DNA from: Acidobacteriota bacterium
GTDB lineage: Bacteria; Acidobacteriota; UBA6911; RPQK01; JAJDTT01
Reading direction: 5' to 3'
Assembly: GCA_965209055.1 (NCBI GenBank)
Contig: OZ242374.1
Span: 3,392,001-3,456,000, forward strand
Length of the DNA: 64,000 nucleotides
Shown piece after piece: positions 1 to 64,000 of the stretch; position 1 is the first letter of the stretch; each line of letters begins with the position of its first letter. The notes beneath the pieces are model-generated. The model saw only the letters and a list, made by a program, of their open reading frames with translations, made no database searches and was not told the origin of the DNA. The translations under genes were made by a program, and so were the position numbers.

Positions 1-680
1 TGATGATCCATGGTCGTGTAATCCTGACCGAGCCTAGGCGCGATTTGCTCCGCAAGGATGCGGTCTAGGACGAGCACGGATCTCAACGGAATGTAAATGC
101 GTATGACGGACCCGCGGCTCGTGCCCGAAAGTGAGAGGTGGCTATCGTGCAACATCCCACGCGACTGCCAATAGGCCAACATTGAGCGGAAATTACGGCG
201 ACCCGCCGGGTGCTCGTCTCTAGCCTCCTCCGAGAACGGGCTAGTACTTATCTCCATCTCGAAGTCGTGAGCGCTCACTTGGTCGTATATATTGCACAGC
301 GCCTCCCGTGAGGCAGTCGGAAGGGCATCGAACAATTTGGCGAGGTGCGGGGCGGCGTTGGCCGGAAGCGCATCTTTGTTCTGGGCGAGAAAGCTCAGCA
401 GACGGAACGAGTGCACGTAGGCGAGACCGAGGTTCGTCGTCGCGGACAGGCACGCGCCGATGTGGCGGATGGCCCCGCCTCCCGGGAGTTCCGCCAACTT
501 GCTTACCACATGGTCGGGGACAGCAAGCCTACCGTCGTCCTCCGTCTCCAGTTCCCGATATCCGTCGATCGCCTGCAGAACAGGGTCGAGGGTTACTCTG
601 GCCGCTTCGAAAAACGAGATCACCATTTCGTAAAGGAACGGTACATGTGCATGTAGTTTGTGGGTATCAACTCCTGTCAT
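1..680 (-). CDS. HEPN-like helical protein (3' end truncated by window edge)
   Basis: Manually translated. ATG at 680 (MTGVDTHKLHAHVPFLYEMVISFFEAA...), open to position 1 without a stop, so absent from the ORF track. The segment TTNLGLAYVHSFRLLS...HLAKLFDALPTASREALCNIYDQ resembles the HEPN N-x-x-x-A-x-E...H-x-L-x-x-L-F-x-x-L-P pattern. Confidence 0.6.
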   Translation of the reverse strand, partial: MTGVDTHKLHAHVPFLYEMVISFFEAARVTLDPVLQAIDGYRELETEDDGRLAVPDHVVSKLAELPGGGAIRHIGACLSATTNLGLAYVHSFRLLSFLAQNKDALPANAAPHLAKLFDALPTASREALCNIYDQVSAHDFEMEISTSPFSEEARDEHPAGRRNFRSMLAYWQSRGMLHDSHLSLSGTSRGSVIRIYIPLRSVLVLDRILAEQIAPRLGQDYTTMDH

Positions 681-784
681 GGCTGCCTAGCTTCGCGGTT
701 GGTTGACGCGTGTGCTGTAGCCCTCGAACGTATGCAAAAGGGGTAGTGCGCACGGAATTGAAGGGCGCGGTGGTACCATGTAGT

Positions 785-1120
785 TCATTTCTTCAGAAAC
801 GGAGTGATCTTCCCAACAGCACCGTTTGATTTCGTTCTGCACTTTAGCCTGATTGGAGGACCTTCGCCCGTTGCGTTTTTGTGCGTAACTTGGATCTCAT
901 ATTCCGTGTTGGGTACAAGGCCGACGAAGCTGCAGCCGTTCAACGGTGTCTCGAAGCCAGGGCTCCAGATTTCTGTACCTGTCTCCCGTATCCGGACCAC
1001 GGTGGTGGTGCCGGGACGCCACTTGGCATCAATAATCCTGCCTTGAAGCGGAAGCGAGACTCTGAACTCTCCGTCAGTCCACTCAACCCTCGGTTCGGCA
1101 TCTCTGGGTTGCTTAGCCAT
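785..1120 (-). CDS. Small fibronectin type III domain protein
   Basis: FN3 signature GLVPNTEYEIQVTHKNATGEG. GGAG RBS before the ATG at 1120 (MAKQPRDAEP), inside track ORF 785..1270. Confidence 0.7.
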   Translation of the reverse strand: MAKQPRDAEPRVEWTDGEFRVSLPLQGRIIDAKWRPGTTTVVRIRETGTEIWSPGFETPLNGCSFVGLVPNTEYEIQVTHKNATGEGPPIRLKCRTKSNGAVGKITPFLKK

Positions 1121-1294
1121 ATGACTTCTCCGCAAAGGCATCTTGGAGATACCCTCCAACCTAGATGTCAACCTACCACAAACTAAGGTTTTGCGCGCAA
1201 CAGAGGGATGAGAATCGCGGAAGGCGGTGGAACGTCTGGCAGCGATGACCCGGGAGGTTGAAACGTGCATCTTCGCGTGAAGGAACAGACGTCC

Positions 1295-1520
1295 ATGATG
1301 ATCGGCAAGGCAGTCGTACTGATCTCAGGTACCCAACCGTAGGCTCTTCAGCGTTGCGGCTACGGCCCAGTACTTGGGAATGTCCATCGGTACGATTCGC
1401 AAACTGGCCGATATGAACATCATCAAAGCCAGAGCCGAATTCGACACCGCCGACCGGCGCCGTCGCGTCTTAGCCCGGGAAGACTTGAACCCCTGCGGCG
1501 ATTCTCTGGAGCCGTGTTAG
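1295..1520 (+). pseudogene. Frameshifted excisionase-like HTH (HTH_17/MerR-like) gene
   Basis: MMIGKAVVLISGTQP is followed by TAG. Removing one base near 1340 gives RLFSVAATAQYLGMSIGTIRKLADMNIIKA...RRRVLAREDL, an Xis-type HTH, immediately upstream of the integrase. Confidence 0.65.
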
Positions 1521-1567
1521 GATTCGCCGCAACGGCGAAGAACCCGGATCCAGAAAGGAGGAGATGC

Positions 1568-2656
1568 ATGGGCATCTACAAAGTGAAGGATCGCCGGGGG
1601 AGAAGACGCTATGTCGTCAGCAAGTACTGGCCGCACGGATCCGGTCGGCTCCGAATGTACGCCCCCAACTACCGGAGCGCACAGGCGCTTCAAACACGAA
1701 TCGAGTCCAGCATCCTGGACGGCACCTGGAAGCAGCTCAAGGAGGAGCTCGCCGGCGGGAAACGCACCATCTGGACGGTGCACAGCTTCTACGAGCGTTT
1801 CTTCGAGGAGTATTGCAAACCTCGCATGCGCTCCCGGCGTCGCTATGCGCTCTCGTTCAAGAGCCTCAACGCCATGCTGGGGAACATTCCCCTGAAGGAG
1901 TTCCGACGCAAGGACCTGTACCGCTACGTCGCCCAGAGGAAGAAGCAAGTGCAGCCGGCCACGGTGAACCGCGACATCGCCGCCCTCAGCAAGCTGTTTT
2001 CCTACGCGCTGGAGTGCGGGGAAGTGGACACGCACCCGCTGGTGAGATTCCCCAAACTCAAAGAACCCAAGAAGGTCTTCCGGCCCTTGACGGTTCCACA
2101 GTTCCGCGACCTGGTCGAGGCGATGGACAATCCGTACCTGCAAGCCATGGTTGCGGTGATCGGCGAGACGGGAATTCGGAAAGGCGAGGCGTTGTCGCTC
2201 ACCTGGAAACGGGTGGACCTGTCCCGGAGGCTGCTATGGGTGGAATTCACCAAGAACGACGAGACGAGGGAGATCCCGCTGTCGAAGTACGCTGCTGGAT
2301 ATCTGGCCGGGCTGGTTCGTTACCTGAACACGCCATACGTTTTCGTCAACACCCGGACCGGGACGAGATGGGTGAATCCGGACAAGCCATTGCGCCGCGC
2401 CGCCGAGCGAGTGGGGTTGAAGGTCGGATTTCACGATCTGAGACGATTCCGGTGCAGCCATTGGCTGATGCAGGGTGTGGACGTGAGGACGGTGCAGAAG
2501 CTGATGGGACACTCATCCATCAGCACGACCATGCGCTACGCCGGGTACGTCAGTTCGCATGCGCTTGCCAGCATTCGGGAGGCACAGGCTACCGAAGACT
2601 CCCAAACGCAACCGGCAACAAACAGGCAACGGGCAGGAAATAGGGTGAGTGACTAG
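1568..2656 (+). CDS. Tyrosine recombinase/site-specific integrase
   Basis: Catalytic residues present: TGIRKGE (R), TKN (K), HDLRR (HxxR), LMGH, TMRY (Y). PATVNR SAM-like motif. Strong RBS AAAGGAGGAG before ATG 1568. Confidence 0.95.
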   Translation: MGIYKVKDRRGRRRYVVSKYWPHGSGRLRMYAPNYRSAQALQTRIESSILDGTWKQLKEELAGGKRTIWTVHSFYERFFEEYCKPRMRSRRRYALSFKSLNAMLGNIPLKEFRRKDLYRYVAQRKKQVQPATVNRDIAALSKLFSYALECGEVDTHPLVRFPKLKEPKKVFRPLTVPQFRDLVEAMDNPYLQAMVAVIGETGIRKGEALSLTWKRVDLSRRLLWVEFTKNDETREIPLSKYAAGYLAGLVRYLNTPYVFVNTRTGTRWVNPDKPLRRAAERVGLKVGFHDLRRFRCSHWLMQGVDVRTVQKLMGHSSISTTMRYAGYVSSHALASIREAQATEDSQTQPATNRQRAGNRVSD

Positions 2657-2694
2657 AGTAAAGCAGTGGCGTAAACCCTTGAAAACAAAAGCGC

Positions 2695-2749
2695 ACGCCC
2701 GAATCTCAGCAGGACAGAGGACGGGACTGTTAGTCCCCCCGTCTTCGGT
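2695..2749 (+). pseudogene. Decayed tRNA 5' fragment, probable att site
   Basis: ACGCCCG-AA-TCTC-AGCAGGACA-GAGG-A-CGGGA-CTGTTAG-TCCCC-CCGTC-TTCGG-T has tRNA position 1-54 spacing and resembles the tRNA-Arg start GCGCCCGTAGCTCAGCAGGATAGAGC. There is no T-loop or 3' acceptor strand. It lies directly after the integrase. Confidence 0.5.
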
Positions 2750-2863
2750 GTTGCTATGCGATCGGTCTCTGGCCGGTGACGGAGATTCCGAGTAACGTGG
2801 TCAGAACGCCGAAGAAGTCAAACCAAACGGAGATCACCCCATCGCAAGAGGAGCGCAGGAAAA

Positions 2864-4210
2864 ATGAACAAGCTCACAAGGCGTGGATTCGTAGGGGCCT
2901 CCCTGGCAGGAACAGCACTCCCGACGACTGTCTGGACCCGGAGGAGCAACCCGGTTCCGGAGGACTTCCGTCCGGTCACGCTTCGGCCGGAGATCCGGAA
3001 GGTGGTCGACGCTTGCCGGCATTTGGCTCTGGAGGAGCTGAAGCCCACCCGGAGCCAACTGGAACGGGGTTTCGAACTGCATTACAGCAGCTACGTCGCC
3101 GACGTCTGCGGCTGTCTCTATGTGGCGGATCCTCTCTTTATCTGGAAGGGCGACCGTCTGAATGGTGAGCTGGCAAGCTACCGAAACAAGCTGGAGAGGG
3201 ACGGTCTGGACCCGGAGGATGTCCAACAGCGGGTGGTCAACCGGTGGCGCGACATGAAGGCCTTTGAATCCGCCTTCGACCCCCAATGGCGGGAGGACTA
3301 CCGGAGCCTGTATCGCCTGGCGGGCATCGACCTGGCGGTGGAGGACGTGGGGCACTTCAGTGAACCCAGCTTCCGCGCCGGCCTCCAGCACACGGCACGG
3401 GCCGGGTTCGTCTACGACAAGATCAAGGCCGACGCCGTGCGCGTATCGGGAGTGGACGACCTGGATGCAGCCCGGCAGGACGAAAAGGTCGCCATCCTCC
3501 TGCACCTTCATGGCGCCAACTGGTTCGCCATGACTCCCGATCCAATTCAGACCCTGGACCTCTTCTTCGCGCTGGGAGTCCGTGCCTCCCAGTTGACCTA
3601 TCACGAACAGAACAGCCTGGCCTCTTCGGACGATTTCGATGGTGAGAGAGACAGAGGGCTCAGCAAACTTGGCAAGCGGGTAGTTCGCCGGATGAACGAG
3701 TTGGGAATCATGGTCAACCTGGCCCACTGCGGGCACCGCTCGGGGCTTGATGCCATTGAGGCCTCCAGCGAACCGGTCATCAACGCCCACACGGGCTGCC
3801 GGGCCATCTACGACCACTACAAGAACGAAGACGACGATTATCTTCGTACGCTGGCCCGGAAGGGGGGCGTCGCGGGGATGTACGCGGGATACTTGTCTTC
3901 CGATCCGGACTCCGGTTTTTCCTTCAACGCCTGGTTGCCCCACCTGGAGCACGCCGTCAAGGTGGCGGGTATCGACCACGTGGCCATCCCCTCGGATCTG
4001 ACCTTCATGCCGGACTACCCGCCCCGGCCCATGTCATGGAGCAACTGGCCCTACTACACGGTGGGACTGGTTTGCCGCGGATTCAGCGATGCCGAAATCC
4101 GGAAGCTCATCGGCGGGAACTTCCTGCGCCTCGCCAAGCAGGTGCTGGACAAACGCCCCTGGGGTCCCTTCATCGCCCGAGGCGAAGGATACAACTGGGT
4201 GGCCAGATAG
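2864..4210 (+). CDS. Tat-exported membrane dipeptidase (peptidase M19/amidohydrolase) family protein, copy 1
   Basis: TRRGFVG twin-arginine signal. M19 motifs LGVRASQLTYHEQN, GLSKLGKRVVRRMNELGIMVNLAH, INAHTG, GIDHVAIPSD, EIRKLIGGNFLR. Confidence 0.9.
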   Translation: MNKLTRRGFVGASLAGTALPTTVWTRRSNPVPEDFRPVTLRPEIRKVVDACRHLALEELKPTRSQLERGFELHYSSYVADVCGCLYVADPLFIWKGDRLNGELASYRNKLERDGLDPEDVQQRVVNRWRDMKAFESAFDPQWREDYRSLYRLAGIDLAVEDVGHFSEPSFRAGLQHTARAGFVYDKIKADAVRVSGVDDLDAARQDEKVAILLHLHGANWFAMTPDPIQTLDLFFALGVRASQLTYHEQNSLASSDDFDGERDRGLSKLGKRVVRRMNELGIMVNLAHCGHRSGLDAIEASSEPVINAHTGCRAIYDHYKNEDDDYLRTLARKGGVAGMYAGYLSSDPDSGFSFNAWLPHLEHAVKVAGIDHVAIPSDLTFMPDYPPRPMSWSNWPYYTVGLVCRGFSDAEIRKLIGGNFLRLAKQVLDKRPWGPFIARGEGYNWVAR

Positions 4211-4224
4211 CTGTGGTCTTGTAT

Positions 4225-4302
4225 GGAGGGGCGATTTCCAATCGCCCGTACGCCGTGTTTCGGGAGTTTCGAAGAATCGGCGGTTAGGAAACCGCCGCCC
4301 CC
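4225..4302. repeat. REP-like palindrome doublet at the junction of the tandem duplication
   Basis: GGAG-GGGCGAT-TTCCA-ATCGCCC and the inverted unit GAATCGGCGGTTAGGAAACCGCCGCCCCC. Confidence 0.7.
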
Positions 4303-4330
4303 ACACCATCGCGGAGGGTGAACAGAAAAA

Positions 4331-5677
4331 ATGAAGCCGCTTTCAAGACGTGGATTCGTAGGGGCCTCCCTGGCGGGAGCGGCACTCCCGACCCATGTCC
4401 GGACCCAGGGAAGAAACCCGGTTCCGGAGGACTTCCGTCCCGTCACGCTCCGGCCGGAGATCCGGGAGGTGGTGGACGCCTGCCGGCATGCGGTTCTGGA
4501 AGAGCTGAAGCCCACCCGGAGTCAACTGGAACGGGGTTTCGAACTGCATTACGGCAGCTACGTCGCTGACCTCAGCGGTTGACTCTATGTGGCGGATCCT
4601 CTCTTCATCTGGAAGGGCGACCGTCTGAATCGCGAGCTGGAGGGCTACCGAAACAAGCTGGAGCGGTCGGGGCTGGACCGGGACGAGATCCAGCAACGGG
4701 TGCTCAACCGGTGGCGGGACATGAAGGCCTTCGAATCGGCCTTCGATCCCCAATGGCGAGAGGACTACCGGAACCTGTATCGCCTGGCCGGTATGGACCT
4801 GGCGGTGGAAGATGTGGGGCACTTCTACGAACCCAGCTTCCGCGCCGGCCTCCAGCACACGGCACGGGCCAGGTTCGTTTACGACAAGATCAAGGCCGAC
4901 GCCCTTCGGGTCTCGGGGGTGGAGGACTTGGATAGAGCCCGGCGGGCCGAAAAAGTCGCCGTCCTCCTGCAACTCCATGGCGCCAACTGGTTTGCCATGA
5001 CTCCCGATCCGCTTCAGACCCTGGACCTCTTCTATGCCCTGGGGGTCCGCGTCTCCCAGTTGACGTCTCACGAGAAAAATAGCTTGGCGTCATCTGACGA
5101 ATTCGAAGGTGAAAGAGATAAGGGACTCAGTCGGCTCGGCAAGCGGGTGGTTCGCCGGATGAACCAGTTGGGAATGATCATCAACCTGGCCCACTGTGGC
5201 CACCGCTCGGGGCTCGACGCCGTCGAGGCCTCCAGCGAACCGCTCTTGAATGCCCACACGGCCTGCCGGGCGGTCGACGACTACTACAAGAACGAAGACG
5301 ACGACTATCTTCGCACCTTGGCTCGGCGGGGGGGCATCGCGGGCATCATGGCCGCAGACTACTCTCCCGATCCGGATTCCAATTTTTCCTTCAATGCCTG
5401 GTTCCCCCACCTGGAACACGCCATCAAGGTGGCCGGCATTGACCACGTGGGTATCCCCTCGAACCTGACCTTGACGCCGAGCGACCCACCCTGGCCCATG
5501 TCGTGGAGCAACTGGCCCTACCTCACGGTGGGTCTGGTTTGCCGCGGACTCAGCGATGCCGAGATCCGGAAGATCATCGGCGGGAACTTCCTGCGCCTCG
5601 CCAAACAGGTGCTGGACAAGCGCCCCTGGGGTCCCTTCATCGCCCGAGGCGAGGGCTACAACTGGGTGGCTGGATAG
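4331..5677 (+). pseudogene. M19 dipeptidase paralog, copy 2, with one in-frame TGA at codon 84 (nonsense pseudogene or selenoprotein)
   Basis: Track ORFs 4331..4582 and 4589..5677 share a frame. Joined, they are 1347 nt, the same length as copy 1. TGA 4580-4582 aligns to TGT (Cys) at 3113-3115. Confidence 0.8.
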
Positions 5678-5695
5678 TCGCAGCCCAGGTCCGGC

Positions 5696-7258
5696 TCAAT
5701 CGGCGAAACGAAACGAAAAGAGCCTGCTCCGTTCCATGTGGAACTTCAGCACGATGGAGCGCCCCATCAAGCCGCTGACGTCGGATCCCTGGTTCCATTT
5801 CATGGTATGCCGCAGGCTGTCGCTCTTGACCGGCACCGCGTCTTTCCGGGCGAATCCTTCGATCGGTGTTCCCCCGGGCTCCAGGATCTCGACCGCCACC
5901 GACCCCTGGCTGGCATCGGCATTGACGACGAGCCGCTCTCCGGACATCCGGATCGGCTTGGTGGTCAGACTTCCGCTTCCGGCGTCGATCGACACGAAAC
6001 CGTCCAGGCGGAGTTTTGCCAGGCCCACCTTGCCCCCCTGGACCTCCTCCCGGCGGGTCGCCCAGTGGAGGCCGCTGAAGCCGATGTAGTAGATCCAGAT
6101 CTCATCTTCCACCACGAGCGGGTGCTGCATCACGAAGAGCATGCTGCGGTCGAAGGCATCGGGCCGGGTCCCCAGAGGCAGGAAGACGTTGCGGTCGCCG
6201 GCACGGTTCCAGGTCCGCCCATCCCGGCTGAAAGCCAACTGGATGTCGACCGTGTCGAGCCAATCGGGTCCGGATTGGATCTGTTGTGAGGTTGCGGTCT
6301 CCAGTCCGGGCAGCGTGTGGTAGACCGCGATGAAGCCGAAGTACACGTCACCGTACGGCATCCACTCCATGTTGTAGAACTGCTGGTTCCAAGGCGGATC
6401 TTCCCGGTCGGCGCTCATGATCACGCCCCGGGGCTCCCATTTGAGGAAGTCGTCGCTCTCGCTCTGGCGAACCTCGCGCCGCAGGAAGCTTCCCTCCACA
6501 CCGGGCCACAGGTCCTCGCGGAGGTCCCGGCGGACCTTCCAGTCCGGTGGAAGGTAGACGGGATTGACCCGGGTGTGGGCGACGTAGGTGCCCAATCGAG
6601 GATCCCACATCACCGAATTGGGACTGTCGGCCATGGGAATCACCGGTTTGTCGGTGGCCCGCTTCCAGTGAATCCCGTCCGCGGAGAAGGCGATTCCGAT
6701 GCCGTTGCCCGAGGTTCCCAATCCCGGAGAATCGTGCAGGTGGTAGATCATCTTGTAGCGGCGTTCCGGGTTGGTTTCGATCGCATCCTTGAAGACGCCT
6801 CCCGCCACCTCGCCCTTTCCGGCGGTGAAGACCAGGTTGTTGTCCTTGGATCCCTGGTGTTCCATCAGCCCCAGGTTGGGCAGTTCCCAGTGGATGCCAT
6901 CCTTCGAGGTGGCGTAGGCGAGGAAGACCTTGCTCCAGTCGTAGACGGCCGCGTCGTACCACATCTTGAAGATCTGCTCTTCGGCGTCGTAGATGACGTT
7001 CCCCATGACGACCACCAGATCCTGGCCTCCGACCTTCTGCTCCGGCTCAAGTGCGAGAACCGGGTTTCCCTCGTACTTCACCGGTTGATTCAGCAGGCGG
7101 TAAGCTCTTTCCAAGGAGCCGATGACGGAGTCATCGACGAACAGTTGCTTGGTGGTTCCGACATCAACCGCCCCGTCCGAATGCCTGGTCCAACCCAAGC
7201 CTGAGAAGAGCGCGGTCAGGACCGCCGTTAGTAGTAGTCTCTTGATCATGATTCCCAT
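5696..7258 (-). CDS. Secreted five-bladed beta-propeller glycoside hydrolase-like protein (GH32/GH43 clan-like)
   Basis: Signal peptide. Repeated Asp-box-like motifs ATSKDGIHW, AFSADGIHW, SESDDFLKW, AFSRDGRTW. Also QLFVDD and LRLDGFVS family motifs. Confidence 0.75.
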   Translation of the reverse strand: MGIMIKRLLLTAVLTALFSGLGWTRHSDGAVDVGTTKQLFVDDSVIGSLERAYRLLNQPVKYEGNPVLALEPEQKVGGQDLVVVMGNVIYDAEEQIFKMWYDAAVYDWSKVFLAYATSKDGIHWELPNLGLMEHQGSKDNNLVFTAGKGEVAGGVFKDAIETNPERRYKMIYHLHDSPGLGTSGNGIGIAFSADGIHWKRATDKPVIPMADSPNSVMWDPRLGTYVAHTRVNPVYLPPDWKVRRDLREDLWPGVEGSFLRREVRQSESDDFLKWEPRGVIMSADREDPPWNQQFYNMEWMPYGDVYFGFIAVYHTLPGLETATSQQIQSGPDWLDTVDIQLAFSRDGRTWNRAGDRNVFLPLGTRPDAFDRSMLFVMQHPLVVEDEIWIYYIGFSGLHWATRREEVQGGKVGLAKLRLDGFVSIDAGSGSLTTKPIRMSGERLVVNADASQGSVAVEILEPGGTPIEGFARKDAVPVKSDSLRHTMKWNQGSDVSGLMGRSIVLKFHMERSRLFSFRFAD

Positions 7259-7275
7259 ATTCCTTTCGTGAACCA

Positions 7276-7335
7276 GGAGGAGACATCCTTGTCACATATA
7301 CTCCTCGGAATCGGCGGTTAGGAAACCGCCGCTCC
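7276..7335. repeat. REP-like palindrome
   Basis: GAATCGGCGGTTAGGAAACCGCCGCTCC (7308-7335), near-identical to 4274-4302. A GGAG-started partner begins at 7276. Confidence 0.75.
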
Positions 7336-7349
7336 GCTCCGGCACATGA

Positions 7350-8237
7350 TCAGCTCGCCAGTTTTTCCGGCATCGTCTTGCGTTTCCGGATCCGAAGCGG
7401 GATCCGGAAGTTGGCATCGGCGTCCGAGTCGGTTCCCGTCTCCCGGGCCAGGAACAGGGGGACGTCCTCCGCCGGGGGATTGGTTCGATCATGGGCCGTG
7501 GGAAAGCTGCGCATGATGATCCGCTGCTCCCGGTTCAGCGTCTCGATCCACCGGGGATCGCATTGCCGCCGGTCTCCCTCCCAGAGCCAGGAAGGGCAGT
7601 AACTCACGAACATGTTCTTTCGGATCGTCTCCGAATGGTTGACGTCGACCCGGTGCCAGGTCCCGCAGTGCATCACCGTCATGCTTCCGGCGGGAACCAC
7701 CAGGGGGACTTCCCCCGGGACGCTCTCGTGGGTGTAGTACTGCTCGAATTCCTGGTTTCGATGACTGCCCGGCATGTAGATGAAGTTGCCCATTCCGGCA
7801 TGAGGCAGATCGGTGAGCCAGAGGCCGATGCAGAGGCGCAGAGGGAGCTCCGTGGAGAAAACGGCATAGGGCGTGGGCCGAGGCGAGTCCGGGTGCCACA
7901 TGGACTCGTCCTTGAAGTCCGGGGGCCGAATGAAGATATCCGAGCGGTGGAGCTTCAGGAGCTCGCCGTAGAGATCGTAGCCGTACCCCACGTGGCGGGG
8001 GTGATCGATGAGCTCGCTCAGAACCGGATCGGCGGCGACGCAGTGAGGCTGCCGAAAATCCTTTCCGGGAGCATAGTTCGGATCGGTGGCGGCAACCCGG
8101 TCGAGGGCCTCGATGTAGCGTTGTACGTCCTCTTGGGGAATGGCGTTTTCGAAGACCAGAATCCCGTTTTCCTGGAATTCATCCCATTGATCCGGGGTGA
8201 AGCCGGGTGGCGCCACACGGTAAGAATTCTCTGTCAC
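7350..8237 (-). CDS. Phytanoyl-CoA dioxygenase (PhyH) family Fe(II)/2OG oxygenase
   Basis: FQENGILVFENAI, WHPD (HxD), PAGSMTVMHCGTWHR (distal His), N...IR. GTG start at 8237 after AAAGGAGAG. Confidence 0.88.
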   Translation of the reverse strand: MTENSYRVAPPGFTPDQWDEFQENGILVFENAIPQEDVQRYIEALDRVAATDPNYAPGKDFRQPHCVAADPVLSELIDHPRHVGYGYDLYGELLKLHRSDIFIRPPDFKDESMWHPDSPRPTPYAVFSTELPLRLCIGLWLTDLPHAGMGNFIYMPGSHRNQEFEQYYTHESVPGEVPLVVPAGSMTVMHCGTWHRVDVNHSETIRKNMFVSYCPSWLWEGDRRQCDPRWIETLNREQRIIMRSFPTAHDRTNPPAEDVPLFLARETGTDSDADANFRIPLRIRKRKTMPEKLAS

Positions 8238-8311
8238 GCGAGTCTCTCCTTTCAATTGCGGGTATCCTAGCAGTCCGTGGCGAAAGTTAAAGCTAGGGTG
8301 AACGGAATCTA

Positions 8312-10951
8312 ATGTCAGGGGTTTCACTCAAGGGTCATCAAAACGGCTGGCGGCAGCACTTGGCCATCGTCGTCATCTTGATCGTGTCCGGCGTTTCCTC
8401 TTCTTGTCAGAGTCCGGCTGATCTTTCCCGACAGGGGGACGCCGAGACAACCCACGACCAAGGTCTTCTGGAAGTCTCCCGGCAGCTTCAGGTGCCGGAG
8501 GGATTCGAGGTGGATCTGGTCTATTCGGTGCCGCTGGAGGAACAGGGTTCCTGGGTGGCGTTGACACCGGATTCCGCAGGGCGGCTGATTACTTCCGATC
8601 AATTCGGGAGTCTCTACCGCGTGACCTTGGGAGACGGAGATTCAGGCACGGAGGTCGAGAAGCTGAATCTTCCCATCGGCCACGCCCAGGGGCTTCTCTA
8701 CGCCTATGACAGTCTCTACGTGACGGTCAACCTGTATCGGACCTCGAAGGAGAAGGTGGCGCAGGGCAGCGGCTTTTACCGGGTGCTGGATACAGACGGT
8801 GATGATCGGTTCGACCAGGTGAAGCTGTTGAAACAATTGGAGGCCGTGGACAACGTGAATGGGCATGGCGAGCACGGGCCCCACGCCCCGGTGCTCGGCC
8901 CCGACGGTCTCATCTATCTGGTTGCGGGCAACGGCACCAAGGTGCCGGAAGGGTTGGCGCCAACCTCTCCATTCCGGAATTGGGCCAACGATCTGCTTAT
9001 TCCGCCCGAACCGGGATTCGTGCCGGCCGGATGGGTTGCCCGGACCGACGAAACGGGTTCGGTCTGGGAGTTGATTGCCGGTGGTTTCCGGAACCCCTAC
9101 GACTTAGCATTCAACGCCGAGGGCGAGCTGTTCACCTACGATGCGGACAGTGAAGCAGGCATCGGCACGCCCTGGTACCGCCCCACCCGCATCAACCAGG
9201 TCGTTTCCGGAGCGGAATTTGGCTGGCGTTACGACACCGGACGTTGGACACCTTACGGCAAGTGGCCTGAACACTACCCCGACAGTGTCGGCAGCGTGGT
9301 CGACGTCGGGTACGGGTCGCCGACCGGCATGGTTTTTGGATCCGGTGCTCGTTTTCCGGCCCGGTATCAGCGGGCGTTGTTCGCCTGTGATTGGGCGTCG
9401 GGGAAGATCTTTTCCGTTCACCTGAAGCCGGAGGGGGCGGGTTATACGGCGGCCTTCGAGCCGTTCCTGACGGGAAGCGCCGTGCCCGTGACCGACATCG
9501 TGGTCAACCGGGACGGACACCTGTATTTCACGGTGGGGGGGAGGGAGGCCAAGTCGGGTCTTTTTCGAATCCGCTACCGGGGAGGCGAAGTCACCGATCC
9601 GGCCAGTCCGGTCGACCATCCCGCAGCCGAGCGGGCACGTGGAATCCGAAGGCGCTTGGAACAGTTCCATGGTCGAGAAGACGTGCGCGCGGTGGCGGAA
9701 TCGTGGCCTCACCTGGCCAGCCCGGATCGCACGCTTCGCTATGCGGCGCGTGTCGCCATCGAGCGTCAGGACCTTGCAGAATGGCAGGATCGCGCGCTGC
9801 GCGAGAACGACCCTGTCGCGTCGATCCAGGCCATGCTGGCTCTGGCGCGAACCGGCCGGGCCGAGTTGCAGGAAACGGTCTTGGGGAGGCTCGGCCGGAT
9901 CCCCCTGGAGCAACTTCCCGAGGATCAACTTCTGGAGGCGCTACGCGCTTACAGCTTGGCGTTTATCCGGATGGGCGGCCCGCGCAAGCCATTGGGCCGA
10001 CAGGCCGCTGCACGGCTTGCTCGGCTCTTCCCCTCCTCCAGCCGCAGATTGAATCAGGAGCTTTGCCGGCTGCTCGTCTACTTGGAGGATCCGGGTGTCA
10101 TCGCCAAGTCATTGAGAATGATCGACTCCGGCGGGCGACAGGACAGGCTGTTCTATTTCGCAGCGTTGAGCCATCTTGGAAAGGGATGGACACTGCCGCA
10201 GCGCCAAATCTACTTTCGTGCCCTGAATTCGTCCCAGGGAGAGTATCTTCGTGCCGAGAAAACATTCGGGCGGAAGGGTCTCAACAGCCGTTTCATCTAC
10301 ACGCTTCAGAACCTGCGGCAATCGGCTGTTGAAACCCTCAGCGACGAGGAACGGACGGCACTGGAGGAGGTCATCGAAGACCAGCGGGCCCTGACCGTGG
10401 CTGACGAGGAACCGGTCCGTGGATTCGTGCGAACTTGGATGGTTGCCGACTTTCTGCCCCTGCTCAAGCAGGTGGCAAGGGGCCGTTCCTACGAGAACGG
10501 CAAGTCTGCCTACGAGGCGGCGGAATGCGCCCAGTGTCATCGATTTGATGACCAGGGAGGCACGACGGGGCCGGACATCACCACCGTCGGAAGTCGTTTC
10601 GATACGCAGTACTTGTTGGAGGCACTTCTCGATCCCTCCAAGGTGGTCGCCGATCGCTTCTTCAACGAGTCGATTCAGATGGAAGATGGCCGTATTCATG
10701 TTGGCCGGGTCGTTTACGACGATGGAAAACTGCTGCGGGTTCGCGCGAATCCGTTCACCCAAAAGGTCACCCAAGTTGCCTCGGACCGGATCAAGTCCCG
10801 CACGGTTTCGAGAATTTCAGAGATGCCGGAAGGACTGCTCGATACCTTTACCGAGGAAGAGGTTCTGGATCTGATCGCGTACATGAGGTCGGGCGGAAAT
10901 CCGAAAGATCCGGCGTTCAATTCTCTTCAGCGAGGAAACGAAGAGCCATGA
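8312..10951 (+). CDS. PVC-type heme-binding CxxCH protein (beta-propeller sorbosone-dehydrogenase-like + HEAT repeats + c-type cytochrome), probable lipoprotein
   Basis: VSSSC lipobox-like. VPEGFEVDLV, GEHGPH, GGFRNPYDLAF, GSPTG, CAQCH, GPDIT...LDPS and MPEGL motifs. Confidence 0.85.
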   Translation: MSGVSLKGHQNGWRQHLAIVVILIVSGVSSSCQSPADLSRQGDAETTHDQGLLEVSRQLQVPEGFEVDLVYSVPLEEQGSWVALTPDSAGRLITSDQFGSLYRVTLGDGDSGTEVEKLNLPIGHAQGLLYAYDSLYVTVNLYRTSKEKVAQGSGFYRVLDTDGDDRFDQVKLLKQLEAVDNVNGHGEHGPHAPVLGPDGLIYLVAGNGTKVPEGLAPTSPFRNWANDLLIPPEPGFVPAGWVARTDETGSVWELIAGGFRNPYDLAFNAEGELFTYDADSEAGIGTPWYRPTRINQVVSGAEFGWRYDTGRWTPYGKWPEHYPDSVGSVVDVGYGSPTGMVFGSGARFPARYQRALFACDWASGKIFSVHLKPEGAGYTAAFEPFLTGSAVPVTDIVVNRDGHLYFTVGGREAKSGLFRIRYRGGEVTDPASPVDHPAAERARGIRRRLEQFHGREDVRAVAESWPHLASPDRTLRYAARVAIERQDLAEWQDRALRENDPVASIQAMLALARTGRAELQETVLGRLGRIPLEQLPEDQLLEALRAYSLAFIRMGGPRKPLGRQAAARLARLFPSSSRRLNQELCRLLVYLEDPGVIAKSLRMIDSGGRQDRLFYFAALSHLGKGWTLPQRQIYFRALNSSQGEYLRAEKTFGRKGLNSRFIYTLQNLRQSAVETLSDEERTALEEVIEDQRALTVADEEPVRGFVRTWMVADFLPLLKQVARGRSYENGKSAYEAAECAQCHRFDDQGGTTGPDITTVGSRFDTQYLLEALLDPSKVVADRFFNESIQMEDGRIHVGRVVYDDGKLLRVRANPFTQKVTQVASDRIKSRTVSRISEMPEGLLDTFTEEEVLDLIAYMRSGGNPKDPAFNSLQRGNEEP

Positions 10952-11577
10952 TTCGAACCCTGAAACTTCTATTTTTTGGCGCCGGTCTGGCGGTGGCTCC
11001 AGGATGTGCGGCGCCGTCGGACGACTCGCCTCCCGCTGGATTCACCAGGCTGTTCAATGGCCATGATCTGACCGGTTGGAAAGATGACGGCAGCGGACAC
11101 TGGCGGGCCGAGGACGGCATGATCGTTTACGATGGCGGAGGCTGGCAGCCGGCCCCGAATACGGTGTTCCAGCGCAATTTGCGAACGGAAAAGGAATACG
11201 GCGATTTCATACTGCTCATCGACTGGAAGATCGAGAAAGACGGGAACAGCGGCATCTATCTGCGTGGCGAGCTGCAAGTGGAGATCTGGGACAGAACGGC
11301 GGAGGTGTACTCATCTCCCCACGGGTCGGGTGGAATCGTCGGTTACACCGTCCCGGGACGCATCCCGCTACGGACTGTCGACCGTCCGTTGGGAGAGTGG
11401 AACCACTTCGAGATTCGCGTCGAGAATGAAACCGTCACCGTCCATCTCAATGACCAGCTCGTGATCGACAGACATGCGGCCGAGTTCAAGCGGTCCGAAG
11501 GGCCCATCGTGCTCCAGCACCATGGTTGGCCCCTGTGGTTCAAGAATGTATACGTCAAAGAGTTGGCCGAGAATTGA
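10948..11577 (+). CDS. DUF1080 (3-keto-disaccharide hydrolase) lipoprotein
   Basis: LFNGHDLTGW, YGDFIL, GNSGIYLR, GEWNHFEI, GPIVLQHHG, FKNVYVK. ATGA overlap with the upstream gene. Confidence 0.9.
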   Translation: MIRTLKLLFFGAGLAVAPGCAAPSDDSPPAGFTRLFNGHDLTGWKDDGSGHWRAEDGMIVYDGGGWQPAPNTVFQRNLRTEKEYGDFILLIDWKIEKDGNSGIYLRGELQVEIWDRTAEVYSSPHGSGGIVGYTVPGRIPLRTVDRPLGEWNHFEIRVENETVTVHLNDQLVIDRHAAEFKRSEGPIVLQHHGWPLWFKNVYVKELAEN

Positions 11578-11634
11578 CGAAGGCCGAAGCCGGACCGGAG
11601 ACACTCCAATGAACTCGCCCTTGCCGGTCCCGAG

Positions 11635-11643
11635 TGGTATAAT
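11635..11643 (+). promoter_or_regulatory. Extended -10 promoter for the PPC-DUF1553-DUF1501 operon
   Basis: TG-G-TATAAT, 38 nt upstream of ATG 11682. Confidence 0.6.
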
Positions 11644-11681
11644 CTCGCACTAACCAAAAACCATAAGCCTGAAAGCTCCGA

Positions 11682-13589
11682 ATGGTGAAACGCCGGCGAC
11701 ATTTTGACCACCCCGGATTCCCGGAATTGCGTGCGTGTTTCTTCGGTGCGGCTTGTATCGCCTTGTTGTTTTTGGTTCCGTCCGCTGGCCGGCTCGAGGC
11801 GCAAGCCTCCGGCGACGAGGCCACACCCGAGCCGATGTTGATTTCGGTCTTTCCTCCCGGCGGGCAGCAGGGTTCCGGCGTGGAACTCGTGATCCGGGGA
11901 GAAGCTCTGGACGGCGCCTATTCGCTCGTCTTTGGTTCCTCCGGCCTGGAGGCCCGGGTCGGCAAAGTCGAGATGATCGAGGGGCCTGATCCGGCGGGTC
12001 CGTATCCCAAAAAGGAGAAATCGCCCTTCTTCTTTCGTGTCACGGCGCGCCTCACCATAGATTCGTCGGTTCCCGTTGGAACCCATCCGTTTCGCCTGGT
12101 CTCTCATCGAGGAGTTTCCAACGCTCTCCACTTCCGGGTCGACGAAGGCGGCGTGATCAGCGAGATCGATACCCCCCATCCGTCCGCCCGGCAGGCGCAG
12201 GAGATTGACGTCCCCGTCATCGTCAACGGCCGGATCGACGAGCACGGCGAGCTGGACGCCTACGGGTTCGACGCGGTGGCCGGTCAGGAGTTCACCTTCG
12301 AAATCACTCAGGCGGCGCATTTCGAGCCGCGCCTCGCCCTTTACCGTCCCACCGGGAGCTGGCTCGATCCCGACCGTCCCACTCGCCTGCTTTTCCGGGA
12401 GCAGGAGTCTTCTGACCTGATTCCGATCCGGCCCGTTTACTCCTACCGCGTGGCGGAGTCGGGACGCTATTTGGTCGAAGTCGCGTCGCTCTTGGGAAAA
12501 GGGGGCCCCGACTGTGGTTATCAGCTTCGGGTTCTGACCACCGGTCCCGCTCCGCAGGCCAGTTCCGAACCCGCGTGGACCGAACGGGATTTCACCCGGA
12601 AGATCGACGGCGAGTGGACCGGCCGGCTCCGTTCCCGGACGGTCCGGCAGACGAATCCCGGTTCCGATTCCACGGAGATCGCCTCCGGCGCCGGGAGCCT
12701 GGCGGCGTCCCCCGATTCTCCGCCTTCGGCAGTGACTCCGGCTCTTGAGAGCCGGGCCCGCCTCCGGGAACAGGAGCCGAACGAGGCGCGCGGACAGGCC
12801 GTGCCGTTGGCCGTGGGAGACATCGTCGAAGGCAACATCAGCGCGCCCGGCGACCGCGACACCTACGCGTTCGAGGGGGAGGCGGGAGCGGAACTGGTGT
12901 TCGAGATCGAGACTTCCGGCGTGGAGCCGCCCCACTTCAACCCGCGCCTGGAGCTTTTGGGAGAAGACGGCGAATCGCTGCTGGCCAACGTTCACAAGCA
13001 CGTGACGGTCTACAACGGCGGTGGCATCCCCAGTACCTTTCTGAAGACGGTCGAACCCAAGATGGCCTACACCCTGGAGCGGAGCGGCCGATACTTCGTG
13101 GAGGTCAGCGACATCACCGCGCGGTACGGCGGTCCGGAATTCGGGTATCGGCTGCTTGTACGCGCTCCGATTCCCCACGTGGGCGCCATCGAAGTGGACC
13201 CGTCCGACCGCATCAACCTGGTCCCGGGACGAGCCCGGAAACTGAGCATCGTTACGCATCAAGAGGAGGGGTTTGCCGGGGAAGTCCTTTTTGACTGTTC
13301 CAACCTGCCGCCCGGTGTGCGGGTTTTTGCGGGAGCGGATGTGGAGAAGAAGGGTAACGCCCCCGTCAGCCAGCAGGAGGAAAATTTCTTGCCCGCTGTG
13401 CAGAAGACGACCCTGGTCCTCCTGGCCGACCCGGATGCTGCAGTCACCCGCATGCCGTCATTGGTCCGCTTGACCGCCAGGCCCGTGGTCGGTGGACGAG
13501 TTGGCGCAGACCTGCCCGTCGCGGAGCTCCTGCTGATGGTGGTCGCGCCTTCCGGTCCGGATCAGGCTGCCGAGCAAGGAGGCTCATGA
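11682..13589 (+). CDS. PPC (pre-peptidase C-terminal) domain-containing secreted protein
   Basis: SVFPPGGQQGS, PVIVNGRI...ELDAYGF, EQEPN, GDRDTYAF, SGRYFVEV motifs, typical of PVC proteins encoded next to DUF1549/DUF1553. Confidence 0.75.
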   Translation: MVKRRRHFDHPGFPELRACFFGAACIALLFLVPSAGRLEAQASGDEATPEPMLISVFPPGGQQGSGVELVIRGEALDGAYSLVFGSSGLEARVGKVEMIEGPDPAGPYPKKEKSPFFFRVTARLTIDSSVPVGTHPFRLVSHRGVSNALHFRVDEGGVISEIDTPHPSARQAQEIDVPVIVNGRIDEHGELDAYGFDAVAGQEFTFEITQAAHFEPRLALYRPTGSWLDPDRPTRLLFREQESSDLIPIRPVYSYRVAESGRYLVEVASLLGKGGPDCGYQLRVLTTGPAPQASSEPAWTERDFTRKIDGEWTGRLRSRTVRQTNPGSDSTEIASGAGSLAASPDSPPSAVTPALESRARLREQEPNEARGQAVPLAVGDIVEGNISAPGDRDTYAFEGEAGAELVFEIETSGVEPPHFNPRLELLGEDGESLLANVHKHVTVYNGGGIPSTFLKTVEPKMAYTLERSGRYFVEVSDITARYGGPEFGYRLLVRAPIPHVGAIEVDPSDRINLVPGRARKLSIVTHQEEGFAGEVLFDCSNLPPGVRVFAGADVEKKGNAPVSQQEENFLPAVQKTTLVLLADPDAAVTRMPSLVRLTARPVVGGRVGADLPVAELLLMVVAPSGPDQAAEQGGS

Positions 13590-16168
13590 GCTTTCACGGG
13601 ACCGATCGATTTACTCTCGCGAGGAATCGCCCACGGCGACTGCGCCCGGCCCTCTGCTCGACCATTGCCGTCGTTGTCTCATTCCTTGCGTCCGCACCGG
13701 CCGCCGTCGTGGAACCCGCGCCGAGCCATGTTCCGACGCTGCTCTCCCTGCGTTTGGTCCCGGAGCAGGTGAACCTTCAGGGCCCGGGGGCTTCCCAGCG
13801 ATTCGTGGCCATGGGGACGTTTGCCGACGGACTGGAGCGGGATCTGACTGCCGCCAGCCGGTTTCATCTCTCCGATACCGAACTGGCCCGTGTGGACGAT
13901 GGCGGTAAGGTCGTGGCCCTGGCGCCGGGGGAGCTGACTCTACGGGTCGAGAACGGAGGCCACGAGGTCCATTCGAGGGTTCGAATCGACACGGTTGCGG
14001 AACCGAGGCCCTTCCGTTTCGATCGCGATATCGCCTCCATACTGACCAAACGGGGCTGCAACGCCAGCGAGTGCCACGGCAGCGTCAAGGGGCAGGGAGG
14101 ATTCAAGCTCTCCCTCGACGGCCTCTATCCGGAAGAAGACCACGAGTGGATCGTCAAAGGTGGGATCTACCAGGTTCTCGTCATGGAATCGGGGGGGCCG
14201 CGAGTCCCCCGGGTGAATCCGGGGCATCCGGAGCAGAGCCTGTTGCTGCAGAAGGCCACCATGCAGGTGGGCCACGTCGGAGGTGAGCGCATCGGCGCCG
14301 ATTCCGCGGACTACGCCACCCTCCTGGACTGGGTCCGGAAGGGGGCCGAATACGGCGATCGGAGTGAAGGCGGGCGGATCGCGCGAGTGACGGTCTTCCC
14401 GCAGGAAGCCGTACTGGACGGCGATGGCGTGCAGCAGCTTCTGGTGACCGCCTACGGGCCCGACGGACGGCGCGAGGACATCAGTCACCAGGCTCGTTAC
14501 GTCTCCCAGAATCCCCACGTCGTGACGGTCGACGAGAACGGCCGCGTTACGGCCACCGGAAGGGGAGAGACGACGGTGCTGGTCCGCACCGCAGGTCATG
14601 CCGTCAGTGCACGCTTCGGAGTAGTGGACGCGTCGGCTCCAGTCGAATTCAGAATCGAGCCCCGCAATCTCATCGACAAGCACGTCTTCGCCAAATTGCG
14701 GAAGTTCCAGATCCGTCCTTCTGCGCTTTCCAGCGATTCGGAATTCCTGCGCCGCGTCTGCCTGGACATCACCGGCACCCTGCCGCCGCCGGATCGGGTC
14801 CGGGAATTCCTGGCCGACACCGACCCTGGGAAACGGGACAAGCTCATCGAGACTCTCCTGGACTCTCCCCAGTACGCGGACTATTGGAGCTTCCTGTTCG
14901 CGGACCTGTTCCGTGTGACCTACACCACCGTGGGCCCGATCAAAGAGGTCAAGGCATACGACGACTGGGTGCGCAACGGCATCCTCCAGAACAAGCGGTA
15001 CGACCGCATGGCGCGCGAACGTATCGCCGCTCAGGGGTACGGGGCTCCCACCCGTCACTTTTTTCGGTATACCGAACTGATCGTGCCCCACGAGGTCATG
15101 GCCGAGCAGGTCCGCCTCTTCATGGGGCGCCGGCTGGATTGCGCCCAGTGCCACAATCATCCCTTCGAGACCTGGAGCCAGGACCAGTTCTGGGGAATGA
15201 CCGCCTTTTTCGGCAACGTCACGCAACTTTCGGATTCTCAGTTGGTTTTCGACAATCCGGAGGGTGGGCGATCCTATGACTTGAAACAGGAGGGGATCAA
15301 GACCGTCCATCCACGCCGGAAGGAAGAAGTCCGGGCCAGATTTATGGACGGGTCATTCCCGACCGGGGAACAGGAGCGCGACCCGCGCCTGGCTCTGGCC
15401 GACTGGATCATCGCCCAGCCCGCCTTCGCTGAGACTATCGTGAACCGGGTCTGGGGCTATTTCTTCGGCCGGGGTATCGTGGACCCGGTGGACGACTTCA
15501 AGGTGTCCAACCCGCCGACCCATCCCGTGCTGCTCTCCGCGCTGGCGGAAGACTTCGTGGAGCACGGCTACGACCTGAAGCATCTCATGAGGCGGATCGT
15601 CCGGTCGCGGACCTACCAGACTTCGGGAGTCCCCAACCGGACCAACAGGGAAGATGGAATCAACTATTCCCGGGCTTTGGCCCGGCCGCTGCAGGCGACC
15701 GTCCTGCTGGACGCCATCTCCTACGCCACCGGAGTCCCGGAGGAGTTTCCGGTGCACCCCAAGACCGTGCGCACCGGCGCGGCTCGCCCGGGGGCCCGGG
15801 CCATCGACCTGATTCCCGAACTTTTCCCCTGTCATTTCCTCGACGTCTACGGACGGTCCATGCGCAAGTCGCTTCCGGAAAAGCCGTCGCTGACGTTGAC
15901 CCAGGCCCTGCACATGTGGGCGGGATCGACCTATACCACCAAGATCACGCAGGAAGGCGGACGTCTCGACCGGGCGCTGAAGGACGGCCTGTCCGATTCC
16001 CAGATCATCGAAGACTTCTACCTGGCGGCGCTGTCGCGATACCCGACCGAACGGGAACGATCCGACCTGGAAGCGTTTGTCCGGGAGGAATCCTCCCCGC
16101 GGCCGGAGCAATTGGCGAACCTGATGTGGGCCCTCATCAGTTCGCGGGAGTTTGCATACAATCATTGA
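13586..16168 (+). CDS. DUF1549/DUF1553 (PSCyt2/PSD1) protein with Ig-like (Big_2) domains
   Basis: GCNASECHG, NLIDKHV, EFLRRVCLDITGTLP, CAQCHNHPF, NRVWGYFFGRGIVDPVDD, PTHPVLL, LMWALISSREF. Confidence 0.9.
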   Translation: MSFHGTDRFTLARNRPRRLRPALCSTIAVVVSFLASAPAAVVEPAPSHVPTLLSLRLVPEQVNLQGPGASQRFVAMGTFADGLERDLTAASRFHLSDTELARVDDGGKVVALAPGELTLRVENGGHEVHSRVRIDTVAEPRPFRFDRDIASILTKRGCNASECHGSVKGQGGFKLSLDGLYPEEDHEWIVKGGIYQVLVMESGGPRVPRVNPGHPEQSLLLQKATMQVGHVGGERIGADSADYATLLDWVRKGAEYGDRSEGGRIARVTVFPQEAVLDGDGVQQLLVTAYGPDGRREDISHQARYVSQNPHVVTVDENGRVTATGRGETTVLVRTAGHAVSARFGVVDASAPVEFRIEPRNLIDKHVFAKLRKFQIRPSALSSDSEFLRRVCLDITGTLPPPDRVREFLADTDPGKRDKLIETLLDSPQYADYWSFLFADLFRVTYTTVGPIKEVKAYDDWVRNGILQNKRYDRMARERIAAQGYGAPTRHFFRYTELIVPHEVMAEQVRLFMGRRLDCAQCHNHPFETWSQDQFWGMTAFFGNVTQLSDSQLVFDNPEGGRSYDLKQEGIKTVHPRRKEEVRARFMDGSFPTGEQERDPRLALADWIIAQPAFAETIVNRVWGYFFGRGIVDPVDDFKVSNPPTHPVLLSALAEDFVEHGYDLKHLMRRIVRSRTYQTSGVPNRTNREDGINYSRALARPLQATVLLDAISYATGVPEEFPVHPKTVRTGAARPGARAIDLIPELFPCHFLDVYGRSMRKSLPEKPSLTLTQALHMWAGSTYTTKITQEGGRLDRALKDGLSDSQIIEDFYLAALSRYPTERERSDLEAFVREESSPRPEQLANLMWALISSREFAYNH

Positions 16169-16248
16169 GGAGCGGCGGTTTTCTTACCGCCGATCTCCAT
16201 TGAAACAACGGGCAAAGAGGGATCGGATGACCGCAACGTCGCCCCTCC
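16169..16248. repeat. REP-like palindrome doublet
   Basis: GGAGCGGCGGTTTTCTTACCGCCGAT (reverse orientation of the 7308 unit) plus an inverted unit ending CGTCGCCCCTCC. Confidence 0.7.
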
Positions 16249-16267
16249 AAGGACGGACGGAGAAGGA

Positions 16268-17617
16268 ATGTTGAAAGAATATCGTTGTTTCCAGTGCAGG
16301 CGGACCAGACTCGGGCGCCGCGACTTCCTCCGTGCCGGCTCCCTGAGCTTTCTCGGGATGAACGCCGGCGACCTCTTCAGGCTGGAACGTCTCCAAGCGG
16401 CCTCCAACGACAAGCCGGCGGCCGGACAGGCGCAGGCGTGCATTCTCCTCTTCCTGGAGGGCGGTGCCAGCCAGATGGACACCTGGGACCCCAAGGGGAA
16501 CACCAACTTCGGCTCCATCGCCACCAACGTCGACGGCATCCGGATCTCCGAACTCCTGCCCAAGACGGCCCAGCACATGGACAAGCTCTCGCTGATCCGT
16601 TCCATGCGGACGGAGGAGACCAACCATCCGCAGGGAACCATCGAGTCGCTGACCGGCCATCGGCCCAGCCCCACCATGAAGTTCCCGGGATTCGGGTCGA
16701 TCGTGGCCAAGGAAATGGGCGCCCGTAACAACATGCCGCCGTTCACCACGGTCCCCATGCCTTGGGAGAACGACTTTTACAACTACGAGGAGGCCTTCAA
16801 GGGCTCGTACATCGGAGCCGAGTATGACGCCATGGTCCTGCCGGACCCCAGCGCCGAGGAATTCGTCGTGCCCGATCTCCGGTTGCCCAAAACGGTTTCC
16901 GCCGCGGCCATCGAGGATCGAAAGACTCTGCTCAGCATCGTGGACCGGCACTACCGGTCCACCCAGGAGGTAGCCGAGTTCGGCAAGATGGACACGTATC
17001 GCGAGCAGGCGCTGGGCATGATCCTGTCGCCGCACGTCCAGAAGGCCTTCGACCTCTCCAGCGAATCGGAGAAGACCCGGGACGCGTATGGACGCCACCG
17101 CTTCGGACAGAGCGTGCTGATGGCCCGCCGCCTGGTGGAGGCCGGATGCCGCTTCGTCACGGCGGCCGGCTACAAACACGGGCAGTGGGACACGCACGGG
17201 AGCAACGACAAGCGGATGAAGGAAGACTTGACGCCTCCCCTGGATAAGGCGCTCTCCGCTCTGTTGGAAGATCTGGATCAAAGAGGTCTGTGGGAATCGA
17301 CGGTGGTGCTGGTCATGGGAGAGTTCGGACGCACCCCCCACATCAATCCCGGCCTGGGACGGGATCACTGGCCCCACTGCTGGTCGCTGGCGCTGGGCGG
17401 CGGCGGTATCCAGGGGGGACAGGTCATCGGCGTCAGCGACGACCGGGCGGCCTACGTTGCGGAACGCCCCATCTCCATCGGCGACCTTTACGCCACCATC
17501 TACAAGGCGCTGGGCATCGATTGGACCAAGACCTACATGGCCCCCGTGGGTCGTCCCGTCTACATCGCCAACGGTTTCGACGACACCATGGGGCAGCCCA
17601 TCCCGGAATTGATCTGA
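16268..17617 (+). CDS. DUF1501 domain protein (Tat signal)
   Basis: GRRDFL, FLEGGASQMDTWDPK, ARRLVEAGCRFV, WDTH, GEFGRTP, GRDHWP. Confidence 0.92.
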   Translation: MLKEYRCFQCRRTRLGRRDFLRAGSLSFLGMNAGDLFRLERLQAASNDKPAAGQAQACILLFLEGGASQMDTWDPKGNTNFGSIATNVDGIRISELLPKTAQHMDKLSLIRSMRTEETNHPQGTIESLTGHRPSPTMKFPGFGSIVAKEMGARNNMPPFTTVPMPWENDFYNYEEAFKGSYIGAEYDAMVLPDPSAEEFVVPDLRLPKTVSAAAIEDRKTLLSIVDRHYRSTQEVAEFGKMDTYREQALGMILSPHVQKAFDLSSESEKTRDAYGRHRFGQSVLMARRLVEAGCRFVTAAGYKHGQWDTHGSNDKRMKEDLTPPLDKALSALLEDLDQRGLWESTVVLVMGEFGRTPHINPGLGRDHWPHCWSLALGGGGIQGGQVIGVSDDRAAYVAERPISIGDLYATIYKALGIDWTKTYMAPVGRPVYIANGFDDTMGQPIPELI

Positions 17618-17626
17618 CAGCCCGTC

Positions 17627-20389
17627 GTGAACCCGTCCGTCAGATCGGATAGCCTCGATACTCCCTGGCCGCTCGGTTCCTGTCCGAATCTGGGCCGTTC
17701 CATCCCGAGTCGGATGCATGCCCTGACCCTGTACCGGGACCAATACGGTCCACCCCGGGACGTGGTCCGCTTGGAGGAGGTAGAGGTTCCACGCCTCCGC
17801 GCGGCCGACGCCCGGGGAGTCCTGGTGGCCGTTCTGGCCAGCGGACCCAACTTCAACACCAATTTCGCGGCTCTGGGACTGCCGGTTCCCGTCTTCGCCC
17901 GGGGCGACAGCGCCATCCTCCACATTCCGGGAAGCGACGCCCTGGGAATCGTGGTGGATGCCGGTCCCGCGGTCCGGTCGGTGAAGGTGGGTCAGGCCGT
18001 CATTCTCGATTCCTGGACCGGACACAACATTCGAGGCTATGAGACCCACGACGGCTTCAATGCCCAGTTCGCCATGGTCGACGAGGAACGGGCCATTCCG
18101 GTCCCTCCCTCCCTCGGCAGCCATAGTCCCGAGCAGTTGTCGGCCATGCTGCTCACCTATGGAACGGCCTACCGCACCGTGGTGGAGCGCCTGGCCGTCG
18201 GTCCGGGAGACTCCATGCTGGTCCTGGGAGGAGGGAAGGGAACCAGCTTCGCCGCCGCGCAACTGGGAAAGGCCCTCGGGGCCCGCGTGGTCCTGATGGG
18301 TTCCAATCCGGCGTTGGGCCGGTCGCTCATCGAGCGGGGAATCGCCGACTCCTTCGTCGACCGGCGGCGGATCCCGGCCGAAGTCTTCGGCGTGGTCGAC
18401 GTCGGGGAGGAATACGGCGAGTGGCATGCCCGGACCGAGCCCTTTCGCCGCATCGTGCTGGCCGCCAACGACGGCCGTCCGGTGGACACGGTCTTCGAGC
18501 ATACCGGGGGCGCCAATTTCCCCCTGCTGGTTTCGGTTCTTGCCCCCAAGGGACGGCTCGCCTTCTTCGGCGCCACCGGACGGGGCCTCAAGGGCGAATA
18601 CAAGGAGACCTTCTTCTACGACGGACGCCGCTTCGTCCTGGATGCCCGCTGGGTCTGGATGCGCCAGAAGCAGGTCCTCTTTCGGAGTGGGACCCCAGCG
18701 GAGATCTTCTCGGAGATCGGGCTGCTGCCGGGGCGAAGAGGGCTGGTCTGGGGGGCTGACCGGTACGCGCGGGAGTTCGTCGAAGCGGCGCTTCAGCGGC
18801 GGGCGGACCTGGCGGTGGTCGCGTCCCGTTCCCGGGAAGCAGAGGGACTGGCCGCTCTGTCCCGCATGGGCCTCGACGGGTCGCGGATCATCGACCGCGA
18901 CCGGTTCCGGCTACCCGTCGACATGCCGGATCCCTTGACCGACAAAGGGACGCCGAATCCCGCCTACATGTCGGACTTCATGCTGGACGCACGCGCTCTC
19001 GGGAGGGCCATCTGGGAGGTCTTCGGCCCCCGGGTCAATCCGGACTTCATCGTGGAGCGTCCCGATCAGAGCACGCTCCATGTCAGCACCTTCCTGTTGA
19101 GGGACCATGACGAGAAGGACGAGATGTCCTGCGGCATCATCGTGGCCCGCGGGTCGTCCGATCTGACCGTCTCCGGATCCCACATGTATCGGGCCGCTCA
19201 GGCCCGGGAGACGGTTCGCCTGTTGGCCCGGAACCGGATCGTCATGGACCAGGAGGACCTGGAGGTGGTGGATCTGGCGGGTTTGCCGGAGATCCAGCAG
19301 AAGATGCTGGACGGCACCATGGCGAAACCCAAGGGTGTGTCGCTCGTCCAGGCGGACGGTGCGGGCCGGAAGATCTCCGACTACGAGGTCGAATACCTGG
19401 GCAGGACGCTCCGCGAGGCCGACCCGGAGAACGGCCGGTTCATCGACTTGAGCCTGATCGAAGAGGTGGGAATCCTCACCCTCAGGCGGCCGGACGCCCT
19501 GAATGCCCTCAATCAGGAACTGCTGGCCCAGCTTGCCCAACTGACGGAGGAGCTCGGAGCGCACGGAACCCTCCACGGAGGGAGGACGACCGCCCTGATC
19601 GTGCGCGGTTCCGGACGCGCATTCGTGGCGGGGGCCGACGTTCAGGGCTTTGTGGGAGGGGATGCCGAGTCCATCCGGCGGCTGGCGGCGGAGAACATGG
19701 CTCTCTTCCGGCGGTTGGAATCCCTGCCTCTTCCGGTGGTGTCGATCGTGGACGGCTTCGCGCTGGGCGGCGGCAACGAGCTGGCCATGAGCACCCACTA
19801 TCGAATCGTCACCGAAAACGCCGTCATCGGACAGCCGGAGGTGAAGCTCGGCATCATCCCGGGATATGGGGGCATGCAGCGGCTGCCGAGGCTCGTCGGT
19901 CCGCGGAGAGCCGCCGAAATCGCGGTCAACGGAGAGTCGGTGGACGGACGCACGGCGGTCCGGATCGGGCTGGCCCACGAGTTCCATCCCGCCTCCACCG
20001 CCCTGACCAGGGCGTTCCGGGTAGCGGACGAGCTCCGGTCCGGTGCGCGCCGATTCCAGGCGTCCGATTGGGACGAGCTTGCCGCCGGTCAAAGCCGGGC
20101 GTTGGAGGCGCTTTACGGAAGCGATGCCGTGAGCGGAATCCTGCAATCACCCACGCCCGTCGGCGAAGCGGCGGAAGGTCTTCGGGCCGCTCGCCGGTTC
20201 GCGGCCCGGCTGGCCCTGGATGCCATGCGGTTCGGCTACGAACGCGGATTCACCCAGGGTATGGACAACGACGCCAAACTGTTCGGCGAAGCCGTAGCAT
20301 CGGAGTCCGGTCAGTGGTGGGTGCGGCGCTTCCTGGCGAAAGATCCCAGACAGTCCGCCTTCGTGACGTTGCTGCAGCCTGAGGGTTGA
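17627..20389 (+). CDS. Fusion of a crotonyl-CoA carboxylase/reductase-like MDR (with duplicated Rossmann domain) and an enoyl-CoA hydratase
   Basis: Ccr motifs NFNTNFAALGLP, HIPGSDALGIV, IRGYETHDGFNAQF, VFEHTG, DARWVWMRQKQ. Second Rossmann copy LVWGA...IIDRDRF...GRAIWEVFG...SGSHMY. Crotonase motifs DALNAL, AFVAGAD, GGGNEL, QPEVKLGIIPGYGGMQRL. Confidence 0.85.
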   Translation: MNPSVRSDSLDTPWPLGSCPNLGRSIPSRMHALTLYRDQYGPPRDVVRLEEVEVPRLRAADARGVLVAVLASGPNFNTNFAALGLPVPVFARGDSAILHIPGSDALGIVVDAGPAVRSVKVGQAVILDSWTGHNIRGYETHDGFNAQFAMVDEERAIPVPPSLGSHSPEQLSAMLLTYGTAYRTVVERLAVGPGDSMLVLGGGKGTSFAAAQLGKALGARVVLMGSNPALGRSLIERGIADSFVDRRRIPAEVFGVVDVGEEYGEWHARTEPFRRIVLAANDGRPVDTVFEHTGGANFPLLVSVLAPKGRLAFFGATGRGLKGEYKETFFYDGRRFVLDARWVWMRQKQVLFRSGTPAEIFSEIGLLPGRRGLVWGADRYAREFVEAALQRRADLAVVASRSREAEGLAALSRMGLDGSRIIDRDRFRLPVDMPDPLTDKGTPNPAYMSDFMLDARALGRAIWEVFGPRVNPDFIVERPDQSTLHVSTFLLRDHDEKDEMSCGIIVARGSSDLTVSGSHMYRAAQARETVRLLARNRIVMDQEDLEVVDLAGLPEIQQKMLDGTMAKPKGVSLVQADGAGRKISDYEVEYLGRTLREADPENGRFIDLSLIEEVGILTLRRPDALNALNQELLAQLAQLTEELGAHGTLHGGRTTALIVRGSGRAFVAGADVQGFVGGDAESIRRLAAENMALFRRLESLPLPVVSIVDGFALGGGNELAMSTHYRIVTENAVIGQPEVKLGIIPGYGGMQRLPRLVGPRRAAEIAVNGESVDGRTAVRIGLAHEFHPASTALTRAFRVADELRSGARRFQASDWDELAAGQSRALEALYGSDAVSGILQSPTPVGEAAEGLRAARRFAARLALDAMRFGYERGFTQGMDNDAKLFGEAVASESGQWWVRRFLAKDPRQSAFVTLLQPEG

Positions 20390-20398
20390 CCGGGGGCG

Positions 20399-20974
20399 TC
20401 AGCGGTTCCTGGCCGGATTCTCCAGGAACAGCCTGAAACGGACCTGCTCCCAATCGCCCCAATTCCTCCTCCTCTGAAAGAGAAAGTGGACCTCCGAGTC
20501 CTCCGATCCGCGAAAGGCCCGGAGCGTATTCTCCCAGTTTTGCTCCTGGTCCTGGTACTGCGGCCGGCCCGTCTTGCTCAACTGCCTTTCTTCCGCCGTT
20601 CCCAGCGGGACGGCCGTCGACCGGAGATACAGAGTTCCGACCAAGGGAATGACTCGATCCGTCTCCGTTTCAGCGCCCTCTTGGCCCGCGACAGTGGTCA
20701 CGACCTGCTCGCCCCGCAGAAAGACCAGGGAACAGCCCTCCTCCTCGCGGCGGACTTCCAGATCGAAGCCACCCCGGTCCAACCGCTTACCGCCCTCCGT
20801 GTAAAGAGTTCGATCCAGCCGAATCTCCGTCACGTAGACCTCGCCGGCTGCCGTCGCCACTCCGAGTCCCACCATCACAATCATCGTCAGAAGGGATCTT
20901 GTAGTCTGCCGAGCTATTCCCACGGAGGTCTTGACAATAGCGCTCCGTACAGACTTCACGTTGCAATCCCACAC
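20399..20974 (-). CDS. Hypothetical exported protein
   Basis: 191-aa ORF filling the gap, with a hydrophobic signal-like stretch LLTMIVMVGLGVATAAG. The true start is probably downstream of 20974. Confidence 0.55.
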   Translation of the reverse strand: MWDCNVKSVRSAIVKTSVGIARQTTRSLLTMIVMVGLGVATAAGEVYVTEIRLDRTLYTEGGKRLDRGGFDLEVRREEEGCSLVFLRGEQVVTTVAGQEGAETETDRVIPLVGTLYLRSTAVPLGTAEERQLSKTGRPQYQDQEQNWENTLRAFRGSEDSEVHFLFQRRRNWGDWEQVRFRLFLENPARNR

Positions 20975-21023
20975 GGCACGTAGTGCGCTGCTGATCGCCT
21001 TTGATCTCGGGTTTGGACGAGAA

Positions 21024-21218
21024 TTATCTTTTCCCGACCACCGGAACCGAGAGTTTCCGACAGATCTTACCTACCAAACGGTTGGGTATCTCAAGATGAC
21101 GTGGGACGGTCTCGACTGCGCCCGTATTCGGGTTGCACCAAAGCGAGTGAGATCTTCCTTCCCGTTTGAGAAAACACCCGTGCCTTCGGAGGTGCCGGAG
21201 CAGGCCGGACCTCTTCAT
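21024..21218 (-). CDS. hicA: HicA family mRNA interferase toxin
   Basis: REGRSHSLW...VPRH...ICRKL HicA signature. ATGA overlap with hicB. Confidence 0.92.
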   Translation of the reverse strand: MKRSGLLRHLRRHGCFLKREGRSHSLWCNPNTGAVETVPRHLEIPNRLVGKICRKLSVPVVGKR

Positions 21219-21430
21219 GGCACCGTGACAGTTTCTCGGATTGCTTCAGGGGGTACACCCCGCAATCCCTCCTCGCGCCGATCCTCCAGGATAAGTGCTA
21301 TGGCTTCAGCTAAATTGTCGCGGGCTTCACGCTTGGTTCTTCCCTGTCCATTGGCTCCAGGGATTTCAGGGCAATAGGCGATGTGCCAGTCTCCGTCATG
21401 CTCGATAATGGCCGTGAACTGATTTTCCAA
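21215..21430 (-). CDS. hicB: HicB family antitoxin (short, no DNA-binding domain)
   Basis: AYCPEIPGANGQGRTKREARDNLAEAI. Confidence 0.92.
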   Translation of the reverse strand: MENQFTAIIEHDGDWHIAYCPEIPGANGQGRTKREARDNLAEAIALILEDRREEGLRGVPPEAIRETVTVP

Positions 21431-21463
21431 TGGAGAAATCTCCCAAGTTTTCCAGATCTAATA

Positions 21464-22933
21464 TTAGCTCGCCTGAAGGAGCCGTTGCGAGAGGTCGTTG
21501 TATCCGCCCACGTCAGTGAGCCGCCGGTCTCGTCCCTGGAAGAAGTACGTGAGTCCTTCGTGGTCCAGACCCAGCAGAGAGAGGATGGTGGCGTGCAGGT
21601 CGTGGACGTGGACCTTGTCCTCGGTCACCTTCATTCCCAGATCGTCGGTGGCGCCGATGGCCTTTCCTCCCTGGATTCCGGCTCCCGCCATCCAGCAGGA
21701 GAAGCCGTACGGGTGGTGGTCCCGGCCGAGTTTCCCCTGCACGAATGGGGTTCGGCCGAACTCTCCGGAACAGAATACGAGGGTGCTGTCCATCAGTCCG
21801 CGCTGTTTGAGATCCTGCAGGAGGCCGGCGATGGGCTGGTCCACCTTCCTGGAGTTTTCCCAGTGGTTTCGGGAGCACTGCTCGTGGCCGTCCCAGTCGG
21901 TGCTGATCAGGTGCACGAAACGGACGCCGCGCTCCAACATGCGCCGGGTCAGCAGGCACATCCGCCCGAACTTCCGGCTCTTTTCCTGGTCCAGTCCGTA
22001 GAGGCGCCGGACGTGTTCCGGCTCCCGGGAAAGGTCCACCAGTTCCGGCGCAGCGGTCTGCATCCGGAAGGCCAGCTCGTAGTTGGTGATGCGAGCCGCC
22101 AGACTCGTGTCGTCGGCGCGGTCCTGGTAGTGCCGCCGGTTCGATTTCCGGATCCAGTCCAGGAGGTTCCGCTGATCCGCCGCGGTCATCTCCCGGGGCG
22201 GAGTCAGGTCCTTGAGGGGAGAGCCCTCGGAACGGAGCAGGGTGCCCTGATAGATGGCGGGCAGGAACCCGGAGCCGAAGTGGTTCCGGTTGGTCCGGCC
22301 CCACAAGTTGCCGTCGGTCATCACCATGTAGGCGGGAAGGTTGTCGTTCTCGCTCCCCAGGCCGTAGAGGATCCAGGACCCGACGCTGGGATGCCCGTTC
22401 AGGATGGAGCCGGTGCTGAGATAGTTGCTCGCCGGACCGTGGACGAAGGAGTCGTGGTAACAGGAGCGCACCACCGCCAGATCGTCGGCATGGGCGGCCA
22501 CGTTCCGCATGAGATCCGAAATTTCCAGGCCCGAGTCGCCGTACCGGTGGAAGGGGATGTCCGAACCCATCAGCTTGGCATCTCCGGCGGCGATATTGGC
22601 GAAATTGAGATCGTCCGAGGCGAAGCTCTGAGGAAGGGTCTGACCATCGAAGCGGGTCAGGACCGGCTTGGGATCCAGGGTGTCCACGTGGCTGGCGCCT
22701 CCCTGGAGATAGATAAAGACCACGTTGCGGCCGCTGGCGCTCTGGTGCGGCGGCTTGGGTGCGAGCGGGTGCGGGACCGGTTCCCGGGTTCCCTTGGCGG
22801 AGGCCGTCCGGAAGAACGATTCCCGCTCCAGCAGATGGATCAACGGCAGGGAGCCGAAGCCCATTCCCCACTTGCTCAGAAACTCCCGGCGGGAGCCGGC
22901 CGTCTCATGGCGCTGGCAACGGAAGGGATTCAT
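21464..22933 (-). CDS. DUF1501 domain protein (Tat signal)
   Basis: SRREFL, GGASHVDTLDPKP, YELAFRMQ, RRMLERGVRFV, WDGH, GEFGRTP, GRDHHP, RRLTDVGG. Confidence 0.92.
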   Translation of the reverse strand: MNPFRCQRHETAGSRREFLSKWGMGFGSLPLIHLLERESFFRTASAKGTREPVPHPLAPKPPHQSASGRNVVFIYLQGGASHVDTLDPKPVLTRFDGQTLPQSFASDDLNFANIAAGDAKLMGSDIPFHRYGDSGLEISDLMRNVAAHADDLAVVRSCYHDSFVHGPASNYLSTGSILNGHPSVGSWILYGLGSENDNLPAYMVMTDGNLWGRTNRNHFGSGFLPAIYQGTLLRSEGSPLKDLTPPREMTAADQRNLLDWIRKSNRRHYQDRADDTSLAARITNYELAFRMQTAAPELVDLSREPEHVRRLYGLDQEKSRKFGRMCLLTRRMLERGVRFVHLISTDWDGHEQCSRNHWENSRKVDQPIAGLLQDLKQRGLMDSTLVFCSGEFGRTPFVQGKLGRDHHPYGFSCWMAGAGIQGGKAIGATDDLGMKVTEDKVHVHDLHATILSLLGLDHEGLTYFFQGRDRRLTDVGGYNDLSQRLLQAS

Positions 22934-22948
22934 GGAAAATACCGCTTC

Positions 22949-25573
22949 TCAGTCAATATGGCTGAACTCGTTGAGATTAAACAGGCCCAGGCAGAGCTGG
23001 GTCAAGGCAGCCGCCCGGGGCCGCGGGATTTTCTCGAGCCCGGCCGGCAGCTCGGACCAACTCTCCGCCTTCACCTCGCGGGCCCGGGCCGACATCAATT
23101 CCAGCGCCTCCTTCTTCTCCTCGGGCGAAGGCGCCCGGCTCAAGGCCAGCCGCCACGCCTTTTCGACCCAGGCTGCCGGGTCGTCCCCCTCGCTCTCCAC
23201 CAGCCGGGACGCGAGGGCTACTGCCTGCCGGAAGGCCATCCGGTTGTTGAGAAACCAGAGGGCCTGCGGTGCCACCGTGGTGACGTCACGGCGGGGGCAG
23301 CTGACGGCGTTCTGGGGGCTGTCGAAGACGTCGAACATGGGAAACCGGAGATTGCGGCGGCTGAGGATGTAGACGCCCCGGCGGTATTGGGATTCGGGGT
23401 CCGCAGCGGTCAGCCAACCTTTGGGATCTCCCAGGCTTGCCATCTCTTCATCTCCCAGCGGCGGCGCCGCCGGACGGCCGTACGCCCCGAGATTCAAAGT
23501 GCCGGCCACCGCAAGTGTGGCGTCCCAGAGGACTTCCGCTTCCAACCGCCGCCGGTTCATTCTCCAGAGGAGACGGTTTTCGGGGTCCAGCGAGAGAGCG
23601 GCCGGGTCGCTGTGCAAGCTGGACATGCGGTAGGTGCTGGAGTTCAGGATCAGCCAGTGCATCGCCTTGAGGCTCCAGTTCCGGGCTGTGAACTCGACGG
23701 CCAGCCAATCCAGGAGCTGCGGATGGCTGGGCGCCTCCCCCTGGCGGCCGTAGTCGTTGGGAGTTCTCACCAGTCCTCGTCCCAAATGCCACTGCCAGAG
23801 CCGGTTCACCATGACCCGGGCGGTGAGAGGGTGGTCGGGACGGCTCAGCCAGAGCGCCAACTGCTTGCGGGGGCGGTTCTCCATTGATCCCGAGAAGACG
23901 CCGTTGGGATCGGTCTCCCCGCTCAACACCGCCGGGAAGCCGGGTCCGACCCGTTCCTCCTTTTGTCTGAACTCGCCTCGACTCAAGACGTGAACGGGCG
24001 CGGAAGCCTCCCGATCGTAATGACCCAGCACTGAAGCGGTCGGCAACTCGAGCAGTCCTTCGAACCGGACCAGATTGGAGCCCTCGATCTCGGAGACCTT
24101 GAGTACGGCGCGGGCCAGCCCGATAAGCAGATTTTCGTGCTGGTCCTTCTCCGGCTCGGTCAGAGCCTCCTCGAACTTGACGGCGCGAACCGCGTCCATC
24201 AGGAGCTTCGCCAATTCTTCCTGCTCCGGGGTCCGACGATCCTTTTCCGTCTCGTAGGCCTCGACCACCTCCGGAGCAAATTTCGCTTTCTTCTCCTGTT
24301 CGATCCTCTTCTTGACCTGTTTCTCGAATCGGCGGTAAGCGGAACGGCTTTCGTCCACGGCGATGACGGCGGGGTAGTCGATGTTCCGCGAGACCGCCTG
24401 AATGGGACTCATGACGGGGATGTCGACCTTGCGGCTGTTGGCAAACAGCGCTTGGAAGGCGTAGTAGTCCCTCTGGCTGATGGGGTCGGCCTTGTGATCG
24501 TGACAGCGGGCGCAGCCCAGGGTGAGGCCCAGGAAGGCGGCGCCGGTGGTGTCCGCCCAGTCGGTCAGTTCCTCGGCGCGCAACTGCTGGGCGTCCTGCA
24601 TCGATTCCAGCACCTCGGGTCCGAACGTGTAGAGGCCGGTTCCGACCCGGGCTTCCAGGTATTCGTTCTTCTTCAGGGGAATGGTCCGGCTCCCCAGGAG
24701 CTCGAACCGTTGGGGCCAGAGCTCGTCTCCGGCGATCTGCTCCTGCAGGAAACGGTCGTAGGGCTTGTCCTCGTTGAACGACTTGATGACGTAGTCCCGA
24801 TACCGCCAGGCGTTGGGATAGTAGTGATCCGACTCGTATCCGCTGCTGTCGGCATAGCGGACCACGTCCAGCCAGTGCCGGGCCCAGCGCTCGCCGTAGC
24901 GCGGCGATTCCAGCAGCTCGCCCACCATCCTGCCGTAGGGATCCGGCGAGTCGTCTCCCAAGTGCCGGTCCATCTGCTCCGGCGTCGGCGGAAGTCCGAT
25001 GAGGTCGAAGTAGGCCCTTCGGATCAGGGTTCTCCGGTCGGCCTCGGGAGCCGGTTTCAAGCCCTTCTCCTGCAACCGGGCCAGCACGAAGGCATCGATG
25101 GGGTTGCTGACCCAACCGTCCGCATCCGCCGCCGGAACGGCAGGCCGCCGGAGCTTCCGGAACGACCACCAGGAGGGTGGGGAGGAGCCGTCTTCGCGAA
25201 CGCTGGCCCATGGGAGGCCGCCGTCGATCCAGCGGCGCAGCACTTCCAGATCCGCAGCCGCCAGCGGAGAGCCGCCCGGGGGCATCTTCAGCTCGCCGTC
25301 ATGGGACGCGGCCAGAAACAGGAGGCTCGATCCGGCGTCTCCGGGGACCGCCGCCGGACCCCGGTGGCCGCCTTCCAGGAGAGTTTGCCGACTGCCCAGA
25401 TCAAGTCCCCCCTGGCGCGCCACGCCATGGCAGGCAAGGCAGTTCCGCTCCATGATCCGGAGAGCATCCGCCGCCAAAGATCCGTCCGCTTCGGAACGGC
25501 TGGAACTACCCTCCAGAAACGGCAGCAAGCAACTGGATACGACGGCGAGTAGCAACCACGGCCGACTATTCAT
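22949..25573 (-). CDS. PSD1/DUF1553 + DUF1549 + planctomycete cytochrome c protein
   Basis: CLACH, NPIDAF, RRAYFDLIGLPP, YGERWARHWLDVVRYADS, CARCHDHK, HPLTARVMVNRLWQWHLGRG. Confidence 0.92.
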   Translation of the reverse strand: MNSRPWLLLAVVSSCLLPFLEGSSSRSEADGSLAADALRIMERNCLACHGVARQGGLDLGSRQTLLEGGHRGPAAVPGDAGSSLLFLAASHDGELKMPPGGSPLAAADLEVLRRWIDGGLPWASVREDGSSPPSWWSFRKLRRPAVPAADADGWVSNPIDAFVLARLQEKGLKPAPEADRRTLIRRAYFDLIGLPPTPEQMDRHLGDDSPDPYGRMVGELLESPRYGERWARHWLDVVRYADSSGYESDHYYPNAWRYRDYVIKSFNEDKPYDRFLQEQIAGDELWPQRFELLGSRTIPLKKNEYLEARVGTGLYTFGPEVLESMQDAQQLRAEELTDWADTTGAAFLGLTLGCARCHDHKADPISQRDYYAFQALFANSRKVDIPVMSPIQAVSRNIDYPAVIAVDESRSAYRRFEKQVKKRIEQEKKAKFAPEVVEAYETEKDRRTPEQEELAKLLMDAVRAVKFEEALTEPEKDQHENLLIGLARAVLKVSEIEGSNLVRFEGLLELPTASVLGHYDREASAPVHVLSRGEFRQKEERVGPGFPAVLSGETDPNGVFSGSMENRPRKQLALWLSRPDHPLTARVMVNRLWQWHLGRGLVRTPNDYGRQGEAPSHPQLLDWLAVEFTARNWSLKAMHWLILNSSTYRMSSLHSDPAALSLDPENRLLWRMNRRRLEAEVLWDATLAVAGTLNLGAYGRPAAPPLGDEEMASLGDPKGWLTAADPESQYRRGVYILSRRNLRFPMFDVFDSPQNAVSCPRRDVTTVAPQALWFLNNRMAFRQAVALASRLVESEGDDPAAWVEKAWRLALSRAPSPEEKKEALELMSARAREVKAESWSELPAGLEKIPRPRAAALTQLCLGLFNLNEFSHID

Positions 25574-25720
25574 GGATTCGATTCCGGAAGTGGAAATCGG
25601 TCCGTCTATACCTGCGTAAGTCTACCAATTCCGATCAGGTGTTGCTGATAGTAGGTTCTTGTTGGGACAGCGGCTTTCTTGCCGCCGCACTCCGATGGTT
25701 CACGGGGAAGGAAACCTCAC

Positions 25721-26143
25721 TTACGGCATCACGTCGAGACCCTCCAATTCGGCGGCGATCGACAGCCGCTGGTCAAGACAAACGAAGGTGAGAGGGGAAC
25801 TCAATTGTTCCTGCACCAACATCGCGGCGGCAAGCTGACCCGCATCCGCGGCGCGCAAGGAATGCCGTGCCAACAGCAGGTTCGCTCGCACTCGGACGGC
25901 GAGGATGTCCGTTACCTCATCCCAATGGGAGGCGAAGGCATCGAATTGTCTGAGCAGGTTTCGCCGCTGCAGGCGAGTCAGCGCCTCTTCACGTGTCCGT
26001 CGTTCAATCGCGCTTACGATCTCGGTTCTTGTCCAGGCCCAGGTGATGATCCGGTCGTCTTCCGCCAATCGATCATGTGCCCAGCCACTTTTGGTTTCGG
26101 CAATGATCAGCGGCACCACCGCAGATGCATCCCAGTACCTCAC
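25721..26143 (-). CDS. vapC: VapC PIN-domain toxin
   Basis: YWDASAVVPL, TEIVSAI, LRAADAGQLAAA, FVCLDQRL. Confidence 0.9.
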   Translation of the reverse strand: MRYWDASAVVPLIIAETKSGWAHDRLAEDDRIITWAWTRTEIVSAIERRTREEALTRLQRRNLLRQFDAFASHWDEVTDILAVRVRANLLLARHSLRAADAGQLAAAMLVQEQLSSPLTFVCLDQRLSIAAELEGLDVMP

Positions 26144-26421
26144 AACCGGTCCTTGCGATCCTCGGCCAGCGCCTCGGAAATGCTCACCGGCAACACCAGT
26201 CGAGGCTTGTCCAGAATAGCAGCCGCGCCGCCTCGGCCCGGTCTGATCACTCCTTGGCTGATCAGCCGTTCTCGGGCTCCCTGGTCTTCCCCGGCTCCTG
26301 TTGCAACAAGTCTCGCGACCGGTTTGCCGCGGTCGAGAATCTGGACCTCCCCGCCTCGCCGGACTTCCCGAACGTAGTATGAGAGATTGGCCTTCAACTC
26401 GGAAATCGACACCGTCGTCAT
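26140..26421 (-). CDS. Phd/YefM family antitoxin
   Basis: MTTVSISELKANLSYYVREVRRGGEVQILDRGKPVARLV. Overlaps the vapC start. Confidence 0.9.
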   Translation of the reverse strand: MTTVSISELKANLSYYVREVRRGGEVQILDRGKPVARLVATGAGEDQGARERLISQGVIRPGRGGAAAILDKPRLVLPVSISEALAEDRKDRL

Positions 26422-26457
26422 AGTGACTAATATAGTCTTAATAATGAGACTATTCAA
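26421..26457 (-). promoter_or_regulatory. Sigma70 promoter with palindromic operators (leaderless phd-vapC mRNA)
   Basis: Minus strand TTGAAT-N17-TATATT-N7-ATG. Inverted repeat ATAGTCT...AGACTAT (26432-26453) and palindrome TAGTGACTA next to the start codon. Confidence 0.7.
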
Positions 26458-26551
26458 GTCTGAAACAGAATTGTGGGTGACAAAGGAAGGAGAAATTTCC
26501 CCACCGGATGCTTCCCGGCCATTTTTTGATGCGTTCTCTCCCGTCACGGTC

Positions 26552-26577
26552 TGTAGTCAATTGGCTACAATTTTGAC
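26552..26577 (+). promoter_or_regulatory. Operator palindrome and -10 box of the RelE/HigB-type TA operon (leaderless)
   Basis: Near-perfect palindrome TGTAGTCAATTGGCTACA overlapping TACAAT, which ends 6 nt before ATG 26578. Confidence 0.65.
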
Positions 26578-26922
26578 ATGATCAAGGTCGTCCACTATGT
26601 GGCGGAAGACGGAACGGACTACTTTGACAGATGGCTTCAAAGGCAGGGCACTGAGGTCCGATCTCGCATCCTGACCCGGATCGACCGGGTCGAACTTGGA
26701 AACTTCGGTGACCACAAAGGTGTGGGCAAGGGCGTTTCGGAGCTTCGAATCGACTTCGGCCCCGGATACCGGGTGTACTATGGCTTGGACAGTATGAATC
26801 TGGTGATCCTGTTGACCGGCGGGACCAAGAGTCGGCAACGCCGCGACATCCACAAGGCTCAGGCGTGTTGGAAGGCATACCGAGAGGAGGAACGACATGC
26901 CCGTAAAAGAACACAGAACTGA
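26578..26922 (+). CDS. RelE/ParE family addiction-module killer toxin
   Basis: GNFGDHKGVGKGVSELRIDFGPGYRVYY...LLTGGTKSRQRRDI. Confidence 0.92.
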   Translation: MIKVVHYVAEDGTDYFDRWLQRQGTEVRSRILTRIDRVELGNFGDHKGVGKGVSELRIDFGPGYRVYYGLDSMNLVILLTGGTKSRQRRDIHKAQACWKAYREEERHARKRTQN

Positions 26923-27181
26923 CCATTACCTCCGGACACCGGAAGACATCGCCGCGTATCTGAACGCTGTGATCGAGGAGTTCGACGGCGACCCTCGATT
27001 GTTGATGAAAGCCTTCCGTAACGTGGCAGCAGCGCAGGGGGGCGTCTCAGAGATCGCACGTCGAGCCGATATCGACCGTGTGGGCCTCTCCCGCAGCTTG
27101 TCGGGCAAGAGAGATCCGCGGCTTGGTACAGTGACCAAGATCGCCTCCGTTTGCGGCGTGAAGCTTCAGTTCGTGGCTTGA
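26897..27181 (+). CDS. Addiction-module antidote protein (HTH antitoxin)
   Basis: YLRTPEDIAAYLNA...VAAAQGGVSEIARRADIDRVGLSRSLSGKRDPRLGT. Toxin-first gene order. Confidence 0.9.
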   Translation: MPVKEHRTDHYLRTPEDIAAYLNAVIEEFDGDPRLLMKAFRNVAAAQGGVSEIARRADIDRVGLSRSLSGKRDPRLGTVTKIASVCGVKLQFVA

Positions 27182-27316
27182 CGGATCTGGGTAAATGCCG
27201 CACGGTGGCAGAATCGACTTTAACCGGTTTTCTTGTTAGTCTCGCCGGGTTTCCAGCGGGCGGTCGCCGGACCGGCGCCGGCTCGCACTGAGTCCCATCC
27301 AACACCAGAGGCGCTC

Positions 27317-28312
27317 ATGGCGTTGACAACCGAATCGACCCCGTCGCAACAACTTGATCCCGCCACCCGGCTGGACTTCCTGCGCCAGATGCTCACGATT
27401 CGGGCGTTCGAGTTTCGCGTGGGGGAATTCTACGAACGGGCCGAGATGCCCGGCATCACCCATCTCTCCATCGGACAGGAGGCGGTGGCCGTCGGCGTCT
27501 GCGCTCACCTCGACCACAACGACTACATCACCAGCACGCATCGCGGGCACGGGCACTGCTACGCCAAGGGCGCCGGCCTCGTCCCCATGTTCGGGGAACT
27601 GCTGGGCAAGGCGAACGGATACTGCCGCGGCAAGGGCGGGTCCATGCACATCGCCGACCGGGAGACGGGCCACCTGGGCGCCAACGCCATCATCGGCGGC
27701 GGCATTCCGCTGGCGACCGGCGCCGCTCTCTCGGCGAAGGTGCTCCGGAACCGGGGCGTCGGCGTGTCGTTTTTCGGCGATGGAGCCCTCAACGAGGGCA
27801 TCCTGCTGGAATCGATGAACCTGGCGGCCATCTGGAATCTGCCCGCCATCTTCGCCTGTGAGAACAATCACTACGGGGAGTACACGCCGACGGAGCAGGT
27901 CACGGCCGGCCGTCTCACGCTCCGCGGCGAAGCCTTCGGCATCCCTTCCGCCGAAGTGGACGGCATGGACGTCCTGGCCGTCTACGATGCCACGCACGCC
28001 GCCGTACAGCGCGCCAGGAACGGGGAGGGCCCCAGCTTCTTCGTCTTCGACACCTATCGCTATCTGGGCCACGGCATGTCGGACCGGACCCGGCCCTACC
28101 GGTCGCGCGAAGAAGAGGACCTGTGGCGGACCCGGCGCGACCCCATCGAGCGATTGCGGAAGCAGTTGCTTGAGGCCGGGCACACCAGCGAGTCGGAGTT
28201 GGACGCCATGGCGGAGGCGGTCAACGCCGAGGTGGAGGAAGCCGCCCGATTGGCTCAAGAGGCGCCGTTCCCGGATCCGGAGGAGGTGGACCGACATGTC
28301 TTCGCCGACTGA
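27317..28312 (+). CDS. TPP-dependent dehydrogenase E1 alpha subunit (pyruvate/acetoin dehydrogenase family)
   Basis: HLSIGQEA, THRGHGH, GKGGSMH, GDGALNEG...ENNHY, TYRYLGH. Confidence 0.93.
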   Translation: MALTTESTPSQQLDPATRLDFLRQMLTIRAFEFRVGEFYERAEMPGITHLSIGQEAVAVGVCAHLDHNDYITSTHRGHGHCYAKGAGLVPMFGELLGKANGYCRGKGGSMHIADRETGHLGANAIIGGGIPLATGAALSAKVLRNRGVGVSFFGDGALNEGILLESMNLAAIWNLPAIFACENNHYGEYTPTEQVTAGRLTLRGEAFGIPSAEVDGMDVLAVYDATHAAVQRARNGEGPSFFVFDTYRYLGHGMSDRTRPYRSREEEDLWRTRRDPIERLRKQLLEAGHTSESELDAMAEAVNAEVEEAARLAQEAPFPDPEEVDRHVFAD

Positions 28313-29297
28313 AACCCGCCAACTCACCTTCAGCCAGGCCGTCAACGAAGCGATCCGGGAGGAGATGGATCGCGACCACCGGGTGATCCTGTTCGGCGAG
28401 GATGTGGCGGCGGCCGGCGGGGTCTGGAAGGTGACCGAAGGACTCCTGGACCGGTTTGGGGCGGAACGGGTCCTGGACACGCCCATCTCCGAAGCCGGGA
28501 TCGCCGGGCTGGGGGTGGGGGCGGCCATGACCGGCCTGCGGCCCATCGTCGAGATCATGTTCGGCGACTTTCTGCCGCTCGCCTCCGATCAGATCGTCAA
28601 CCAGGCGGCCAAGACCTATTACATGTCGGGCGGGATGACCAGCGTCCCCATGGTCTTCCTCACCTCCATGGGAGCCGGGCGCCGTTTGGCGGCCCAGCAC
28701 TCTCAGAGCTTGCAAGCCTGGTTCGCCCACATCCCCGGGTTGAAGGTGGTGCTGCCCTCCGGTCCTTACGACGCCAAGGGGCTGATGAAGACCGCCATCC
28801 GGGACGAAAACCCCGTGATCTTCCTACAGGACAAGGTGGACATCTACCAGAAAGGTCCGGTCCCCGATCCATCCCACGAGTACACCATCCCTTTCGGCCG
28901 CGCCGACGTGAAGCGGGAGGGAGAGGATCTGACCCTCGTCGCCACCTCCAGCATGGTCCGCCAGGCCTTGGATGCTGCGTCCGAGCTGGCGGAGGAGGGA
29001 ATCGAGTCGGAGGTCATCGACCCGCGCACCCTGGCGCCGCTGGACGAAGAGACGTTGCTGGACTCGGTCCGAAAGACGGGACGGTGCCTGGTGATCGACG
29101 AGGGTTACCAGCGCTACGGGGCGGGAGCCGAGATCGCGGCTCTGGTCGGCGAAAATCTGTTTTTCGACCTGGAGGCTCCGGTTCGGAGGCTGGGCGCCAT
29201 GGATGTCCCCGTTCCGTTCTCACCGACGCTGGAGGACCTGACCATTCCCGGCAAGGAGCAGGTCGTCGAGATCGCCCGCCAGATGTTCGAAGATTAG
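28296..29297 (+). CDS. Dehydrogenase E1 beta subunit
   Basis: GEDV, DTPISEAG, GLRPIVEIMFGDF, AAQHSQ, IDPRTLAPLD. ATG 28296 overlaps the alpha gene end. Confidence 0.93.
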   Translation: MSSPTETRQLTFSQAVNEAIREEMDRDHRVILFGEDVAAAGGVWKVTEGLLDRFGAERVLDTPISEAGIAGLGVGAAMTGLRPIVEIMFGDFLPLASDQIVNQAAKTYYMSGGMTSVPMVFLTSMGAGRRLAAQHSQSLQAWFAHIPGLKVVLPSGPYDAKGLMKTAIRDENPVIFLQDKVDIYQKGPVPDPSHEYTIPFGRADVKREGEDLTLVATSSMVRQALDAASELAEEGIESEVIDPRTLAPLDEETLLDSVRKTGRCLVIDEGYQRYGAGAEIAALVGENLFFDLEAPVRRLGAMDVPVPFSPTLEDLTIPGKEQVVEIARQMFED

Positions 29298-29330
29298 ACC
29301 TCGCCGTTCCATCCCAGCCGGAGAAGCAAC

Positions 29331-30500
29331 GTGGCCACTGAAGTCATCATGCCTGCGCTGGAAATGTCCCAGGAGCAGGGCGTCCTGGTGCGTTGGCTCA
29401 AGTCCGAGGGGGAGTTCGTGGCCCGGGGCGAGCCCCTGATGGAGATCGAGACCGACAAGGCGGTGATGGAGATCGAGGCCTCCGCTTCGGGGATCCTGTC
29501 CAACGTCACGGCCCGGGAGGGGGACGAGGTCCCGGTGGGGCAGGGGATCGCCTGGCTCCTGAACGAGGGTGAAGCGGCCCCCCCGCCGGCCGTCGGTGCG
29601 CCCAGGCCGCAGCGACCCTCCGCTCGCCCCGGAACCGCCCGCCGTGAACGCGAAACCAAGACTCCAGCCCGGTCACCGGCCCGCCGGGGAAGGGTGCGGG
29701 CAACCCCTCGAGCCAGGAAGCTGGCCCGAAAGTTGGGCATCGACCTGGCCGCCGTCACCGGAACCGGCCCCAAGGGCGCCATCCTGCCCCGGGATCTGGA
29801 GGCGCACCAGACTGCTTCCAAGAAAGACGCCGCCGCGGAATCGGAGTATCGCGCCGTGCCCATCAAGGGAACACGGCGCTCCATCGCCCGGCGCACGAGC
29901 GAGAGCTACCGGAACGCACCCCACATCACCCTCTCCCTCTCTCTGGACGTGACCGAACTGCAGGCCAGGACGCCGCCGCAACGCCGCCTCACGCCCTGCC
30001 TGCTGAAAGCGGTGGCCGAAGCGCTCTTGAAACACCCCCGGCTCAACGCTCACGTTGTTGAGGAGGAGATCCGCGAGTTCCCGTCAGTCCATCTGGGCGT
30101 GGCCGTCTCGCTGGACGACGGCCTCGTGGTTCCGGTGTTGCGCAACGTGGAGCGGAAGGAAATCGAACGGATCCAGACGGAGCTGGCGGATCTGGCCCAT
30201 CGATCCCGAAAACGGACGCTCCAGCCCGAGGAGATGAAGGGAAGCACCTTCTCGGTCTCCAACCTGGGCATGTACGGCATCGAGCAGTTCACCTCCATCC
30301 TGAATCCGCCTGAGGTGGGGATCCTCTCGGTGGGGACGGTCCGCGCCGTGCCGGTGGCGGTAGACGGGAAGGTCGCCGTCCGCTCCAGGATGCAGGTGAC
30401 CCTGAACGCCGATCACCGGGCGGTGGATGGTGCGGTTGCGGCCCGGTTTCTGCAGACCCTCAAGGCGTCTGTCGAGTCCGCCGGCGAGGCGGTGTCCTGA
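29331..30500 (+). CDS. Dihydrolipoamide acyltransferase E2
   Basis: Lipoyl motif IETDKA, E3-binding ATPRARKLA...GTGPKG, catalytic DHRAVDG. Confidence 0.93.
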   Translation: MATEVIMPALEMSQEQGVLVRWLKSEGEFVARGEPLMEIETDKAVMEIEASASGILSNVTAREGDEVPVGQGIAWLLNEGEAAPPPAVGAPRPQRPSARPGTARRERETKTPARSPARRGRVRATPRARKLARKLGIDLAAVTGTGPKGAILPRDLEAHQTASKKDAAAESEYRAVPIKGTRRSIARRTSESYRNAPHITLSLSLDVTELQARTPPQRRLTPCLLKAVAEALLKHPRLNAHVVEEEIREFPSVHLGVAVSLDDGLVVPVLRNVERKEIERIQTELADLAHRSRKRTLQPEEMKGSTFSVSNLGMYGIEQFTSILNPPEVGILSVGTVRAVPVAVDGKVAVRSRMQVTLNADHRAVDGAVAARFLQTLKASVESAGEAVS

Positions 30501-30508
30501 GTCCAACT

Positions 30509-32308
30509 TTGCGAAGGTCGACTCTGCAGCTCGTTTTTCTGATCCTGCTCACAAACGCCGGAATCCTCACCGGTTTCTCCCGGTCGGGAGGCGGCGAAGA
30601 CGGGGTTTTCTCCGACGAAACGGAAAAGGCGGGCCTCGACTTCGTCCATTTCAACGGCATGTCGGGCAAGTTCTACTACTGCGAGATGGTGGGTGGAGGC
30701 GGCGCCCTTTTCGACTACGACAGCGACGGCGACCTGGACCTCTATGTGATCCAGGGCCACATGTTGGGAGAGGGTGATCCGTCCGGCGGCACCGGCGTTT
30801 CCCGGGCGGGGACGGCTCCCATGGACCGGCTCTACCGGAACGATCTGCTGGTGCAGCCGGATGGAACCCGCCGGGTCCGCTTTACCGACGTCACCGCCTC
30901 CAGCGGGATCCGGTCACTCGGTTACGGAATGGGGGTGGCCACAGCGGACTTCGACAACGACGGCTGGGTCGACCTCTACGTCATGAACTTCGGCCCCAAT
31001 CAGATGTTTCGGAACCGGGGCGACGGCACCTTCGAGGACGTCACCGCGAAAACCGGCACCGGCGACGGGAGATGGGGGGTGAGTGCGGCCTTTCTGGACT
31101 ACGACCGGGACGGTTGGCTCGACCTCTTCCTGGGGAACTACGTCGATTTCAGATTCTCCAACCAGAAGCTCTGCCATGCTCCCAGCGGTGCCGTCGACTA
31201 CTGCGGTCCCCTGGGTTACGAACCGGTGCCCAATCGCCTCTATCGAAACCGGCGGGACGGAAGCTTCGAGGACGTGTCGGCCAGGAGCCAGATCTCAAGG
31301 GAGTACCACGGGGCATTGGGCGTGGTGGCGGCCGACCTGAACGCCGACGGCTGGCCGGACGTCTACGTGGCCAACGACCAGAGGCCCAACGACCTCTGGA
31401 TCAATCAGAAGGACGGGACCTTCATGAACGAGTCCCTGCTGGCCGGAGCCGCCTTCAACCGGGACGGAATGGCCGAGTCCAGCATGGGAGTCGACGCGGC
31501 GGATTTCGACAACGACGGGGACGAAGACCTCTTCATGACCCATCTGAAGAGCGAGAAGAACACCCTCTATACCAATGACGGCACGGGTTTTTTCAAGGAC
31601 GCGTCGCTGGAAGCCAACCTGGCCGTCTCCAGCCTCCCGTTCACGGCCTTCGGCACCCGGTTCTTCGACTACGACAACGATGGTTGGCTGGACCTGTTCG
31701 CCGCCAACGGCGAGGTGCGGACCATCGAGGCCCTGGCGAGGCGGGGCGACCCGTATCCCTTGCATCAGCCGAACCAGCTCTTTCGCAACCTGGGCGACGG
31801 CCGGTTCCGGGAAGTGACCAGCCAGGCGGGACCGGTGTTCCGGCTTTCGGAAGTAAGCCGCGGCGCGGCGTTCGGGGACGTGGACAACGACGGAGACACC
31901 GACGTGTTGCTCTTCAACAACAACGGACGCACCCGGTTGCTGGTCAACCGGGCCGGAACCGAAAACCGCTGGTTGGGCCTGCGCCTGGTGGGACGAAAGA
32001 GCAATCGGGATGCACTGGGAGCCTGGGTCGGAGTGTTCCGCGAAGGAGGGCCGACCCTCTGGCGCCGGGTCCGGACCGACGGCAGCTATGCGTCGTCCAA
32101 CGATCCCCGAATCCTCGTGGGATTGGGCGATTCCGCCAAAGTGATCCGAGTCCGGGCTCACTGGCCCAGTGGTCTCGCGGAGGAGTGGACCGGCATCGAA
32201 GCAGGCCGTTACGTCACGCTCGACGAGGGAAGCGGGGAAGAATGGAACGTTACAAGAAAGGAGCGGAACCACAATGACACTCACAGGAAGGAAATCGAAA
32301 TAAATTAG
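30509..32308 (+). CDS. CRTAC1 family FG-GAP/ASPIC-UnbV protein
   Basis: Signal peptide. Multiple DYDxDGxxDL repeats, SRGAAFGDVDNDGD, NRDALGA...GSYAS...GLG C-terminal domain. Confidence 0.9.
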   Translation: MRRSTLQLVFLILLTNAGILTGFSRSGGGEDGVFSDETEKAGLDFVHFNGMSGKFYYCEMVGGGGALFDYDSDGDLDLYVIQGHMLGEGDPSGGTGVSRAGTAPMDRLYRNDLLVQPDGTRRVRFTDVTASSGIRSLGYGMGVATADFDNDGWVDLYVMNFGPNQMFRNRGDGTFEDVTAKTGTGDGRWGVSAAFLDYDRDGWLDLFLGNYVDFRFSNQKLCHAPSGAVDYCGPLGYEPVPNRLYRNRRDGSFEDVSARSQISREYHGALGVVAADLNADGWPDVYVANDQRPNDLWINQKDGTFMNESLLAGAAFNRDGMAESSMGVDAADFDNDGDEDLFMTHLKSEKNTLYTNDGTGFFKDASLEANLAVSSLPFTAFGTRFFDYDNDGWLDLFAANGEVRTIEALARRGDPYPLHQPNQLFRNLGDGRFREVTSQAGPVFRLSEVSRGAAFGDVDNDGDTDVLLFNNNGRTRLLVNRAGTENRWLGLRLVGRKSNRDALGAWVGVFREGGPTLWRRVRTDGSYASSNDPRILVGLGDSAKVIRVRAHWPSGLAEEWTGIEAGRYVTLDEGSGEEWNVTRKERNHNDTHRKEIEIN

Positions 32309-32536
32309 CCGGACTTATCCCCCTCTCACCCGCCAATCTATTGCCTGAAATCTCGACCTGAAATTGCCAAATTACAGGTGCATTGCGACTAATGTCATAA
32401 ACGGAGGATGCCAGGGACAGGCGCAGTCCCGGGACACTTCGGCCTCTGTCCGGTCGGTGTTTTGGAAAACAATAAACAGTCCAAACTACTACAAAATAAG
32501 GAGAATTTCCATTGGGGAAAAGTGAGGGGGAAAACC

Positions 32537-32665
32537 TTGTCCGAAAGGGGACTTCTGGTGTATGGTGGGGTCGTGGGTGAGCCCGCCGGGTGCTGCAACA
32601 CCCTGCGGGCTCTAAACCAACTCGTCCTATGCTGGAGGAAGAGCCAGCCTGAGTCTTATTCTACT
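32537..32665. promoter_or_regulatory. Structured leader with convergent promoters (symE/SymR-like antisense architecture)
   Basis: Sense TTGTCC-N18-TATGGT, hairpin GAGCCCGC-C-GGGTG-CTGCAA-CACCC-T-GCGGGCTC (32579-32612), then TAAACCAA and GGAGG. Antisense TAGAAT at 32658-32663. Confidence 0.45.
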
Positions 32666-32997
32666 CGACCCGGAATCCGGTTTCAGTCCAGCATAGGACG
32701 TCCTCTCGAATATGGTGGCAGGAAAAGTGCCCGTTTGTCTCCGATTGGCGGCGTCATCTTCAAGATCGACTGCCGGGGCGTTCGGGAACCTGCACTGGAG
32801 GTGGCCGTTACGGGCTCCTCACGGTGTCACTCCTTCTGCAAGAAGCCGGCGGCGAATCGATTAGTTCGGCGCCGGTATCACCGACGGACCAGATCCACAC
32901 ACAACCTGGAGGAATGACGCCGGCTGTTCTGGTAGAGCCGGCTGAATTGGGCCGGAGACGTTGGTTGAGTCGACCGGACGCTGAATTGACAGTAGGG

Positions 32998-33258
32998 ATG
33001 ACGGCAATGTCGGAGAATCGAATGTTGTTCGGCTTGGATGACATCCAAGCCATCCGCCTGGTCTGCCTCAGTTGCAACGAAGAGATCCTCTTCCCGAAAC
33101 ACATTCCGGCAAGGGATCATTGTCCCCACTGCGACGTCCGGTTAGACGCGAGAGGCCTGGAACCGGTCACCGAGCTGAACCTGGCGCGGATCATCCGGCA
33201 ACTCACTCAGGATCCAAGCGGGCTCCTGGACATCCGATTCGAGGTCATGGATCCGTGA
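32998..33258 (+). CDS. Small zinc-ribbon hypothetical protein
   Basis: DIQAIRLVCLSC-x15-CPHC. Start at 32998 or 33007, inside track ORF 32824..33258. Confidence 0.55.
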   Translation: MTAMSENRMLFGLDDIQAIRLVCLSCNEEILFPKHIPARDHCPHCDVRLDARGLEPVTELNLARIIRQLTQDPSGLLDIRFEVMDP

Positions 33259-33365
33259 TCCGGTGCGGCAACTCCATGAGAGGGTGGTCCACGGATTGAC
33301 AGGGGCAATATGGGGATATTGCATAGCAGGCCAACGAAGACGAACCGGAGCCGGGAGGAGGAAGC

Positions 33366-34247
33366 ATGATCGGGAACTCGATCTCACGGCGCCGGCGCCG
33401 GACCGTGGCCGGGTGGACCATACTCCTCCTCGCCGGGAGCTTGACGGCTCAGGAAGAAGCCTCGACGCCGCACCAGTGGACCAACAGCCTCGGAATGGAG
33501 TTCGTGCCGGTGCCGGCCGGCGAGTTCCGGATGGGGTCGGAGAGAGGGTTTGCGGACGATGACGAAAAACCGGTGACCCGGGTGAAGATCAGCCGGGGGT
33601 TTTACCTGGGGAAATACGAGGTGACTCAGGGTCAGTGGGAGACGGTGATGGGTTCGAATCCCTCGGATTTCAAGAACTGCGGTCGAGACTGCCCGGTGGA
33701 GAGTGTTTCGTGGGACGACGTGCAGCAGTTCGTCAGCAAGCTGAACGGCATGGAGGGAAGAGCGCGGTACCGGTTGCCGACGGAGGCCGAGTGGGAATAC
33801 GCGGCGCGGGCGGGAACCTGGACGGACACGCCTGCAGGAGACTTGGATCTATTGGGGCAAAACAACGTGCCCATGTTGGACACGATTGCGTGGTACGGCG
33901 GCAACAGCGGAGTGAGGTACGAGGGCGGGGTCGATTGTTCGGACTGGAATGAAACACAGTACCCGGCGACGCGGTGCGGGACTCATCCGGTGGGGAAGAA
34001 GGCTGCGAATGATCTCGGGCTGCACGACATGCTGGGGAACGTGTGGGAGTGGGTCGAGGACCGGTACGGGGAGTACCCTGGAGGCAGTGTCACAGATCCC
34101 AAGGGTCCTGCGACGGGTTCCCTTCGGGTCCGCCGGGGGGGCGGCTGGAGCCACGACGCTCTCGGCAGCCGGTCGGCGTATCGCGCCGGCGCCGCCCCCG
34201 GGAATCGCTATCACTACCTGGGTTTCCGCCTTCTGAGGGTCGAGTGA
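33366..34247 (+). CDS. Formylglycine-generating enzyme (SUMF1/FGE-sulfatase) family exported protein
   Basis: NSLGMEFV, EVTQGQW, PVESVSW, RLPTEAEWEYAARAG, GLHDMLGNVWEW, RGGGW, GFRL. Confidence 0.92.
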   Translation: MIGNSISRRRRRTVAGWTILLLAGSLTAQEEASTPHQWTNSLGMEFVPVPAGEFRMGSERGFADDDEKPVTRVKISRGFYLGKYEVTQGQWETVMGSNPSDFKNCGRDCPVESVSWDDVQQFVSKLNGMEGRARYRLPTEAEWEYAARAGTWTDTPAGDLDLLGQNNVPMLDTIAWYGGNSGVRYEGGVDCSDWNETQYPATRCGTHPVGKKAANDLGLHDMLGNVWEWVEDRYGEYPGGSVTDPKGPATGSLRVRRGGGWSHDALGSRSAYRAGAAPGNRYHYLGFRLLRVE

Positions 34248-34372
34248 TCCGTCCCTGCCGCGCCGGGATGCCGTCACGGCATGGCCGGGGAACCGGTCCT
34301 GTCGGGATGGAGCAGGAGAATCCAACCGCAGGGTTAACAGCAAGGACAACCACGGAGGTTGCCCCTACTTTA

Positions 34373-34882
34373 CTATTCGCTCCACTCGAAATCGTGCTCG
34401 ATCTGGCCGCCGGTGCCGGTCTCGTTGAGCTCCAGGAGGTTGCCGTCGGGATCGTAGAAGAAGAGCACGTGCCAGTCCCCTTCTCCCGAGAACCGGACCG
34501 GAGGGGAAACGAACTCGACGCCCTCCGCCTTCAATCGTTTGTAGATCTCAGGAAGGTTCTCCACTCCGAAGCAAATGTGGGCGCTGGGCACGTGGTGGAT
34601 CTCGTATCTCGCCTGGGGGCTTTCCGGCGTCAACCACTGGATGATGTCGAAGGTCAACGCCACCCCTTCGTCGTTCCGGTCGTACCCCTGGACGCCCTCC
34701 GGTGCGCGCATGCGGTACTCTCGCATGTGGCAGCCCGGCTTTTTCACCATCTCCGCCACCGGACCCGCGATGTGCTCTTCCGGAGTCACCACCTCCAGAC
34801 CCAACAGATCGCGATAGAAGTGCAGCGATTTCTCGATGTCGCTCACCATGACGGCGATGTGGTCGATCTTCTTCACGTACAT
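34373..34882 (-). CDS. VOC/glyoxalase family protein
   Basis: IDHIAVMVSD...FYRDLLGL, AHICFGV, FYDPDGNLLEL. Confidence 0.9.
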   Translation of the reverse strand: MYVKKIDHIAVMVSDIEKSLHFYRDLLGLEVVTPEEHIAGPVAEMVKKPGCHMREYRMRAPEGVQGYDRNDEGVALTFDIIQWLTPESPQARYEIHHVPSAHICFGVENLPEIYKRLKAEGVEFVSPPVRFSGEGDWHVLFFYDPDGNLLELNETGTGGQIEHDFEWSE

Positions 34883-34946
34883 TCGATCTGACTCCTTTCG
34901 GTTCGTGTCTCCCGGACGCCGGCCTCGGAAGCCGTGCGTTTCGGGC

Positions 34947-35696
34947 TCACTTCGTCGTATAGCCTCCGTCGGCCACCAGAACAGCGCCGGTGACGAAGGA
35001 AGCGTCGTCGCTCACCAGGAAGAGAATGCAGTTGGCCACCTCGTGCGGGTCGGCGAACCTCTCCAGCAGATTGCTTTTGCGATAGGGCGCCAGGTGTTCC
35101 TCCGGCACGCCGTCCAGCATGGGCGTGTTCATGGAGCCGGGGCAGACCGTGTTCACCCGGATCCCCTCCAGGGCGTGGTCATGGGCCATGCACTTGGCCA
35201 GACCGATCAAGCCGTGCTTGGAGGCGTTGTAGGAAGCCTGTTCCGCGTTGGACACCACGCCGGAAAGGGACGAGATGCAGACGATGTTCCCCGATTTCTG
35301 CTTGCGCATCTGCCGGATGGCGTACTTGGAGCAGAGGAACGGGCCCTTCAGATTGACGCCCAGGACGAAGTCCCAATCCTCCTCGGTGGTCTCGGGAACC
35401 GCCTTCTCCACCTGGACGCCGGCGTTGTTGATGAGGATGTCGATCCGGCCGAAGCGGGCGACGGCCGCATCCATGAGGTTGCGGGCGTCCGTGGCCGATG
35501 AAACGTTGGTTTTGACGAAAAGGGCTTCGGTTCCGGAATTCCGGAGAGATTGGACCACTCCTTCTCCGGCCTCCAGGTTGATGTCCGCAATGACCACTTT
35601 GGCCCCTTCGGCCGCAAAAATCCTGGCCGTAGACTCCCCCAGGCCGCTGCCGCCGCCGGTGATGACCGCCACCCTGCCGTCCAGTTTTCCGGGCAT
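34947..35696 (-). CDS. SDR family NAD(P)-dependent oxidoreductase
   Basis: TGGGSGLG, NNAG, YNASK, IRVNTVCPG. ATG 35696 after GAGGA. Confidence 0.93.
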   Translation of the reverse strand: MPGKLDGRVAVITGGGSGLGESTARIFAAEGAKVVIADINLEAGEGVVQSLRNSGTEALFVKTNVSSATDARNLMDAAVARFGRIDILINNAGVQVEKAVPETTEEDWDFVLGVNLKGPFLCSKYAIRQMRKQKSGNIVCISSLSGVVSNAEQASYNASKHGLIGLAKCMAHDHALEGIRVNTVCPGSMNTPMLDGVPEEHLAPYRKSNLLERFADPHEVANCILFLVSDDASFVTGAVLVADGGYTTK

Positions 35697-35905
35697 GCCG
35701 TGTTCCTCTTTTCGCGCCGCTTGCCCCCGTTCGATGAGGCGCTCCGGTTGAATGGGTTCGACTCCCAGACCGGTCCCCCCGGCCCCTTTGGCCAAGCCGT
35801 CCCGGACTCGACCCAAGGTATTGAATCCGGTGCCGTGAGGCAAGCGCGTCACGGTTTCGGGCGATCTGCAAAGGCCTTCCGAATCATGGTAGTGTCCCGC
35901 TCGTT

Positions 35906-36883
35906 GTGACTCGATGCCTGGCGTTCCTTTTCTCTCTGTTGCTGTTCTGTTCGTGCGCTGCCCCGGGTCCCGATACCACCGCCGACGGCCGCCTGAGGAT
36001 CGCCTTTATCTCCAAGTCCTACACCGATCCCTTCTGGCTGGACGCCATCGACGGCGCCCAGCGGGCGGCCGAGGAGAGCGGCGTGGAGCTGCTGCTTTAC
36101 GCCGCCAAGAGCGAGACTCACGTCGTGGAGCAGGTCCAGATCGTGGAGAACATGATCCAGATCGGTGTGGATGGCATCGTCTTGGCGCCCTGCGACTCCA
36201 ACGCCCTGGCGCCCGCCGTGTTGAAGGTGAACCAGGCCGGGATACCGATCACCGTCATCGACACCGGGATCAGCGAAGGAGCCATCGTCACCTTCGCGGC
36301 CACCGATAATGTCCTCTGCGGCACCATGGCCGCCGACCGTCTGGCCGACCGCCTGGGCGCGCAAGGGAAGGTGGGAATCATCGCGTGTCCACCCAACATT
36401 CTGCCCTGCCGGGAAATCCTGAAAGGATTCGAGGAGGGGCTCGGCAAATATCCCGGTTTGGACTTGGTGGGATCTCCCCTGGGGGTCCCGTTTTGCGACC
36501 AGTCCTTCAACGCCACCACCGATCTGCTGACGGCGCATCCCGATCTGGACGGTCTCTACATCATCGGAGGTCCCGCTGTGCTCTGCGCCGTCCAGGCGGC
36601 CGGCGCCTTCGGAAAAAACCTCGGCGGCGACCTGATGGTGGTGGGCCGCGGCTCCATCGGCAAGGCGGGGATGGGCGAACTGGAGGCGGTCAAGCGTGGC
36701 GAGATCGACGCCATGGTCGCCCAGTTTCCGGCCAAGATGGGCTATTCCGGCGTCGACAGCATCGTCAGGTACCGCCGGGGAATCGAATCCCCGCCATTCA
36801 CCGACACCGGCGTCGTGGTGGTGACGAAGGAGAACGTGGACGAGTTCATCCGGCAGATCGAGAGCGGGGAGCCGCTCCTGTGA
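35906..36883 (+). CDS. Sugar (RbsB-like) ABC transporter substrate-binding lipoprotein
   Basis: Lipobox FCSC. DPFW...GAQRAA, GVDGIVLAP, GIPITVIDT, ATDN, AQFPAKMG. Confidence 0.9.
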   Translation: MTRCLAFLFSLLLFCSCAAPGPDTTADGRLRIAFISKSYTDPFWLDAIDGAQRAAEESGVELLLYAAKSETHVVEQVQIVENMIQIGVDGIVLAPCDSNALAPAVLKVNQAGIPITVIDTGISEGAIVTFAATDNVLCGTMAADRLADRLGAQGKVGIIACPPNILPCREILKGFEEGLGKYPGLDLVGSPLGVPFCDQSFNATTDLLTAHPDLDGLYIIGGPAVLCAVQAAGAFGKNLGGDLMVVGRGSIGKAGMGELEAVKRGEIDAMVAQFPAKMGYSGVDSIVRYRRGIESPPFTDTGVVVVTKENVDEFIRQIESGEPLL

Positions 36884-37683
36884 GCGTGCCGGAAAGCGTC
36901 CCCGGAAGCGCGACCGCTCTCCCTGCCCGGGGGGAAGCCGGGTCAGCGCTGCTGGAGGCGGTGGGCGTCACCAAGCGATTTGGCGCGCTGACAGCGGTCG
37001 ATGGAGCCGGTCTCACGGTCGGGCGCGCCGAGATCGTCGGCTTGGTCGGCGGCAACGGGGCCGGAAAATCGACGCTGATCCACCTCATCTCCGGCGTCGA
37101 TCGACCCGATGGGGGACAGTTCCTCATGGAGGGCCGCCCGCTTCGACCGGGAAGTCCCGCCGAGGCCCGTCACCACGGAATCGAGACCGTATACCAGGAC
37201 CTGGCGCTCCTGGGTGAGCTGGACGTGACCGCCAACATCTTTTTGGGACGGGAGTGGCGTCGGGGCGTCCGGGGGCTCCGCTGGCTGGCGGAGAAGTCCA
37301 TGAGGACCAGAGCGGAGGAGTTGATCCGCGAGCTCGGCTACGACTTCGGCGCCGCAACCCGGGTCCGCTACCTTTCGGGGGGACAGCGGCAGGCGGTGGC
37401 CCTGGCCCGCGCCCTTCTGGCCCGCGCCAAGCTCATTCTCATGGACGAGCCGACAGCGGCTCTGGGAGTCGCGGAGACCCGAAAAACGCTGGATCTCATC
37501 CGGAAGTTCCGGGACAAGGGGGTCTCCCTGATCGTGATCGGTCACGAGTTGGAGGACATCTTCTCCATCGCCGACCGGATCGTGGTCATGCGGAAGGGGG
37601 CGACGGTGGCCGACCTGAGGACCCGTTCCACGAATCAGGACGAGGTCGTCAGCCTGATGCTGAAGGGACCGCGTCCCGTCTGA
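36880..37683 (+). CDS. Sugar ABC transporter ATP-binding protein
   Basis: GGNGAGKST, IETVYQDLAL, LSGGQRQ, MDEPT. GTG 36880 overlaps the upstream stop. Confidence 0.92.
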   Translation: MSVPESVPGSATALPARGEAGSALLEAVGVTKRFGALTAVDGAGLTVGRAEIVGLVGGNGAGKSTLIHLISGVDRPDGGQFLMEGRPLRPGSPAEARHHGIETVYQDLALLGELDVTANIFLGREWRRGVRGLRWLAEKSMRTRAEELIRELGYDFGAATRVRYLSGGQRQAVALARALLARAKLILMDEPTAALGVAETRKTLDLIRKFRDKGVSLIVIGHELEDIFSIADRIVVMRKGATVADLRTRSTNQDEVVSLMLKGPRPV

Positions 37684-37696
37684 AGTTGACTTCATC

Positions 37697-38704
37697 GTGA
37701 ATTTGAGAGGCTTCCTGCCAGATTTCATCTCCGGCTCGAGGGGCACGGGACTCCCTCGAGGATTGCTGAGGCTCACCCGATTCAAGGCGTTGCTTGTGGC
37801 CACCCTCATTCTGGTGGCCGTGGTGTCCATGATCTCCCCGGTCTTTCTCACCACCCGCAATTTCCTCAACATCCTGGAGCAGCTCTCCATCAACGCCATC
37901 GTCGCAGCCGGTATGACCTTCGTCATCATCGCCGCCGGGATCGACCTCTCGGTGGGGTCCATCCTGGCCCTGGGGAGCATGGGAGCGGCCGGACTCCTGG
38001 TCTCGGGGATCCCGGTTCCCGGGGCCATCGCGGGCGGAGTGCTGGTGGGAATCGCCGCCGGCGCGGTCAACGGGATCGCCGTGGCCTACGGCCGGATCCC
38101 GGCCTTCATCATGACCCTGGGAATGCTCAACGTCGCCCGGGGCACCGTCATGTTTCTCACCAGCGGCAACTCCATCGTCGGCTTCCCGGAGACTTTTCTG
38201 TTCCTGGGCAAGGGGCGCATCGGTCCGATCCCGGTCCTGGTGCTGATCACGGCGGCGGTCTACCTGATCGGCCACCTGGTGCTGGTGAAGACCCGCTTCG
38301 GCCGCTACACCTTCGCCATCGGAAACGATCCCGAGACGGCCCGCCGCCTGGGGGTTCGCGTCAAGCGCCACCAGTTTCTGCTCTACGTCCTGAGCGGCGG
38401 CCTGGCTTCCTTCGCGGGGATCCTGCTGGCGGCCCGCCTGAATTCCGCCCTGACCCTGGCGGGAACGGGGGCGGAACTCGACGTCATCGCTGCGGTGGTC
38501 ATCGGGGGGACGAGCCTGTACGGTGGCCGGGGGTCCATGCCGGGGACGCTGCTGGGCGTGATCTTCTTTCAGATCGTCCGCAATGCCCTGAACATCCTGG
38601 GCATCTCGGTCTTCGTGCAGCAGGTGGCGGTGGGCGCCCTGCTCATCTTCAGCGCCCTGGCTGATTTTCTCTACGACCGCTGGGGACGGCAGGAAGGGAG
38701 TTGA
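37697..38704 (+). CDS. Sugar ABC transporter permease (RbsC-like)
   Basis: GIDLSVGS, PAFIMTLG, ELDVIAAVVIGGTSL. Confidence 0.93.
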   Translation: MNLRGFLPDFISGSRGTGLPRGLLRLTRFKALLVATLILVAVVSMISPVFLTTRNFLNILEQLSINAIVAAGMTFVIIAAGIDLSVGSILALGSMGAAGLLVSGIPVPGAIAGGVLVGIAAGAVNGIAVAYGRIPAFIMTLGMLNVARGTVMFLTSGNSIVGFPETFLFLGKGRIGPIPVLVLITAAVYLIGHLVLVKTRFGRYTFAIGNDPETARRLGVRVKRHQFLLYVLSGGLASFAGILLAARLNSALTLAGTGAELDVIAAVVIGGTSLYGGRGSMPGTLLGVIFFQIVRNALNILGISVFVQQVAVGALLIFSALADFLYDRWGRQEGS

Positions 38705-38720
38705 ACCGGGTAACGGGGTG

Positions 38721-39509
38721 TCAGCCGTTCCCGGTCTTCCCGGATTGGGAAGCGCGAAAGGTTTCCAACGCGGACTTTGCCCCGCCGACAAGAAGGCTGT
38801 AATCGCTCCCGTAGCCCAGGAAGGTGAATCCCTGTTCCAGGCGGTGCGCCAGATCGTCCGGACTCCCAACGCCGATGCCGATGGCCACGCCGGTGTCCCG
38901 GCCCACCTTGAGAGCCTTGTCGATCACGGCGTCCGTCTCCGGGTGCGGCTGACGCCTGGGGTCCACGCCCAGAGCCAGCGACAGGTCCCACATGCCCATG
39001 TAAAGCAGGTCGACTCCCGGCACGGACGCGATCCGCTCCAGGTCCTCCACCGCCTCGGCCGTCTCCAGCAGCAGGCCCACCAGGATGTTCTGGTTGGCCC
39101 GTTCCAGGTAGTCGTCGTAGTCGAGGGTGTAGCGGGACGCCCGCAGGGGACCGAACCCGCGGTTTCCCTCCGGCGGATAACGAGTGGCGGCCACCACCGC
39201 TTCCGCCTCCTCCACGGTCTTCACCATGGGGACGATGATCCCCATGCCGCCGATATCCAGAGCCTTCTGGATGGCGAACAGGTCCGAGGGCGGCACCCGG
39301 ACCATGGGCATGGCGCCGGAGCCGTCGATGGCCATCAGCATGCGCTCGACCTGGGCCGAATCCAGGGCGTTGTGCTCGGTTTCGACCAGCAGCCAGTCGT
39401 AGCCGCAATAGGCCAGCAGTTCGGCCACGGGGGGACTACCCAGTCCCAGAAAACAGCCGACGGCAGTCTCTCCCGCGATGACCTTCCGGCGAATCCGATT
39501 TTCCTGCAT
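38721..39509 (-). CDS. HpcH/HpaI aldolase family protein
   Basis: GYDWLLVETEH, ALDIGGMGIIVPMV, YPPEGNRG, LETAEAV, VPGVD. Confidence 0.92.
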   Translation of the reverse strand: MQENRIRRKVIAGETAVGCFLGLGSPPVAELLAYCGYDWLLVETEHNALDSAQVERMLMAIDGSGAMPMVRVPPSDLFAIQKALDIGGMGIIVPMVKTVEEAEAVVAATRYPPEGNRGFGPLRASRYTLDYDDYLERANQNILVGLLLETAEAVEDLERIASVPGVDLLYMGMWDLSLALGVDPRRQPHPETDAVIDKALKVGRDTGVAIGIGVGSPDDLAHRLEQGFTFLGYGSDYSLLVGGAKSALETFRASQSGKTGNG

Positions 39510-39677
39510 GTCAGGGAGCCTCCGTTGAGAATCGGTCCGCAGAAGATATGGGACCGGGAGAGGTGTGTCAAAGCCGTCCGGGTCGACCGCTGAGTGGCGT
39601 CTTTCCAACCGCCGAAAATTGGCCCGTGCCGAATCGGGACCCCTGTTTTCCGGTCCGGTCTGCTGACAGTTGCCGGT

Positions 39678-40112
39678 TCATACCGGAATAATATGGACTG
39701 CGCTCAGTTCCTCCCGCGCCAGGAGACTGGCGAAGCCGGAATCGAATGTGGCCAACTGACCTCCATACTGAATCGCCAAGGCCAGGAGCACGGCGTCGGA
39801 AATCTGGCGATATCCCTGGATTCTCCTGAGGATTCCTGGCGGCAGATCGGCGATGGAACGATCCATGGGCCAGAAGGAATGGGATTCCAGTTCTCTGAGC
39901 TTTCCCAACAGCCGAATGGCATCGGAGGGTGTTGCTGCCTGTTTGACCGCGGACGGATTACATGAAACGCGAACGAATCCGGCTTCGGTCAGGGGACAGG
40001 TGGCCCATCCGTCGCTCCGGCCCCCCGTAAACCAAGACTGCGCTGCATCATGATGTACGTGGTTGGGCCAAGTCAGAGCAATGAGAACGTTGACGTCGAG
40101 CAAGCGGGTCAT
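39678..40112 (-). CDS. vapC: VapC PIN-domain toxin
   Basis: LLDVNVLIAL...HVHH, TCPLTEAGFVR, QISDAVLLALA, LATFD. Confidence 0.92.
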   Translation of the reverse strand: MTRLLDVNVLIALTWPNHVHHDAAQSWFTGGRSDGWATCPLTEAGFVRVSCNPSAVKQAATPSDAIRLLGKLRELESHSFWPMDRSIADLPPGILRRIQGYRQISDAVLLALAIQYGGQLATFDSGFASLLAREELSAVHIIPV

Positions 40113-40333
40113 GGCCAATCGCTGAGGGCTCTTTGCACGTCCTCACTCGTGATCGGGTCAGTCCCGGCTTCGACGCGAAATACCGGAATGCCGTCATCAT
40201 CGCTGGTCCGGGTCCGCCTGAAGCCACGCCTCGCCAATACCGACAATGCGCTCCCGAGGCTGACTCCTTTCCTCGCTGCGAGTGCCCGCGCCACGGCCAG
40301 CACATCGTCATCTATGGCAACTGTGGTTCGCAT
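40109..40333 (-). CDS. vapB: VapB RHH antitoxin
   Basis: MRTTVAIDDDVL...SLGSALSVLARRG...ITSEDV. Confidence 0.9.
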   Translation of the reverse strand: MRTTVAIDDDVLAVARALAARKGVSLGSALSVLARRGFRRTRTSDDDGIPVFRVEAGTDPITSEDVQRALSDWP

Positions 40334-40360
40334 AAGAACATCATAACATCATCACATCAC
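40334..40360 (-). promoter_or_regulatory. TGATG direct-repeat operator and extended -10 (leaderless vapBC)
   Basis: Minus strand TGATGTGATGATGTTATGATGTTCTT-ATG: four TGATG units, with TG-T-TATGAT 6 nt before ATG. Confidence 0.65.
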
Positions 40361-40657
40361 CTTACCGAACCTTCGAGGCCTTCAGTTATCCGATTCGGTG
40401 CCACCAGCACTAATGGCTTACCAAGAGTACGGAAGAGAGAAAGGGGTTTCGAAGCGGGTGTGCCGGAGTCGGAGGCATGACGATTTGCCCGTTTGGGAGC
40501 CCGACGGCGTCGGTCGCGGCTATTTTGCCTGAGGGTCCTGCCTTATCATCTCATCGAGGATGGTTCCTCCTGGTTTTCTTGGAGTCACGCCTCGATTGAC
40601 CCGGGTTCCGTCGGCCGAGAGACCTGGCGGATTCCTGCCGGTCCGGATTGCAATGCC

Positions 40658-41800
40658 ATGGTGAGTCGCATCCTGTTGCTCTCGACGATTCTGCCGGTGG
40701 CCATGGCAGGACGGGCCGACGGACAAGAAACTGCGGTTCAGAGGCAGTTGCAGGACGCCATTGCGGCGGAGCAGAGAGGCGATTGGCAGGCGGCCGAAAA
40801 AACTTACAGCAGCATTCTGAAACTGCACCCCCAACGGGCCGACGTCATGGTCCGGCTGGGGCTGGTCTATCAGCACCGGGGCAGGTTGGAACCGGCCGTT
40901 GACGCGATCCGGAGCGCCCTGACTCTCGACCCCGGGATCCCCGGCGCGCATTTTTACCTGGGCCTCGCCTATTTCGGCCTGCGCGGCTACGCCGAGGCCG
41001 CAGGGGTCCTGCAGGAGGCGATTTCCCGGGATCCGAAAAACGTCAAGGCTCAGGTCCACTTGGGAGCTTGCTTCCTGGCGCTGGGGCGGGTAGACGAGAG
41101 CATCGGACACCTGGAGGAGTTGATGCGTGTCCATCCTCGGGAGCTGGAAGCCTTGCAGACACTGGCCCAAGCCTATCTGACCAAGGGCAACGACGACGGC
41201 TTCAACCGGACTATCGCCCGGATCGACGAGGTCGAACCCGATTCCTTCCGGTCCCATCAGCTCCGGGCCGAGTTTTTCGCCGCTCGAAGGCGTGTGACCG
41301 AAGCGGCACAGGCGTATGAGAAAGCGGCCGCCCTGAACCCGAACGCGCCGGGAGTGAACTTCGCTCTGGGGGACATCTACTTCGAGCTGGGGGAATACGA
41401 CAAGGCGGAGCCGGCGCTGCGGAAGGAGCTGAGAATCGATCCGCATCACCCCATCGTCAACCTGGAGCTGGGAATCATCAACAACTCGCGGCGCCAGTTC
41501 GACCAGGCGATTCGGCACTTGGAGAGGGCATTGCGGGTGGACGGCCGGCTCACGGACGCCTACGTGGCGCTTGCCTCGGCGTTCGTGGCCAAGGGCCGGC
41601 TGCCGGCCGCCGAAGGCGCCCTCCGGCGGGCCATCGCATTGGCTCCCCGGGATCCGCAGCCCTACTACGAGTTGGCACAAGTCTTCCGGAAGCTGGGGAG
41701 GATGGAAGATGCCCAGGCCTCGTTGGAACGCTTTCAGAGGTTGGAAGAGGAGGAGAGCCAGGAGCGGCAACGGGCAGCGGAAGGCCTAATTGCACAGTAA
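40658..41800 (+). CDS. Exported tetratricopeptide repeat protein
   Basis: Signal MVSRILLLSTILPVAMAG. Multiple TPR units (AHFYLGLAY, VNFALGDIY, PYYELAQVF). Confidence 0.85.
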   Translation: MVSRILLLSTILPVAMAGRADGQETAVQRQLQDAIAAEQRGDWQAAEKTYSSILKLHPQRADVMVRLGLVYQHRGRLEPAVDAIRSALTLDPGIPGAHFYLGLAYFGLRGYAEAAGVLQEAISRDPKNVKAQVHLGACFLALGRVDESIGHLEELMRVHPRELEALQTLAQAYLTKGNDDGFNRTIARIDEVEPDSFRSHQLRAEFFAARRRVTEAAQAYEKAAALNPNAPGVNFALGDIYFELGEYDKAEPALRKELRIDPHHPIVNLELGIINNSRRQFDQAIRHLERALRVDGRLTDAYVALASAFVAKGRLPAAEGALRRAIALAPRDPQPYYELAQVFRKLGRMEDAQASLERFQRLEEEESQERQRAAEGLIAQ

Positions 41801-41992
41801 CCCGTGACGCGCGGCCTCGCGGGGATGCTCGAGGCGTCCACTGGGCCTCGATCCGGGCGACTGCTTCTGCTACAGTTTGTGAACAATCGTTCACGTTCTT
41901 TGTGTTCCATATTGTGTTGAGTCCAACAATATCCCTGGTTGGAAATCCGGGTTGGAGGTTGGAGCGGATATTCACTTCATAGGAGGTCTCTG

Positions 41993-42862
41993 ATGCGAAG
42001 AAAGCACGTTGTGAGTGGCTTGGTCGTGGTTGCCCTGGTTGTCGGGGTCAACACTCCGGCGATGGCCCAGATTTTCCCCTGGTGGTCTTTTGACAGCGTC
42101 CTCGATGAGATCCAGGACCGAGGGACGATAAGGGTCGGTCTTGGTCTGTTCGAGCCGTGGTCGCTCTGCAACAACGACGGCGAACTGGTCGGTTTTGAGA
42201 TCGATGTCGCGACCAAATTGGCCACGGACATGGGGGTCGAGGTTGAATTTGCGCGGACGAACTGGAGCTACATCATATCTTCCCTGATCGCTGAGGATTT
42301 TGACGCCATCATCAGTGGCATGACAATCCTTCCGAGCCGCAATCTCAGGATCAATTTCACCTCACCGTACAACATGACCGGCGTCTATCTTGTGGCGAAT
42401 ACAGCGCAGACCATGGACTTGGAAACGTTGGAAGATTTCAACAGCGCCGATGTCACGATTGGGACCCGGAGGGGAGCGTCGTCAATCCCTGCGATCGAGA
42501 ATGTATTTCCCAATGCTATGATCGAACTCTTCGATACGGACAACGAGATCCTCGATGCCGTCGTCGCCGGTGATGTCCATGCCGCGGCAGCGTTCGCGAC
42601 AACACGCAACTCATGGGTCGAAGCCAACCCGGACACCCTCCACCTGCCGAGCGACGATGCCTTTGGGTCGGAAGCGTTGGCGATGGGGATACGGAAAGGC
42701 GATCTCGACACCCTGAATTTCCTCAATGGCTGGATAACGGTCAACGAGGCTAGTGGCTGGCTCGAACAGCGCCGCCAGTATTGGTTCGAGGGCACCGATT
42801 GGGAGGATCAGAGAGCTACCGATCCGGACGTCATTGCTGCGTGCGATCAGTCCTTTCTGTAG
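41993..42862 (+). CDS. Amino-acid ABC-type substrate-binding protein (SBP_bac_3), orphan
   Basis: RGTIRVG, GELVGFEIDVA, FDAIISGMTI...R...FTSPY. AGGAGG RBS. Confidence 0.9.
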   Translation: MRRKHVVSGLVVVALVVGVNTPAMAQIFPWWSFDSVLDEIQDRGTIRVGLGLFEPWSLCNNDGELVGFEIDVATKLATDMGVEVEFARTNWSYIISSLIAEDFDAIISGMTILPSRNLRINFTSPYNMTGVYLVANTAQTMDLETLEDFNSADVTIGTRRGASSIPAIENVFPNAMIELFDTDNEILDAVVAGDVHAAAAFATTRNSWVEANPDTLHLPSDDAFGSEALAMGIRKGDLDTLNFLNGWITVNEASGWLEQRRQYWFEGTDWEDQRATDPDVIAACDQSFL

Positions 42863-42874
42863 CCGGCTCGGCAT

Positions 42875-42948
42875 GGAGGGTATGAGCGGCGGCTTTCCGG
42901 CCCGCCGCTCCCTCCGACTGCCGGGGACAGAAATGTCCCCGGTCCTCT
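42875..42948. repeat. REP-like palindrome doublet / terminator
   Basis: GAGCGGCGG-CTTTCCGGC-CCGCCGCTC and CCGGGGACA-GAAA-TGTCCCCGG. Confidence 0.65.
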
Positions 42949-43030
42949 CGTCGCGGCTAACGAGAGTTCTTCGATTCCTCGTATTCTTCCAAATCATCCA
43001 AAGCGTGTTGATGTAGAATGGTTCGCAACG

Positions 43031-44674
43031 ATGCACATCCGCCGTTCCCGATTCCTGTTTTCCCTTACCGCCTTTGTCCTGCTTCCCCTGCTGCATCTCG
43101 CTGCGCCGGCGAAGGAGAAGAACGACCGGAAGGATGACGGTCGGGTGCAGGCCGAAGAGTCGCAGGACCATTTCCGGAAGTGGCTCAACGAGGACGTGCT
43201 CTACATCATCACGGAAGATGAGAGGTCCGTCTTCGAAGGACTGACCAACGAAGCCGAGAAGGAGCAGTTCATCGAGCAGTTCTGGTATCGGCGGGACCCG
43301 GACCTCAGGACCCCCATCAACGAGTACAAGGAAGAGCACTACCGCCGCATCGCGTACGCCAACGAGCGCTACCACAGCGGCAGGTCCGGTTGGAGATCGG
43401 ACCGCGGACGGATCTACATCATCCACGGGCCTCCGGATGAGATCGAGGACTTCGGCGGCGGTGGCCAATACGTCCGCGAGTCGTACGAAGGCGGCGGGAC
43501 CACCACCGTCCATCCCTTCGAGCGGTGGCGGTATCGAAAGATCGACGGGCTCGGGAGCGACATCACCCTGGAATTCGTGGACGAATCCCGCACCGGGGAG
43601 TACCGGCTCGCCCTCAATCCGGACGAGAAGGACGCGGCGATCGGCCTGCCCGGCATAGGGCTGACGGACACCGAGAGGTTGGGCCTGACCCAGAAGGGGA
43701 GGCGCTTGCATCCCGACGAGATGCACAACCCCTACCTCCGGGCCAACATGCGGCGCCAGGACCATCCCTTCACCCGTTTCGAGATCTTCGCCAAGACCCA
43801 GGCGGCCCGGCCCATCAAGTACATCGACCTCCGGGATCTGGTCAAAGTCACGGTGAACTACACCAATCTCCCGTTCCAGGTTCGGAGCGACTATTTCCGG
43901 TTGAACCAGGACAAGGTGCTGATTCCCGTCACCGTGGAGTTGCAGAACCGGGACATGACCTTCAAGCAGGAGGGCACCTCCCACTACGCCCAGATCGGCC
44001 TCTACGGCGCGATCACCAGCATAGGGAAGAAGTTCATCCAGGAATTCGATCAGGACATGACCGTCGCCTACCCCGACAAGTGGATCGAGTTGGGGCGGCA
44101 GAGCCGGTCCCTCTACCAGAAGGTGCTGTTGTTGGACAACAATACGCGCTACAAGCTGGACTTGATCGTCAAGGACCTCAACGGCGACAATGTGGGCGCC
44201 CTCAGCCACGCCCTGATCCCACCGCCTTCGGTGAAGGAGAACCGGAAACTGAGCGCCAGCTCGCTGGTTCTTTCCGACCACATGCGGGAGCTGGAGGAGT
44301 TGCCGGAAGGCGACGAGATGTTCGTCTTCGGAGACGTCAAGCTCCGGCCCAGCATCGCCCGGAAGTTCACCCGGAAGGTTCCCCTCGGGATCTATCTGCA
44401 CCTGTACAATTTCAAGGTGGATCAGGCTTCCAACGTCCCCTTGCTGGAGGTCTCGTACCGGATCCGAAACGGGAACGGCCAACTGGTCCGGGACGTCACG
44501 GACAGCGCCGGGGAATCGATCCAGTTTCTCTCCGAAGAAAGGGTCGTCCTGACCAAGAGACTGGACCTGAGCGACCTGGAGCCCGGCAACTACCTGGCGC
44601 AGGTCGAGGCGCTGGATTCCTCCAGCAACGAACGGGTGCGGTTGGAGGACCGCTTTCGAGTCGTGGGGAACTGA
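43031..44674 (+). CDS. GWxTD domain-containing protein
   Basis: KWLNEDVLYIIT, FIEQFWYRRDP, EEHYRRIAYANE, GWRSDRGRIYIIHGPPD. Confidence 0.92.
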   Translation: MHIRRSRFLFSLTAFVLLPLLHLAAPAKEKNDRKDDGRVQAEESQDHFRKWLNEDVLYIITEDERSVFEGLTNEAEKEQFIEQFWYRRDPDLRTPINEYKEEHYRRIAYANERYHSGRSGWRSDRGRIYIIHGPPDEIEDFGGGGQYVRESYEGGGTTTVHPFERWRYRKIDGLGSDITLEFVDESRTGEYRLALNPDEKDAAIGLPGIGLTDTERLGLTQKGRRLHPDEMHNPYLRANMRRQDHPFTRFEIFAKTQAARPIKYIDLRDLVKVTVNYTNLPFQVRSDYFRLNQDKVLIPVTVELQNRDMTFKQEGTSHYAQIGLYGAITSIGKKFIQEFDQDMTVAYPDKWIELGRQSRSLYQKVLLLDNNTRYKLDLIVKDLNGDNVGALSHALIPPPSVKENRKLSASSLVLSDHMRELEELPEGDEMFVFGDVKLRPSIARKFTRKVPLGIYLHLYNFKVDQASNVPLLEVSYRIRNGNGQLVRDVTDSAGESIQFLSEERVVLTKRLDLSDLEPGNYLAQVEALDSSSNERVRLEDRFRVVGN

Positions 44675-44690
44675 CTCGCCCTTCCCATCC

Positions 44691-44716
44691 GGCCGGCGCT
44701 TGGAAACCGCCGCTCC
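44691..44716. repeat. REP-like palindrome (degenerate)
   Basis: GGCGCTTGGAAACCGCCGCTCC shares the GGAAACCGCCGCTCC end with 7321-7335. Confidence 0.55.
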
Positions 44717-44732
44717 AGCCGCCCCTCTCGCG

Positions 44733-46418
44733 TCATTGCAGAGTGAGCAGAGAGAAGGGAAGGGGCGTCGGCTGAAAAACGGGATCGTTTTCCCGCCACG
44801 GTTGCCGGCAAGCTTCTTTTCGCTGATACCGGGTGAGGTTTTCCTGCAGCAGATCGGCCAGCATGGAGCGTTGGGCCCGGGTCACTTCGGTGATCATCAT
44901 CCTCTGCATCTGGACGGCGCGATCGAAATGGCCCAGCTCGGCGTAGACCATGGCCAGCGTCTCCACCTGCTCGAAATCGGGGGTCTTCACTTGTTCGAAC
45001 ACCTTCTGCAGGAGGCGCAGTGCCTGCTGTCCGTTCCGGATGGCGGCGTCCGGACAGGCTGCCAGCAGCCGGGCCAGGGCGTGCATCAGATCGGTGTCCT
45101 CGGGTAGAGCCGTCAGTCCCGCCTGCAGCCGCGACCGGGCCTCCCTCCACCTCTGGGTCCTCACCAGGGCCATGGCGCCCATGAAGTGGGCGAAGGCGTT
45201 GCCGGGATCCAGCTCGATGACCCTGCCGTAGTGGGGGACCGCCTCGTCGACTCGTCCCTGGCGCATCAGCAGGTTGGCCAACTGGAAGTGGGCTTCGGTG
45301 AAGTTGGGATCCGTTTCGACGGACTTGCGGCAGTGCTCCAGAGCCTGTTCCTCGCGACCCATCTGGATCAGTCCCATGGACAGGTTCAGATGGATCCGGG
45401 ACGTGGAGGCGGTATGAGGCAGGGCGGCCTCGAACTGCTGGACGGCCTCCTCGACCCGGCCCATCTGCGCCAGGGCCGTGCCCAGATCCACGAGGGCCAG
45501 GGCGTCGGTGGGGTCCTGGGCAACCATCTGGCGAAAGAGCCGCACGGCCTGTTCGTGTTGTCCCGTCTCGAGTAGACGGTTGGCTTGCTCGCGCTGCTGC
45601 CAGCGTCCCGTCTTCATTCTCACCAGCTCTTCCAGCAAGGGATCGGGATAGTTGACGGCGCCGTCCCCCTGCTTGCCGAGATGAAGCCGGGCCTTGTCCA
45701 CCTGGCCCAACTGGCGGTAGGCCATGGCCAGCCGGTAGTGGAGGCTGCTGGCCTGAGGTTGTCGCCGGAGAGCCTCTTCATAGCGCTCGACAGCCTTCGC
45801 GTAGTCGCGTCCGGCCGCCGCGATTTCACCAAGACCCGCCATCGCCGCCGCCGAGGCCGGGTCCAGTTTCAGCGCCCGCTGGAAATGTTTCGCCGCCTCC
45901 TCGGTCCGGCCCTGCTCCAACTCGATCCGGGCCAGGCCCAGCACGGCCGCCAGGTCGTTGGGGCGCAACGTCAGGACGTGCGCGTATTGGGCGCCGGCTC
46001 GGTCCAGGTCGCCTCTCGCCCGATAACCGAGAGCCAGGTAGTGGGACCAGCGATAGTCCCGGGGCGCCAGCCGCAGAGCGTTCCGGTAGCAGGACTCGGA
46101 CGCTTCCAGGAGGTCGTAGGTCTGAAGCATCTGGCCCATTCGGCCATAGGCCAGAGCCCTCTGCTCCGGAGTGGCGCCGGGCCGTCGGGTCGTCTCTTCA
46201 AGGTCGGAACGGGCGCGCTCCAGCTGCTCCCGGACGTTCGCGTCCATGGCCGTCAGGTTGGGGAAGGGAATCGGCTCCAGTTCGGAACCTGTGGCCTGAA
46301 CCGGCGGCGGTTCAGGCGGAAGCGCTTTTGGGGCAGCGGACAGATGACCCGGAAAAAGGCCGCACAGCGCCGCTATCGCGATCGGAAACAATCCCCATGA
46401 CGCCGACTTTCGTTTCAT
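44733..46418 (-). CDS. Exported tetratricopeptide repeat protein
   Basis: Signal peptide, about ten TPRs, C-terminal ALARLLAACPD...RNG...ETLAMVYAELG. Confidence 0.88.
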   Translation of the reverse strand: MKRKSASWGLFPIAIAALCGLFPGHLSAAPKALPPEPPPVQATGSELEPIPFPNLTAMDANVREQLERARSDLEETTRRPGATPEQRALAYGRMGQMLQTYDLLEASESCYRNALRLAPRDYRWSHYLALGYRARGDLDRAGAQYAHVLTLRPNDLAAVLGLARIELEQGRTEEAAKHFQRALKLDPASAAAMAGLGEIAAAGRDYAKAVERYEEALRRQPQASSLHYRLAMAYRQLGQVDKARLHLGKQGDGAVNYPDPLLEELVRMKTGRWQQREQANRLLETGQHEQAVRLFRQMVAQDPTDALALVDLGTALAQMGRVEEAVQQFEAALPHTASTSRIHLNLSMGLIQMGREEQALEHCRKSVETDPNFTEAHFQLANLLMRQGRVDEAVPHYGRVIELDPGNAFAHFMGAMALVRTQRWREARSRLQAGLTALPEDTDLMHALARLLAACPDAAIRNGQQALRLLQKVFEQVKTPDFEQVETLAMVYAELGHFDRAVQMQRMMITEVTRAQRSMLADLLQENLTRYQRKEACRQPWRENDPVFQPTPLPFSLLTLQ

Positions 46419-46464
46419 GGCGTGATCGACCGTTCTGCTTGGGGCCGGAGAGTCGCCGGGCGCG

Positions 46465-48435
46465 TCAATAGGGCCAGTCCAGCGGAGGAGCGGCGGCCAC
46501 GAATTGACGGCGTTTCACCCATCGGACCCGGTCCTGCCGGTAATGGTCCCGCTGATAGAAGGGGTAGTATTTTCCGGGAGGATCGATGAAGACGACGCTG
46601 TTGCCCTTAACGACCAGGTTGAAATCGACTCCCCACATCTTTTCCTTGACCGTGCGCTCCTGGATGGGAAAGGAGAGTGTCACCGCGTCCCCCGGTTTCA
46701 CGCTTCCCACTTGGGCATAACGCCCTTCCCAGCCCAGCTTTCGAGTCTGTTCATTCACCCTGCAGACCGTCTTCTCCGTTTCGGTCCAATCGGGAATCCG
46801 AACCTGGAGCCGGATCGGCTGCTTGACCCTCACGTCCACCTGTCCTTCATAGGGGATATAGCTCTGGACGTCCGCCCACGGCGACACCCGGTTGAGGAGC
46901 AGATTGACCTTCACGTCGCCGTCCCGCTGGTGGAGCAGGTGTCTCCAGGCGTACCAGATGGCGCGGGCATGGTTGCCGGTGCAGCAATGCATGAGGAACA
47001 GGTGGTCGGAATCGGGACGGTCCGGCCAGGTCAGGGGATGCCCCACGAAGTCGTTGGGGGAGGCCAGGCTCATGGCGGAGCCGATGTTTCGTTCCACGGT
47101 CCGGTCGGAGCTCTCGAACTCGGGCCGGTTCCAGGTCTCGTAGCGATCCTCCGGCAGGAGCCGGTTGACAAAATCTCCCTTCAACAGTTGCATCTCGGCG
47201 AACTGATTCCTCAGGTAGCGGTCAGCGTCGTCCCAGTAGTCCCCGGCCCCGGCGATGCTCAGCTTGATGGCCAGCGCCGCCATGTCGGCGATGGTGCAGC
47301 CCTCCACGCCGTATCTGGCCACCTGCTGAACCGTCTTGGCCGAGTACTGAGCCCCGGCGCCCGGAGTGGAGGGAAAGAATCCCACGGTGGCGCTGCCGCT
47401 GGAGTCCCGGGCGTATTCGTAGGACTTTTTCGAGTACTCGATGAAATCCTGGTCCCTGCTGGCCATGGCGAATTCCAGCAGGCCGGAGATGGGGCGGGTG
47501 TGCAGGTGGGTGTGGGGGACGCCCCGGAAGCGCCCTTCCGAGTCGTAGCAGCCCGAATGGCGCGTCATGTAGATGGCCAGCTTGCGGGCCAGGTCCAGGG
47601 CCGGCTGGTAACCGATGGCCAGGTAGGCCTGGCTGAGGCCCTGAATGATCCAACCCGCGGCGGCCCCGCTCGCCTCCCGGGTGCAGTCCGGGTCGACGAC
47701 GTCCCGGTCCTGGGGAACCTCCGTGTCCGGGTTGACCGCCATCAAGGGAAAGTAGCAGTAGTCGTCCTTGTAGATCATCAGCCGGGCCACGGCGTCGACC
47801 AGTTTCTCCAGCCGTTCCTTCCAGAACTCGTCGCCGCTCAACAGGTAGTAGAGGGCGAGATTGCCCAGCCAGCCCCCTTGAGCGACGGTGCTGGCCAACT
47901 GCGTCTCCTTGAGTCCCTTCTGCTCCAGCCAGTCGGCATGGAACCCCGCCCAGGGGCGGCCCTCGAACGGCATGTAGATCAGGCCGTCCTCCCCCTGCAT
48001 ACGCAGCAGGTTCTCCGGCCAGGCCTGATCCACTTCCAGGTTCTGGTCGCTGCCGCTGACGTAGCGGAGCAGGGGAAGCGCTTCCTGAAACTTGTACTGG
48101 ACGTTCAGATCATGGAAGTCGTGCACCAGGACGGGCGGCTTTCGGTTCAGGAGCACGTGCCACCAGATCTCGTAGCCCGCTTCCGGGTCCGCCGATTCGG
48201 TCAGGGCGTTGATGGACAGCCGGGCCCGCTCCGCCAGATCCAAGGTGTCGGGAACCAGCCCTTCCTGCCATTCGCCCTTCACCTCCGGGAAAATCACCTC
48301 CGGAATCTCCGGCGAGATGTAGCCGATCTTCCTCGCTTTGGACTCTTCCAAAGGGCCCGCCGACAGCGTGACGGTTGTGGCCAGAATCGCCGCACCCATC
48401 CATCGGACACCGAGTCGGTTCGTCTTCATCTGCAT
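46465..48435 (-). CDS. GH127/GH146-like (alpha/alpha)6 glycoside hydrolase
   Basis: Signal peptide. EGC and HCCTGN Zn/Cys motifs, YLRNQF, VNLLLNR...PYEG...VRIPDW beta-sandwich. Confidence 0.7.
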   Translation of the reverse strand: MQMKTNRLGVRWMGAAILATTVTLSAGPLEESKARKIGYISPEIPEVIFPEVKGEWQEGLVPDTLDLAERARLSINALTESADPEAGYEIWWHVLLNRKPPVLVHDFHDLNVQYKFQEALPLLRYVSGSDQNLEVDQAWPENLLRMQGEDGLIYMPFEGRPWAGFHADWLEQKGLKETQLASTVAQGGWLGNLALYYLLSGDEFWKERLEKLVDAVARLMIYKDDYCYFPLMAVNPDTEVPQDRDVVDPDCTREASGAAAGWIIQGLSQAYLAIGYQPALDLARKLAIYMTRHSGCYDSEGRFRGVPHTHLHTRPISGLLEFAMASRDQDFIEYSKKSYEYARDSSGSATVGFFPSTPGAGAQYSAKTVQQVARYGVEGCTIADMAALAIKLSIAGAGDYWDDADRYLRNQFAEMQLLKGDFVNRLLPEDRYETWNRPEFESSDRTVERNIGSAMSLASPNDFVGHPLTWPDRPDSDHLFLMHCCTGNHARAIWYAWRHLLHQRDGDVKVNLLLNRVSPWADVQSYIPYEGQVDVRVKQPIRLQVRIPDWTETEKTVCRVNEQTRKLGWEGRYAQVGSVKPGDAVTLSFPIQERTVKEKMWGVDFNLVVKGNSVVFIDPPGKYYPFYQRDHYRQDRVRWVKRRQFVAAAPPLDWPY

Positions 48436-48581
48436 TTCCGTTTACCATCCGGGTCGGAGTGAGTCATGATCTGCCGACGGACCGTCGTCAGTCCCAATGA
48501 GGGTTTATTCTAGATGATGACGCTGTGTTTCGGTACCGACCGATTTCCGGGAGGGCCGCCTTGTCCGAAGGAGGTGTCGAG

Positions 48582-49085
48582 ATGGCTGGGATGAAAAAGA
48601 TCACGAGGATGGACCATATTGCCTTGATGGTGAGCGATCTGGACCGGTCGTTCCATTTCTACCACCAACTGCTGGGCCTGGAGGTGGAGGAATATGTCGA
48701 GCACCCCACGCCGGGCAACACGAACATCCAGGGAGTCTCCAAGATGACCCGGTTCCCCGACGTGAGGATCCGGGAGTATCGCTTGAGGATGCCCGAGAAC
48801 CCGGGCATGACCCTCGATCTGATCGAGTGGATCACCCCCAAGAGCCCGGTGGGGCGGTACCCGTTGCACCACGTCCCTTCGGCGCATATCTGCTTCAACG
48901 TGGAGGACATTGAGGCGACGCACGAGTTTCTGAAGGGAGAAGGCGTCGAGTTCGTCTCTCCGCCCGTGTACTGGGAGCCGGAGGAAGGAGGATGGGTGGT
49001 CCTCTTCTTCTACGATCCGGACGGGAACCTCCTGGAGTTGAATCAGCCGCAGCCACACCACCAAAAAGCGGAATCTAGCGCCTGA
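48582..49085 (+). CDS. VOC/glyoxalase family protein (paralog of 34373..34882)
   Basis: MDHIALMVSD, HHVPSAHICF, GVEFVSPPV, VLFFYDPDGNLLELN shared with the first copy. Confidence 0.9.
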   Translation: MAGMKKITRMDHIALMVSDLDRSFHFYHQLLGLEVEEYVEHPTPGNTNIQGVSKMTRFPDVRIREYRLRMPENPGMTLDLIEWITPKSPVGRYPLHHVPSAHICFNVEDIEATHEFLKGEGVEFVSPPVYWEPEEGGWVVLFFYDPDGNLLELNQPQPHHQKAESSA

Positions 49086-49095
49086 CCCCGCTGGG

Positions 49096-49124
49096 AGAGG
49101 GGGGCGGTCTTGCCCCCCTCTTTT
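49096..49124 (+). terminator. Rho-independent terminator
   Basis: AGAGGGGGGC-GGTCTT-GCCCCCCTCT followed by TTTC, between convergent genes. Confidence 0.65.
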
Positions 49125-49164
49125 CTTCCGGTCCTCTTCTCTCGCCGGAGTGCGCTCGTCCGGT

Positions 49165-49977
49165 TTACCGATTCGCAGCCCGCGCCAAAAACCTGGCTTG
49201 TCCCACTTCCATCTGCCGCCCCGAGGGTTGGATCGCCGTCATTCCGGCGTCCACCATCAGCACGGCTCCGGTGATGTAGGAGGCTTCGTCGCTGGCCAGA
49301 AACAGGATGGCGTTGGCCACCTCGCTGGGCTCGGCGAAGCGGGACATGAGCGTCTGGCCCGCATAGGGCGCCACGTTCTCGGCCGGCGTGTTGGCCATCA
49401 TGGGCGTGTTCATACCGGTGGGGCAGACGGCGTTGGCCCGGATGCCGTCGAGGCCGCAGTCCTGGGCGATGCAGCGGGTCAGGCCGATGAGGCCGTGCTT
49501 GGAGGTGTTGTAGTCAGCCTGGTTCTCGTTCCCCTGAACGCCTGACACCGAGGAGACACAGACGATGCTTCCGGCCCCCTGGCGTTTCATCTGGGGAATC
49601 ACCGCCTTCGAGCAGAGAAACGGGCCCCGCAGGTTGACCCGCATGATCCGGTCCCAGACCTCCGCATCGATCTCGTACACCGGCGCCACTCTTCCAAAAG
49701 TGGCGGCGTTGTTCACCAGGACGTCGATCCGGCCGAACTGCTCCAGAGTGGTCTCCGCCATCCGCTCCGTGTCCTGCTCGTCGCTGCAGTCGGCAATGAT
49801 CGTAATCGCTTCGCCACCGGCCTCACCGATTTTCTCCACCGTCTCCGCGGCCGTCTGCGGGTTCACGTCCACAACGGCCACCCGCGCGCCTTCCGCCGCG
49901 AACCGCAATGCCACGGACTCTCCCAAGCCCTGCCCGGCCCCTGTAACGATAGCCACCTTGTCCGCCAAACGTCCCAT
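49165..49977 (-). CDS. SDR family oxidoreductase (paralog of 34947..35696)
   Basis: TGAGQGLG, NNAA, YNTSKHGLIGL, EVANAILFLASD. Confidence 0.93.
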   Translation of the reverse strand: MGRLADKVAIVTGAGQGLGESVALRFAAEGARVAVVDVNPQTAAETVEKIGEAGGEAITIIADCSDEQDTERMAETTLEQFGRIDVLVNNAATFGRVAPVYEIDAEVWDRIMRVNLRGPFLCSKAVIPQMKRQGAGSIVCVSSVSGVQGNENQADYNTSKHGLIGLTRCIAQDCGLDGIRANAVCPTGMNTPMMANTPAENVAPYAGQTLMSRFAEPSEVANAILFLASDEASYITGAVLMVDAGMTAIQPSGRQMEVGQARFLARAANR

Positions 49978-49980
49978 CCT

Positions 49981-51657
49981 TCACCTCCCGGGTTCTTCAG
50001 CCAGACGCCGTTTTGTCAGCGTACCGACGTAATTGGCCGTGGCCCTCGCCTGGTCCGCCAGCCAATACTGAAGGGCCAGTGGCCTGAGCGGCTGTTCACT
50101 CAGATACACCTCGTACCAGCCCTTGCCCAGCTTCGCCAACCGCAAGCCCAGGACAGAAAAACCGATCACCATCAACGGGATCAGGAGCGACGATATCACC
50201 GGAACCGTCGCCGGAAACGCCATCGCCATCGCTGCCAACAGTCCCGAAACGGCCGCCCCGCTGATTCCAGCCGCCAGGATGGACTTACCGATCGCCCGGT
50301 ACAGTTCCCGTTCCGAGATCTCTCTTCTCTGATACTGGAGACCGTACTCCAACACGGCCATAACCGCAGCTATGGCCGCTGCGGTCAAGGCGCCTTCCAT
50401 GGCACATTTTGCCGACTCCAAGAGCGTCGCGTGAAAGGCGTTGCTGTTCAGGACCCGCTGCGCGGCTTCAAGCTCCTTTGGCGTCATCCGATCACTGCCC
50501 CGAGCGCGATTCAGCGAGGCGTCCTCAAACAAGCCGTTGGATGCCCTGTGGCTGCCGCCCTCGCTGTATGCGTGTATGTGGCTCCAGTCCTTACCCTCCA
50601 GATGCTTCGCCGTGGCCTCGGGTCCCGCCGCCCGGATCGGCTCAGGGATCGTCTCCCAAACTCGTTGGGCTTCGACGAGCCCCCTCGAGCTACCCCGCGT
50701 CCCGGCGTACAAGTACTTTGTGGGATCTGCGTTTGCCCAGTCGAGATTGAGTGAAAAACGCGAAAGATGGCCATGAGCATCCAAGAACGGCAGCGGTTCA
50801 CGCACCACTCCCAACATTTTCTGGAAGGACGCTGTTGTTCTTACCTTTTCGGAGACGGCTAGGACGCCCGCTGTTACGCCGGTGATTACCGGCGCACCGT
50901 ATGAGCGGGTAACGGACAGCCCCGCCGTGACCCCCTGGCGAGCCTTTTCGGTAGTCCAGGCGGCGCCGTCCTTGACTCCGCCGGCAAGCTGTGTCGATCC
51001 ATCGCGGACTTTTTCGGTCGACCGAGTAGCCACTTCCTTCGCTCCCTCGGAGATGTGGGCCGCCCCAACCCGTGCCTTCCCGGCAGACCACGTGGCCGTG
51101 TCCTTTACCCCGTTTGCGACCTGAGTTGTTGCAGCGCGGGTCTTTTCGGCGGACCGAGTAGCCACATCCTTCGTTCCCTCGGCGACCTGGGTTGCCCCGA
51201 CTCGTGCCTTTTCGGCGGACCACGCGGCCGCGTTTTTGACTCCGTCTACGACGTGTGCGGCCCCATCACGGGCCTTTTCGGCGGACCGACCGGCTGCATC
51301 CATCGCTCCATCGGAAATGCGGGTTGCCCCAACTCGTGCCTTCTCGGCGGACCAATTGGTCGCACCCATAGCTCCCTCAGTTACCCGTGCTGTGCCGCCG
51401 CGAACCATTTCTGCTGACCAGCCAGCGGCGTCCTTGGCTTCGCCCGCAACTCGCGCCGCCCCGTCACGAGTCTTTTTTGCGGACCGAGCCGCAGCATTCT
51501 TGGCTCCCGCCGCTACCCGCGTCGCCCGATCACGAGCCTGTTCTGCAGACCAAGTGGCTGCCGCTTTAGCCCGCTTCCTCACTCGAAACAACCCGTCTCG
51601 GGCCTTCTCGGCTACCGACGCGGCGGTACGAGTCTCTTTTTCAGAGGTGTCTCCCAT
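49981..51657 (-). CDS. 22-aa amphipathic repeat protein with HNH-like motif and C-terminal transmembrane helices
   Basis: About 10 repeats like AEKARDGATRVAEGAKDAATWS. GKDWSHIHAYSEGGSHRASNGLFEDASLNRARG. Three hydrophobic C-terminal stretches. Confidence 0.7.
   Translation of the reverse strand: MGDTSEKETRTAASVAEKARDGLFRVRKRAKAAATWSAEQARDRATRVAAGAKNAAARSAKKTRDGAARVAGEAKDAAGWSAEMVRGGTARVTEGAMGATNWSAEKARVGATRISDGAMDAAGRSAEKARDGAAHVVDGVKNAAAWSAEKARVGATQVAEGTKDVATRSAEKTRAATTQVANGVKDTATWSAGKARVGAAHISEGAKEVATRSTEKVRDGSTQLAGGVKDGAAWTTEKARQGVTAGLSVTRSYGAPVITGVTAGVLAVSEKVRTTASFQKMLGVVREPLPFLDAHGHLSRFSLNLDWANADPTKYLYAGTRGSSRGLVEAQRVWETIPEPIRAAGPEATAKHLEGKDWSHIHAYSEGGSHRASNGLFEDASLNRARGSDRMTPKELEAAQRVLNSNAFHATLLESAKCAMEGALTAAAIAAVMAVLEYGLQYQRREISERELYRAIGKSILAAGISGAAVSGLLAAMAMAFPATVPVISSLLIPLMVIGFSVLGLRLAKLGKGWYEVYLSEQPLRPLALQYWLADQARATANYVGTLTKRRLAEEPGR
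50930..51612 (-). repeat. 66-bp intragenic tandem repeat (about 10.5 copies)
   Basis: Recurring ...CCTTTTCGGCGGACC... every 66 nt, encoding the 22-aa units. Confidence 0.85.
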
Positions 51658-51699
51658 TTTCCGGACCTCTCGGCGTGGACCGGCCACACCAGTCTACGC

Positions 51700-51951
51700 T
51701 CAGTTCACGCCCCAATTGTCGTAACCGATGATCTCGTCGGCACTTCGCTGGTCACGCCTCGGCAGCTTTGCGCAGTGCAGTGCAATGCGGTCCAATTCCT
51801 CAATGCGCGAGGTCGTGCCTCGCGGTTTCTCAATCTGATCCAGTCTTGCCTGGATGGCATCTCTGACGGCGTCGACCGGAGAGAGTCCGGTCAGTTTGGC
51901 GAGCCTTTTCAACAGCGCATGGGTTTTGGGATCGTTAATTCTTAGTGGCAT
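51700..51951 (-). CDS. vapB: Rv0623-like VapB antitoxin, orphan (no adjacent PIN toxin)
   Basis: MPLRINDPKTHALLKRLAKLTGLS...CAKLPRRDQRSADEIIGYD. Confidence 0.85.
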   Translation of the reverse strand: MPLRINDPKTHALLKRLAKLTGLSPVDAVRDAIQARLDQIEKPRGTTSRIEELDRIALHCAKLPRRDQRSADEIIGYDNWGVN

Positions 51952-52214
51952 CTTCGCTACTTCCTTATTCCATATCTTGGTGGAAACCGGGAACCATCAA
52001 CCTTGGAGACTGATCGTAACATCTGATTTCCAATGGCCGAAGCTCGGCGCGACCCCGCCCGTTGTCTTGGTCGCTGCAACGACCCTATAATCCCGGTCAA
52101 GCGCGGAGGCCTCGATCGCTCGTAGCGGGTCTGGAGACCATTGGCCACCACCTGCTCCCGATGATCGAGGTCGGAATCGCAAATCTCAATGTCCACGTTC
52201 GGAGGTTCTGAACC

Positions 52215-53075
52215 ATGAACATCGATCGCCGTCGTTTCATCGAAACCGTATCCCGGAGCGCCGCGGGCGCCGGCTTCATTCCGGCACTCTCGGCATTGGG
52301 CTGCGCCCCGTCTTCTGCTCCGGAGGCAACCCGTCCGGAGTCGACCGAATCCGAATGGAAGTCCCTGTTCGACGGAGTCACCCTGAACGGCTGGCACATC
52401 AACCCAGAGAAGATCGGTCACGGCACCGGTGGGCAGTGGGCCGTCGAGGATGGGACCATCACCGGTCAGCAGGATCCCCCCGGCTCGGGTAACGGCGGCA
52501 TCCTGCTCACCGACGAGAAGTTCATGGACTTCGAGCTTTCCATCGACATCAAACCGGACTGGGGAGTCTGCTCGGGACTCTTTCTGCGCAGCAACGACAA
52601 GGGCCAGTGCATACAGATGATGGTCGACTATCACGACAACGGGAAGATGGGGTTTCTCTACGGCGAAGGGACTTTCGGATTCAACAGCGCCACCTTCGAG
52701 GTCAATGGCGTCCTGGACCAGGATCAGCAATTGGTCCGTCTCACGCCCATCGGCGGCCGCTCCCTGGAGGAGGCCGGGCTGGTTTCGTCGTGCACGCCGG
52801 AGGAATTCATCGAGGCCTACAAGATCGACGACTGGAATACGGCCCGGGTCCTCATCACCGGAACCGAACCGCACATCACCACTTGGATCAACGGTCTGAA
52901 GATCTGCGAGTTCGACGGGCCGACCACGACCAATCAGAAGTATGTCGACAACCGCCAGGAGATCGTGAACCGCGTCGGCAAACCCGGCAGCATCGCGGTC
53001 CAGGTCCATGGCGGAAAGGGTTGGCCGACCGGCGCCAAGTGCCGCTGGAAGAACATCCGGATCCGCCCGGCGTAG
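52215..53075 (+). CDS. DUF1080 (3-keto-disaccharide hydrolase) Tat lipoprotein
   Basis: DRRRFI Tat signal plus ALGC lipobox. LFDGVTLNGW, GNGGILLTD, SGLFLR, DWNT, IAVQVHGG, WKNIRIR. Confidence 0.9.
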   Translation: MNIDRRRFIETVSRSAAGAGFIPALSALGCAPSSAPEATRPESTESEWKSLFDGVTLNGWHINPEKIGHGTGGQWAVEDGTITGQQDPPGSGNGGILLTDEKFMDFELSIDIKPDWGVCSGLFLRSNDKGQCIQMMVDYHDNGKMGFLYGEGTFGFNSATFEVNGVLDQDQQLVRLTPIGGRSLEEAGLVSSCTPEEFIEAYKIDDWNTARVLITGTEPHITTWINGLKICEFDGPTTTNQKYVDNRQEIVNRVGKPGSIAVQVHGGKGWPTGAKCRWKNIRIRPA

Positions 53076-53077
53076 AG

Positions 53078-53923
53078 CTAGGAGGGGGGACTTTCAGTCC
53101 CCCTGCGTTCCCACCGGATCGGTGGCTGGAAACCTGCCGATCCCATCCCCCCGCGACCCGGCAGCGACTCCAGCAGGGCGCGAGTGTACGCATGTCGTGG
53201 CTTCCGCAAGACTGTCTCCGTCGGTCCCGCCTCCACAATGCGTCCCCGGCGCATCACGTGCACCCGGGAGGTCAGGTATCGCACCAGAGCCAAATCGTGG
53301 GAAATAAACAGGATGGCCAGGTTCCGTCGGGACCGGAGCCGTCGCAGGAGGTTGGCGAGACGGGCTTGCGCCGACTGATCGATGGCGGAGGTGGGCTCGT
53401 CCGCAATCAGGACCTTCGGTTCGGGCGCCAGGGCCCGGGCGATGCTGACCCGCTGGCGCTGGCCGCCCGACAGTGCCCTGGGAAATCGTCGGGCCTGGGA
53501 TTCGTCGATGCCGATGGATTGAAGCAGCGAGAAGGCTTCCGTCCGGGCCTGCTTGCGCGTCAGTCCCCGCCACACCTGGAGAGCTTCCGCCACCGCCGAC
53601 CACGCCCGCATCCGGGGGTTCAGGGACGAATATGGATCCTGGAAGACCATCTGGACCTTCCAGCGCTCGTTCTTGGGGACGTGCTCTCGCGAGTGGGGCG
53701 CAGAGACCTGACTGCCTTCCAACAACACCGTTCCGGAGACCGTCGGCTGGAGGCCAACGAGTGCCCGGGCAAGGGTGGTCTTACCGCTGCCGCTCTCGCC
53801 GACCACGCCCACGATCTCGGCCGGATTGAGTGAAAGGCTGGCGTCTCGGACGGCCTCGAACGCGTCCGAACCCCGTCCGAACCGGACCGTGATGTTGCGC
53901 CCCTCCAGCAGCGGTCCGCTCAT
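53078..53923 (-). CDS. dppF: Peptide ABC transporter ATP-binding protein
   Basis: GESGSGKTT, VFQDPYSSLNPR, LSGGQRQR, ADEPT, HAYTRALL. Confidence 0.9.
   Translation of the reverse strand: MSGPLLEGRNITVRFGRGSDAFEAVRDASLSLNPAEIVGVVGESGSGKTTLARALVGLQPTVSGTVLLEGSQVSAPHSREHVPKNERWKVQMVFQDPYSSLNPRMRAWSAVAEALQVWRGLTRKQARTEAFSLLQSIGIDESQARRFPRALSGGQRQRVSIARALAPEPKVLIADEPTSAIDQSAQARLANLLRRLRSRRNLAILFISHDLALVRYLTSRVHVMRRGRIVEAGPTETVLRKPRHAYTRALLESLPGRGGMGSAGFQPPIRWERRGTESPPS
53081..53144. repeat. REP-like palindrome doublet overlapping the dppF 3' end
   Basis: GGAG-GGGGGACT-TTC-AGTCCCCC and ATCGGTGGCTGGAAACCTGCCGAT. Confidence 0.6.
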
Positions 53924-54915
53924 GGACCGTCCTCCATACGGTCGTGGTGAAGACACGCCGTCCGTTGGATTCCGGCAGGCGCGAGAGGCGGCTGGGCATC
54001 CTCGCGGCAGTCGGCGTCCGCCAGCGAACAGCGGGGCCAGAAGCGGCAACCGGCGGGCCACGCGCCGACAGACGCCGGATCCCCTGGAATGGTCTCCAGA
54101 TCTTCTCCGGGCACCGCCAGGTCCACCCGCGACGCCAGCAAGGCTCGCGTATAGGGATGGCGCGGATGCCTGACCACCGCGTCCAGAGGGCCGTTCTCGA
54201 CCGACGCGCCGGCGTACATGACCATCACGCTGTCGCACACCTCCTCGATCACCGCCAGATCGTGGGAGACGAAGATCAGGGCCATCTTCAGACGCTCCCG
54301 AAGCCGATTAATCAAGCTCAGGATCTCGCGTTGGATCGTCACGTCCAGCGCCGTCGTCGGCTCGTCGGCGATCAAGATCTCGGGCTCCTGGGACAGGGCC
54401 GCTGCGATCATGACACGCTGCCGCATACCGCCGGAAAGCTCGTGAGAACGCATCTCCAGGACTTGGCCGGGGCGGAGGATCCGCACCAGGTCCAGAAGCT
54501 GGAGCGCCTGATGATCCGCTTCCGTGTTGGAGACGTCGCGAGCCGCGTGGATTGCCTCCGTCAACTGGGTACGGACCGTGAGAACCGGATTGAGTCCGGC
54601 CAGGGAACTCTGCGGGACGTATCCGATCCGCCGGCCGCGGATCCGCCGCCAGACCTTCTCGTCGGCCCCCGCCAAGTCCTGGTCCCGATAGAGAATCCTG
54701 CCGGAAGCCACTACGGCTCCGTGGCGCCGGAGTGTCCCCATCAAGGCGCGGCAGAGCATCGTCTTGCCCGAGCCCGACTCACCGACGATGCCCAGAGCCT
54801 GATGGCGACGGAGGTAGAAATCGGCCGTGTCCACGATGGACAACAGGTCTCCCCGGCCACGCGGGACGCCGATGCGCAGGGACTCCACTCGCAGTATCGG
54901 GGATTCAATGTTCAC
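53920..54915 (-). CDS. dppD: Peptide ABC transporter ATP-binding protein
   Basis: GESGSGKT, LSGGMRQR, DEPTTALDV, HPYT, GCRFWPRC. Confidence 0.92.
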   Translation of the reverse strand: MNIESPILRVESLRIGVPRGRGDLLSIVDTADFYLRRHQALGIVGESGSGKTMLCRALMGTLRRHGAVVASGRILYRDQDLAGADEKVWRRIRGRRIGYVPQSSLAGLNPVLTVRTQLTEAIHAARDVSNTEADHQALQLLDLVRILRPGQVLEMRSHELSGGMRQRVMIAAALSQEPEILIADEPTTALDVTIQREILSLINRLRERLKMALIFVSHDLAVIEEVCDSVMVMYAGASVENGPLDAVVRHPRHPYTRALLASRVDLAVPGEDLETIPGDPASVGAWPAGCRFWPRCSLADADCREDAQPPLAPAGIQRTACLHHDRMEDGP

Positions 54916-55745
54916 TAGCTTTCCCCCGCGTACCGGCCGGACACGCCGTGGGCCAGCAGCGCGACGCCGATGGCGGTCAGGGAGAGCGCCAGGCCGGGAA
55001 AGACTGTGATCCACCACTGCGTCTGCAGGTAGAGCCGGCCGTCGGCGATCATGGCTCCCCACTCGGGAGTCGGAGGGTTGACTCCCGCCCCCAGAAACGA
55101 GAGCGACGACACGGTCAACACCACGATGACGAAGTCGCTCAGTCCGTAGGCGACGGTCTCGCTGTAGACGTTGGGAAGGATGTGCCGGACCAGGACCCGC
55201 AGCCGCGAATACCCGAGGACGCGGGTCGCCTCCACGAAGTCGGCGTTCCTCAGGATCAGGGCCCGGGAACGCGCTATACGAGCGTAGCGGGCCCAGTTCA
55301 CCGCCGCGAGCCCGATCAGGAGACCGGTGACCCCCGGACCCACGACTGCCACGATGGCGATGACCAGCACCACGAAGGGGAAGGCGTTGATGGCGTCGAT
55401 CAGCATCAGCCACAACCAGGCCACGAGACGGTTCCGGGTCGTCCCCAAAACGGCTCCCAGGAAGGTCCCGATGAGAAGCGGCACCGAGACCCCGATGAGC
55501 GCCAGGATCAGGTCCAGTCGGCCCGCGGCGAAGGTCCGGGTGAAGACGTCTCTTCCCAGTTGATCGGTGCCGAAGAGATGTTCGCCGCCGGGGGCTGACA
55601 ACGGAGGCCCGGTGGCGCCGACGGGATCGTGGGGACTGAGCAGAGGGACCAGAACGCTCAGGGCGATCACCAGCAGGACGATGGATATCCCGACCAGGGC
55701 GGAACGATTGAGATCCACGGGCAGAAGCCGCCGTAGTTGCTTCAT
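54915..55745 (-). CDS. dppC: Peptide ABC transporter permease
   Basis: HLFGTDQLGRDVF, FVEATRVLG, HILPN, LSFLGAG, PEWGAM. Confidence 0.92.
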   Translation of the reverse strand: MKQLRRLLPVDLNRSALVGISIVLLVIALSVLVPLLSPHDPVGATGPPLSAPGGEHLFGTDQLGRDVFTRTFAAGRLDLILALIGVSVPLLIGTFLGAVLGTTRNRLVAWLWLMLIDAINAFPFVVLVIAIVAVVGPGVTGLLIGLAAVNWARYARIARSRALILRNADFVEATRVLGYSRLRVLVRHILPNVYSETVAYGLSDFVIVVLTVSSLSFLGAGVNPPTPEWGAMIADGRLYLQTQWWITVFPGLALSLTAIGVALLAHGVSGRYAGES

Positions 55746-56743
55746 GAGACTCGGATCCGCGGATCGAGCCAGCCGCTGACCGTATCGGACAGGAAGCTGA
55801 CTATGACCACGATGAGCGCGAATATCAGGACGATCCCCTGGACCACGGGATAGTCGCGCAGCAGGACCCCCTCGACGACCAGGGCCGTCCCCATCCCCGG
55901 AAGATTGAAAACGATCTCGACCACCACCGTGGCGCTCAGAAGTTGTCCCAGGATGTAGCCCAACAGGCTGATGGTGGGGGCCAGCGAAGGCCGCAGCAGG
56001 TAGCGCCACACCAGGACCGGGGCCGGCAGTCCCCGGACGATGGCCGTCTCCACGAACTCCTGCTCCATGGTCTCGGCGATGGAACTCTGGAGGACCCGGG
56101 CCAGGATCGGGACCAGAGCCCCGCTCATGGTCAGGGCGGGGAGCCAGAGATACTGGAGGTTGCCCGGGAACCCGGGTTGATACCCCGCCACCGGGGCCCA
56201 ACCGAGGCGCACCGCGAAGAGGAGAATGAGAAGCAGCCCGAAGTAGAAGGAAGGAGTGGCCAGTGAGACGGAGGTGGCGACCCGGAAGGCATGGTCGAAC
56301 CAGGTGCCGCGGAGCAGGGCGGCGGCAACCCCCAGCGGAATCGCCATCAGGAGGGCCATCAACACCGTCACGCCGATCAGCCAGGCGGTCATGGGAAGCG
56401 TCCGGGCGACGACCGAGTTGACGCTCTGTCCAGTCTGAATCGAGGTGCCCAGGTCGCCCTGCGCCACCGACGCCAGGTATCTGGCGAACTGTTGAGGAAG
56501 ACTCCCCTCGAGTCCCAGGATCTCCCGGTACTTGGCTACCAGTTCCGAGGTGGCGGCGTCCCCCAACAGGAGTTCCACCGGATCGCCGGGGATAAGATGG
56601 ATCAGAGTGAAGGTGACCAGCAGCACGCCCAACGCCGCCAACGCGGCCCGGGCGAGATGGCGGAGGCTCCTGGTGAGAAGGTGGGTGCCACTGGCATCAG
56701 GGGGTGCGGTCCGGGCGGAATCGGGAGGCGCTCCGTTACTCAC
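55742..56743 (-). CDS. dppB: Peptide ABC transporter permease
   Basis: PGDPV, GDLGTS, VEIVFNLPGMG, RDYPVVQG, LDPRIR. Confidence 0.93.
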   Translation of the reverse strand: MSNGAPPDSARTAPPDASGTHLLTRSLRHLARAALAALGVLLVTFTLIHLIPGDPVELLLGDAATSELVAKYREILGLEGSLPQQFARYLASVAQGDLGTSIQTGQSVNSVVARTLPMTAWLIGVTVLMALLMAIPLGVAAALLRGTWFDHAFRVATSVSLATPSFYFGLLLILLFAVRLGWAPVAGYQPGFPGNLQYLWLPALTMSGALVPILARVLQSSIAETMEQEFVETAIVRGLPAPVLVWRYLLRPSLAPTISLLGYILGQLLSATVVVEIVFNLPGMGTALVVEGVLLRDYPVVQGIVLIFALIVVIVSFLSDTVSGWLDPRIRVS

Positions 56744-58327
56744 CTACTCACCGGTGGAAGACGGGTCAGAGTGTCGCTGCAACTCGGCCAGGGTTGCCAC
56801 CATGGGATTGGTGCCGGGCGGGAGGTTGGCTTCGAACAGGATCTTCCGGTCGATCCGGCTCCCGACCAGAACGACCCGCTCCGAAATCGGGACGAGCGGC
56901 ATGTCTTGAAGCGCCAGTTCCTGGGCGCGATGGATGAGCTCGATTCTCCGGTCGAAATCAACGGCGACGGAGGCCGAGTTCACCAGACGGATCACCTCCG
57001 GGTTGCGGTAGCGAAGGGCTTCGGTCCAGAATGCCCCCGGAATCCATTGACTCCTGAAGAAATTCATGGGACCCGCGGCCAGGCCCGAAAACTGCATCTC
57101 GTAGCCTCCGGAACGAAGATTGGAGCCGGCCACGGCATCCTCCAGGGGTTCCACCTGAACCTGGATTCCAAGGTCTTGCAGGTTGGCGGCAATGACCAGA
57201 GCGGCATCCGTCCAACCGCTGCGTTGGCCCCAGGCCTGCAACGTCACGCTGAAGCCGTCACTGAAGGGAGTCTTGGCCAACAGCTCCCGCGCGGCCTCAA
57301 GGTTCCGCTTTCCGCCGAAGGGAAGGTTGAACAGGCTTTCCGGCGGTCCCGCGTACTGGAATCCCCGGGCCGGAGGCGAAATGCCGCCGAAGGCCTTCTG
57401 ATTGACCTCATCCCGGTCGATGGCCAGCGAGATCGCCTGCCGGACCTGAGCGTTCCGCAAGGGGTGACCGTCCGGCAATCCGCCATTGAAGGCAACGTGG
57501 TACTGGCCGTTGTGAGGGGCGGGGTAAGTCTCGACCCCCGCCGGCAACGAAGCCCTCGCCGTCACCGGCAGGTCGTACACGTAGTCGATGGTCCCGGCAG
57601 CCAGTTGCAACACCCGGGAGGTGGGGTCGGGCACGGCAACCAGCTCGATCCGCTCGATGGCCATGGCACCCCGGACATAGTTGGGATTGGCCTCGATCAC
57701 CCACCTTGAAGCCCCGGGAATCCATTCCTTCAGCACGTAGGGACCGGAGCTGACCGGATGGCGGAAGTAGTCGGGATCCTCTTCGATCCGGGACTGCGGA
57801 TGGAGCCCCATGGCCATGTGGGCCAATGCCAGCGGAAGATCCAGGTAGGGTTCCTTCAGGTGGAAAACGACCGTTTTGGGGTCTGGCGCCTCGACCTCCC
57901 GGATGGGCGGCAGCAGCAGCGCGAAGTACGGTCCGGGATGATCGCGGTTCCGCGTGTAGGCGAAGACGGCGTCCCCGCTTGTGACCGGCGTGCCGTCCGA
58001 ATAGACCAACCCCTCCTTCAGGGTCACGGTGGCCGTCAGGCCGTCGCCGGAGACCTCCATGGATTCGGCCAGCTCCGGCTCCACCGACCAGTCGTGATTC
58101 AGCCGGAAGAGCTGTCCGGCGATCAGGTACAGGGTGACGATGCTGGGTTGATGGGTGGAGCCCAGAATGTCCAGATTGGTGAGCTTCGAACTCAGGGAGA
58201 TGGTGACCGAAGGGATGGGCAGCTCGTCCCGTCTCTCCCTCGGGTCGGCGCCGCCTGGACCCGCCGGTCCGCATCCGGGCAGGGTCGCAACACAAAGCAG
58301 CCACGCCAAGAGAGAAAGTCCTCGCAT
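56744..58327 (-). CDS. dppA: Peptide ABC transporter substrate-binding lipoprotein (SBP_bac_5)
   Basis: LPGC lipobox, PELAES, YSDGTPVT, SGPYVL, VRQAISLAIDR. Confidence 0.9.
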   Translation of the reverse strand: MRGLSLLAWLLCVATLPGCGPAGPGGADPRERRDELPIPSVTISLSSKLTNLDILGSTHQPSIVTLYLIAGQLFRLNHDWSVEPELAESMEVSGDGLTATVTLKEGLVYSDGTPVTSGDAVFAYTRNRDHPGPYFALLLPPIREVEAPDPKTVVFHLKEPYLDLPLALAHMAMGLHPQSRIEEDPDYFRHPVSSGPYVLKEWIPGASRWVIEANPNYVRGAMAIERIELVAVPDPTSRVLQLAAGTIDYVYDLPVTARASLPAGVETYPAPHNGQYHVAFNGGLPDGHPLRNAQVRQAISLAIDRDEVNQKAFGGISPPARGFQYAGPPESLFNLPFGGKRNLEAARELLAKTPFSDGFSVTLQAWGQRSGWTDAALVIAANLQDLGIQVQVEPLEDAVAGSNLRSGGYEMQFSGLAAGPMNFFRSQWIPGAFWTEALRYRNPEVIRLVNSASVAVDFDRRIELIHRAQELALQDMPLVPISERVVLVGSRIDRKILFEANLPPGTNPMVATLAELQRHSDPSSTGE

Positions 58328-58566
58328 AGAGGCAGATTCTATCTGAGACAGCGGCACGCGGCCAGCCGCCCGGCGGGTGTCGACCGCCGGGCCATGCCAC
58401 CCTCGGCTTACTCTGCTTGGCACGATCCAGCCGGGACGGGGCCCGTTTTTCGATTGCGATCGCGGTTTGGAGATTTCCGTTCCCGCAGAATAGGAAGATG
58501 ACCATGCCACCAGGAATACGTCCGATAGACATCAAGAATCAGTTCGGTTGGGCTCGGAAAACGCGC

Positions 58567-60064
58567 ATGTATCGGGTTCTTGCGAATGTTGGGTTGCTGA
58601 CCGGTCTCGCGACCGCGGCCGGTTTGGCCTCAACTGGCGAAGACTGGCGCATGGCGTTGCTGCGGGAACTCTCCCAGGCGTACCTGGAGGAGGAGGTCAC
58701 GCCGGAGCTCACCGGAGACGAGCGCCGACAACAGTTGGATCGCCTCTTTCGGGAGCTGGGCCGTCGCTTGGCCGACTCGGGAAGCGCCGCCGTGCCGGTG
58801 CGTCATATCGCCTCTCTGGCGCTCCTCGGGAGTGAGTTGGCGGATCCTGACGGTCAGGCCTCGAAGACGCCCGATGTTGACAAGGTTGCGCCAGGAGAAC
58901 CGGTCACGGAGCCCGCACCTGAAGAACCGCTCGGGGCGGCGAGTCTGACCAAGGGTCAGGAAGGTTTTCGCCAAGCCATTGAGCAATTCCAGGATTTGCC
59001 CCTTACGGAACGCATGGTCATGACCGGCGACGTCACTTCGGGAGTGCAGATGGCGACGGTGCCTGGCAATACGCCGGATCTGACCTCGGTCTTTGGGAGG
59101 ACTCGCGTGAACTTTACGTTGAGAGCCCTGCCCGCCCGGAGCCAGGTCTGGGACGAGGGCTACTTCTTCGTTCAGATCGGGGCCGCAGGCGGACCCTTCG
59201 ACAGTTCCCCGGTCGGCGGTCCAGCGTCATTCAGCAGCTTCAATGACGTCGCCAGTGATCGCAGCCGCTTCAACGAGCCCATCGCGCGGGGAAATCTCTA
59301 CCTTGGAAAGGCCTTCTATGAGCAGGGCCTTCGCTGGGGAGGCAATCGCCTGAGTGCGAGAGCCGGCGTTCTGGACATCTCGGACTACTTCGATGCCAAC
59401 GAATTCGCCAACAACGAAGTTCGACAGTTCGTCAACAGCGCATTCGTAAACGGGGCTGCCTACAAGACCGGGGTCATTGCTCCAGGCTTGGTCGGAGAAT
59501 ATGAACGGCCGTTGGAGCACGAGAGATTCAAAGGGGTCGTCTTGCGCCTGGGATACGCGGTATCCAGGACCGAAAGGGCCTTCACCTCTCCCCTCTGGTC
59601 GACGGAAGCGGCGCTGCGGACGGTATTGGGGAATTATCCGGGAAATTGGCGCATCGGTATGACTCTCGGCAACGTGGCTGGAGAAGGGGGCGTCAGCGGC
59701 ATCTACGTGAGCGCGGATCAGTGGGTCAGCGCCCGCGTCGGACTGTTCGGACGTTACGGAGTGGGCAATTCCGGTTCGGGCTCCCTGGTCTTCGGTCCGG
59801 TCCTCGTATTCGGGGGGGATCCAGTGGCGTTTCGCCAGTGAAGGCCTTCAGGACTCCGCCTTGGGCCTCGCCTTCTCACAGGCGTTCCGGATCGATGACG
59901 GGGAATCCCATACCTCCGAGAAAGTGCTGGAGACCTACTACCGGTGGCAGATCACTCGAAACTTCGCCGTGACTCCCGACTTTCAGTTGGTCTTCGGGTC
60001 TGGTGGAAGACCGGCCAAGGGGACCCAGGGTGTGGTCGGAGCCCGGGTCCACGTGAGCTTCTGA
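58567..60064 (+). pseudogene. OprB-like carbohydrate-selective porin split by a frameshift near 59800-59818
   Basis: DISDYFDANEFANNEVRQFVNSAF in the first frame. The +1 frame continues SYSGGIQWRF...EKVLETYYRWQITRNFAVTPDFQLV...VVGARVHVSF with a terminal Phe. Confidence 0.8.
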
Positions 60065-60066
60065 AC

Positions 60067-60094
60067 TCGAGCGGGGCCCGAAAGGTCCGCTCGA
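60067..60094. terminator. Hairpin between convergent genes
   Basis: TCGAGCGG...CCGCTCGA stem with a GAAA-containing loop, right after the porin stop. Confidence 0.5.
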
Positions 60095-60173
60095 TCACGA
60101 TGGACACGGAGGAGTGGATGAGCAGCACGTCGTTCGCCCCACCGAAGGCTCGGGGCGACACGTGCTGGAGTAT

Positions 60174-60350
60174 CTATTGATTGAACCGGTCGGCGACAAA
60201 GCCCAGTATAAAGACAAAAATCGTACCCACGAGGCCCATGATCCATCCTGATGCACCCTCTGTCCTAATCACGATCAACGAGACGAGAAACAGACCCGTC
60301 AGGAATCCGAATATCACTAGCTGCTTTGAGCTCCACTTGTGTCTTGCCAT
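60174..60350 (-). CDS. Small two-TM membrane protein
   Basis: MARHKWSSKQLVIFGFLTGLFLVSLIVI...WIMGLVGTIFVFILGFVADRFNQ. AGGAGAGG upstream. Confidence 0.6.
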   Translation of the reverse strand: MARHKWSSKQLVIFGFLTGLFLVSLIVIRTEGASGWIMGLVGTIFVFILGFVADRFNQ

Positions 60351-60491
60351 GTTGTTGGCGCCATCCTCTCCTGGAGTCACTTGGGTACCCCAATCTTCTT
60401 CAGAGCGCCGCCGCAATCGCCGGCGTTCTTGCCCATGAGTGCTTTCTCGGCATGATCGCCGGACCGTTCACGTGGCGGGCGCGCCCCCTGG

Positions 60492-62189
60492 CTAGTAGAC
60501 CGCGATGGCGCGGCCGGTTCCGCCGTGCGCTCCCTCGATCCTGGGTGCGGCAAAGATGAAGTAGGCCTTGGCCGGTACGGACCCCACTCGTGTCAGGTAC
60601 TCCACCCCCACCATCCCGCGGCTTCCCAGGGCCCAATAGGTCATGACGGCTTTCTTGGGATCGACGCCTCCCAGCGTCGGCCCGTCCGTCGCCACGCAGC
60701 GGATTCCCCGGTCCGCCAGATATTGGACAGCCTCCGCTCCGGGCGCCGGCCATCCCTCCCGTTTCCCGTCGAGGGGGTCCTTCATGCAGGCCTTGTCCTG
60801 GGGAAACGGCTTCAGGTAGACGTCGCTGTACCCGCTGTGGAAGATGACCACTTCCCCTGGTTTCAGCTCGCCGGACTGTTTTTCGTACTCCCGGATGTCC
60901 TCCGGCCCGATGACCGGAGACGCCGGCCAGTCGGACTCGTTCGTGGAGCCGATCAGGTGCTTCACGTCGATGACCCGGGCCCAGCCGGCGGTCTGGGATA
61001 GAGGCACCTTTTCGGCGGTGACGTCGCTGAACCCCCTCGGTCCGTGGTTTTTCTCGTATTCACCCAGCCACTCCCGCACCTGAGGCGAGTAGGCGGCGGG
61101 GTCGAATCCTTCCGGGGGGAGGGCGTAGGTGGGAGGCACCAGATTCGTGCCCACATGGCTGTCGTAAGCGCGCTGATGTTGCGCCGGGATATAGGGAAGC
61201 GGAAGCACATGCTGGTAGTAGCGATAGCGGGAATTGCCCGCTCCGGGACCGGGCCACCAGACCGGCAGGTCTTCCGAGAGTTGGACGGAGAGGTCGATGA
61301 CCCTGTGCTGGCGCGCCCCTTCGATCAACCACGGCGCCAGAGGTTCCCCGACGATGCCGAAGGCCCGGACCTCGGCGCCGATGCCCCCTCCGTGTTTCGG
61401 TGGCAACTGGAGGTAGACGGCTCCCGTCGTCGGGAGCTGGTCCAGATTCCGGGCCCCTTCCGTCCAGAGCATTCCGTATTTCAGACCGGCGCCATGGGTT
61501 TCCATGGCCCCCGGGGGCGGAAGCGGTCCCATGCTGGGACTGTCAATCCCTGCGGTGAGAACCCCCCGGCTTCCCACGTAGTCCATGGTCTCGGCGTCGG
61601 GCCCCGGCCAGGCCGTCTTTTCGCCCGCCGCGACCTGGGCCACGAAACCCAGTCCCTCGGGCAACGGCTTGAAGTACTTGTCGTTGTAGCCGCTCCGGAA
61701 CAGGACCACATCACCCGGGCCCAGGGGCCGGTGGCGCCGCTCCCAGTCCTGGACGTGCTGCTTGCGGATCAGGGGACTGTGCCCGATGGGGGCATCGTCC
61801 AGCAGGTCGCGCACGTCGATGACGCAGGCCTCCCCCAGGAATTGCCAGATCGGCACCCGTTCGGGCGTGATCTTGCCGATCTCCCTGGGAACCGGGCCGT
61901 GAGCGGGCGAATCGAATTGGGTCCCGGTGTTCTCGTCGATGGTGATGATGTCGCTGTTGTAAGGGCCGCGCGGGCCGATCTTGAGGTAGTGGTTGATGTG
62001 GAAGTAGGGAAAGATGTCCGGCCAGTTCACGGGGTATTCCTGAGAGACCAGCAGGGTGAGGTCCAGGAACCGGACATCCTCCCCGGCTCCGGAAACTTCG
62101 CCGGCCGGCGCCAAGGACGCCAGCGCCATCGATACGAGGAGCACAATCACGGCGCTCCATCCAATTCGACTGGGAGAGTGTGCTTTCAT
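60492..62189 (-). CDS. Exported cyclase (kynurenine formamidase-like) protein with two tandem domains
   Basis: Signal peptide. DLT/DLS starts, ENTGTQFDSPAH, GEACVIDV, GDVVLFRSG, GIDSPS, repeated in a second domain (GEVVIFHSG, VATDGPT). Confidence 0.85.
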   Translation of the reverse strand: MKAHSPSRIGWSAVIVLLVSMALASLAPAGEVSGAGEDVRFLDLTLLVSQEYPVNWPDIFPYFHINHYLKIGPRGPYNSDIITIDENTGTQFDSPAHGPVPREIGKITPERVPIWQFLGEACVIDVRDLLDDAPIGHSPLIRKQHVQDWERRHRPLGPGDVVLFRSGYNDKYFKPLPEGLGFVAQVAAGEKTAWPGPDAETMDYVGSRGVLTAGIDSPSMGPLPPPGAMETHGAGLKYGMLWTEGARNLDQLPTTGAVYLQLPPKHGGGIGAEVRAFGIVGEPLAPWLIEGARQHRVIDLSVQLSEDLPVWWPGPGAGNSRYRYYQHVLPLPYIPAQHQRAYDSHVGTNLVPPTYALPPEGFDPAAYSPQVREWLGEYEKNHGPRGFSDVTAEKVPLSQTAGWARVIDVKHLIGSTNESDWPASPVIGPEDIREYEKQSGELKPGEVVIFHSGYSDVYLKPFPQDKACMKDPLDGKREGWPAPGAEAVQYLADRGIRCVATDGPTLGGVDPKKAVMTYWALGSRGMVGVEYLTRVGSVPAKAYFIFAAPRIEGAHGGTGRAIAVY

Positions 62190-63880
62190 TCGGCCTCCTC
62201 GATGCGGACGATCTGGTCTGCTTCAACGTTTGTCAGAACCTGGCTTCCCCCATGGGGCCAGCGGATCTCGACCCGGTCGGCGGCTGCCGCGTCACCCAGG
62301 CCGAAATGGAGCCGGAGGTCGTTCTGGGACAGGAAGCTACCGCCGCTCCTGATACGGCCGGTCCGGGTCTTGGAGCCGGCCACGACCTTCACTCGCGCGC
62401 CTATGGCGGACCGGTTGCCGCGCCTGCCGGTAAGCCGGAACTGGAGCCAGTTCCGCCGGTTTCCTCCGTCATTGCGCAGAAGCGTAGGAGCGTCGTCGAT
62501 GGCCAGCACCAGCAGGTCCAGGTCCCCGTCGTTGTCATAGTCGCAGAAGGCGCCTCCGCGGCTGGACCGGACCGGCGCCTGGTCCAGTCCCACCTGATCG
62601 GTGACATCCTGAAATCCGAACTCGCCGTTTCCCCGAAACAGCAGATCGGGCTGCCGGTAGGTTTCCAACGAAGGCTCCACCTGCGGAAAAATATGCCCAT
62701 TGGCAACGAACAAGTCCAGGTTTCCGTCGTTGTCGAGGTCGAGGAAAAAGGTGGCCCATCCCAGGTAGGGCAGGGTGCGGGTGGCCAGTCCCACCGGCTG
62801 GGAGACTTCCTCGAATCCGCCGGGACCCAGGTTGCGGAAGAAGGGGTAGTACTCTTCGGAGAAGGTCGTGGTGAACAGGTCGATCCGGCCGTCGCCGCCC
62901 ACGTCCCCCACGGCCACGCCCATGTCCGCCTGGGCCGTCCCCTGGGCGTTGTACCCGACTCCCGCCAATAGCGCCGATTCGCGAAACGTCCCGTCCCCGC
63001 GGTTCTGGAAGTAGTAGTTGGGACCGGCGTCGTTGGTGACGAAGAGGTCGGGATGACCGTCATTGTCGAAGTCCTCGAAGACAGGTGAAAAACCGTACAG
63101 GAGCTTGTCGTCCGTCACCCCCGACGTCTGGGTCACATCGGTGAAGGTGCCGTCGCCGTTGTTGCGAAAGAGGATGTCGGGCGCTCCCGTCAGCCCCTTG
63201 GGACCGCACATGACCGGGATGCCCCGGTATCCGCAGAACTCCCCTCTCAGGGGAGGGTTGTCGACGTCGAATTCCAGATAGCGCGCCACGTACAGGTCCA
63301 GCCACCCGTCTCCGTCGTAATCTCCGAACGCCGCGCCTGTGCTCCATTCCCCTCGACCGGAGACTCCCGCGGAGGCTCCCACCTCGGTGAAGGTCCCATT
63401 GCCGTTGTTCCGGTACAGGAGATCGCGGCCGTAGTTGGTCACAAAAAGGTCGATCCACCCGTCGTTGTCGTAGTCGGCCGCCGCCACGCCGTTGCCCAAG
63501 CCGGTCCCGGGCACTCCGGCTTTGGCAGTCACCTGGGAGAAAGTGCCGTTACCCCGGTTGCGGAACAGGAAATTGGGAGCGGAGGCGGCGTCCTCCCGGC
63601 CCGCCATGAGCGCGGCGCTGGAGATGCCGTTGACGACGTAGAGATCGGTCCATCCGTCGTTGTCGTAGTCGATCCAGGCGCAACCGCTGCCGTTCCCTTC
63701 GATGATGAATTTTTTTTGAGGCGTTCCGCAGGTGGTGACCAGGTCCAGACCGGCCTCACGGGTAACGTCCCGCAGAATCGGCAGGGGCCGGGCCAACAAA
63801 AAGAGGGATGGTGTCAAGGCGGAAATCAGAAATAGAAGCGTCGCCGGGAGAGCCGGAGCGAGGGCCTGTCGTGTCCGCAT
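62186..63880 (-). CDS. CRTAC1 family FG-GAP/ASPIC-UnbV protein
   Basis: DYDNDGWxDL repeats, SSRGGAFCDYDNDGDLD, NRSAIGARV, GGSFLSQNDLRLHFGLG. Confidence 0.9.
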   Translation of the reverse strand: MRTRQALAPALPATLLFLISALTPSLFLLARPLPILRDVTREAGLDLVTTCGTPQKKFIIEGNGSGCAWIDYDNDGWTDLYVVNGISSAALMAGREDAASAPNFLFRNRGNGTFSQVTAKAGVPGTGLGNGVAAADYDNDGWIDLFVTNYGRDLLYRNNGNGTFTEVGASAGVSGRGEWSTGAAFGDYDGDGWLDLYVARYLEFDVDNPPLRGEFCGYRGIPVMCGPKGLTGAPDILFRNNGDGTFTDVTQTSGVTDDKLLYGFSPVFEDFDNDGHPDLFVTNDAGPNYYFQNRGDGTFRESALLAGVGYNAQGTAQADMGVAVGDVGGDGRIDLFTTTFSEEYYPFFRNLGPGGFEEVSQPVGLATRTLPYLGWATFFLDLDNDGNLDLFVANGHIFPQVEPSLETYRQPDLLFRGNGEFGFQDVTDQVGLDQAPVRSSRGGAFCDYDNDGDLDLLVLAIDDAPTLLRNDGGNRRNWLQFRLTGRRGNRSAIGARVKVVAGSKTRTGRIRSGGSFLSQNDLRLHFGLGDAAAADRVEIRWPHGGSQVLTNVEADQIVRIEEAE

Positions 63881-64000
63881 CCCACGACCTAACGTAGCAC
63901 ATGCGCAACGCAGCAAACGGTCGTCAGGCGACACGCGGAGGGGATCCAGTTCTTGCCGACCGGACAGATCACGTTTCGAAAAAAACCAAACAAAAAACCA

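Follow-up and report, generated by a model that had tools for sequence, protein, structure and literature searches.

What does a protein do that carries, in a single chain, a reductase with the CO2-pocket residues of the enoyl-CoA carboxylases/reductases (Ecrs) and a crotonase-type dehydratase: does it reduce its enoyl-CoA or carboxylate it? The question is raised by a gene within the window, a 64,000-nucleotide stretch from an Acidobacteriota genome. The gene has DUF1549/DUF1553 and DUF1501 genes as neighbours in the window; the DUF1501 gene upstream has its stop 10 nt ahead of the GTG start. Its features are:

17627..20389, plus strand: fused reductase-dehydratase gene, 920 aa; GTG start, stop codon within the coordinates
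17666..18196, plus strand: aa 14-190, Ccr-type N-terminal segment (WPLG..P.LG..P..M) and GroES-like catalytic domain
17855-17860, plus strand: N77-T78 in the GroES-like domain
18038-18043, plus strand: Y138-E139 in the GroES-like domain
18197..18682, plus strand: aa 191-352, first Rossmann segment; GGGKGTS at 201-207 is the Gly-rich loop, and DARWVWMRQKQ closes the segment
18683..19162, plus strand: aa 353-512, inserted second, degenerate Rossmann-like segment with WGADRYA and without Gly-rich loop; boundaries approximate
19163..19396, plus strand: aa 513-590, MDR catalytic domain resumes; GSH includes H519 (nt 19181-19183), which corresponds to KsCcr His365
19442..20386, plus strand: aa 606-920, putative crotonase-fold (S)-3-hydroxyacyl-CoA dehydratase / enoyl-CoA hydratase
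19778-19780 and 19838-19840, plus strand: crotonase glutamates E718 and E738

The initial annotation had described a Ccr-like MDR, an inserted second Rossmann-like segment and a full crotonase, and this architecture is confirmed, as are all motifs that it quoted (NFN at 75-77, GYET at 137-140, LGGGKGTS at 200-207, WMRQKQ at 344-349, WGADRYA at 375-381, GSH at 517-519, GGGNEL at 714-719 and QPEVKLG at 736-742). Pfam identifies ADH_N (65-160; 27.6 bits, gathering threshold 23.5), ADH_zinc_N (209-321; 32.1 bits, marginally above its threshold of 31.8) and ECH_1 (614-814; 135.1 bits, threshold 27), and no AMP-binding (ligase) domain in the 920-aa protein. The crotonase is complete and has both catalytic glutamates, E718 (GGGNEL) and E738 (QPEVKLG); its C-terminal helical extension aligns with the dehydratase domain (905-1203) of propionyl-CoA synthase (Pcs).

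The Rossmann-like insert and the relation to propionyl-CoA synthase

The insert has a size of about 160-190 aa and is positioned between WMRQKQ and GSH; in the alignment it is missing from canonical Ccr, where a WMRQKQ-type motif stands directly before GSH. That it represents a second nucleotide-binding segment is substantiated by comparison with solved enzymes: AntE matches the protein twice, the second time with query 446-536 to its residues 289-386, and Pcs (6EQO) is colinear with query 39-492 over its residues 1266-1727, insert included. Solved Ecrs match aa 14-350. The ESM Atlas model of the homologue P0016 (69% identical) aligns to a 406-aa Ccr cluster with a TM of 0.88, with only 392 residues matched across query 12-595; to Pcs-type clusters, 552-557 residues are aligned over query 9-617 (TM 0.56-0.66). 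Direct similarity between the two Rossmann copies is weak (BLASTP E 0.51; hhalign E 0.009, probability 4.5%, 131 colinear columns). The insert is present, and colinear, in the family of the 920-aa protein, in the Pcs-type proteins P0149, P0155, P0225 and (by MAFFT) P0153, and in the MDR-MaoC protein P0187.

Pcs 6EQO is also the best PDB match of the whole protein (164.6 bits, E 2.6e-47) and, among solved structures, the closest relative of either half, with query 613-906 aligning to its dehydratase (905-1203) and query 39-492 to its reductase (from 1266). In Pcs a ligase comes first, followed by dehydratase and reductase; here, the ligase is absent and the other two domains stand in reversed order, exactly the ligase-less, order-reversed relative that had been proposed. 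Like Pcs of Erythrobacter sp. NAP1 (6EQO) and Chloroflexus aurantiacus, the protein combines a dehydratase of the crotonase type, whose C-terminus forms a long helical part, and an Ecr-like MDR that has a degenerate Rossmann-like insert and keeps N-x-N, GYE and G(S/T)H. However, identity to Pcs is only 26-33%, and the residue beside the CO2-anchoring Asn is Thr (N77-T78, Ecr-like) and not the Asp of Pcs. Moreover, WMRQK follows Rossmann copy 1 in the 920-aa family but copy 2 in Pcs-type proteins, and therefore the family is not simply a truncated Pcs.

The two catalytic modules recur in several uncharacterised database proteins: P0149 (2,388 aa; ECH-ligase-MDR-ECH) is a Pcs variant with reductase-then-ECH order, and P0155 (939 aa; MDR-ECH) and P0225 (969 aa; ECH-MDR) are ligase-less. 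P0149 and P0155 even have the same order, but all three are only 25-33% identical and fall into the Pcs-type clade, outside the clade of the 920-aa family. A giant protein, P0148 (6,910 aa), is arranged as ECH-ligase-reductase-ECH-SDRs. The chemistry proposed below is also that of 3-hydroxypropionyl-CoA dehydratase (M. sedula 5ZAI, 115 bits to the crotonase domain), archaeal acryloyl-CoA reductase and bacterial AcuH/AcuI; these are separate polypeptides, unlike the fused protein, and AcuI/YhdH probably belongs to another MDR branch.

The Ecrs (KsCcr 6OWE, M. extorquens 4GI2, AntE 4Y0K and CinF 4A0S) share with the protein its N-terminal segment, catalytic domain and first Rossmann copy, including equivalents of Asn81-Thr82, Phe/Tyr170-Glu171 and His365. 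They are stand-alone enzymes of ~400-450 aa with one uninterrupted Rossmann fold, whereas in the 920-aa protein the insert splits the junction between Rossmann segment and C-terminal part, a crotonase is fused, and 17 residues are missing before GYE (HMMER alignment to 4GI2), close to the 20 estimated initially. The score of the protein to TIGR01751, the Ccr equivalog, is 168.3 bits and thus far below the cut-off of 378.55. Aa 14-350 score 105 bits to residues 20-353 of Ccr 4GI2, compared to 66 bits for the whole reductase to Pcs. In a small tree (22 rows, only one canonical Ccr, modest support) the insert-bearing proteins are separated from the sole Ccr (SH-aLRT 82). In this tree, a comparison with Ccr and Pcs for which the initial annotation had asked, the reductase is placed among the Pcs-type and MDR-MaoC proteins that bear the insert, and not with the one canonical Ccr.

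CO2-pocket residues and the likely reaction

The equivalents of KsCcr Asn81, Phe170, Glu171 and His365 are N77, Y138, E139 and H519 in both the HMMER and the MAFFT alignment, as had been suggested from the motifs; the assignment to N77-T78 is fixed, because the KsCcr paper names Thr82 beside Asn81. Tyr at the position of Phe170 is also found in M. extorquens Ccr (4GI2). Both active sites are strongly constrained among 170 family members: counted in ungapped rows, N77 is present in 164/164, Y138 in 165/165, E139 in 164/165 and H519 in 168/168; position 78, equivalent to Thr82, is T in 160/164; G201-G203 and G205 are kept in 165/165, and E718 and E738 of the crotonase in all 170. S103 of the GSD motif (163/165) may, at a guess, equal KsCcr Ser119.

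The genome to which the gene belongs is a single contig of 6.08 Mb and is 98.4% complete. None of its 12 matches to TIGR01751 reaches the cut-off and the best of them is the fused gene itself (135.2 bits), hence the genome has no canonical Ccr by this model; it also has no isocitrate lyase and no gene of the MaoC family over the cut-off. There are two large subunits of acyl-CoA mutases and one MmdA/PccB-type carboxyltransferase. The sole match to the Pcs ligase is an ACS-like gene at a distance of 1.9 Mb, and neither a source of 3-hydroxypropionate (3HP) nor a 3HP-CoA ligase is linked to the fused gene.

Judged by its sequence, the enzyme probably converts the CoA ester of a small hydroxy acid to propionyl-CoA. 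The explanation that we prefer, with belief and doubt in about equal parts, is that of a bifunctional, ligase-less Pcs relative, a 3-hydroxyacyl-CoA dehydratase/enoyl-CoA reductase for C3 substrates with reduction as the main outcome. The C-terminal crotonase domain would remove water from a short (S)-3-hydroxyacyl-CoA and so form the 2-enoyl-CoA, most likely acrylyl-CoA from 3-hydroxypropionyl-CoA and, as second choice, crotonyl-CoA from 3-hydroxybutyryl-CoA; the N-terminal Ecr/Pcs-type MDR domain would then use NADPH to reduce this enoyl-CoA to its saturated counterpart, propionyl-CoA in the C3 case. By analogy with Pcs, fusion of the two domains would stop the reactive enoyl-CoA from escaping, and the PccB/MmdA-type carboxyltransferase and the acyl-CoA mutases of the same genome could convert propionyl-CoA further to succinyl-CoA. 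What the data show directly is which domains the protein has, that their catalytic residues are intact, the common insert, how large and conserved the family is, and the gene content of the genome; substrate, direction, cofactor and channelling are what we infer here, and so is reduction over carboxylation. Pcs itself, according to PMC10266731, activates 3HP, dehydrates it to acrylyl-CoA and reduces this to propionyl-CoA within a multicatalytic compartment.

Arguments for such a Pcs-like function are the top PDB match, the common insert, the tree, the Atlas matches, the conservation of both active sites, the existence of Pcs variants with reductase-then-ECH order (P0149, P0148) and the genome inventory. 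Arguments against it are the higher score of the N-terminal 350 aa to Ccr 4GI2 than of the reductase to Pcs, the Ecr-like N77-T78, the position of WMRQK, the modest support of a tree with one Ccr, the lack of a linked 3HP source or ligase and the lack of conserved neighbourhoods.

The initial annotation had proposed a candidate reductive carboxylase: after dehydration of the 3-hydroxyacyl-CoA, the MDR domain would carboxylate the enoyl-CoA with NADPH and CO2, yielding (2S)-methylmalonyl-CoA from acrylyl-CoA or ethylmalonyl-CoA from crotonyl-CoA and sparing the ATP that a biotin carboxylase consumes. We consider this rather doubtful. The near-invariant pocket equivalents, together with T78, S103 and the Tyr that M. 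extorquens Ccr has too, are all consistent with it, and so is the closeness of the N-terminal half to Ccr. Acyl-CoA mutases could take up methylmalonyl-CoA in a genome that has neither canonical Ccr nor isocitrate lyase, and the sister architecture MDR-MaoC (P0187) would mimic the steps of CroR and Ccr. However, carboxylation cannot be read from the four residues, because Pcs-type reductases retain them too (P0153: NFN, GYE, GTH), and the carboxylation of Pcs is only promiscuous or latent according to PMC10176493 and PMC10266731. The sub-threshold TIGR01751 score (168 bits), a placement on the tree apart from its only Ccr and the 17 residues absent before GYE also speak against a carboxylase. 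For a C4 substrate, the absence of a MaoC-family hydratase over the cut-off would leave the classical ethylmalonyl-CoA route without its mesaconyl-CoA hydratase family and thus ethylmalonyl-CoA without its classical onward route. Finally, the genome encodes a PccB/MmdA-type carboxyltransferase, and it is not obvious that carboxylation at the expense of ATP could be dispensed with.

Family, distribution and the 2.58-kaa relatives

The protein belongs to a conserved family of uncultured bacteria. There are 513 homologues at E <= 0.001, hence the fused architecture is not a product of chance, and the best 120 of these cover 89-100% of the query at 63-91% identity. All 80 loci examined are MAG records, with groundwater, soil and peat-type names among the record titles, and no operon or gene neighbourhood is conserved across them. 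A literature search found no paper on the family or its architecture. The stretch of the window is also matched in runs labelled sponge metagenome: in one of two examined, a single contig spans the stretch with 52 differences in 3,601 bases, and the second run covers it in pieces. A marine setting of the host is therefore plausible.

Such a setting would suit a function in acrylyl-CoA detoxification, with the two domains acting in parallel rather than in series on a toxic electrophile derived from acrylate or DMSP: the reductase would convert acrylyl-CoA to propionyl-CoA (AcuI-like) and the crotonase would convert it to 3-hydroxypropionyl-CoA (AcuH-like). Crotonase reactions are reversible, and this explanation therefore differs from the preferred one only in physiological direction. 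The solitary gene, without pathway neighbours, would fit, and AcuI and AcuH have these roles as separate enzymes in DMSP-catabolising bacteria (abstracts of PMC5651017 and PMC4029986). We nevertheless regard it as quite unlikely: the family is not specific to marine habitats, and 63-91% identity across phyla with invariant sites suits a central metabolic step better.

Among 51 homologues classed as longer, 49 have a form of 2.58 kaa, in which a protein of the 920-aa type is fused to an extension of ~1,640 aa with two adh_short/KR-type SDR domains. The top whole-chain PDB matches of the extension are the bifunctional malonyl-CoA reductases (Mcr) 8HJW and 8HI4, with two stretches each. Like Mcr (8HJW, 8HI4, 6K8V, 6K8S) it has two catalytic SDR domains, but the order of the halves is swapped and each domain scores only 37-55 bits to 8HJW/8HI4. 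The first SDR scores 76 bits to 4DYV versus 37-42 to Mcr, and the second 76 bits to Mcr-N (6K8V) versus 69 to generic SDRs. In the first, the lysine of YxxxK is replaced by Q (Y683...Q687) in 6/6 aligned sequences; a weak pseudo-SDR follows it, as is the case in Mcr. An additional 510 N-terminal residues have no Pfam match. The likeness to Mcr concerns the 2.58-kaa relatives only and not the gene of the window: a homologue of the SDR extension was found neither in its genome (best match 77 bits, a generic SDR) nor in any of 5 other hosts of unfused proteins.

The SDR domains could also be ketoreductases, with the 920-aa part as dehydratase and enoyl reductase half of a CoA-based reverse beta-oxidation on acetoacetyl-CoA-derived or longer chains. 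The chances of this are slim, even though generic SDRs score equal to or above Mcr domain by domain, the 49 fused forms have KR-type domains and clostridial crotonase 5Z7R (119 bits) resembles the crotonase core about as closely as Pcs does; the whole-chain matches to 8HJW and 8HI4, the Mcr-like pseudo-SDR, the joining, in P0148, of a full Pcs-like unit with an SDR region of this kind, and domain lists in which neither a thiolase nor an ACP/KS partner is seen argue against it.

The most far-reaching reading appears improbable to us, namely that of a natural fused dehydratase-reductive carboxylase that would convert 3-hydroxypropionyl-CoA via sequestered acrylyl-CoA to methylmalonyl-CoA without an ATP-dependent carboxylase, with the 2.58-kaa relatives as CO2-assimilating mega-enzymes. 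If true, the enzyme would perform the reaction on which the design of the synthetic HOPAC cycle centres, and the Mcr-like two-SDR module would complete a 3-hydroxypropionate route of CO2 assimilation, as yet undescribed, in uncultured anaerobes such as MAGs of the Deferrimicrobium type and others of the Desulfobacterota type. Ecrs are the fastest CO2-fixing enzymes according to the abstract of PMC6628652, and PMC7289016 presents Pcs as the textbook single-protein 'nanoreactor'; a carboxylating member would be a naturally occurring component for synthetic CO2-fixation cycles that save ATP.

What the family offers is a naturally conserved fusion of an Ecr/Pcs-type reductase with intact pocket residues to a dehydratase, without ligase. 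It is a test case for which features other than the four pocket residues determine whether an enoyl-CoA is reduced or carboxylated, and for whether a two-domain enzyme can still sequester acrylyl-CoA. In metagenomes, its members could be mis-scored as Pcs where Pcs serves as a marker of the 3-hydroxypropionate bi-cycle.

Domain architecture of the reductase-crotonase fusion

Window positions 17627-20389 (+) encode a Ccr-like MDR reductase fused to a crotonase (ECH) in one uninterrupted reading frame of 920 codons; the GTG start is plausible because homologues start about 12 residues ahead of the conserved WPLG motif. All motifs that the initial annotation had quoted for this protein were found where it had placed them. 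Pfam recognises three domains:

Residues 65-160, ADH_N
Residues 209-321, ADH_zinc_N
Residues 614-814, ECH_1 (135 bits)

The top NCBIfam model is TIGR01751 (crotonyl-CoA carboxylase/reductase) with 168 bits, below its cut-off of 378.55, and none of the NCBIfam enoyl-CoA hydratase equivalogs exceeded its own cut-off for the 920-aa protein.

Residues 606-920 form the crotonase, which is full-length as initially proposed: both catalytic glutamates, E718 and E738, are each present in 170/170 rows of the family alignment. Its core matches a clostridial crotonase (5Z7R, 119 bits) and the M. sedula 3-hydroxypropionyl-CoA dehydratase (5ZAI, 115 bits) and is about equally close to propionyl-CoA synthase (Pcs), an enzyme of the order ligase-dehydratase-reductase. 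Only Pcs (query 613-906 versus Pcs 905-1203) and FadB/FadJ-type proteins cover the C-terminal helical part too.

In the reductase half, the stretch aligned by solved CO2-fixing enoyl-CoA carboxylases/reductases (Ecrs) is residues 14-350, with 105 bits for M. extorquens Ccr (4GI2, over its residues 20-353). The 4GI2 alignment stops at DARWVWMRQKQ; in Ecrs, GSH comes directly after that motif. A second match of the Ecr AntE (query 446-536 to AntE 289-386) stops at the query GSH, and therefore a segment resembling the later Ecr Rossmann part sits between WMRQKQ and GSH. Pcs of Erythrobacter (6EQO) is colinear over the whole stretch (query 39-492 versus 1266-1727). MAFFT aligns the insert with corresponding sequence in the Pcs-type proteins P0153, P0149, P0155 and P0225 and in the MDR-MaoC protein P0187; a canonical Ccr (L112, TIGR01751 score 528 bits) lacks it. 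As structural proxy served the ESM Atlas model of P0016, a 69% identical unfused homologue (pTM 0.75): it aligned to a 406-aa Ccr cluster with TM 0.88 but with just 392 residues over query 12-595, and to Pcs-type clusters with 552-557 residues over query 9-617 (TM 0.56-0.66).

The insert had been described as a second copy of the nucleotide-binding domain. The Ecr-like segment between the two motifs is in keeping with this, but the copies themselves are only weakly alike: BLASTP of residues 190-352 against 353-530 found no significant similarity (E 0.51), and hhalign of the two Rossmann sub-alignments gave 131 colinear columns with E 0.009 and a probability of 4.5%. The case for a duplication is therefore made chiefly by the Pcs alignment and by the match of both halves to one and the same part of Ecrs; from these alignments, 'duplicated' Rossmann-like halves appears a reasonable description, short of proof. 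Because the Gly-rich loop GGGKGTS (residues 201-207) is found in copy 1 alone (its glycines are kept in 165/165 ungapped rows), NADPH would be expected to bind there. The family also differs from its relatives in the position of WMRQK, which follows copy 1, leaving only GSH after copy 2, whereas Pcs-type proteins and P0187 have both motifs after copy 2.

CO2-pocket residues and predicted reaction

According to PMC6628652, the CO2 pocket of KsCcr consists of Asn81, Phe170, Glu171 and His365, with Thr82 and Ser119 in the second shell, and Tyr is able to stand in for Phe170 in water shielding. Equivalents of the four pocket residues had been noted from the motifs and are indeed present, as N77, Y138, E139 and H519. 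N77-T78 were assigned because the N-T pair matches Asn81-Thr82, Y138-E139 via GYE, a motif also in 4GI2, and H519 via GSH. The gap ahead of GYET, initially estimated at about 20 residues, is real and measures 17 residues relative to 4GI2. Among 170 family members (121 unfused and 49 fused; counts on ungapped rows), conservation is near complete: N77 is kept in 164/164, T78 in 160/164, Y138 in 165/165, E139 in 164/165 and H519 in 168/168.

Pcs-type sequences hold the same pocket residues (P0153 has NFN-D, GYE and GTH), and PMC10176493 and PMC10266731 describe Pcs as a reductase with merely promiscuous carboxylation, later increased by engineering. The residues are needed for carboxylation but, since Pcs-type reductases keep them too, do not demonstrate it.

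With moderate confidence, we predict a ligase-less, Pcs-like 3-hydroxyacyl-CoA dehydratase and NADPH-dependent enoyl-CoA reductase. The dehydratase half would convert its substrate to an enoyl-CoA, within this same reading most likely 3-hydroxypropionyl-CoA to acrylyl-CoA; the reductase half would reduce the enoyl-CoA with NADPH, and the fusion may serve to transfer this reactive intermediate between the two activities. The dehydratase-carboxylase of the initial annotation is less likely; the Ecr-like N77-T78 pair speaks for it, as does the closer match of the N-terminal half to Ccr, and the pocket as such is shared with Pcs-type reductases. A parallel, AcuI/AcuH-like acrylyl-CoA detoxifier and the DH-ER half of a CoA-based reductive loop are both improbable.

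Family distribution and larger fusions

A word-indexed protein search, in which 8,000 candidates were scored, returned 513 proteins at E <= 0.001. The best 120 of the 513 have 822-982 aa, 63-91% identity and an identical Pfam set, and their source annotations read just 'enoyl-CoA hydratase(-related)' or 'zinc-binding dehydrogenase'. In a protein library reduced to 50% identity clusters, P0016 is the only representative of the 920-aa form. A pattern search of contigs from one genome per species gave 176 matches, 141 of them in sequence that encodes a relative; the 80 loci that were kept all come from MAG records. By title, more than 40 of the 80 are of 'Deltaproteobacteria'/Desulfobacterota/Deferrimicrobiaceae type, about 17 of Acidobacteriota type and 6 of Actinomycetota type, with a few from Gammaproteobacteria, Hyphomicrobiales, Methylomirabilis or Gemmatimonadota.

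When a tree is constructed from 22 reductase domains, the family comes out as a compact clade with a long stem (1.28) and with the MDR-MaoC protein as sister (SH-aLRT 84); the two together join the Pcs-type clade (SH-aLRT 82) with one Ccr outside, support being modest and a single canonical Ccr sampled. Further proteins, all uncharacterised, combine related domains differently:

P0187, 711 aa, MDR-MaoC, insert-bearing reductase
P0225, 969 aa, ECH-MDR without ligase, insert-bearing reductase
P0155, 939 aa, MDR-ECH, inside the Pcs-type clade
P0149, 2,388 aa, ECH-ligase-MDR-ECH, insert-bearing reductase

The 6,910-aa protein P0148, from the representative library, has an ECH, a Pcs-like ligase, a reductase, an ECH and, after these, SDR regions resembling the ones in the fused proteins described below; about 1,100 N-terminal residues, with a low-complexity Ser/Pro-rich repeat, and 1,900 C-terminal residues carry no assignment.

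Of 51 matches among proteins of 1,611-4,600 aa, 49 (P0122 and P0271-P0318) are MDR-ECH proteins extended by some 1,640 residues that include two SDR domains; their typical total length is 2,582 aa. Seven of the 80 loci encode the fused form in an ORF of about 2,380-2,650 aa; one more, L073, has a 1,825-aa ORF of the same cluster. The example locus is:

L058:9977-17725 (+), fused mega-enzyme of about 2,582 aa; also in L055, L059, L060, L065, L067 and L068

The best whole-chain PDB matches of the extension are the bifunctional malonyl-CoA reductases 8HJW and 8HI4, with the halves in swapped order; taken singly, the extension SDRs score generic SDRs equal to or above malonyl-CoA reductases. After the first catalytic SDR domain, and before the second, lies a weak pseudo-SDR. 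Pfam finds nothing in the 510 residues at the start of the extension or in the 351 at its end. In the first SDR, the YxxxK lysine is replaced (Y683...Q687), with K690 three residues on, in 6/6 aligned sequences. Fused and unfused members are intermixed on the FastTree family tree (172 rows, 7 state changes). The SDR fusion is a lead towards a 3-hydroxypropionate module, short of proof. No homologue of the extension was found in the window's own genome (best match 77 bits, a generic SDR), and this organism uses the two-domain enzyme alone; likewise, 0/5 other genomes with the unfused gene have one.

In full-text literature searches, neither an MDR-ECH enzyme nor a ligase-less Pcs-like one was found described, and primary Pcs papers or their supplements may mention such homologues; the accessible portions of PMC4195664, PMC11784365 and bioRxiv 10.64898/2026.09.02.748891 held nothing bearing on the family. 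Pcs and Ecrs already provide precedents for the chemistry, for both folds and for the insert. No such precedent is known for the domain set, the order, the WMRQK position, the SDR mega-fusion or the family's spread through uncultured lineages, which makes the family of real interest to workers on CO2-fixing reductases.

Pathway inventory and gene neighbourhood

The window's genome, a single 6.08-Mb contig (98.4% complete), has one copy of the MDR-ECH gene. Neither a Ccr nor a MaoC-family gene scored over cut-off, and among 17 HpcH/HpaI genes, an unusually large number, one is a CitE-like lyase under equivalog cut-offs. This inventory speaks against the classical ethylmalonyl-CoA pathway. Five further host genomes likewise had no Ccr over cut-off. 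Searches of the window's genome for isocitrate lyase and for an HpaB_N (AbfD-type) gene of the 3HP/4HB cycle found neither. It has two acyl-CoA mutase large subunits, neither called ethylmalonyl-CoA mutase by NCBIfam, one MmdA/PccB-type carboxyltransferase and, as its single match to the Pcs ligase, an ACS-like gene distant from the window. The inventory is compatible with a C3 product (propionyl-CoA or methylmalonyl-CoA) that is converted to succinyl-CoA. Within the window there is also an aldolase gene:

38790-39461 (-), HpaI/GarL-type aldolase gene (L115)

The upstream neighbour, a DUF1501 gene on the same strand, has its stop 10 nt before the GTG start. The surroundings of the gene, from domain searches, are:

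13586-17617 (+), upstream flank, DUF1549/DUF1553 and DUF1501 genes
20399-20974 (-), directly downstream and convergent, 191-aa ORF with no Pfam match
21464-25573 (-), downstream flank, DUF1549/DUF1553 and DUF1501 genes

DUF1549/DUF1553 correspond to PSCyt2/PSD1; one pair has a PSCyt1 cytochrome-c domain and the other Big_2. The Acidobacteriota loci most closely related have this arrangement too (ORF clusters 2 and 8, in 10 and 8 loci), and the 191-aa ORF (cluster 5) is present in 9 related loci.

Neighbours were clustered from 1,025 greedy ORF calls in the 80 loci and the window, a procedure unreliable in G+C-rich DNA, where a shadow ORF was chosen over a mutase gene. No neighbour is conserved family-wide across the 80 loci; the largest cluster, ABC-transporter ATPases, occurs in 22. 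Lineage-specific neighbours are mostly unrelated (GatZ, CorA, PdxA, LarA_N, CoaE, alanine dehydrogenase and Liv-type ABC transporter genes). In loci of Deferrimicrobiaceae type, two genes nearby on the opposite strand offer a weak lead: one encodes an aldehyde dehydrogenase (in 5 loci), the other an ADP-forming acyl-CoA synthetase (in 7 loci). A role in supplying polyketide extender units was rejected because no PKS genes adjoin the gene in the window; the single PKS match, P0320, has just 26% identity over 20% of the query. Elsewhere in the window there is an SDR-like match:

49549-50112 (-), SDR-like match within an 842-aa open frame holding one in-frame TGA

Sequence matching window positions 17000-20600 occurs in sponge-labelled metagenome runs of four coded studies (P2, P3, P4, P9). 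Two sponge runs were compared: in one, a 16.5-kb contig spans the stretch and shows 52 differences over 3,601 bases; the second has only pieces. Two RNA-library runs of one study have 7 and 4 short contig pieces on parts of the gene, mostly with 90-95% identity, which only hints at transcription of a related gene; the RNA contigs come from relatives and may include DNA carry-over. In these two runs, contigs over the upstream DUF1501 gene diverge at position 17618, and from there on the sequence is unlike that of the window, which means that these relatives have a different gene junction.
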